From Reclinomonas americana ATCC 50394 (Eukaryota), in assembly GCA_048213135.1 (NCBI GenBank), contig PS015065.1, positions 20,863 to 77,554 on the forward strand: a stretch of 56,692 nt of DNA. Reading direction: 5' to 3'. Each line of letters begins with the position of its first letter. The stretch's first letter is position 1. The notes under the pieces are model-generated. The model was not told the DNA's origin. It was given only the letters and a program-made list of their open reading frames with translations, and did no database searches. Both the position numbers and the translations under genes were made by a program. This document shows positions 1 through 56,692 of this stretch, piece after piece.

Positions 1-65
1 GACGAGGAAGGACGAGACGGAGACGGAGTGGTAGGAGGAGAGTACGAACGACTACGACGTACTAC

Positions 66-231
<166 letters not shown>

Positions 232-307
232 CGCACTCTCTCAGTTGCCCTCTTTCCCTCACCCTTTCCCTCACCCTTTCCCTCACCCTTTCCCTCCCCC
301 ACTCCAG

Positions 308-729
308 CCGGTCGCGACTATGGAAGAGACCGACGCGACGCTGATCGACGCGACCCACGTGACCGCGACTACCGCGACCACCGCGACCGTGGCGTCGATC
401 GGGGTGATCGTGATCGCGACAGAGATCGCGACAGGGAACGAGAGAGGGAGAGGGAGAGAGATCGTGCTGCTCCACCGCCGCCTCCGCCACCACCTCCACC
501 TCCGCCACCACCATCGTCGTCGGCGCTGTCGGGTGCGGCGGCTGCGTTTGAGCCGTCGGCGGCCAGCACAAGGCGTCGTGAGGAGCGTGAGAGTCGCGAG
601 GAGAAAATGCGTGTGCATGAGCGTAGCGATGACGAGGAGGATGAGGAGGATGATGATCAGCCGCACGAGATGACCGAGGAGGAGATCCTCATGGCCATGG
701 GGTTGCCGGCTGGGTTTGATACGAGCAAG
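308..729 (+). CDS. U4/U6.U5 tri-snRNP 27 kDa protein-like (internal exon; remaining exons upstream or in the 1362-1959 gap)
   Basis: RD/RE-rich exon between cag(305-307) and GT(730), ending EMTEEEILMAMGLPAGFDTSK, which resembles the conserved SNRNP27 segment MMxxMGFxxFDSTKGK. Confidence 0.65.
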
Positions 730-1959
730 GTGGGGCAGCGAGAGAGATTGAGAGAGAGGGAGGAGAGGCTATAGATCTCGCCGTTTGCGGTGAGCTGTAA
801 CACGCTGTGATTGCGCTATTCTTGTGATTTTGCTTCTTGCTTGTTTGTACTGTGTCTTTTCTCCACCTGTGATGCTGAGAAATCTCTCCATACTCTCTTC
901 GTCCGCGTTGTGCCCTCTTCCCTTGTGATGCAACTGATACAATCCAGCTGGTGAGTATGCTGATCTCTGTTTCTGTTGTTCCTCCTCTGCCTTCATGGTG
1001 AGATCACTACATTGACACGTCTCCTTCTAGTCTCTCGTTCTCTCGCTCTCATTCTCTCTCTCTGTGTGTGTATGTCTGTCTGTCTCTGTTTACTACTCCT
1101 GTCACTCCTCGCTTTTTGTATCAATTCCTTTCTCTGTAGCTGTTCTTTGGTCTACTATGTGCGTGAGAGAGTGCTCTCGTCGCACATGTGTTTAGGCGTT
1201 GAGCTGTCTTTGTTGTTCCTCCTCCAATCTCGTGCACATTTTGCGCGTCTCACACACACACACACACTCTGTCTGACTTCAGTATTCCTGTCTCTGTTTC
1301 CCTCCCTCCGTCCCTTTCTCTCTCTGTGGCCCTCTCTCTCTCTCTCTCTCTCCTCCTTCGTNNNNNNNNNNNNNNNNNNNNNNNNNNNNNNNNNNNNNNN
1401 NNNNNNNNNNNNNNNNNNNNNNNNNNNNNNNNNNNNNNNNNNNNNNNNNNNNNNNNNNNNNNNNNNNNNNNNNNNNNNNNNNNNNNNNNNNNNNNNNNNN
1501 NNNNNNNNNNNNNNNNNNNNNNNNNNNNNNNNNNNNNNNNNNNNNNNNNNNNNNNNNNNNNNNNNNNNNNNNNNNNNNNNNNNNNNNNNNNNNNNNNNNN
1601 NNNNNNNNNNNNNNNNNNNNNNNNNNNNNNNNNNNNNNNNNNNNNNNNNNNNNNNNNNNNNNNNNNNNNNNNNNNNNNNNNNNNNNNNNNNNNNNNNNNN
1701 NNNNNNNNNNNNNNNNNNNNNNNNNNNNNNNNNNNNNNNNNNNNNNNNNNNNNNNNNNNNNNNNNNNNNNNNNNNNNNNNNNNNNNNNNNNNNNNNNNNN
1801 NNNNNNNNNNNNNNNNNNNNNNNNNNNNNNNNNNNNNNNNNNNNNNNNNNNNNNNNNNNNNNNNNNNNNNNNNNNNNNNNNNNNNNNNNNNNNNNNNNNN
1901 NNNNNNNNNNNNNNNNNNNNNNNNNNNNNNNNNNNNNNNNNNNNNNNNNNNNNNNNNNN

Positions 1960-4900
1960 CTCAAACAGGCGCGCGAACTCGCTCTGGATACCCGAACGCC
2001 GACTCTCGTTGGCCTGCGCACACAAATTCACGTGAGTCATCACCAATAGCCAAGAAAAAGTACGCTGAAGACCACCGCACCACTCCATCCAAAAAGGCCT
2101 CGGCAATCGAGAAATCAACTTGCAATTGCAACGCGTAGGTGAGCGCACGCTGCGTGATGTTGCGCAGTCCCTGGTGTGTCACACGCAGGTTCGGCAGCAG
2201 TGCATTCACGAGGGTGTTGAGACCGAGTGGTGGAGTGCCCTGTGCATTTTTTGGATAAGCGCATCGCACAAAGAATTCACCCTTGAAGTGCAAGCACTCA
2301 CCAGCTGTTGCGCGTACTTGGCCATGGCCTTGACATGCGCCGTCGATAGGCATCGCACGTCCATGGCCGGATCGGAAATCAGCGGCACCAGACGCGGAAT
2401 CAACGTGTCCTGGCATAGCGCCGCCAGCTCGGCCGCGTGAGGCAAATCCTGCACGCACGTCCACCCTTCCGTAAACAACACATGGCATTCTCGCACACTC
2501 CCCGAAAACTCACCTGCGACACGCGGAATGTCGCATGCTTGACCGTCTCCTTGGTGGTCTGTGCGCCAATCAGTCGCAGGCGCTCTGAGCGGCTGCCGAG
2601 CAGATTCAGCAGCAGTGCCGACAAGTCGGCCGACCACGAGCTGTCCTCAAAGATGAACTCGGGGTTGCGGCTGACAATAAAGAACTTGCCGAGCAGGATG
2701 CCGGCCAGCAGTAGCGTGTCCTCGTCGGACGACGACGCCACGTCGAACACGTACTCACTGCAGCGATTCGGTTGCATGAGTACATGGTGAATGGCAGCGC
2801 AGCACGACACGGGTGCCCACACTCACCGCAGAGAGCGACGCAATCGCGGTCCGCCGAGGATATGCACCGCCGCACCAAACACGCCCAGCACGTAGCCACG
2901 CACATCGACCTTGCCGTAATCAAACATGGAGGTGCACGTGTCGACCAGCTCCTCCAGCACCGGTGGCGAGGCCGACGTACCAATCTCCGACAGCGCAATC
3001 TCGGTGGCCTCCAGGATCGACTGCACAGGCAGGGATGAGAGGCCACAAAAAAATCACTGTACTGCTGTGGTCAACGAACCCGCACGATCGGCTGCGACTC
3101 GGTCGACTCCTTCAGCTTGCGAGTCAAGTTGTTCAGCAGCGAGTCCGCCTTGACACTCTCCGGCAGGCTCTCGCACATTTGCCGAATGGCACCCACAGCA
3201 CGATCGCGCACCACGGCCGCCTCTGCAATAAAAAAATCGATAATTAGCATAATAACCTGTCACTTCCCCGTCAAACAGAGCCTTTCCCCACTCACCCTGC
3301 AAGCCCTTCATGAATGTCGTCTGCAACTGCGGCACCGAGCGCTTGATCTCATCGCTCGCGCGCGCAATCAGCTCGGAAATGGTCAACAGCACGTGCGCCT
3401 TCGGTTCCGGCGCAAAGTCCTTGCTGAACACGAACATCAGGCGACTCGTGATGGCAAACGCGCACTTGCGCAGCGCACTCTCGCCGCACGCCTGGTAACA
3501 GGCACACAAACGAGAGCGTAAGAATGCACGCAAACTCTATTCAACCAGCCAGCAGAGGTGTGCGTACCTCCAGCAACTCGCCAATGCCGTACACAGCATG
3601 CTCGCGAACTCGCGATGTGGAACCGTGCACCATGGCATGCAAGTAGATGGGGTACAGCGGCTCGAGACCAGTCTGCAACTTGAGACCCTCCAGCACGCGC
3701 GACGATTCCTGACCCCTGATGCTTGCAGTGTGAGTGGCTTGTCGCACAGCACACACGAAAATAGTCAAGTAACGCACTGGAAGCACAGGGCGTGAATCTC
3801 CTCCTGGATGATCTCAATGTGCTGTGCAAGCTCGTCCTTCTCGACCGTTGCACCCAGCGCATTGAGAACGGCCAGCGCCGCTTCGTTTACCTGCAGCGAC
3901 GATGTGCAGTGAGCAACACGCCGAAGCATACATCAGCGCGTCCACACAGAGACGCAACTCTCTCGTCGGGATCGTTGAACGCGCGCAGAGTGACCACCAA
4001 AATGATTGGCAAGTGTGGTCTGTACATGTCCAAGTTGCCCGCAGCGGTCCACTCGAGCATGCGCACAATGGCAATGCGCCGGCCAGACTGCACCACGGGT
4101 GTCAAATGACATTGCCCTGCATGCATACTGCAAACAAAGCACACATACCTTGTTCTGCTGCAACTCCTCGTTCGCCTCCTCCACCAAGTCACCCACGCAC
4201 TCCGTGTTCAACGAACACACGATGCGTCGGCCGCACGACATAATAACATCGACGTCGGCCCCTGGTCTGTCGACCGAGCTCGCCACCGTGGTCACCATGG
4301 CCGGCAAGATGGTCGGCATGTGCGAGACCAGCGCGTTGGGTGCGCTTTCGGCCACCACAGCCAGCGTTTGCATCTTGGAGGCGTCGAGCACCTCCTTGTC
4401 CAGCAAACGCGGCAGCAGGTAGGCCAGCACGGCAGCGGCGCGAGAGCGCAGCAGCTGCTGCAGTCCGCGGCGGGCGGTATCGACGCCATTGATGACGTCC
4501 GAGATCAGCGTCGGCAACACCTCCTCCATGATGCGCACACCAATGGCCTTGTTCAGCGCCGTGAACAGCTCGGCCGCGGCCTTTTGAATCTGTGAAATGT
4601 GTGAGAACGCTGGTTCTCGCCACTGCACAACGAGGACTCGTCACGAAACGTCGCTGTTCTCGGAGCAAATCGAATCGCGCAGCACCGGCACCACATCCTT
4701 CAGCAGTGAAGGTACGTGGCGCTTGGCGTTGCGGACGAGCTCAGTGAGACCGAGGCAAGCGCCCTGGCGAGTGGGAATGTCGCGGTCGCGTGAGGCGCGC
4801 ACCAGAGCCGGCACGAGGTCGGGAATAATGTGCTCCGGCATCTTGACCACCAGCTCGGCAATCGTTCGACCGGCCATGTGTGTGCGTTCCTGCCAGCACA

Positions 4901-7900
4901 TGACATACATGTTGGTGAGACACCAGCCACAGGCGGGCAACGCAGACGGACACACAAACCTCCGACGCCGTGGCAATGCCGGCCACCATGGGCATGCCGT
5001 CGGGACCGTACACGACACGAATGCCAGAGGAGCCATCGTCGGGCTCCGCCGGCTCATCGTCCGAATCGCCGTCCTCGTCACTGCCCTCGCCGTCTTCGTC
5101 TTTCGGTGCCTTCTCGACATGCACACACATACAGTCGTGAGAAACAACCCAATCGGTGGCATCCGCTGCACAAGCGAAGAGATAGCACACACCGGTGAAT
5201 CGACAAAGTTCGAGAGAAGAATGTCGGGTGACATTGAAAGCGAGGCCACGAGAAGCTGCGTGAGTTGCGGCAGGATCGCGCGGACCATGCGCGGCGTGTT
5301 GTCCACCAGCATGTGCCACACGTGATGGGCGGCCTGGGCCACCGGCGGCTGCACGTCCGCATGCAGCATGTACAGCGTGCTCAGCAGCATGTGCAGGCGC
5401 TCCTGGCCCATTTGCTGCGTCAGCGTGTCCATGTCGTTGCTCGAGCTGCGCGTGTTTGCCATCAGGTCGTTGATGTCCTCGAACTCCTTCGGCTCCTTGC
5501 TGCGGTGCAACACCTGGGCCAGCAGGTCGCCGAGCAGGGTGACTGACGCGACGCGGATCTTCCAGTTGTCCTCCAACAAGTTCTTCTCCAGACGCGGCAA
5601 AATGACCATGAACGACGACTGGCCGTGCGCATCGACAATGACTTGGCCAGCCTTGAGAGCGGTGGCGCGCACCGACTCTGCATGGTGGATGAGACACAGA
5701 TTCTGTGGACACACACAAATAGGAAGCATCGTCAAACCTTGTTCGTCGGAGAGACCGACCAGCACCTCGGGCAGCACGCGCGGCAAAAAGTCGAGGAACT
5801 CGTCCTTGAGCGCCAACGGCAGGTACGCCAGCACCTGCAAGTGCGCCTCGCGCACCGACGGCACTGGGTCGCGAGTGTTCTCCAAAATGTCGGGCAGCAG
5901 CTGCTCCAGACGAGCAAGGCCTGGCGACGGAGAAGAAATGTGAGCACTGCAGAATCGACGAGAGCATTCGTATACATGACAGCAACAAACCGATAGCCAC
6001 CGTGACCTCGCAGAAGCCCTGGGCGGCACCGGAGCGGTCCGAAGCGTTGGTGTGATCCTTTCGCAATTGCTCCAACAGCCAGTCGAGCAGTGACGGGAAC
6101 GAGGACTCGCCAAGTCCGTGCACCAACTCGCCGAGTGCTGCGAGAGCGCACAGCTATCACTATCCTGAAAGGAGACAACAGGAAAACAAAAAACATACCA
6201 CGCGCAGCAATAGCTCGCACATCGGGCACTGGATCCACCAGCGCCGCCTTCAGCGGCTCCACCACACTCTCCAGATACGGCACCATATCTTGCGTCTGCG
6301 TAATCAGTGTGCTCATGCTGCCCACCACCTGCACGCACATAGTGCGTTAGTGGATCGTATTGTACGTGCCACTCTGCGCATGACACGCACCTGCGCAGCC
6401 TTGCGTTTCACTTCCGTGCTGCGATCCTTCAGCGCGCGAATGAGTAGCGGCATGATGAGCGCCAGCGACGGCGCATCAATCGTGTGGATGAAGCGAATTG
6501 AGAGCAGAATGTCGAGGGCGCGCTTGGTATGATCGGCTGCGGAAACACGCCATAGTCAGTTGCTTGTCGCGATCATGCCACGCACCACCACCACAATAAT
6601 CGACAACGTACCTGGGTTACTGACGGCGTCGATCAAGGCAGGCACGTGCGCCTGAATCTCCGGATTGCCGACCACACCACCGACACGCCGCAGCGCCTCC
6701 TTGGCGTACGAAGCGACTTCTGGGTGCGAGTCCTTGGAGGCTGTGGCCAGTGGCGGCACCAACGTGGGCAGGCAAGCAGACAGCTGCTTGGGAGCGCAGT
6801 AGGCCATGGCACCCATCATCTCAATGGCACCCTGTATTCCGCCGACATTGGGTGAGTGGCTTGGGTAGTGAAGGAAACGAAGATGGCTGGAGTGAGAGAC
6901 AACGCAACGCATTTCGAGCGCCACGACTTGTCCTCGACGCCGCGCAGCAGAATCGGCACAATCATCTTCACGCCGTGCACTGACAGATTGCTCATGAGAA
7001 CGCGCACAGTGTCCTCGCTGGCCTCGCGAATCGCATTCGACGGGTCGCCACGCGCCGCCAAAATGTGCGGCAACAGCGGCATGATGAACGGCTCAAACAG
7101 CTGCTTGAGCACGCGGGACAGGCACTCGACGGCCATCAGGGCACCCTCCTTGGCCGCCAGCGTCTTTTCGCGCAAACTCTTCTCCAGGTACTGTGAGGGG
7201 GAGGCAATCATGGGGTGTGAGAGACGGGTGGTGGCAAATGTTGGGCGTCTTCTTGCCACTCACATCCAAAATTTCCATGTTCTTCAGCGACATGTAACCC
7301 ATGCCCTTGACCAGACCGGCCAGACCGAAAGCGGCACCACGGCGCGCGGGATATGAGTCTGTGTTGCGAGTTGGTGAGATTCGGTGGTGTGTGGGAGGGA
7401 ACAGGGCTGAGGGAGAAAGAAGGAGAAAGGGAAAGGGAGAGGGGGAGAAGGGGGAAGGAAAGGGGGAGGGAAAAGGGGGAAGGAACCGGGCCGGCGGGGG
7501 GGGGGGGGGGGTAGGGGTAGGAGGAGACGACGAAACGAAACGAACGACGACGACGACGACGACGACGACGAAGAAGTGCGTAGAACTAAACAAGNNNNNN
7601 NNNNNNNNNNNNNNNNNNNNNNNNNNNNNNNNNNNNNNNNNNNNNNNNNNNNNNNNNNNNNNNNNNNNNNNNNNNNNNNNNNNNNNNNNNNNNNNNNNNN
7701 NNNNNNNNNNNNNNNNNNNNNNNNNNNNNNNNNNNNNNNNNNNNNNNNNNNNNNNNNNNNNNNNNNNNNNNNNNNNNNNNNNNNNNNNNNNNNNNNNNNN
7801 NNNNNNNNNNNNNNNNNNNNNNNNNNNNNNNNNNNNNNNNNNNNNNNNNNNNNNNNNNNNNNNNNNNNNNNNNNNNNNNNNNNNNNNNNNNNNNNNNNNN

Positions 7901-10900
7901 NNNNNNNNNNNNNNNNNNNNNNNNNNNNNNNNNNNNNNNNNNNNNNNNNNNNNNNNNNNNNNNNNNNNNNNNNNNNNNNNNNNNNNNNNNNNNNNNNNNN
8001 NNNNNNNNNNNNNNNNNNNNNNNNNNNNNNNNNNNNNNNNNNNNNNNNNNNNNNNNNNNNNNNNNNNNNNNNNNNNNNNNNNNNNNNNNNNNNNNNNNNN
8101 NNNNNNNNNNNNNNNNNNNNNNNNNNNNNNNNNNNNNNNNNNNNNNNNNNNNNNNNNNNNNNNNNNNNNNNNNNNNNNNNNNNNNNNNNNNNNNNNNNNN
8201 NNNNNNNNNNNNNNNNNNNNNNNNNNNNNNNNNNNNNNNNNNNNNNNNNNNNNNNNNNNNNNNNNNNNNNNNNNNNNNNNNNNNNNNNNNNNNNNNNNNN
8301 NNNNNNNNNNNNNNNNNNNNNNNNNNNNNNNNNNNNNNNNNNNNNNNNNNNNNNNNNNNNNNNNNNNNNNNNNGGGTGGGAGAGCGTGAGAGGAGAGGAG
8401 AGAGAGAGAGAGAGGAGGAGGAGGAGGAGGAGGAGGAGGAGGAGGAGGACGCGGAGGGGGGGGGGGGTTGGAAAAGTGAGACTGACCAAAAAAGACACCG
8501 AGCACATGCGCAGCGAAAGATGCTGATAACAATGGACAAATAATGCAAGACTTCGCATCCACGTAGAGGAGTAACAAGGACACAAGCAGACGCACTCACA
8601 CCTCGCAACCTGGACTCAACTCTCTCCCTCCCCTTCCCCTCTTCTCCCTCTCTATCTCCCACCCAACGCACCACCCGACGACAGCGTGGCAAACAAGCGC
8701 TTCAGAACTTGCGCCGCTCGCGATGACACGGCAGACGCCGTCATCAGCGGCGACATGCACAGCGCCACTTGCGTCTGCACGTCCTGACTGGGCGTGCCCA
8801 ACGCATCGAGCAGGCGGCTGAAGATGGCCCACACCTACAACAAGTGAAATAAGTGAGCTCATTGCAGCCGCCCTTCGCTTTCCTTCCATCGCACCTTGTC
8901 ACTGTCGCCGTCCAAGTGAATGGCCAGACTGCCGAGGAATACCACCACGCTGCTGACTGCAAAATCGGAGCCGCGGTCCGGACCATCCAGGAACATTTCA
9001 AAGAGCGGCAGCAGCAACGCCACATTCTGTCGGCCGTGCTCCTTGATGTGCTTTTGACCGGCCTGCACGTACGAATCACGTGAGTCGACGCATCGAGTAT
9101 GTTGATAACGGCACAGGCCACACGAACCTCCACCATGCGCTCGCGCACCAACGCGCTCTTGTCAAAGAGCGCCTTGGAGATGAAGAACGTGAAGAGCACC
9201 GGCAGGTTGGCCGGCGTCAAGGCGCGCGGCAGTTCGGCCAACACAGAGGCAATGCCGACACGCGCATGCTCCTCCGTGTCCTGCGCGAACTGCGCCAACG
9301 AGCCTTCCATGATTGGCAGCTGGTGGGGGAATACAACTGGGTGAGTTTGCGTGAGCACTCAGTGAATGGCAGGACGGACACGCAAGACCTTTTCCGTGTA
9401 CAGGGCAAACAGGCGGGAGAGGGTGGCGCCGGCTGTCTCTGGGTACTCGCCGAGAGCACGCAAAAACGCTTGACCGACAAGGGTGCGGATCGAGTCCTCG
9501 CGCGTGCCCATCAAAATGTCGAGCAGCACCGAGCAGTAGTCGGTGGCTAATGCTGGGCGTGAGAGACCAACAACAACACACGCACGACGACAAGGAGGAG
9601 CGACGGACGCAACTCAGCGGCTTGCCATACTGTCGCCACACTTGCTGGGCCGCATCGGCCGCATGAACGTCACGCTCGCCGCACGCCAGCCACAAGCGAA
9701 TGTGGAAGAGGTGCAGCGACGATGGCACCTTTTGCTCCACGCCGGTCAAGTCGTCCTCGTTGACCTCGTCGGCACGACCAAACACTCGCAGACCCACAGC
9801 CGCAGTGGTGCGCACATGCTGTTGGGCACTGAGGAGGCTGGAGAGGAACGGCTCCAGTGCGTTGAGCGTCGGTGCCAGGTTCTGCGCCAGTGCGAGCAGG
9901 CACCAGCGAGCGCGTGGATGCAGCATGGGAATACCGGCAGACAGCACGTGGAAGAGTGTCTTGCAAGCGGCCTTGGGGAACGGGAAGTTCTCCCACTCCA
10001 CATGCAACGCAAGGGCGTCGAGCACGGCCTGGTGCTCCGGCACACCCCAGTGGCCTACAAATTCAAACAAGGGTGTTCAGAAAGCAGCAGTGAGGCGTTC
10101 GGAAGCGGCAAATGCGCGCACCGAGCAAAATAGTCTCCAGCAGCGGGTACGTGATAGTGAATGGAATGTACTCCATCTGGTTGAGGGCAGTCATCTTCTC
10201 GAACACAACGGCCAACATCTCCGGCTCCGAGTCCTGCAGCACAAGGCCAAGGATGGTGAGGACAGTGCGAAGGGAATAGAAGAATGAGGGAGGGAACTCA
10301 CCGACTCGCATCGCGTGTCGTCGAGCTTGTCGCCGACCAAGCTGCATATCCACGTGGTGAGCAGTTAGTCGCGTAAGACACATGTGACACAAAGACGTAC
10401 CGAATGAGCAAGCGCACGACCAGTTCGAGGAACGGTGCCACCCATCCTTGCACCGACGCCAAATGCAACAACATGGCCGCCGCACGCTTGTGCAGGAACG
10501 GTGACGACAACTGGTGCACGGCCATGTCGACCAGCGTCGTCATGAACGGCTTGAGGATGCCGGGCACTGAGCGGACAATGAAGCCGAGTGCCTGCACATT
10601 CACACTGCAAGTGTGAAACAAAAAGTATTGCTGACAATCAGGATGCAACGAACACACCTCCAACACGGCGCCAGCGCGGTCGGCAGCAGCCAGAATCGGG
10701 CGACGGATCTCGGCCTCCTCGGCACGCACTTGCTCAATCAGCTTCTCCAGACGAGCTTCGGGAGTCTGTGTATATTCAATCAACACAATCAGCGCCATGT
10801 TCACCGCAACACGGCTGAAAAAGGCGCGCGAACGCAACATCTCCACGCTTGCGGGCCTGCTCGCGACGAATCTCGGCCTCCCACGCATCGTCCTGTAAAT

Positions 10901-13900
10901 GATACTTGGTTGAGCAGCGCATTCCTTTCTCTCCAGATGAGATCCTCGTCGCACGCAACTGCAGCCTTGCCCTTCTTGCCAGCCGCCGCCGGAGCACCCT
11001 TCTTGCCTCCCGCCGCGGCAGCCGCCGGCTTCTTCTTCTTGTCCTCTTCGTCGGCGACATCGCGAATCGACACTGTGAGGAAGAAAGTGAGTGCCTCAGC
11101 AAAAAGAACAGGCTGCCAGACGAGGTGAGAATCGCACCTTTGCGGTACATCTCGCCCACCGGTGTCAGCGCAATGGCCAATTCCGTGCTGGAGAGACGCG
11201 ACAAAACATCACGCTCGTTCTGGAACTTGTGCGCAAGGCGCGGGAACAGCTCCTTCAGCACCGCCGCACCACCAAGTTCACACAGCGAGCTGAGTGCCAG
11301 GAATGCCGCACGACGTGTGAAGCGAGCCGTGGAACCCAGCGCGTCGTCCGACACCAACAGGTTGACGGTGGTGTCCACGTGGCCGAGAACCAGCAGCAGG
11401 AGACGGGAGCCCTGCACAAATTACCAGAGATGGTGGTGAGACGACGCGAAAAAAAGGAAGGAGAAGAAGAGAAGACTCAAGTCACCTCGCGAGCGACGAG
11501 ACGCGACCAGAGAGTCTCGCCTGCGCGGTGAGCCTCGGTGGTCACGTGCGACGGATCGAAAGTCGGTGACAGGAACTCGGTGTGTGTGCACATAAGCAGG
11601 GCGCCCGGCAACATTGGGTGCGTGTGCAGAATGTCGGGTGACGGCAGCGGCATGGTGGCGAGCAGGAGCGCGCCGAGACGAGAAAAATTGCGATTGAGAG
11701 GTGCCACTCCAGATCCCGAACCTAAAACCACACCTCCATCAACAGAAAGCACATTGTGTGCGCACTTTTGTGACAACGACACTCACCACCAGCACCAGCG
11801 GCAGGTGCCGCCGCAGATGACGACGATCCCGACCCCGATGCACCACCAGCTGACTCGGCGGCCACCTGCAGTGGCGTCGTCAGCAGCCGGCGGCGGCACT
11901 CGTCGGCATGAGCGGCCACGGCAGGTGCCTCGGCGGCCACGAATTCAGCAATCGTCACTGTCAACTCAGCCGACACAAAAGCCGCCGTCTCGGTCTCACC
12001 CCTGGAATTCAAGTAGATGCCCAGCTGCTTGCACGCGGCCACGGCGGCACGAGGCACTGCCCACTGCATGTGCGTGGCCAGCTGCACCCATATCAACCAC
12101 AGGCTGCGTATAGATAAGACGAGGAGGGCGTCAGAAGGATGGGGTTTTTCGGGAGAACGTCAACGACATGATTGCAGACGTACTTTTTCCGTTGTGCGGC
12201 ACCGCGCACGAGCGGGAATGCGTATCGCACAAGACCGTCGAGGACGCGCACCAGCACCAAACCCGTGTTGACGTCGCACCGACCAGCCTGCTCCACACCG
12301 AGGCCGAGGAAACCGTTGCCGCCGCCCTTCTTCTTGCCAAACAAGGCCGGTCCCAGCGGTGAGGTCGACAGGTCTGCGTCGCCACCATTCAGCGAAAAAG
12401 GGCAGAAAAGTAAAGAATCATGGATGGCACCACCCAGAACTCACCCAGTCGCGACTCGCCAGGGTAGAGGAGACGCACAAGCACACCGAGTGCGTGGGCT
12501 GTCTGCGAAAACAGCACAGGTCGCTCTGCGTTGGTGTTGACAAAGGCCACCAGGGGCTCCGACAGCTGCGCAACGGCCTGTGGTGATATGGGAGAAATAA
12601 AGAGTGAGAAGGAGGATAGACAGACAAGGCGGCAAAGCTCACTTCCAGAAAGATAACTCACCGCCAGCCGAAACTCGGTGGAGAACTCACAACCACTCGC
12701 CACTGCCGTCGAGTACGAGGCAAACACCTCAGCCGACACACCGTCGACACGATTGAGCGTGCGCTTGTAGTTGTCGATCAGACGCGCCGGCGGGGCGGCC
12801 GACGACAGAGAAGTCCACTCGTGCAACGCTCGCGACGCAGCCCAGTGCACCATGGGGTTGTCTGCGGGGGTGATCGCCGGCGTGAACACAGGCAAGCACG
12901 GGGGCAAAGATAAACAAAAAAATGGCGCAACTCTCTTCCGCCAGATAGGTTGCAATGGCGGCGAGAACGGGCTCGCTGATTTGCGCACGATCGGCCGGCA
13001 GCAACGCAGACGATGTGAGGAGGAGAGAGCAGCGACCCAGGGTACCAATAACGGCGTCCTTGGCCACTGGCGTGGTCGCCTGGCCACCGCTCACACGGTC
13101 ACACAGGGCGGCAAGCGCAGGGGCGACGACGGCGGGGGAGTTGCAGTGGGCGAGGAGTTGTGCGATCGACACGGAGCCGTGCACGCGGTACACGGGGGCC
13201 TGTGGGAGGAAGGGGAAGGGAGAAGGGGTAAGGAGAGAGGGGGAAAGGGGGTGGGGGAGGGGGGCATCAGTGACTGACACCTCACAAGAAGGCTGTCCCT
13301 CAAATATCTCTCAACTCACTCCTCTCCTCTCGCTCCTGCAGCTTGAAGTTTCTCAAAGATTGGTAACCCTCGCCCTCCCTCATTCTCTTGCTACTGTCTC
13401 GCGATGATTCACCCATTTCACTCCTTTCTTTCAGTTTCTCGTGATTTGTACTCTTCGCCCTCTCACTACTGTCTTTCGATACTGCTCCTCGAACACCCTC
13501 ATCCCTCCCGCGTCACGCACTGGTCCGACTGTGCTCTCAAATCATCTCCTCACTCTCCCTCACTCTCCATTCTGTCGCTGCTTCTTCTCGACACCCTCTT
13601 CGCCCTCTGACCCTGCTCTCCCGTTTTCCTTAGACTCCTGCTTCTCCCCTCTTCACTGTCGCTTTCCCTCCCAAATCACGCACTGACCTCAATTTCCTCC
13701 TGAAACACTCCGCTCTCTCTCTCTCTCTCGCCGCCTCCCTCAACACCCTTCTCTCTCCCTCTCACCTCCATCGTCAGGAACGCCAACATCTGGCTATACA
13801 GCGAGTCACGCGCGGTCGAGCAGAACGGCGCCGTGTCGCACGTCAGGTGGGCCAGCAGCGCGGGAATGATTGGTGCCACCTTCTCGCCCGAGCGTTTGCA

Positions 13901-15200
13901 CGACTTGAGAATGTTGGGCACCAGTGTCTGCATCACGCGCGCCACGCATCAGTCACCGGGTCACCTGTGCGCCATGCGCTTCTACATAAAAAAAGAAACC
14001 TCTGCAAACTCCTGCGTCGTCAGCAGCGCCAGCATCGGTGCCAGCTGCCCGACATGATGCGGCTGCCAGTCATCCTGCGGCGCCGCGAGGATCTTGTTGA
14101 TAAACTCGATAAACACATTCTGCACGACCAATGGTGAGCCCCGATTCACTCACGGACAACTGCACCACACCGCACCTTGTACTCAGAGATCAAATCCACA
14201 AAACGCTTGCCTCGTCGCGCCAACGACAACACAACGCCCATGGCGCGCGTGAGTCGCACGCACGGTGGCGAGCTCGCAAACACGTCCATAAAGATCGGAA
14301 TCAGGTTCGGATGCTGCATGCACTCATGTAAGGACCGATATGCTTGCCTGCCTGCTCGTCCTTCTTCCTCCTCCTGCTTACCTCTGCCAACGCACGACGC
14401 AGCAGCTTGTCGGCCTTGCAGTCCTTCGCCGAGCCTCCCATCTCCGCAATCACTGCACTTGTCCACAGCGCCAGCTCGCCCAACCGTGCACGATCCACAC
14501 AATGCGACATCATCATACACAAGAAGCGAATCATCTGCACGCCCGCCACGCGACACCATTGCACGGATGCGGGCAAAGTCAAGTTGGAAGCCACGATCGG
14601 CGTCGACGCAAACAGGCTGTGCATGAGCGCGGGAATGCATTCGGGCGAGCGCGCCAGGAACCACTCCACGAGATGATCAATGTGCTTTTGTGTGTGGCGA
14701 CCTGGGATGTGCAGGCGAGAGTACTCCAGCAGCTCCGCGATGCCTTCCACACTCAGCAACTCTTCCTCTGTGACAACGGGGGAGAAGAGACAAGGGAGGG
14801 ACATGTGCATCAGCACCAACAACAACACACAAGCGTGCCACTGGGAAGCGAGCAAAGAGCAGAGCAGGCGCGCGCGTGCATCCGTGTGCATGCATCACAC
14901 ATGCACAGAGGGAGAGAGAGTGCGTGTACAAGAGAGCGTGCAAGTGGGCAGCCATTTCCGGCCCCCCGTTTTTCTCATCTGCAGCACGGCGTAACTGTTC
15001 TCGTAGAGTGCGTCGATGACACGCGTCGCCTCGGCACCCGAGTCGCCGCAGAGTGCGTGGACATTCATTGAAGTTGATTGAAATCAGGGTCACCGCCACC
15101 CGCGTCGCTGAAGTGGAATTTGCCAAACGGGGTAACCCGACCCGGATATTGTACTGCGCCACAGTCGTGGCTTCCGGGGCACTATCAGCCGTGGCATTCC
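1960..15200 (-). CDS. GCN1: GCN1 translational activator (HEAT-repeat GCN2 activator), multi-exon; start approximate, 3' end runs into a gap
   Basis: Spliced exons give hallmark segments: [112 protein letters not shown]. Confidence 0.93.
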
Positions 15201-15365
15201 ATGTCTGCTAGGCAACGTTCTTTCTCCATTACCCTAGAGTGCTTGCATTCATTTTTCGCGGATCCAGATTTTTTTTTGGTGTGGATCGGCAAACCAAGTG
15301 TTCATTCACCATCCGCGACGACTATTAACTACAATTACTTGTCTCGTCTCCGGCACCGCCAGCGC

Positions 15366-17483
<2,118 letters not shown>

Positions 17484-18074
17484 GTTTTATATCTCGACGG
17501 ACGCGGGATATCCGACCACGCTCGCTCGCGCCGATTCCGCAGCTGCAGTTTGTCCACATCGTCAACTGCGCAAAGCATTGTCTGTCCAGGCGTAAGTTAA
17601 ACTTCGTCAGCACGGTGGTTTCTCATCGTGAAAGCTGTGCCTGGCTTGACGACTGTGGTTATAGGCTCCGAACTTGCACAGTGTCCTTTGCGGAATGACA
17701 AGGGTTGCCAAAGTCTGCCAGCTTCTGGGGCATGCAGAGCTCGAGCGTTAACGCGTTGCGCATGCGTGAGCCGTTGCCACAAGGGACACGACATGCGCGC
17801 GCGAGAAGCATGTTGTGGACAGGAAAAGTCGTACGCGTGATGCCTAAATAAAATAATGGCGTGTCTGCAAGAGAAACCACGGTTCATGTTTCGTGATATC
17901 TCACTTCCTGGCACTCACTTGATGATGATCAGCGAGATATCCATGATATCCGCTCGCGCCGACTGCATTGTCCGCATTGTCCGCGTCTGTCCACTCATCA
18001 ACACACACACACACGCCTGTGTGAAGAGATTGCTTTGTCGTTTGAATTCGAGAAGAGAGTGTGCTTGTGTTTGT

Positions 18075-18295
18075 ATGCAGGTCGCGTATAGTCAAAAGAG
18101 TCTCCCGCTTGCGGGCATGTTGGTGGTGCGCATGACGGGGCAAGAGGAGAGTGTGAGCTTTGTGCGTGATGTGAATGTGGAGCGCCCGGAGCTGCGCGAT
18201 GCCACTGGCCGGTGAGTGGAGGAGGAATGTGAGAGAAGAGAAAGAGAGAATGAGAGAGAGGAGACAAGTGCAATCACACTTGCATTGTTTTCACA

Positions 18296-18335
<40 letters not shown>

Positions 18336-20902
18336 AATAGAGAGACGAAAGAGAAAGAAAGAGAGCAGGAGAAAGAGAGAGACGAAAGAGAAAGAAAGAG
18401 AGCAGGAGAAAGAGAGAAACACTTTTGATTGAAACTCACACTCTCACGAACTCTCTTTCTCTCGCATACACACACACACACTCTCTCACACACACATACA
18501 CACACAGCTGTCTCTGCTCATTCTTTCTGGGGTGGGAGATGCATTGTATCACTATTTTGTTGTGATTGTCACATTTGAGCATCTCAGTCAGTGGCTCATT
18601 TGTTGTGATTGTGGGGAATGCAGTGTTCTTGCGCGTGGCGGATGCACCGTGGCGATTGCGCTTGCGCATGGCAGCTTCTTGGTCGACGGTCTGCGCCCGT
18701 ATGAGGTGAGGTTTGCGTGGCTTGATTTGGTCTCTCTCTCCTCTTGCTGTATCAGTGTGGCCGTGACGGATCCTTTGTTCTCATTGCTCTCACTCCGTTG
18801 TCGACCATTCGTTCTTCTTCTTCTCCTTTCCCTCTTGCCCTCCTCCCCGTGTTATCTACGCTGTCTCCATAACACGCACATTGACTGAGCCTTTGTTCTA
18901 ATTCCTTGGTCTTCGTTACTTCGTCTCCTTCATCTTCTCCCGCTCCCCTTGCTCAACGCTGTCTCCATCTTTGTCAGATTCGACCACGACTGACCATGCA
19001 TTGTCACTCCTTCGTCTTCGTTACTTAGTCTTCCTTTCTATCTCCTCTCGCTGTGTTGCCTCTTACCCTCCCCTGGGTCAACACTCTCTTCATCTTGTCA
19101 CACCCACACTCTGACTGATCCTTTGTTCTCACTCCTCGCACTCATTTGTCTTCCTTCTCCTGCTGTCTTGTCTGCCCTTGCCCTCTTCCTCAGTCGCCTT
19201 CTCTTCTTCTCCTTTGTCTTCCTTTACTATTGCATTTACGTGTTCTTCTCCCCTCGCTGGTTTGCCTCTTGCGCACCTTCCACTGTCATCCACGCTGTCT
19301 CAATCTTTGTCACATTCGCACTCTCATTGATCCCCTGCTCACTCGTTTGTCTTCCATTTCTTCTGCACCTTCATCTTCTCCTTCCCCTCTTCCTCCCTCT
19401 TGTCCCCCCCTCACCCTGCCCCTTCTCTCACTCCTTCCCCTCTTGCTCTCCTTCCCCTCACCCCTCTCCTTCCCCTCCCCTCCCCCACCCTCCCAGATCG
19501 AAGAATGGCTCGAGTTCGCCAACACCGAGTTCAGCCGCGAGGAGTCGCTGATGATGTCGGCCATTCGCTTCAACCACCAGCTGCAGTTCCGCACCTTTGT
19601 GGGCGGCGATGGCTCGCGTCTCACGCTGTTCGATTTGCTGGTGCTGCAAGTGCTGCGCAGTTGCGTCTTTTTCTTGTCTATGATCGGTGTTCACAACATC
19701 TCACCCGTCACACAAAACGCAGACAACCGCCTCACCATGGGGCTGGTGCGCCGCTTCGGCAACAGCCTGCCGCACTTTGCGCGCTGGTTCGAATCGATCG
19801 ACGCCATGCCGCTGGCCGTCGAGAGTTTCACCAACCTCGTGAAGATGTTGCGTTCTTATCCTCCACTCCCGCTTGTGCCTCGCCTCACCTCTCCTCTTCC
19901 GACAGCCTGAAGGGCCAGGGTGTGGTGCTGAAAAAGTCCGCGGACACCACCACGACGGCCGTGTCGGCTGCGCGTGCCGAGGAGGCTGGCGACGTGTCGC
20001 TGCCGAACGCTGAGATTGGCAAGGTTGTCACGCGTTTCCCCCCAGAGGCCTCTGGCTACATGCACATTGGGCACGCCAAGGCCGCGCTCATCAACAACTA
20101 CTTTGCCAAGAAGTACAAGGGACGCATGATTCTCCGCTTCGACGACACCAATCCCAGCAAGGAGAAGGTGAGGGAGACTATATGTGCGTGTGTGTGTGCT
20201 AAGAGAAAAATGTGAAATGCTCACAACTCTACACGAACAGGGCGAATTCGAGGAGGCCATTCGCGAGGATCTCGGCCGCCTGGAAATCATTCCCGATCAC
20301 ATTTCGCACACCAGCGATCACTTTGAGTTGATTCTTGGTCTGTGCGAGCGTCTGCTGCAGGAGGGCAAGGCCTACGTGGATGCGACGCCGGTGGCCGAGG
20401 TGAGAGGGAGGGAATGGGGTGGTAGAAGATTATGATGTCATTGCTGCCGTGGGATTGGTGTCGATCGTGCCCAGGTTTTCTGAAGTGCGCGCAAGTGTGA
20501 CTAACATGCTCTATCTCTTCCGCAGATGCGTGCCCAGCGCGACGCCGGTATCGAGAACGCCTACCGCTCGCAGCCGGTCGCCGAGAATCTGCGCCTGTGG
20601 ACCGAGATGCAAAAGGCCTCGGAGGAGGTGTGCAATACTGTGCGCGCTTGTGCATCTCGCCTCTCTGCAAGTCACTAACGCACTCCTTCTCGCACACAGG
20701 GTCTCAAGTGCTGCGTGCGCATGAAGATCTCGATGACGGTGCCGAACAAGGCGCTGCGTGATCCTGTGATGTACCGCTGCAACTTGACGCCGCACATGCA
20801 CACGGGCGAGCGCTACAAGGTGTACCCGACCTACGATTTTGCCTGCCCCATTGTCGACTCGTACGAGGGTGTGACGCACGCTCTGCGCACGAGGTGAGCA
20901 GC

Positions 20903-20937
<35 letters not shown>

Positions 20938-22765
20938 GAGTGGGTGAGTGAGAGAGGGAGAGAACGCAAAAGTGTTGCTTTGCGATGGCATCATGCTGAC
21001 GAAGGTCGTGCGCAGCGAGTACTCGGATCGCGACCCGATCTACTACTGGGTCATTGAAGCTCTCGGCATCCGCAAGCCGATTTTGTGGGAGTTCAGGTTT
21101 GTCGATGAGCGGCGATGCGTTCCAACCACCCACATCTCGTCGCTAACGCCCCTGTGAACCACTGCAGCCGCCTGAATTTCGTCCGCACTGTCATGTCGAA
21201 GCGTAAGCTGCAGTGGTTTGTCGACGAGCACATTGTCGACGGCTGGAACGATCCGCGCTTCCCGACTGTCCAGGGTGCGTCATTTGTGTGTGTGTCGCAG
21301 TGTGTTGTTGGTAAGTAGCGACTGACGCGTGTGTGCAAACAGGCCTGCTGCGCCGCGGTCTCACGGTGCCGGCACTCCGCGACTTTGTGCTGGTGGCACA
21401 GGGCGCCTCCAAGGTTTGTCACACAAAAGGTGCATGCCGTGTGTTTTTTCTGTTATGCTCACACTTTCTGCTCTTTGTTGTCGCACAGAACACCAACCTC
21501 ATGCGGTGCGTCCTTAAACCTCGTCTCTTTGAAACTGTTCTCCCGTGCATCGCCTCACCGCTTATCCTCTTGCGCGCAGCTGGGAGAAACTGTGGACCTT
21601 CAACAAGCAGGCCATTGACCCGATTGTGCCGCGTCACACGGCCGTCGCACGCGACGCCAAGGTGGCACTGGTGCTGTCGGATGTCCCGCAGGCCGTGGTC
21701 ATCAAGGACGTGCCGCGCCACAAGAAGAACCCGTCGCTCGGCAACAAGCGCACCGCCTACTGCAACCGTGTGTGGCTCGATCGTGCTGATGCCGACAACC
21801 TGCAGAATGGCGAGGAGGTCACGCTGATGGTGAGTGGATTGAAAGGGAATGGGGTTGGCTGTGCATCCGTGCTGTTTTATTTCTTGCTATTGTTCTTCTT
21901 GTTCGTGTTCTTGTTCCTTCTTCTTCCTCTCCTCCTCCTCACTCTTCTTCTTGTGCCTCATCACCGTAATCTTCTGTTTTTCCCGCCCTCCTCCTCCTCT
22001 TCTGCCTCTTCTTCTTCTTCGTCCTCCTTCTCTCCTCTTCGTCTTCTCCTTCATCTTCTTCTTGTTCTCCTCCCTATTCCTCCACTTTCTGCTTTTCTCC
22101 TTCTCATCTTTCCTCTTCCTCCTTCTCGCCCTCTCCACCTCCTCTTATTGTCCTCCCACTTCCTCCTCACTCTTCTTCTTGTTCCTGATCACCATAATCT
22201 TCTCCTTCTCCTTCCTCTTCTCCTTCCTGTTCCCCACCATCTCATCTCCTCCCTTCCACAGGACTGGGGCAACGCCGTGATCGACCTCATTGTGCGCGAC
22301 GACGCTGGCCAAATCAGCGAGCTGCACGGCCACTTGCACCTGGAGGGCGACGTCAAGATCACCAAGTGGAAGCTGACGTGGCTGGCCGACGTGCCGGATC
22401 TGGTGCCGGCCACCCTCGTCTCCTACGACCACATTATCACGGCCGACAGCATCCCGCCGGATGAGGACTTTGAGAAGTTTGTGAACCGCAACAGCCGCAC
22501 CGAGCTCGCCGCCCTGTGCGACGCCAACACGCGCGAGCTTCGTCACGGCGAGCGCCTGCAGCTCGAACGCCGCGGCTTCTTCATTGTCGATCGCGCCGCG
22601 GGCGAGGGCGGTCTCGTGCTGGTCGAGATCCCCGACGGCCGCCTGGCGAAGGGTGAGGAGGCGCGCCCGTCTGCTGGCTCCGCCGCCGATGCTCGTCCGT
22701 CGCGCAAGGAGCTGAAGCGTCAGGCGCACAAGGCCGGTGAGGGTGGCAAGAAGGTCGGAAAGTGA
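18075..22765 (+). CDS. Cytoplasmic glutamyl-tRNA synthetase (stand-alone, with a likely GST-like N-terminal domain), multi-exon
   Basis: [21 protein letters not shown] (HIGH), [25 protein letters not shown] (KMSKS-type), [29 protein letters not shown] at 22763-22765 with no ProRS fusion. Start codon is tentative. Confidence 0.95.
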
Positions 22766-22871
22766 GAGAAGAGAGATGGAGAGAGAAAGAGAGAATGAAG
22801 TCACATTGTCCGTCGTCGCGTCTACAGTAGTTTTGCTCTCACTCACTCACTCCCACACTCACGCCGACGCG

Positions 22872-23478
22872 ATGGAAAGTGCGCAGCTCCTCTCTGCAGC
22901 GCTGACGCGTGACAAGCAGAATGGAGATGGTTTGTTTGCTGCGAAAGTTCATGTTGACCGAGCTGCATTCTCACTTGTTGCTTCCGCGGCTTCTGCAGGG
23001 CCCAATGGTAACATGGTGACTGTGAGCTCCCTCCCTCTGTGTCGAACCCGGCAGTTGCTCTCATCGTGCCTGTCTTCCACAGATTGGCAAGATTGCAATG
23101 GAGGACCTCTTTGCCGACCGCTGCACTGGCGAGGAAATCCTGTACGCTCTGCGCGAGACGGCGAAGGATCCGCCAAAGCCAGGCGCACCAAGCCACGGTG
23201 CATTCATTGAACACCGTACGTCGTTCTCCTCAGCTGCTCACACACGCGCCTGCTGTCCAGAAGTCGCCATGTGGCACTACAGGCGATGGGCCGCGCAGTC
23301 CGCCATGGAAGTTGCATTGCGCCGCCTCTCCGCACAAGGCGACAGCGACGAAGAGTACGCAGTCGGTGGCGAGGAGCACCTCGGTCCATTTCGTCACACC
23401 ATCGCGCAGCAACACGAGGCACTCGAGTGGCTCGCAACGGAGGAGGAGTGGAACCGCACGCGAAGAAGCTCACCTTGA
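22872..23478 (+). CDS. Small hypothetical protein (about 4 exons)
   Basis: ATG 22872; three GT-AG introns restore a continuous frame MESAQLLS...IGKIAMEDLF...MWHYRRW...SSP*. Confidence 0.55.
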
Positions 23479-23684
23479 CATCCAAAAGGTTTCTGCAGTT
23501 GGTGCTCACTCAATCATGCAGCTGTATTGGCTGGACTTGACAGCTGCTGCTTGTTTGTTGGTGAATGAATGGTTGTTGTTGTTGTTGATGCCACACACCG
23601 AGCAGCAACTGATGCGTTTCTCATCTCATGTAAACAGCAGTGCGAATTGGTTGCCTTTTTGCCCAATCGTCTCTCTCTGTCTCA

Positions 23685-23931
23685 ATGAGCTCTCCTCGTG
23701 ACGCCTTCTTCCAACGCTCCCCTCTGATGCGTGCTGGCTCTGCGCCGTGCATTACACGAGCAGGAGGCGCAGGAGGCGCGAGTGGGAGTGGAGTGCACGC
23801 ACTGTTGGAGGAGGACCCGATGGGGATGTTGCCACCGGCGGCTATGGGTGGAAGAGAGGTGAGAGAGAGGGAGAGGGAGAAGGAGGGAGGGAGAAGGAGA
23901 GAGGAGAGAGAGAGGTGCACACACACATTCG

Positions 23932-23967
<36 letters not shown>

Positions 23968-25165
23968 GTGTGTATGTGTGTTTCTCCCTCACACGCACTC
24001 ACTTACACACACACGCACACATGCACTACTACATTCACTGCATTCATTCGCTCATTCACTCCTCTTGTCTTTTCTCTCTCTCTCTCTCTCTCTCACTCCC
24101 ACTCACACTCACACTTACGATCCCACAGACATTCATCATTGGTGTTGCTGGCGGCACTGCGAGTGGCAAGACGACTGTGTGTCGCAAGGTGCGTCTCTCC
24201 CACCCTCCCACCCTTCCTCTCTCTCTCCTCCACTCAAGAGAGTGCACATACACAGATCATTCAAAAGCTGGCAAACCGACGAGTGGTGATGATCACACTC
24301 GACAACTTCTACAAGCCGCTTTCGGCCGAGGAGCACGAGGCGGCAGTGAATCAGGCGTACAACTTTGATCATCCCGATGGTGAGGGGCGCAGTCTCCTTT
24401 CTCGCCAGCTCGTCTTCCTCTTCTTCTCACCCCCGTGCGCCAGCCTTTGACTGGGAGCTCATCCGGGAGACGCTGTTGACTCTCAAGTCCGGCAAGCCCG
24501 TGTCGTATCCCGAGTATGACTTTGTCACGCACGGCCACAAGAGCGCCATGCATGAGATTCCCGCGTGCGATGTAATCCTCTTCGAAGTCGGGTTGATTGC
24601 CTCTCTTTCGCCTGCTGCGTGTTCTCCGTTTGTGACTTGTGGCGTGTGGCGCGTGCAGGGTATCATGGCGCTGTATGACGAGCAGGTGCGCAACATGATG
24701 GACATGCAGATTTTTGTGGACACGGACCCTGATTTGCGACTGTCGCGAAGAGGTGCGTGTGTACGTATATGCCTTCTCTATCGCTTCCGGTGCCTAAAGT
24801 CGTTGGTACAGTGCGGCGTGACATTTCGGAGCGCGGGCGCGACTTGGAGCAGGTGCTGACGCAGTATGAGAAGACCGTGAAGCCCATGTACGAGACCTAC
24901 GTCGAGCCAGTTGCGTGCTGACCGGCGATCCCACAAGCGCATGGAATTACTAATGCGTGCGTCTGTGTGTGCAGACAAAACGGTACGCCGACATTATCAT
25001 TCCTCGCGGTGGCGACAATGTCAGTTGCGTGACCCCACGATGACCGCAGTTCGCTCTTGGCTGTCGACTGACTCCCTTGCAGTTGCCATCGACTTGATCG
25101 TCAAGCACATCACGCTGCTCTTGCAAGAGTTCGAGCAGGGCAGTCTACGTCGGATGCGTTACTGA
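23685..25165 (+). CDS. Uridine-cytidine kinase, multi-exon
   Basis: FIIGVAGGTASGKTT, DNFYK, YNFDHPDAFD, YDFVTH, ILFEGI, IFVDTD, RDISERGRD, YVEPTKRYADIIIPRGGDN. Confidence 0.93.
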
Positions 25166-25415
25166 GAGAGCAGAGTGAGCAGCGTGGGCAAGTGAAACGA
25201 CGATAGATTTGATACACTGCATGCCTCCGCGATGCACATTCACCGCGTTTCCGTAGCCACCCTTCTGACCCCCAAAACCTGACGTCACCGCAATTGTGTG
25301 CCAAAACTGTATCTGGATTCCCGACACACATTGATTCGAATCTTTGTTGTTGTTGTTGTTGTGAGCGCAGAGCAGAAGGAAGCAAAAGAGAGAGCAGACA
25401 GAAGGAGAGAAGAAG

Positions 25416-26581
25416 ATGCCTCGCGAGATCGTGGAAAGTGAATTCGACGAGTACGTCCGTCGCAATCGACAAGTTGCGTCACACACACTCATCCCGCACA
25501 GCATCTTGTGAGTGCACCACTCACACACACACACAGGGCAAAGGCATTCTTGTGGTGGAGTGGTTTGCTGCTTGGCAGTTGCGTCATCCCCCCCTCTCTT
25601 CACTCCCTGCTGCGTCTCACACACCCTCCAACACACACAGTGAACCGTGTCGGAAGATTGAGAGCTCACTGGTGAGCGAAAACACGCGCCTCTCTCTGTT
25701 GTCGCACACACACAGTCACTCACTCCTCCACAGGATCAACTGAGCCGCGACTTTACCGATGTCACCATTGTCAAGGTGTGTGATCACAGACGCAGCAAGA
25801 GTGATGACACTGACTGATCATTCATTGCACTCTCTCAGATCGACGTGGATCGCTTCCACGACATCTCCGCGCGAAATGGTGTCTCCGCAGTGCCTTGGTG
25901 TGTGTGTTATATGTGGTCTTATGTGCGAGTACAACGATCTGTGTCTGAGTTGTCGCGCGCTCTTCCAGCTTCTTCATCTACCGTCGCGGGCAGAAGGTGC
26001 ATCTGATTCGCGGAGCCAAGGTACGCTGTCGTCGGTTGCTCTATGTCTCTTTCCTGTCGTTGTCTGTTGGCGGGAACTCCGTGTTGGCGAGAGAGATAGT
26101 GCTCGATCTTGCCCTTCTTCGATCTCGCAGACCTTCCAGGTGGTTCTGCGTCTCCTCTTCTCGCTCCTCATCCACCTTGTGGTGCAGCTCGCTTGTCGTT
26201 CATTTTGTCTGCTGTCAACCTCCCTACTCGTCCAGTTTGCGCTGCTGCTCTCCTTCTCTTTTCCGCCCTTCTGTCAATCTCCGAGACCTTCCAGTTGGTT
26301 CTGCGCCTCCTTTCTGTCAACCTTTTCTTTCTCGCTGTTCTTCCGCCTTCGTTGTGTTGCGGCACTCCTCTTGCCATCCACCTTGCCTTTTTGCTGTTGT
26401 TCTCACTTCGTGCTCTCTCTCTCTCTCTCTCTCTCNNNNNNNNNNNNNNNNNNNNNNNNNNNNNNNNNNNNNNNNNNNNNNNNNNNNNNNNNNNNNNNNN
26501 NNNNNNNNNNNNNNNNNNNNNNNNNNNNNNNNNNNNNNNNNNNNNNNNNNNNNNNNNNNNNNNNNNCGTCTCTCTCTCTCT

Positions 26582-26622
<41 letters not shown>

Positions 26623-26647
26623 GTCGTTCGTTCGTTCTTCTCTTCGT

Positions 26648-26694
<47 letters not shown>

Positions 26695-28587
26695 AGGTCG
26701 CCGATCTGGCTCGTGCGATTCGCGCCATTCAACAGCAGGCCGAGCAGCACCAGCCGGAACATCAGTCCAGTTGCGTGACGCATCTCCTTGTCTATGTGGT
26801 TACGTTGCGCAGTAGCTGATTCGTTGTGCAGATGCGCTGACGGAGGACGAGCTGCGGCACATGACGGTGGGTGCACTGAAGGCGCGCTTGCGCCAGCTGG
26901 GAGCACAGCCTGACGAGATCGACGCGTGTGTGGAAAAGCTGCGTTTTCCACGTGCGGTCACACGCAGGGGTGCTGAGTTGCTGACCGTCGACCCGTGTGC
27001 AGGAGCGAGCTTGTGGCTCTCGCAATGCGCTACCAGGCGCGGTCGGCACCGCAGAGGACGTCGGTTCCGCCGCGGTTGCCACGCGGTGTCATGGTCGGTG
27101 AATGGTTTGTCGGCCTGTCGCCTGACGATGAGGGACCGCGTGAGGTGTTTGAGGCACATTTGCGCGCCATGGACTGGTCGTTCACCGACCGACCAGACAA
27201 TAATCACACGGGCAAGAGTGCGTGGCTGTGTTTGTGTGCGTACGCGTGCTGCCTGCGCCGTGTGCTGATTTCACTCTGTGGTGCACAGTTTCTCTCCCGC
27301 GCTCCGCTCTTGCACGAATCAGTGCGTCGCCCGCTCTCGTGTTCTCTCTCTGTCCAGTTGTGTCATGGTGTTGCGGCTGACGTAGTCCCACCCCCTTTTC
27401 TGCAGCACACATGAATGTTCCGTATCCGCTGGCGTTTCAAGTTCGCAATCCCGAGTCGCCAGTGGTCACGCATGCCGGAGCGCCGGAATGGGATGCACCA
27501 GAGGGTGCGGTCGTGCTGCCACACTGGGTACGAAGCGACCGCACAGCTGACGGTGTGGTACACTGGCACTCACGTTGCGTTGCGTCGCGCAGATGATGAG
27601 CAGGCTCCATTTGACGCCCGGTGACGCGGTGCACCTGATGACCGTTCCAGTGCCGCGCGGCAAGCGGGCGCGAATACAGGGGCACACCTCGGCGTACGCC
27701 AAGCTCGGCGTCGACTTTGAGAGTGTGTGCGTTGAGCTCATGCACTGTGCGCTGTAGTTGTCGTGTGCCAGACACATGCTAATCAACGATGACATGCAGG
27801 TTGTCGGCCAAGATGCAGGATTATTTGGTGCTCACTGCCGGTGACCAGCTGGTGCGTGGTTGTGACGCGAAAGTAAGTGTCTTCGAGTGACCGCTGACTC
27901 GTCATCCCTCTCTCTCTCTCCTCTCTTTCCATGCAGGCCATTGATGCTGGTGACGGTGAACTGGTGCCGTTTACAGTGCTGGCAGTGCGTCACATGTGTT
28001 GTTGTCATTTGTGCAGTCGGTGCGCGTGATCTAACAGTGTGGAGCGTTGCAGGTCGAGTCGGAGGAAGGCACAACAGACGTCATTAGTACGCTGGATGTG
28101 GATCTGCATCTGGATATTGCACCGCCGCTGGACACGGTACCGTCGCCGCTGGCAAATCAACCAATCGGTGAGTGCGACGACAGAGCAGCTGCGCGTGCAG
28201 TGAGGGTTTATCGACTTGCGGCTCACTCGCGCATTCACCCGCCAGAGTCACCCATGACTACCGCCGACGGCAGCGAGGACCCCCTGTTCGTCTCCGCCAC
28301 CGGCTTCTCGTTCTTCACGCCGGTCGACGCGCTCTTGCTGCGCCCACCGCAGGACACGAGTGGCACCGATGTCTCCATGTCGGAACCGCCACCCCCGCCC
28401 CCAGACTCGCGATTTGTGGTGAGTTTCTCTTTCTTCCTCGCAGCGGCTAGCTCTTCTGTTCTTTTTTGTTCGTGCGACCCACTCCCGCCGTGGTGCTGGT
28501 TGTGTGCAGCAATTGCCGCGCGGGTTCCAGGCATTTACCGGCACCTCACGAAAGTTGTCGGGATCGCAGCCGGCGGTGACACGATGA
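25416..28587 (+). CDS. Thioredoxin-like (WHEPC) + SAP-like helical + UFD1 domain + C-terminal SHP-box fusion protein, multi-exon
   Basis: Spliced: ILVVEWFAAWHEPCRKI..KIDVD..VSAVPCFFIYRRGQKV..RGA (Trx); MTVGALKARL..CVEKSELV; GKISLPRSAL..YPLAF..THAG..LPHWMM..LTAGD..DIAPPLD (UFD1); GFQAFTGTSRKL (SHP). Confidence 0.75.
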
Positions 28588-28674
28588 TAATAAGAAGGTG
28601 GACGAGGCGAGGAGAGGCAATACATCAATCATCATTGTCAATGTCAATGGAGACAATCGTACATTCATCGTTCC

Positions 28675-30819
28675 CTACTTCCCCTTCACAGGATCCACAT
28701 CAATGCACAGCACAAACTGCCGCACTCGCTTGCGCAGCCGCTCAACGGCTTCCTCCTCCACCTTCGACTTGGTGTTGTTCAAGAGGGCACCGGGCTTCTG
28801 CATTCTCTTGAACACGTGCGTCGGCACCACCCAGTAGAACTTGATCTCCTCCTCGCTGCCCAGCAACGCGCGCACCAGAGGCAGCAAGCCGCTCTGACTC
28901 CTCTCCGTCAGGGCAATGATATCANNNNNNNNNNNNNNNNNNNNNNNNNNNNNNNNNNNNNNNNNNNNNNNNNNNNNNNNNNNNNNNNNNNNNNNNNNNN
29001 NNNNNNNNNNNNNNNNNNNNNNNNNNNNNNNNNNNNNNNNNNNNNNNNNNNNNNNNNNTGCTGGTCATTGGCAGTAATGTTGCACATCATTAGTCCACCG
29101 TCATCCCCGCGTACGATACAGTCGACAGCAGGGAAGTTGGCAACCTTCGGACGCCAGTAAGCACACGCCGAGCCAGCCGCCACCTCCGACACGCTGGAAA
29201 AAAAGATCTGCGTGGGGTCTGCAGCAATTGATGGGATGAGTGCAATAACAACAGGCACGAAGAAATGGAGACGCAACTCAGCGACAGCTCCAACTCGAAC
29301 TCGGTGGATGATGCACCGCCGCCCTCGAACAACTCGCGACACTTGAAGCGCCCACCGGCGGCCTATTCGACGTGAGCATACTCCTCAAACACACGGCCGT
29401 AAATGACCGATGCCGTGGAACCCAGCGGCCGCAGATGCGACAGCAGGAAGTTGGCATCCAGTTCGTTCGAGTTGCGCCACAACTCGAACAGATTCATCGC
29501 TACATAGGAGGAGGCAAAGTCCAGGCCCTCCAGCGTGAAGTCCGTGCGGTTGACCATGAGGTGCACGAGTCGATGGGAAATGGCAGCGCCACCACCGTCC
29601 TCGCGCTCCTCGGCGAGCTCCACAGTCCGCAGAAGGTCCTGTGGCTTGAAGTTCTTGAATGCTGCTTCCAGGCTGTGCTGTTCCTCAGGGCTGGTGTTGG
29701 CGAGCACCAAGCGCGCCGACCCACCCCACTTGGCGTATCGTTGAGACATCTCCTCGTGGCTCTGCTCGGGAAAGGCCACTTGCCGCAGCAGTTCCATCTC
29801 CCCAATACCGTAAGTTGGGAAGTAAATGGGAATACCACGACGCTTGGCAAAGTCACGCCAGAGGAGGCGATTGGGTGCGGTGACGAGGAGCGACATGGTC
29901 ACCTCCTTTGGCTCGTACAGGCTCGGGGTCATGCCATCGACCAAGTAGAGGTCGATGAGGCGCTTCTGCGTCAATGGCCACTCCGTGGTCGATGCCCACA
30001 CGTGCTCACCGATGATGAGATGTGGCTCGTACGCCTTGAGATCGCCATGGCGCAGTAGAATCGTCTTGTTGGCCATCAGCGCTCGGTACAGCACGTACAT
30101 GCCAAATGCAGACTTGGAGCTGCATTACGCACATCCGCGAAAAAGAATGATGAGAATGGCGCCCAGGACCCGCTGTAAGAGACATACTGCAACTCACATG
30201 CCAGGCGTGCCCGTAATGTAGAACTTGTGGCGATTTCGACGAGAGTGCTTGGGATCGAGACCGCCGAGACCGACTGATGTGGAGTAGAGGCGGTCGTAAA
30301 AGTCACGCACAAAGAGAATGGGTGAACCGGTGCCCGGCCACTCCATGCCCTTCTCCAGTTCAATGTAGGTGGTGTTGGTGATGTCGGTCGTCTTGGTGCG
30401 AGTGAACGCAGCGGGGTCGACATGCCAAAGGGTGGCTCGACGCATGGCAGCAATGCGCTCCTCCAGATCATCTACATGGAGAGAGTGAAAGAAAAGGAGG
30501 AATGATGAAGAGAATCGAGGAACGCAGAACAACATCCATGACTCACCGGCGCGAAACGAAACGACACCGACACCTTGCGGCTCACGAATGGACGGCGATG
30601 ATGAGAATGTGCGACTCGCGGTGGTACGACTTGCGGTGGCGCGGCTGCGAGAATCGGAGAAGACGAGTTGAGTGCACAGCGGCGCGCACATTCCTCTCTC
30701 TCCATCTCAAAGAAAGAAAGACACACAAACNNNNNNNNNNNNNNNNNNNNNNNNNNNNNNNNNNNNNNNNNNNNNNNNNNNNNNNNATTGACGAGGAAGC
30801 AATACACTCACCTCGCCAT
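28675..30819 (-). pseudogene. Crinkler/RHS (CR)-type P-loop NTPase + PD-(D/E)XK nuclease gene with one in-frame TAG (29365-29363)
   Basis: LFVRDFY, YITGTPGISKS (Walker A across an intron), YLVDG, KWGGSAR, SHRLVH, FASSYV, GRVFEEYAH, YWRPKVANFPAVD, FYWVVP, RQFVL; frame continues past the stop (AAGGRFKCREL). Confidence 0.75.
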
Positions 30820-31350
30820 GAGAGACGGAGAGGAGATGTGGAGTGGACTTGAAAGACGTATCATCACATTCGTGTGAGCAATCGCGGTGACACCTGAAAA
30901 GCATTGAGAGAGAGGGAGAAAGGAAGAGATCGTTCATCGGCGGTGAAGGGGAGAAACACAAACGAGAGAAAACATACCACGGGAGATGGTGCGAGCGAAA
31001 GAGGCAAAGAGCATCGCGAACGAGCAAGCGTGTGGGACGTGGTGTTGTTGTTTGCGTCCTACTCGTCCAACAGTCATCAGTCTTCCCTTTCAGGAGATCC
31101 AGCTGCGATCGTCCTTGCTGTGCCGGCTCTTGCAAGCGACAGTGATCTCGCCTACTGCGTGTGTGCCACGTGAAGCGCAGGAGTGTGTGGGTCTGTGTGA
31201 GAAAGTGACATTTCTCCGCTGAGTTCTCCGCCAGAGTGCATTCTGGCAACTCGCAGTGGATCATCGTCTCTCTCTTTCTCTCTCTCTCTCTTGCTTGCAT
31301 TCTGTTGCTCTCTGATGATGATAGTGTGCAGCTTCGTCCTTGGAGCTGAC

Positions 31351-34300
31351 ATGGAGGTCGTGCCCCAGCCGACGGCTGCAGTCACCTCCTATTCTGCTGC
31401 AGGTTTGCACGACTGAGTAATCTTGGAGTCCGTTGCGAATGATGCCAAGCGTGGATGATGTGCGCAGACAGCCGTCATTCACCATCACCGCTCATCGCTC
31501 GCACCGTGAATCCTGTGACCACATTCCGCTTCCCGAGTCGGCGTGCGCTGGCCGCCACATTCGCCACACGCATTGCGGATGCTGTGGAAGGTTGGTGTTT
31601 CTTTTCTGCCTTCGCAGCGTTTGTGTGTCGCATGGTGATGATGCTTCTTGCGCAGCACATCAGCCAATCATGGTGGTTCTGACGGGCGCCGGTGGCACCG
31701 GCAAATCGTTCCTGGCCGAGTTGCTGGTGACCGAGCTGCAAGACACTCGGCGATGGAGCGGATCGGCCGTGTCGGTGGAGATGCGCGGTCATGTGGGGGA
31801 TGCGGGGGAACATGTAAAGGTGAGACTGAAATGCGTGTTTGGCTGCGTGTACTTTGCTTGCCCTTCCTCATCACAGCGCAGGCGGAGAGTGCAGTGAGCC
31901 AGTGCCTTCGGTCATTCGTAGCCGCGCAGATGCGCGTGGACGAAGCAGAGGGACGGCGCATGGCCACGCAAGTGGACGCGCTGCTGGCGAGTGGTGAACT
32001 GAACGCGGCACACCGTCTCTTGTGCCAGCTAATGCACGCGTCGAGTGGAGTGCTGGTGTTGGACAGTGTGGGATCGGTGGAGCAAGTGATGGATGTCGTG
32101 CGAGTGGGAGGTGTGGATGGTGAGTCACTCCAGATTCTCCTCTCCTTCCTTTCTTTCCAGTGTTGCTTGGTACTGATTTTCTGCGTGCTCCAGACGAGTG
32201 CGTGGCCCCGATCGTGGTGGTGACTAGTCGACATGGACGAGTGGCCGATGAGATCCGTGGTGATTTGCTGGCGCAAGCAGTTGAAGTGGAGTGTGTGCCA
32301 GTGGCGAGCGTGGAGAATGAGGATATTGAGCAGGTCGTGGAGGAGCGACTGTGCGATGTCGTGGCAGCTGATGTGCGTCGGCGGATCGTACGGGTGCTCA
32401 AGGGTGGAGAGCAGCAGGCAAAGAGTGCGCTGCGAGTAAGTACCTGTGTCGGGTGAGTGACTGCTTGCATGCGATTCGCGAAGGATTATTCATTGGGTCC
32501 TTCTGTGCTGTTTGTGACACAGCTGGCTGCTGTCACAGTCACCTGCAGAGTTGGCGCGAGCGCCACTGGAGGAGGTGCTCAGTGCCGTCGGTGGCGAAGC
32601 ACTGTCGCAGCTACTGGAACACAATGTGATGGCGCAGACGGCGATGGCACGTCGCCTGTTGGTGCTGATGACGGCATGCAAAGGCCTCGGGCTACCAGTG
32701 ACAACGACCCTCGCACGAGTGGCTGTGCGCTTGCTGCGAGTGATTCCTGATCTGACGGCGGATGCCGCCGACATGGCAGTGGAGATCGAAGAGGCCTCTG
32801 CAAGTCGACTGGTGACATTGAGTCGACTTGTACGCCGACTGCGGCTGCATGAGCTGGCAGGGGAGAGGCGACGACGAGCACCTGATTTTGTGGGCGAGCG
32901 ACTGCAGTTTGACGAGATGAGCGAGGAGGAGGAGCAGCGAGCTCGCGCCCAGCTCGACGAGTTGGTGGTGGGTGGTGGTGCGGACGACAGCAGAAGCGAG
33001 GATGTGGAGCATGTGCTGGCCAGCTTGGGCGTGTCACATTTGACGACGGCGCGAGTCGGCAGTTGCATGGACAGTGTGGCGCACGTGCTGTGCGGGTGGC
33101 ACGTGCGAGAAGGCAACGAGGTGACAGAGTATCGTGTACACGACGAGATTGCCGCATGGATGGTGGAACGGTGCGGAGACGCGGTGTTGTGGACGCAGCG
33201 ACAAATGGTGCGGCTGGTGTGTGGCTTGCTAAACAGCGTTGACTTTCAGAACGACAGCGACGGTGTGTTGTTGGTGTCACGTGAACTGCTGTGTGTGTTG
33301 CACGCCGTGTGGCGACAGTTGAGTGCTGACGATGGCATGTGGACGTGCGAAGCAGTCGGCGTGCACACGGCGCTGGTGCAGTGTGGGGCGCTGGAGTGGA
33401 TCAGTGAGCAGATTGTGAGAGGCGACCTTCCCTCACGTGGTTTCGACGTGGCACTGGCTTGGACGCTGGTACAACACATGAGAGAGGCAAAGCCGCCGCC
33501 GTGTGCGCTCGGTGCTGCTGCAGCGTGGCAATTACTGCTGATCGTGAAAGCGAGGTGTAGGGCATTGTTGATGGATATCCTCGGCCAATGGAATGACGTG
33601 CGTTCCGCGTGGCAATTGGTGCATGATCTGTGCGAAACATGGAAGAGGGAGCGAGGTGACGAGATGACGGCGCTGGACGTCATAGACACACTGCGCAGCT
33701 TGATGCGCTTTGCATACTACCTTGACAGTCTACCGCGGTTGACTGAGTGCCATGAGCGGCAGTGTGCGACGTTGGGCGAGAGCCACCCAGACTCATTAGC
33801 CACGCTGTTTTGGCAGGCGCGGTACCACTACAACCACGAGTGCTACGCAGATGCTGAAGCGCTCTATCGAAAGTGCTGGGAGTTGCGACGGCGCATTCAC
33901 GGAGTATATCACCCCGATACTCTGCTGTCGATGGGCAATTGCACCGCGTGTATCCAAGACGCGAGTCGCTTGGACGAGAGAATTCGGCTTGAACGCGAGT
34001 GTCTGTCGCTGAGTCGGATGGCGTTGGGAGTGCGGCATCCAAGCACGCTTCTGTTGATGAGCAATCTGGCTGTGCCGCTCCAGCAGCAGGGCACAGTGCA
34101 AGCACTCGCTGATGCTGCTGAATTGTGTCGCGAGTGCTTGGTGGCGCGTCGCGAGCTTTTGGGTGACAGGCATACCGACACTCTGGGGGTGTTGTGCAAC
34201 TATGGCACTGTTCTTGTGACGCAGTGTCGGTGGGCGGAGGCAGAGACAGTGCTGGTGGAGTGCGTGGATGGTTATCGGGCGGTGCTGGGGGACCGCGATC

Positions 34301-34425
34301 CGTGTACGATGACTGCGTTGCGATGGTTGTACGAGTGTCGAGGTCGGCGGTCGCGAGAGCAAGATCGGCAGCAGAGTGGATCGGAGGACAGCTCGCCAGC
34401 GGAGGGCGGTTGCTGTGTGTTGTGA
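31351..34425 (+). CDS. STAND-class NTPase with C-terminal kinesin-light-chain-type TPRs and a CaaX terminus (NLR-like); start uncertain
   Basis: VVLTGAGGTGKS (Walker A), VLVLDSV (Walker B), VVVTSR, YRVHDEI (MHD-like); five repeats of LGxxHPxT type; ends GGCCVL*. Confidence 0.75.
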
Positions 34426-34619
34426 CAATTATCAATCGCATCTTGTGGAGAAACGTGAACTGTATGGCGTGCAGCTGGAGGTCCGATTGCCGAGTTGTGG
34501 ATTGAGAATCCAATTTTCAAGCGCCTTTCTACAAACCCACTTTGTTGATCTTGACAACCTCACACGCTCGTGCACCCCCGACGGGCACACCAGCGCGCTC
34601 GGCTGAGAGCGTGAACATC

Positions 34620-36955
34620 ATGGCCACGGAAGCCAGCATGCCAGGTGAGCCAGTGAGTGAGCGCGTGATGCATATCTTTGTGGAGTGTGTGGCGTAGGGG
34701 TTGGCACACAGCATTCACAAAGAACTTTCTCTGTGTACTGCATGAGGGCCGCGTGTGCTTGTGCATGCGTTGCCGTATTCGACTTGTGATTTGTGTAATG
34801 TGAGACAGAGAGTGTGCGTGTGGGTGAGAGAGAGAGAGGGACTTCACCACTGCGTTCACTGCTTTGTGCGTGTCAGTGTGTCGCACACACGTTGGCAGAC
34901 TTGTGATTTAGATCTTTATGATTGTGAGTGCATTCATCATCACTTTACATAACGCAGTTGTCGCAGATGAAATGCCGGAGAACGATGATGACGTCCGCAC
35001 ATTGGAGGAAGCGGAGCAACGCGAGGAACTTCTACTAGATGTCGCCAGTCGCGCTAGGAGGGCTGGCAACAACATCTTGGCCTCGAACTGTTTCGCACGC
35101 GTAGCGGCGCTTAGTCGCTTGATCACCGTCCTGAAAGCCACTCCGAATGGTGAGCAGAATTCTCTTTCATGCACGTGAGTTAGTGGTGTATGATTTGGCT
35201 CATCCACAGAGAGAGAGGCAACATCACTGCATTCACTGTCGATGCGTGTCTGTCTTTGTCGACGAAAAGTCGTATTTCCCGTCAGAAGTTTCTGGTTTCC
35301 TTACAAAAGTCGTATGTCGCAGAATTGCCGGAGAACGATGATGACGTCCGCACGCTGGAGGGAGCGATGCAGCGCACGACGCTTCTATCTGATGTCGCCG
35401 GTCGTGCTATGGAGGCTGGCAACAACATCCTGGCTGCGAACTGTTTCGCACGCATGTCTGCGCTCAACTACTTAATCAACGTCCTGAAAGCCACTCAGAC
35501 TGTCTCTGCTGGTGAGCCTAATTCTCTTTCGTGTTCGTGAATTGATGCTGTACATTTGATTGAGCTCATGCTGCGGAGTGCAGACGATGGTGACATTGAC
35601 GACGTGCAATCGAGCGAGGTGGCAATCGTCTGGCAGTCGCGTCGCCGTGCAGATCGCGCGCAGCGATGCATTCTTGCCGTGGTGCAATACATGGCACTCT
35701 GCGACGACCGCAGCGGTGACAACATCTTCTCTGACGAGGCACTGGCACGCGTGATGGAAGGTGTAAGTGTGTGTGCGAGTGGCACGTCGCAGCTTATCGT
35801 GTTAACACGAGCATGCTTCAGCGTTCTGTGTATCTCTCCGACGCGATGTGTATGAGCTAAAGCCTGTGTTGCACGGCCTGCTGTTGCCGACGGTGGCACC
35901 TGCGGTGGTGATGGATCGGGTCCGCACCATTCGCCGCCAGGTGAGCGAGGAATCACGAGAGTGGACTGTTGACATGGAACGGTGAGTTTTCTCCCCATGT
36001 GATGAGAAAAGTGGCTGATGATCCACTGTGTCTTTCTTTACGCGTGATCGTTGCTGCGTGTGATCGTGTGCATACGTAACAATGTCTATGCATCGTATCT
36101 TTTGTGTTTCATTATCAATCTCCTTTTCCGTGTGTGTTTTTGTGCTTGTTGCTTTGCAGTGCACTGCGGGCATGGAAGCATGGCTGTGCGGTTGTCACCG
36201 CTGCAGCGACCACCTATCCGCAACGCGGTGCGTGACAAATGTCATCGTGCACTGACTGCCGTCGTGCTCATAACACCGTGACATCAATCGCAGTGTTTTC
36301 CATGTCTGAGATCGGTGTGGGAGTGTTCCACTGGTATCCCACCGTCGGCGCCATGCTGCAGTCGCTGCTTTGTGAGAACAGGGTTCTGCGCATTGACAGC
36401 GGTGCGTGGCAGTCCACGTATTGTTTCGTGCAGCGTTGCTGATAATACATGCAGCGAACTGTGCCCGCGCAGGCTTGCAGGTGGTGGCCTTGTCGCCCGA
36501 AGAAGAGGTCGTGGCACCCGTGCTCTTCATCGAGTGCAAGGCCGGTGCGACGTACCGCTCCAGGTGAGACAAACTCTCGCTGCGGAGAGGCCTAGGGATC
36601 TGCTGCGACCGCTATTGTTGATCGAGCCTCTGTCTCTTACGCTCTCTCGCACGCGCACTGCTATTTCCATTCACTCTGAGTATCTTGTGCTCTCTCTCTC
36701 TTGTATCAAGACTTGGTCTCTCATTCTCTCCCACTCGTGCAGTCTTGCCTACTTTCTCGACACTTTTTTTCTCTCTCTCTCTCGCGCGCGGTTTATCACA
36801 TATTCACTATGTGTGTCTCGTGCTGCGTTTATCATCTGTGCCTTGTCTTCATCTTAATCTCTCATTCTCCTCCACTCGCGCTCACACTCCTTTACCTTCT
36901 TTCTCGACACTTCTTTCTTTCTCTCTCACGCTTTATCACATTTTCAGGTCTTCAC

Positions 36956-36988
<33 letters not shown>

Positions 36989-38867
36989 CTGTCTCTCTCT
37001 CTCTCTCTCTTTCGTGTTTGTTATGACTGAGCCGTTCCTTTTACCTTAATCTCTCATTCTCTCCCACTCATGCTCACACTCTTGCACCTTGTACTCTCTC
37101 TCTCTCTCATACGCGGCCCACGCAGTCATCGCTCCGGCACGGTGAGCGACGAGCATGGCGACCGTGTACGGTCAGCAAACGTCGACTTCTTTCGAGGAGA
37201 ATACATGCCGAGAGATATTCCTCTCCTGGAGAACTTGCCGGCAGTGGAAGAAACAATGCCTGTGCGTGGAACAACAACAACTGCCGACGATGGCAGTGGC
37301 ACTCAGAATGCAGCCCTCCGATCGACGATGCTTTGCGTTCTCTCTCGCCATCCGGACCTGCACAAGTCGATGCACCAGGCTTGTAGGAACTGGTGGATGC
37401 TGGCGGCGCACATGGATCGCCGTAGGTGGCCGTCGTTGATGACCGCCTTCTGTCTGACCACCGAGTGGTCAATGTCGCTGTTCGTGGTCACACATGGTGC
37501 CAGTGATGTGGAGCGACTGGAGACGCTGCCGTTTGCTTGGTTGCCGTCGCCGTCATCGGCGGTGATGCGGGAGATGAACGCCGCTCGCGAGTGTCTGCCA
37601 CAGCTGAACATCTCGATTGTCGGCATGTGGAACATGACGCCACAGGGCGACTACCCACCAACAGTGCAGGTCGACTTTTGTGGACGCCAATGTGAGTTGC
37701 TGATTGCACGCACTGTTGTGGCTCATGTGCGAAGACCGTATGACAGCTGTGCGTGTGTGTGTGCACAGTTGGGGATCGAGAGTCGATGTTTGCGGCCCTT
37801 GCCGGTGTGGTGACCTTGTGTAGGGAGGGTGTGACGGATCTGCAGTCTTCACCCGACCACCACATTCTGGAGGCACTGAAGAAAGAAGAAGGTGAGACAC
37901 TCACAAGGAGAGTCGCCTCTGCTGGTGAACTGCTTTCATCACTTGACTCGTTTGTTGATGACACAGAGAGTGCTGAGACTCCGAGGCCGCCTGCGGTTAC
38001 TGCTGCAAACCGGGAGCAGCAGCCTTCATTCGGCACTACGATGTTCGTAAAGAGCTGCCACTCGTGGCGCGAAGCGAGCCGAGAGATGCGTGTGCTGGAA
38101 GAGCTGCGACGCACAGCGTCGCCGGCCGTGCAACTGCGGCTGCCGACACCGATTCGTGTGGACGAAGCGGACTTGTGGTTGCAGCTGCTGCCGAACGATC
38201 ACGTGCACACCATCGAGGATCTGCGGATCGTGGTACGCGATGTGGCGACGGCGCTGCACCATGCACACACCAACGGGTGGGCACACTTGGATGTGAAGCC
38301 GGCCAACATCATGTACAGTCGACACGAGGTGGCGACACTGATCGACTGGGATCTGGCGCGGTCGCTGCGTGATCGGCAGCGCGGATCAGAGTGGATCGGA
38401 ACGCGCCGGTTCATGGTGAGTGGTGAAGGTGTGTTGGGTGCGACACAAAACTCATTGCATGGTCGATCGCAGTCTCCGGAGGCGATCGGCGTCGATCCGT
38501 TTGAGGAGAGCAACTTCCCACCGGGCGGCAAGGCGGACATGTGGAGTCTGGGAGCGACGATTGCCTGTTACATGGTGGACGAGTTCGGCGTCGTGGTCGA
38601 CCCGTTGTGTCACCCGATCGAGCAGGCGGCTGCGGCTGTGGAGGCGGTGCGGGAGTGTGCGCAGGCGCACCCGGGCGAAGACGGATACGCGGAAGTGGTG
38701 GAGCTTGTGGAGTGGCTGATGGAGTTCTGGCCGGCGGACCGACCGACGGCGGAGCAGGTGTTGGAGCATCGCTTTTGTGCGAACGATGGCGAGGATGGCG
38801 AGGGCGAGGGTGGTGAANNNNNNNNNNNNNNNNNNNNGGCGGTGAGGGAGAAGTCGGTGCCGGGTGA
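34620..38867 (+). CDS. CR-type REase + protein kinase effector-like protein with duplicated N-terminal helical exons
   Basis: Spliced RIDSG..VLFIECK (PD-(D/E)XK); kinase motifs MFVK, AHLDVKPANI, LIDWDLA, GTRRFMSPE, DMWSLG, RPTAEQVLEH; a small gap near the 3' end. Confidence 0.7.
34961..35535 (+). repeat. Tandem exon duplication (exons 34967-35149 and 35323-35511, with flanking intron sequence)
   Basis: Both exons encode PENDDDVRTLE..LLxDVAxRAxxAGNNILAxNCFARxxAL..LIxVLKAT and are followed by gtgagc..aattctctttc. Confidence 0.9.
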
Positions 38868-38989
38868 AGGCGCATGTGCACACAAGTATGCCTCGCGAAC
38901 ATACTCGTACACTCACACATGTACGTGCAACCATTCCTGATCTGGAGCAGTGTATGATTCGTGCCCCTCGTTCATTTCTTCACGCTTCA

Positions 38990-40557
38990 TCACCGGAAGA
39001 CTCGGCGCCATCCCGTGCGCGCGTGAAGGGAGCCGTCCTTCACGGTGTTCTCGGCGGCGTACAGCCGCACGCTCCATCGGTAACGTGACTCCTGGGAGCA
39101 CAAGCCATGGTCCACGGCGGCGTCGACGAGATTGGCGAAGGTGGTGACGCAGCTGAGGACGTCGTCGGCATCGTATTCTTCGCGGTGTGAGGCCCAGTTG
39201 CGGCATTCGCGAGCGGCTTCGATGGCAGTGCGCTACAAAGAGGAGGAGAGTGAGGGGGTACAGTTTTACCGAAGGGAAGAAGAGCGAGAGAACACGCACG
39301 AGACTGGGTTTGCGCACGAGATCTTGCGTGACGCCGGGCTCGAGGGCGCCATTGGGCATTTTGAGCGACAGTAGAATGGAGGCCAGCGCGGAGAGATCAA
39401 AGGAACTCAGCGCCATCAGGTCTTGCTCCTGATCGGACTCGAGCAGACTCAAGCCACGCAGGAGCGCGACAGCAGAGGCAGCTTGCGAACGACGCGGCAT
39501 GCTGAGACAATTCACGCTAACATCGGTGAGATTCACGCGACCGTGCCGCTTCGGGTTGGAGAAGAACTTGCGAAGTCGGCAGAGGAGGATCTCCTGCATG
39601 CATGGCGTGCCGACAGTGTGCAAAGACCAGAACCAGGCTGCTGCGAAGCCCCTGTAAGTGGGGAGTCGGGAGAGAGGGATTGAGTGCAAGAGGACAGTCT
39701 TCAACGTTGACGGAACCCGTCATAACAACACACATTCGCGCTGTTTCGGCTGCGGGTGGTGCGCGTGGCAGTGTCGACAGCAGTGTGGCAGTGATGAGGA
39801 TATAACTGCGAGTATTACCAGGTCAGCACGTGCACAGAGAAGGTGGCGGCGCGAGGGAGGTAGAGACAGAGTGCAGCGAACACCAGATATATAGGGACAG
39901 ACAGAGTGAGAGACAGAGCGACAACCACACGTATACGTACTTCGGAAGGAAGAAGCAGAGTCGTTCCACGATGAACAGACAGGCCAGCTCGTTAGACGTG
40001 GCAATCGACTCCCAGTTCATGGCTGCCTGCTCGCCCGCCCAGCGTGAGAGCTCGTACGTGCACAAAGAGCGAGAGTGATTACACCCACCGGAATGTCAAT
40101 GATGGTCCAAGAGGCGGTGGCGCACAAGAGAAGCGTGGCGCAGCACAGGTGAATGAAGGGACGAAGGAGGAACTTGCCGCGACGACGGCTGGTGACAACC
40201 ATGTTGCGCAGTGTATTCCAGAAGCCATACGTGGCTAGCACACCGCANNNNNNNNNNNNNNNNNNNNNNNNNNNNNNNNNNNNNNNNNNNNNNNNNNNNN
40301 NNNNNNNNNNNNNNNNNNNNNNNNNNNNNNNNNNNNNNNNNNNNNNNNNNNNNNNNNNNNNNNNNNNNNNNNNNNNNNNNNNNNNNNNNNNNNNNNNNNC
40401 ACACACACACCGGCTGCCACCGCGTGCCATTGCTCCGATTGTGAATGTCCCTGTAAGAACCCGCCAGCGACAAGCAGTTGTCTGGCATCGACTCAGCTGT
40501 GGTGAGGTCAGCCAGCAGCTTCACCAGACTTCCCGGACGAGCCTCATGATGCACCAT
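38990..40557 (-). CDS. Transmembrane protein with C-terminal HEPN-like domain (paralog A); gap in the 5' part, start tentative
   Basis: Hydrophobic segments FIHLCCATLLLCATASWTII and LACLFIVERLCFFLPNYILITATLL; then TVGTPCMQEIL, FDLSALASIL, ARECRNWASH (39185-39202). Confidence 0.65.
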
Positions 40558-40979
40558 CACACTCTCCGCTCTCCCCCTGTGTGTGTGTTCGTGCGTGTGT
40601 GTGTCTGTGTGCACATGTGCAAGCCGCGGAAAGAAACTGGTGATTCGGACAAATCCGACGACACTACGAGTGTCGCGCTCGAGTGTACTTTTCCGGATTC
40701 CAGTGTCGAGGGGAGAGAGAACAAAGAAAAGGCCGCGCAGTTCGTTCTGCGTCTTTTTGCATGTCATACACCCGTCGAAGTCAACGCGTACTGCGGACAC
40801 TGCAAACTCGCATGCCGTGTTTGTTCCTGTCGCGTCAATACATACAGAAAGTCGGTTGCAGCAAGGGAGTCAGTGCGAGAACCAAAGCTGTCAGGTGTCG
40901 TCCTGTTTGTCTGGGAGAGCGCGTACATCGTTCGAATTCACCATTTGAAGTGCGCAATACTGTTTTTAATTCCAAGGAC

Positions 40980-43198
40980 ATGTCGCGCCAAAGCTGGTCG
41001 AGTGTGCTTCTCGTTGCACTCGTGGTGTTGCTGCTGGTCAGCAGAGGGGCGAACGCAGATCTGGAGTCGCACGCGTGTCAGGAAATTGCGGGATCGAGAA
41101 ACAATTCACTTCCGGTTGGTTGCGCTGTGCGCATGCCGCCGTGTTTTGAATTCTGTCTTGTGTGAGTCGCCTCATTCTCTCTCTCTCTCTCTGGTTGTGA
41201 CAGCTGATCTACATTGATGAGGGTGGTGGTGGTGTTGGGCTGGGAGGTTTGCGTGCATGCGAAGACGAATGCGCAGATTGTGTGTGTGAGAGAGCTCCTC
41301 ACACCTTCTGAGACGCAGGCATGGCAATTACCAACTTGGTCTGGCTGGGCATCAACATACTCATGGCCATCTTTTCGGTCTGCCTTCGTTGTCCCTGTCG
41401 CGATCCTCTGTGGTGCTGATGCGCAAGTGCACGCAGGTCACGCAATTGCATCAACGTGCCGTCACGCTGAAGAAGCGCTCCGGTGCGTGTGTCTCGTGCT
41501 GCTCATTGTTGCTTGCTTGCCTCCTCCTCCTCCTCTCTCTTTCTCTCTCTCTCTCTTTCTCTCTCTCTCNNNNNNNNNNNNNNNNNNNNNNNNNNNNNNN
41601 NNNNNNNNNNNNNNNNNNNNNNNNNNNNNNNNNNNNNNNNNNNNNNNNNNNNNNNNNNNNNNNNNNNNNNNNNNNNNNNNNNNNNNNNNNNNNNNNNNNN
41701 NNNNNNNNNNNNNNNNNNNNNNNNNNNNNNNNNNNNNNNNNNNNNNNNNNNNNNNNNNNNNNNNNNNNNNNNNNNNNNNNNNNNNNNNNNNNNNNNNNNN
41801 NNNNNNNNNNNNNNNNNNNNNNNNNNNNNNNNNNNNNNNNNNNNNNNNNNNNNNNNNNNNNNNNNNNNNNNNNNNNNNNNNNNNNNNNNNNNNNNNNNNN
41901 NNNNNNNNNNNNNNNNNNNNNNNNNNNNNNNNNNNNNNNNNNNNNNNNNNNNNNNNNNNNNNNNNNNNNNNNNNNNNNNNNNNNNNNNNNNNNNNNNNNN
42001 NNNNNNNNNNNNNNNNNNNNNNNNNNNNNNNNNNNNNNNNNNNNNNNNNNNNNNNCTCGTTCACTCACCCCCTCCTTCCCCCCATGACGTGGCCAAGTCG
42101 GCAGTCGGATGGATGGATGGCGCCAAGTCCGAGGTCCTGGCCTGCATCTTTGTGGTGGAGCGCCTGTGTTTCTTCCTGCCTGGGTACATTCTCATTACCC
42201 TCATGCTGCTCTCGACACTGCCGCCGGCACCACCACCGAATGTCATGGCGAAGATGTTGCGCGGGGTTTGCAGCGTGCAGATCTTGAGGAGGATGACTGA
42301 CGATTCACTCTGCGCGCAGGGCCAACATGATGACATGGCTGTGGTGTGTCAATGCGACGTGTGCGCCGTGCTTGCGACAAATACTGGTGTCGAGTCTGCG
42401 ACAGTTTGACAGGGAGCACCGAGACGCCGGTTTCCGCTTGCAGGATATTGACTTTGGGTCGGAGAGGTGCGTGGCGATCGCGTGGGAGAGATGGGAGAGG
42501 GGAAGTGTCTGATCGAAACGAGGCGTGAGTGCCTGCAGATTCATGGCAATGGAGAGTGGCCAGCGACGGCGGTTGCAGTTGCCTGTGGGCAATCTCACGG
42601 CGTTGTCGGCGTGCTTGCAAGAACTGACGCTTGGCGACTCGCCTGAGGCGAGGGCTGCGGACATGGAGACGCTGGAGGAGCTGGATATTACAACGTTGAG
42701 CACGGTGCTGCTGTACTTTTACTATCGGAGGGATGCGCAAGATGCGATGTCGGCGCAGGCATTGGTGGCGGATCCGCTGATCGTTACGCGGAGGGGGAGC
42801 GATGGTGGTCTTCCTAAAGCTTGCTGTCTCTCTCTCTCTCTCTCTCTCGCTGCTTGTCTTCTCACTCGCCCTGTTTTTTCTCGCGCGCCACTTATCCAGA
42901 TCCGCTGACTCACCACGCACCACCCGCCATGCAGAGACAAGCCATTGACGCCATACGTGTCTCGCGCAACGTGGTTCGCCATGCTACAGCGCTCTCCGTG
43001 GAGCACAATCAGTTGATTCAGTTCATCCGCAACTCGCACACGCTGGTGAACCTGGCCTTCACTCTGCATCTGTGCGAATTGGCGTGCAAGAATCGATGGA
43101 TGGCATGTCTGCACACGGCAGAGCTTGCGGTGCAGGAGACTGACGAGGATCAGGAGGAGGCGGTAGTGAGGCGGAAGGGGTGTGCGGAATGGTGCTGA
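40980..43198 (+). CDS. Signal-peptide + transmembrane protein with C-terminal HEPN-like domain (paralog B); gap 41570-42055
   Basis: MSRQSWSSVLLVALVVLLLVSRGANA; LVWLGINILMAIF; LACIFVVERLCFFLPGYILITLMLL; ATCAPCLRQIL, LDITTLSTVLL, IRVSRNVVRH (42965-42982). Confidence 0.65.
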
Positions 43199-43528
43199 AT
43201 TAGGGCGAAGGGGTTAACATGACAGATGGAGAATGTTGCTGTGTTTGTGTTTGCTTGTCACAAGTCGTGGTTTAGATTTCTCAGCAGAAACACCATTTTA
43301 GCAAGAGACATTTCGACATTTTCTCAGGTTTTTGAGATGCCTCAGTGTCTGGTGCTCGCTCAAGGTGGTGATCATCATACAGCTGTATTGCTGCTGGGAT
43401 TAATAAAACACCACATCTCGGCTTTGTGTTTTGTTTGCCTGGCTTGGCCTTTCCCGAATTCGATATGCCGTGTACGATCGATATCGCAGAAAACGCTATG
43501 CGTCTATGCAAGTGCTTCAATTCCACTG

Positions 43529-56692: not shown

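Follow-up and report, generated by a model that had tools for sequence, protein, structure and literature searches.

A head-to-head pair of divergent paralogous genes in Reclinomonas americana encoding putatively membrane-anchored proteins with a HEPN-like R-N-x3-H motif

Two genes, here called A and B, lie head to head in the 56,692-nt stretch of Reclinomonas americana DNA that was analysed (the window), A on the minus strand (40020-38990, ~248 aa) and B on the plus strand (42113-43198, ~265 aa). The question raised by this locus is whether the two genes are true paralogs, whether their products are placed at a membrane, and whether the R-N-x3-H motif near their C-termini marks them as HEPN-type endoribonucleases. 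Both gene models are predicted from the sequence, with four exons apiece (Table 1).

Table 1. Predicted exons of genes A and B and the spacer between them, in window positions
Feature	Position	Strand	Description
A exon 4	38990..39232	-	Stop TGA 38992-38990; helical C-terminal piece; R-N-W-A-S-H at 39202-39185
A exon 3	39300..39651	-	WxW..PC..IL..LR block, variable linker, D-rich helix with FDLSALASILL; donor GTGCGT at 39299
A exon 2	39734..39805	-	YILIT...LLSTLP, Pro-rich linker; phase-2 end after ..ARM
A exon 1	39941..40020	-	ATG at 40020; stops 2 nt into codon 27; donor GTACGT
Spacer	40021..42112		2,092 bp between the ATGs; 638 masked N (40248-40399, 41570-42055)
B exon 1	42113..42255	+	Hydrophobic segment 42134-42226, Pro-rich linker; phase-2 end after ..AKM; donor GTTGCG
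B exon 2	42320..42466	+	WxW..PC..IL..LR block; 3' boundary uncertain
B exon 3	42539..42782	+	Linker, helix with LDITTLSTVLL; donor GTTACG at 42783; boundary score 281 vs 268
B exon 4	42935..43198	+	Stop 43196-43198; R-N-V-V-R-H at 42965-42982

Homology scoring of the splice options gives the top score to the boundary of A exon 1, which codes for the first half of the conserved hydrophobic segment (281, against at most 265 for the alternatives), and the boundary of B exon 1, whose ATG is the first in-frame one past the masked N run, scores 281 against 208 for the next option. Three options for the 3' boundary of A exon 2 lie within 2 score units, and for the intron after B exon 2 six listed alternatives score 288-295, above the 281 of the chosen boundaries. 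An alternative donor of A exon 3 (GTAAAA at 39269) would add 10 residues; the 37-nt third intron that it defines was rejected, with a homology score of 261 against 281 for the 67-nt intron, whose donor GTGCGT also occurs twice in the GluRS gene of the same window. Two introns are common to both genes. The phase-2 intron directly after A[RK]M, which the earlier note had described as shared, is unambiguous in B (42256-42319) and in A is one of the three near-equal options (39733-39652), and immediately ahead of R[TQ]AI[ED]A both genes have a phase-0 intron (A 39299-39233, B 42783-42934). A further intron is private to each gene, at 39940-39806 inside FFLP/N/YILIT in A and at ~42467-42538 in B. 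The introns are 64-152 nt long, four of the six carry a CT[GC]AC branch-like motif in their last 30 nt, and the six GluRS introns of the window resemble them.

The spliced products align end to end with 81 identities in 245 positions (33%; blastp, E=3e-36), which bears out the proposal of a divergent paralogous pair. The global alignment score of 281 compares with a mean of 10.6 (SD 5.8, maximum 48) in 300 shuffles, and by tblastx the two loci match in four colinear blocks whose joint E is 3.3e-19. All five motif pairs quoted in support of the pairing are at their places in the sequence, namely LACLFIVERLCFFLP with its partner LACIFVVERLCFFLP, RTAIEAARECRNWASH with RQAIDAIRVSRNVVRH, YILITxxLLSTLP, FDLSALASIL with LDITTLSTVL, and RW..L..AE..V. 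The likeness sits at the protein level, since blastn detects two coding blocks only (50 and 44 nt, 75-76% identity) besides one 24-nt low-complexity match and four weak ones of 12-25 nt (E 0.21), and it finds no likeness between the introns of A and B. By the Nei-Gojobori method the N-terminal block has a dN of 0.27 and a dS of 1.5, and the remainder a dN of 0.84 against a saturated dS of ~2.3. The most conserved region is the N-terminal hydrophobic part, with 62% identity over 51 aa in tblastn. At codon positions 1/2/3, gene A has a GC content of 0.61/0.49/0.72 and gene B one of 0.59/0.43/0.73, next to 0.63/0.42/0.78 in the GluRS segments and 0.69/0.44/0.76 in the kinase domain nearby; codon-position GC and splice signals thus match those of the neighbouring genes. 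No third copy lies within the window, where tblastn of three models gave one stray match (E 0.7).

A and B are therefore very probably real coding paralogs. That they might be non-functional, as decayed duplicates or chance ORFs, could be argued from the lack of RNA support for the models, the low recognition of B by the ESM Atlas and the failure to find a homologue in any database searched; it is highly improbable in view of frames that stay open across four exons in both genes with matching intron positions, a dN well below the saturated dS, gene-like GC at the codon positions and splice signals typical of the organism.

The earlier note had placed a shared control region of about 420 bp between the two genes, but their ATGs are actually 2,092 bp apart, masked letters included. 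The figure of 420 matches the distance that separates a pair of stop-to-stop ORFs (40096-40869, minus strand, and 41290-42087, plus strand), which are lengthened by the N runs and are not continuous with genes A and B. The spacer contains a (CT)18 array at 41533-41569, and neither paralogous upstream exons nor any Pfam, Rfam or tRNA match was found in it. Further coding exons in the spacer were considered and rejected: there is no inverted paralogy, an in-frame stop (40096-40098) precedes the ATG of A by 25 codons, and the candidate acceptors ahead of the two ATGs are at non-homologous positions.

Each product has one N-terminal hydrophobic segment, as had been proposed. Kyte-Doolittle 19-residue means of at least 1.6 cover residues 12-39 of A and 8-38 of B, the windows above this threshold starting at A 12-15 and 21 and at B 8-15 and 17-20; the maximum is 2.1 in B and 1.7, barely over the threshold, in A, where the hydrophobic core contains P and N. 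Beyond the N-terminus, the sole window of at least 1.6 is one A helix starting at 129. A short acidic N-terminus (~11 residues in A, 7 in B) precedes the conserved segment of ~28 residues, which is broken by E-R and P-[NG] and is probably an uncleaved signal-anchor or a membrane hairpin. N-terminal targeting to the membrane or the secretory pathway is likely for both proteins, with a putative membrane insertion and a topology judged from flank charge. The charges flanking the segment are -2/+1 in A and -1/+1 in B, so that the positive-inside rule weakly favours a C-terminal domain in the cytosol. The N-L-T sequon present in both proteins would suit a luminal domain. Together with the 8 and 11 cysteines of A and B, and with a hydrophobic stretch that begins 8-12 residues from the start codon, it points to an alternative in which both proteins are secreted or luminal, a signal peptide or type II anchor placing the helical domain outside the cytosol (at the cell surface, in the vacuole or as an effector, for example). 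This alternative is unlikely: an acidic N-terminal flank that lacks a basic n-region and a hydrophobic run of such length are both atypical of cleaved signal peptides, and it is unusual for signal peptides to be, as this segment is, far more constrained than the rest of the protein. The role of receptor suggested for the pair is unlikely too, because the 11 residues at most that precede the anchor are too few to form a sensor domain across the membrane. Ire1, a membrane-linked RNase activated by pairing, has such a luminal sensor.

After the hydrophobic segment, the remainder of both proteins is all-helical by prediction. The R-N-x3-H motif is indeed kept in both paralogs, at aligned positions (R-N-W-A-S-H, residues 179-184 of A; R-N-V-V-R-H, 189-194 of B) within the best-conserved C-terminal block, 8 of whose 16 residues are identical. 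The pattern R[NDH]x3-5H occurs only once per protein, at this aligned site, and shuffling either protein yields R[NDH]x3H by chance in ~4.5% of cases. Upstream of the motif, at a distance of ~45 residues, is an acidic D-[IL]-x-x-L helix, the arrangement that the earlier note gave as the signature of DZIP3/Swt1-like HEPN RNases. In D-[LM]-x2-L-x3-D-[LI]-x2-L, a stretch that may correspond to HEPN helix 2, both Asp are identical in the two paralogs. The HEPN motif described in PMC3710099 is Rx4-6H in which N, D or H, as a polar residue, directly follows the Arg, and both A and B conform to it, with N in that place. The same paper describes a conserved acidic residue in helix 2, often as Ex3[KR] when present (PMC3710099); Ex3[KR] is absent from A and B.

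AlphaFold predicts A exon 4, from a two-sequence alignment and as one half of the domain of A only, with a pLDDT of 80 and a pTM of 0.62. Helices are modelled at residues 2-16, 22-41, 47-65 and 73-79 of this piece, and the motif (residues 11-16) ends the first of them, before a loop (17-21) and the long helix 22-41. This predicted position, closing one helix with a loop and then a long helix after it, agrees with the place that PMC3710099 gives for the HEPN motif. The exon-3 half of A came out all-helical with an unusable pLDDT of 45.7, and because it folded so poorly the four-helix bundle was never seen; co-prediction of the exon-3 and exon-4 pieces, for which the mark is 0.34, scored 0.00 and 0.01 with an uncertain fold of the partner itself, and speaks neither for nor against the two halves packing as one domain.

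Profile and fold searches were run on exon pieces of A and B rather than on the spliced whole domain. The single match among 24,736 Pfam models is DUF4145 on A exon 4 (E=0.0035; 17.8 bits, cut-off 23.1), where residues 3-30 align to profile positions 57-85 of 88, that is, in the motif region. DUF4145 belongs to the HEPN clan (PMC3710099), though the score leans on the very motif that raised the HEPN idea. With these exon pieces no HEPN-family profile reached its cut-off for A or B, and relaxing the threshold to E<=10 brought no Pfam match to a HEPN family for those of B. In the ESM Atlas, whose scores below 0.9 serve as leads only, A exon 4 found a HEPN_Swt1 cluster at rank 4 (0.81) and a cluster with 10% HEPN_DZIP3 at rank 18 (0.77), one family or clan holding 9 of the 10 best named matches; B gave no usable match, its recognition of 1375 being below the mark of 2300. 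PADLOC, NCBIfam and PHROGs yielded no match for any of four pieces, and PDB sequence searches none at E<=10. Foldseek with the A exon-4 model against PDB and BFVD gave nothing at E<=0.001; its top matches were generic helical bundles, and HEPN chains appeared only at ranks 5 (1wwp_A, E 1.3) and 44 (8xeh_D). An hmmsearch with a two-sequence exon-4 profile found nothing at E<=0.001 among 1.84 billion representative proteins, a result that excludes fairly close relatives only, as a piece of ~85 residues needs an estimated ~40 bits in a set of that size. Against longer proteins, A exon 4 had 74 word-sharing candidates, none at E<=0.01, and B exon 1 had eight, none at E<=1. Bacterial and archaeal genomes gave 44 pattern matches to related loci, none of them confirmed, and plasmids no tblastn match at E<=10.

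The HEPN identity proposed in the earlier note thus stands in part: the motif, its position at a helix end and the sub-threshold DUF4145 match of A argue for it, and the lack of a profile at cut-off, the non-specific Foldseek result, the silence of B and the empty search of 1.84 billion representative proteins argue against it. The narrower assignment to the DZIP3/Swt1 type did not hold up, since the exon pieces match neither family in Pfam at E<=10 and the ESM Atlas leads concern A only. A and B could instead be lineage-specific membrane-anchored helical proteins of another fold, in which the motif serves a structural or binding role without RNase chemistry. Such a reading would account for the absence of any significant profile or fold match to HEPN and of any signal from B, and for motifs of the Rx4H type turning up in shuffled sequences at the rate given above. 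It also fits the fact that the hydrophobic N-terminus, and not the motif, is the most conserved part, so that the key function may lie in the membrane. It is nevertheless rather unlikely, as the only R[NDH]x3-5H of each protein has kept its aligned position despite saturated divergence, its location in the model of A, where one helix closes and a loop leads on to a long one, is that of HEPN, and the one Pfam model matched, which falls on the motif, is of the HEPN clan (CL0291).

The best explanation, a tentative one whose chances as a whole fall slightly short of even, is that A and B are anchored, very divergent HEPN-type endoribonucleases, products of ~250-265 aa of divergently transcribed orphan genes that arose by an ancient duplication. 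The HEPN fold itself has about an even chance, and an active RNase is doubtful. What the analysis shows is the paralogy, the coding constraint, the exon structure, the hydrophobic segment and the conserved motif with its place at a helix end; membrane insertion, topology, a HEPN fold for the complete domain, catalysis of RNA cleavage, dimerisation and the role in the cell are what we infer. The last ~130 residues would most likely form a very divergent four-helix HEPN-type domain, made of helix 1, helix 2 with the conserved Asp, a loop insert, helix 3 ending in R-N-x3-H, helix 4 and an extra helix. The proposed protein would be a metal-independent endoribonuclease on an endomembrane, with its catalytic domain facing the cytosol, and would become active only upon HEPN pairing, in homodimers or in an A-B heterodimer. 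Its substrate may be membrane-proximal RNA, cut in a stress or conflict response.

Comparison with known systems shows where this reading of A and B as anchored HEPN proteins departs from them. DUF4145 (PF13643), the sole Pfam model that touches the pair, below cut-off and with no match in B, is found in bacteria, archaea and dsDNA viruses, some members being fused to TM segments, and typically in restriction-modification contexts, whereas A and B are spliced eukaryotic genes whose anchor sequence is unrelated to anything found. Membrane-associated DUF4145-like HEPN proteins carry cytoplasmic HEPN domains (PMC3710099). The DZIP3/hRUL138-like HEPN (PF18738) shares with A and B the acidic D-[IL]-x-x-L helix before R-N-x3-H. 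In Table 1 of PMC3710099 this family comes mainly from animals, plus Capsaspora, and its fusion partners are TPR, RING, NACHT, Death and similar domains, unlike A and B with their N-terminal anchor. Literature naming both DZIP3 and HEPN consists, among the matches listed, of animal studies or general surveys only. For the Swt1-like HEPN (PF18731), the best named ESM Atlas cluster for A exon 4, the score is below 0.9, Pfam gives no match, and A and B have no PIN domain. The KEN domain of Ire1 and RNase L is likewise a HEPN RNase activated by pairing, and membrane-linked in Ire1, and it is circularly permuted and fused to a kinase (PMC3710099); A and B differ in having no kinase in either model and so few residues before the anchor. 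A fusion with the adjacent Pkinase gene (37744-38817) was rejected, the kinase being on the opposite strand, tail to tail with A.

The closest architecture described is that of C6orf70/ERMARD (DUF4209, PF13910), a HEPN protein of eukaryotes that has one TM region and no kinase, and for which RNA degradation at the ER membrane is predicted (PMC3710099). The view that such an architecture had no eukaryotic precedent must therefore be given up, C6orf70/DUF4209 being an already described TM-plus-HEPN family. It has no Pfam match in the exon pieces of A and B, and it is traceable to the last eukaryotic common ancestor (PMC3710099), whereas A and B have no detectable relatives. A bolder proposal, and an improbable one, is that A and B are the first members of a new family of eukaryotic HEPN RNases, lacking kinase and sensor and pairing into a heterodimeric composite active site. 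A hydrophobic hairpin or anchor at the N-terminus, unusual in its degree of conservation, would hold both proteins on the membrane, and the composite site would be comparable to the two HEPN domains of Cas13 or to the back-to-back dimer of Ire1. The pair might then act as a membrane-proximal RNA-degrading effector of immunity or stress, with a possible link to the kinase nearby and to the STAND-TPR (NLR-like) gene.

Should the HEPN reading be wrong, the locus would still be a modest gain in annotation: two orphan genes under constraint whose hydrophobic N-terminus is conserved to an exceptional degree. If it is true, A and B would represent a third eukaryotic route to a membrane-placed HEPN RNase, after Ire1 and C6orf70, one with neither kinase nor luminal sensor and in a lineage absent from the public protein sets searched. 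The pair would then be a compact system in which to ask whether diverged HEPN paralogs are obligate heterodimers.

Paralogs A and B, whose motifs fall on ORF fragments of both strands in the interval 38990-43198, are a real, constrained and divergently oriented orphan gene pair. Comparison of the two loci by tblastx gives four colinear protein-level blocks (joint E 3.3e-19). Coding similarity by blastn is limited to two blocks (50 and 44 nt, 75-76% identity); beyond these it gives a 24-nt low-complexity match and four weak ones of 12-25 nt. The gene models are predictions assembled from the tblastx blocks and GT-AG sites. The spliced products share 33% identity over 245 residues (E=3e-36), with a global score of 281 vs 10.6 +/- 5.8 for 300 shuffles (maximum 48), bearing out the divergent paralogy proposed in the earlier note; no third copy was found within the window. 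Synonymous sites are saturated between the two (dS 1.5-2.3), dN comes to 0.27 for the N-terminal block against 0.84 for the rest, and codon-position GC matches that of the tRNA synthetase and kinase genes of the window.

Every intron boundary was moved within +/-75 nt, and each resulting model was given a score for its homology with the other paralog. The modelled boundaries score best for introns 1 and 3 of both genes; intron 2 of A has three near-equal options (scores 281-283), and for intron 2 of B alternatives score higher (288-295 vs 281 for the modelled boundaries). Judged by this homology, the position of both second junctions may be off by a few codons. The common phase-2 position noticed earlier is confirmed after A[RK]M (in A, the intron with three near-equal options), a phase-0 position directly before R[TQ]AI[ED]A is also common, and each gene has one private intron. 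The six predicted introns measure 64-152 nt and have GTACGT, GTGTGT, GTGCGT (twice), GTTGCG and GTTACG as donors; a branch-like CT[GC]AC motif is found within the final 30 nt of four of them. Six introns of the Glu/Gln-tRNA synthetase (GluRS) gene, placed by homology, show the same size range, CT[GCA]AC motifs and donors of the same kinds (GTGAGG, GTGAGC, GTTTGT twice, GTGCGT twice). The GluRS gene contains six or more short introns (~65-125 nt). Compared with its homologues it also carries large in-frame insertions: 219 aa align to 153, and blocks of homology at 21829 and 22262 are separated by a 433-nt gap within one open frame.

The DNA of the window is nuclear and comes from a eukaryote rich in introns; its GC content is ~55-60%, and masked repeats are numerous. 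About 3.6 kb is masked as N in 13 runs (e.g. 1362-1959, 7595-8373, 41570-42055, 44712-45209, 55033-55592), bordered by CT/GA and CA/TG microsatellites such as (CT)18 at 41533-41569. These runs lengthen the stop-to-stop ORFs of the ORF track and thereby misled the estimate of a shared region of ~420 bp, which is the gap between two such ORFs; the start codons of A and B lie 2,092 bp apart, 638 of them masked. Neighbours were identified by a Pfam scan that covered 134 of 229 stop-to-stop ORF pieces (110 aa or longer), and the kinase in a separate Pfam run. The HEAT pieces probably represent exons from a GCN1-like gene. The P-loop and TPR ORFs appear to belong to a single STAND NTPase-TPR (NLR-like) gene ~4.5 kb from A; 11 ORF pieces upstream of it yielded no N-terminal effector domain. 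The kinase ORF, which spans a 20-nt run of N (38818-38837), is tail to tail with A, its stop only 49 nt from that of A, so that their 3' ends must nearly touch or overlap.

Coordinates of the paralogs, their sequons and the neighbouring genes
Feature	Position	Strand	Details
GCN1/EF3-type HEAT repeats	4644-7259	-	Pfam; several ORF pieces, HEAT and HEAT_EF3_N, E down to 4.8e-21
Glu/Gln-tRNA synthetase	19331-22762	+	Pfam
ORF with Walker-A P-loop	31421-31894	+	Sub-threshold AAA_16 (E 1e-3), nSTAND3 (8e-3), NPHP3_N (0.014), NACHT (0.14)
TPR ORF	32518-34422	+	635 aa; Pfam TPR_10 (5.8e-18), TPR_12 (1.7e-15)
Protein kinase gene	37744-38817 (domain)	+	Pfam Pkinase E=2.8e-19; ORF stop ends 38940
A exons	40020-39941 / 39805-39734 / 39651-39300 / 39232-38990	-	248 aa
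A N-L-T sequon	~39533-39525	-	residues 91-93
B exons	42113-42255 / 42320-42466 / 42539-42782 / 42935-43198	+	265 aa
B N-L-T sequon	~42590-42598	+	residues 115-117
Uridine kinase fragment, Metallophos, WD40			Pfam; further neighbours in window

No relatives of A or B came up in searches that used the N- or C-terminal exon or an exon-4 profile. The GluRS ORF reaches a best database identity of only 52%, among proteins of 719-2050 aa (a Polytomella-like sequence, plants, green algae), so that the proteome of the source organism seems absent from the searched collection, and "orphan" therefore means the lack of a fairly close relative elsewhere. Short, divergent domains miss the E-value limit of a library this large.

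According to PMC3710099, HEPN domains carry an Rx4-6H motif in which N, D or H follows the R; they are built of two alpha-hairpins, with an insert separating helices 2 and 3, and helix-2 often has an acidic residue. R-N-x3-H does occur in both paralogs, once in each and at aligned positions, and in the AlphaFold model of the last exon of A (pLDDT 80) it ends a helix (2-16) that is followed by a loop and a second helix (22-41). These features favour the HEPN-like domain of the earlier note, as does the only Pfam match among six pieces of A and B, to DUF4145, a HEPN-clan family in the same source; it falls in the motif region of A and below cut-off (E=0.0035). Against the domain, B matched nothing in Pfam (exon pieces) or the ESM Atlas, three further HMM libraries gave no match for the pieces, and PDB sequence searches were empty. 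Foldseek with the 80-residue exon-4 model returned generic helical bundles, with HEPN chains at ranks 5 and 44 (E above 1), and the exon-3 half is poorly predicted; the profile and fold tests cover individual exon pieces. A helical membrane or secretory protein of another fold than HEPN is the main rival, and the chance that the C-terminal domain has a HEPN fold is about even. The ESM Atlas neighbours of A (HEPN_Swt1 cluster 0.81, partly HEPN_DZIP3 cluster 0.77) also point to HEPN, as leads only by the tool's own grading; the DZIP3/Swt1 assignment found no support in any test run on the pieces. The pair is best read as encoding a highly divergent RNase of HEPN type that is tethered to a membrane, with slightly under even confidence. 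The architecture, which the earlier note did not recognise from characterised eukaryotic proteins, has a precedent in C6orf70/DUF4209, a kinase-less eukaryotic TM-HEPN family described in PMC3710099; in the accessible portions of the literature, no account came up of a pair of small eukaryotic HEPN proteins anchored at the N-terminus.

By Kyte-Doolittle, each protein has one N-terminal hydrophobic stretch (A residues 12-39, maximum 1.7; B residues 8-38, maximum 2.1), and one later helix of A also exceeds the threshold. This segment is the best-conserved part of the pair (62% identity over 51 aa); it is broken by E-R and by P-[NG], and may form either a hairpin or a single long anchor. It is preceded by just 7-11 residues, leaving no room for an extracytoplasmic sensor, and the receptor role once suggested is unlikely because the proteins have no outer domain. 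It is followed by a Pro-rich linker, a conserved W-x-W...P-C...I-L...L-R block and a variable stretch, and then by a helix with two invariant Asp, a loop and a block ending in R-N-x3-H. The acidic N flank and slightly basic C flank weakly favour a cytosolic C-terminal domain. Both paralogs carry an N-L-T sequon in a similar S..C-L context, which automatic alignments put in different columns; if the two are homologous, B has a ~25-residue insertion before it. Such a sequon, if used, would argue for a luminal domain.
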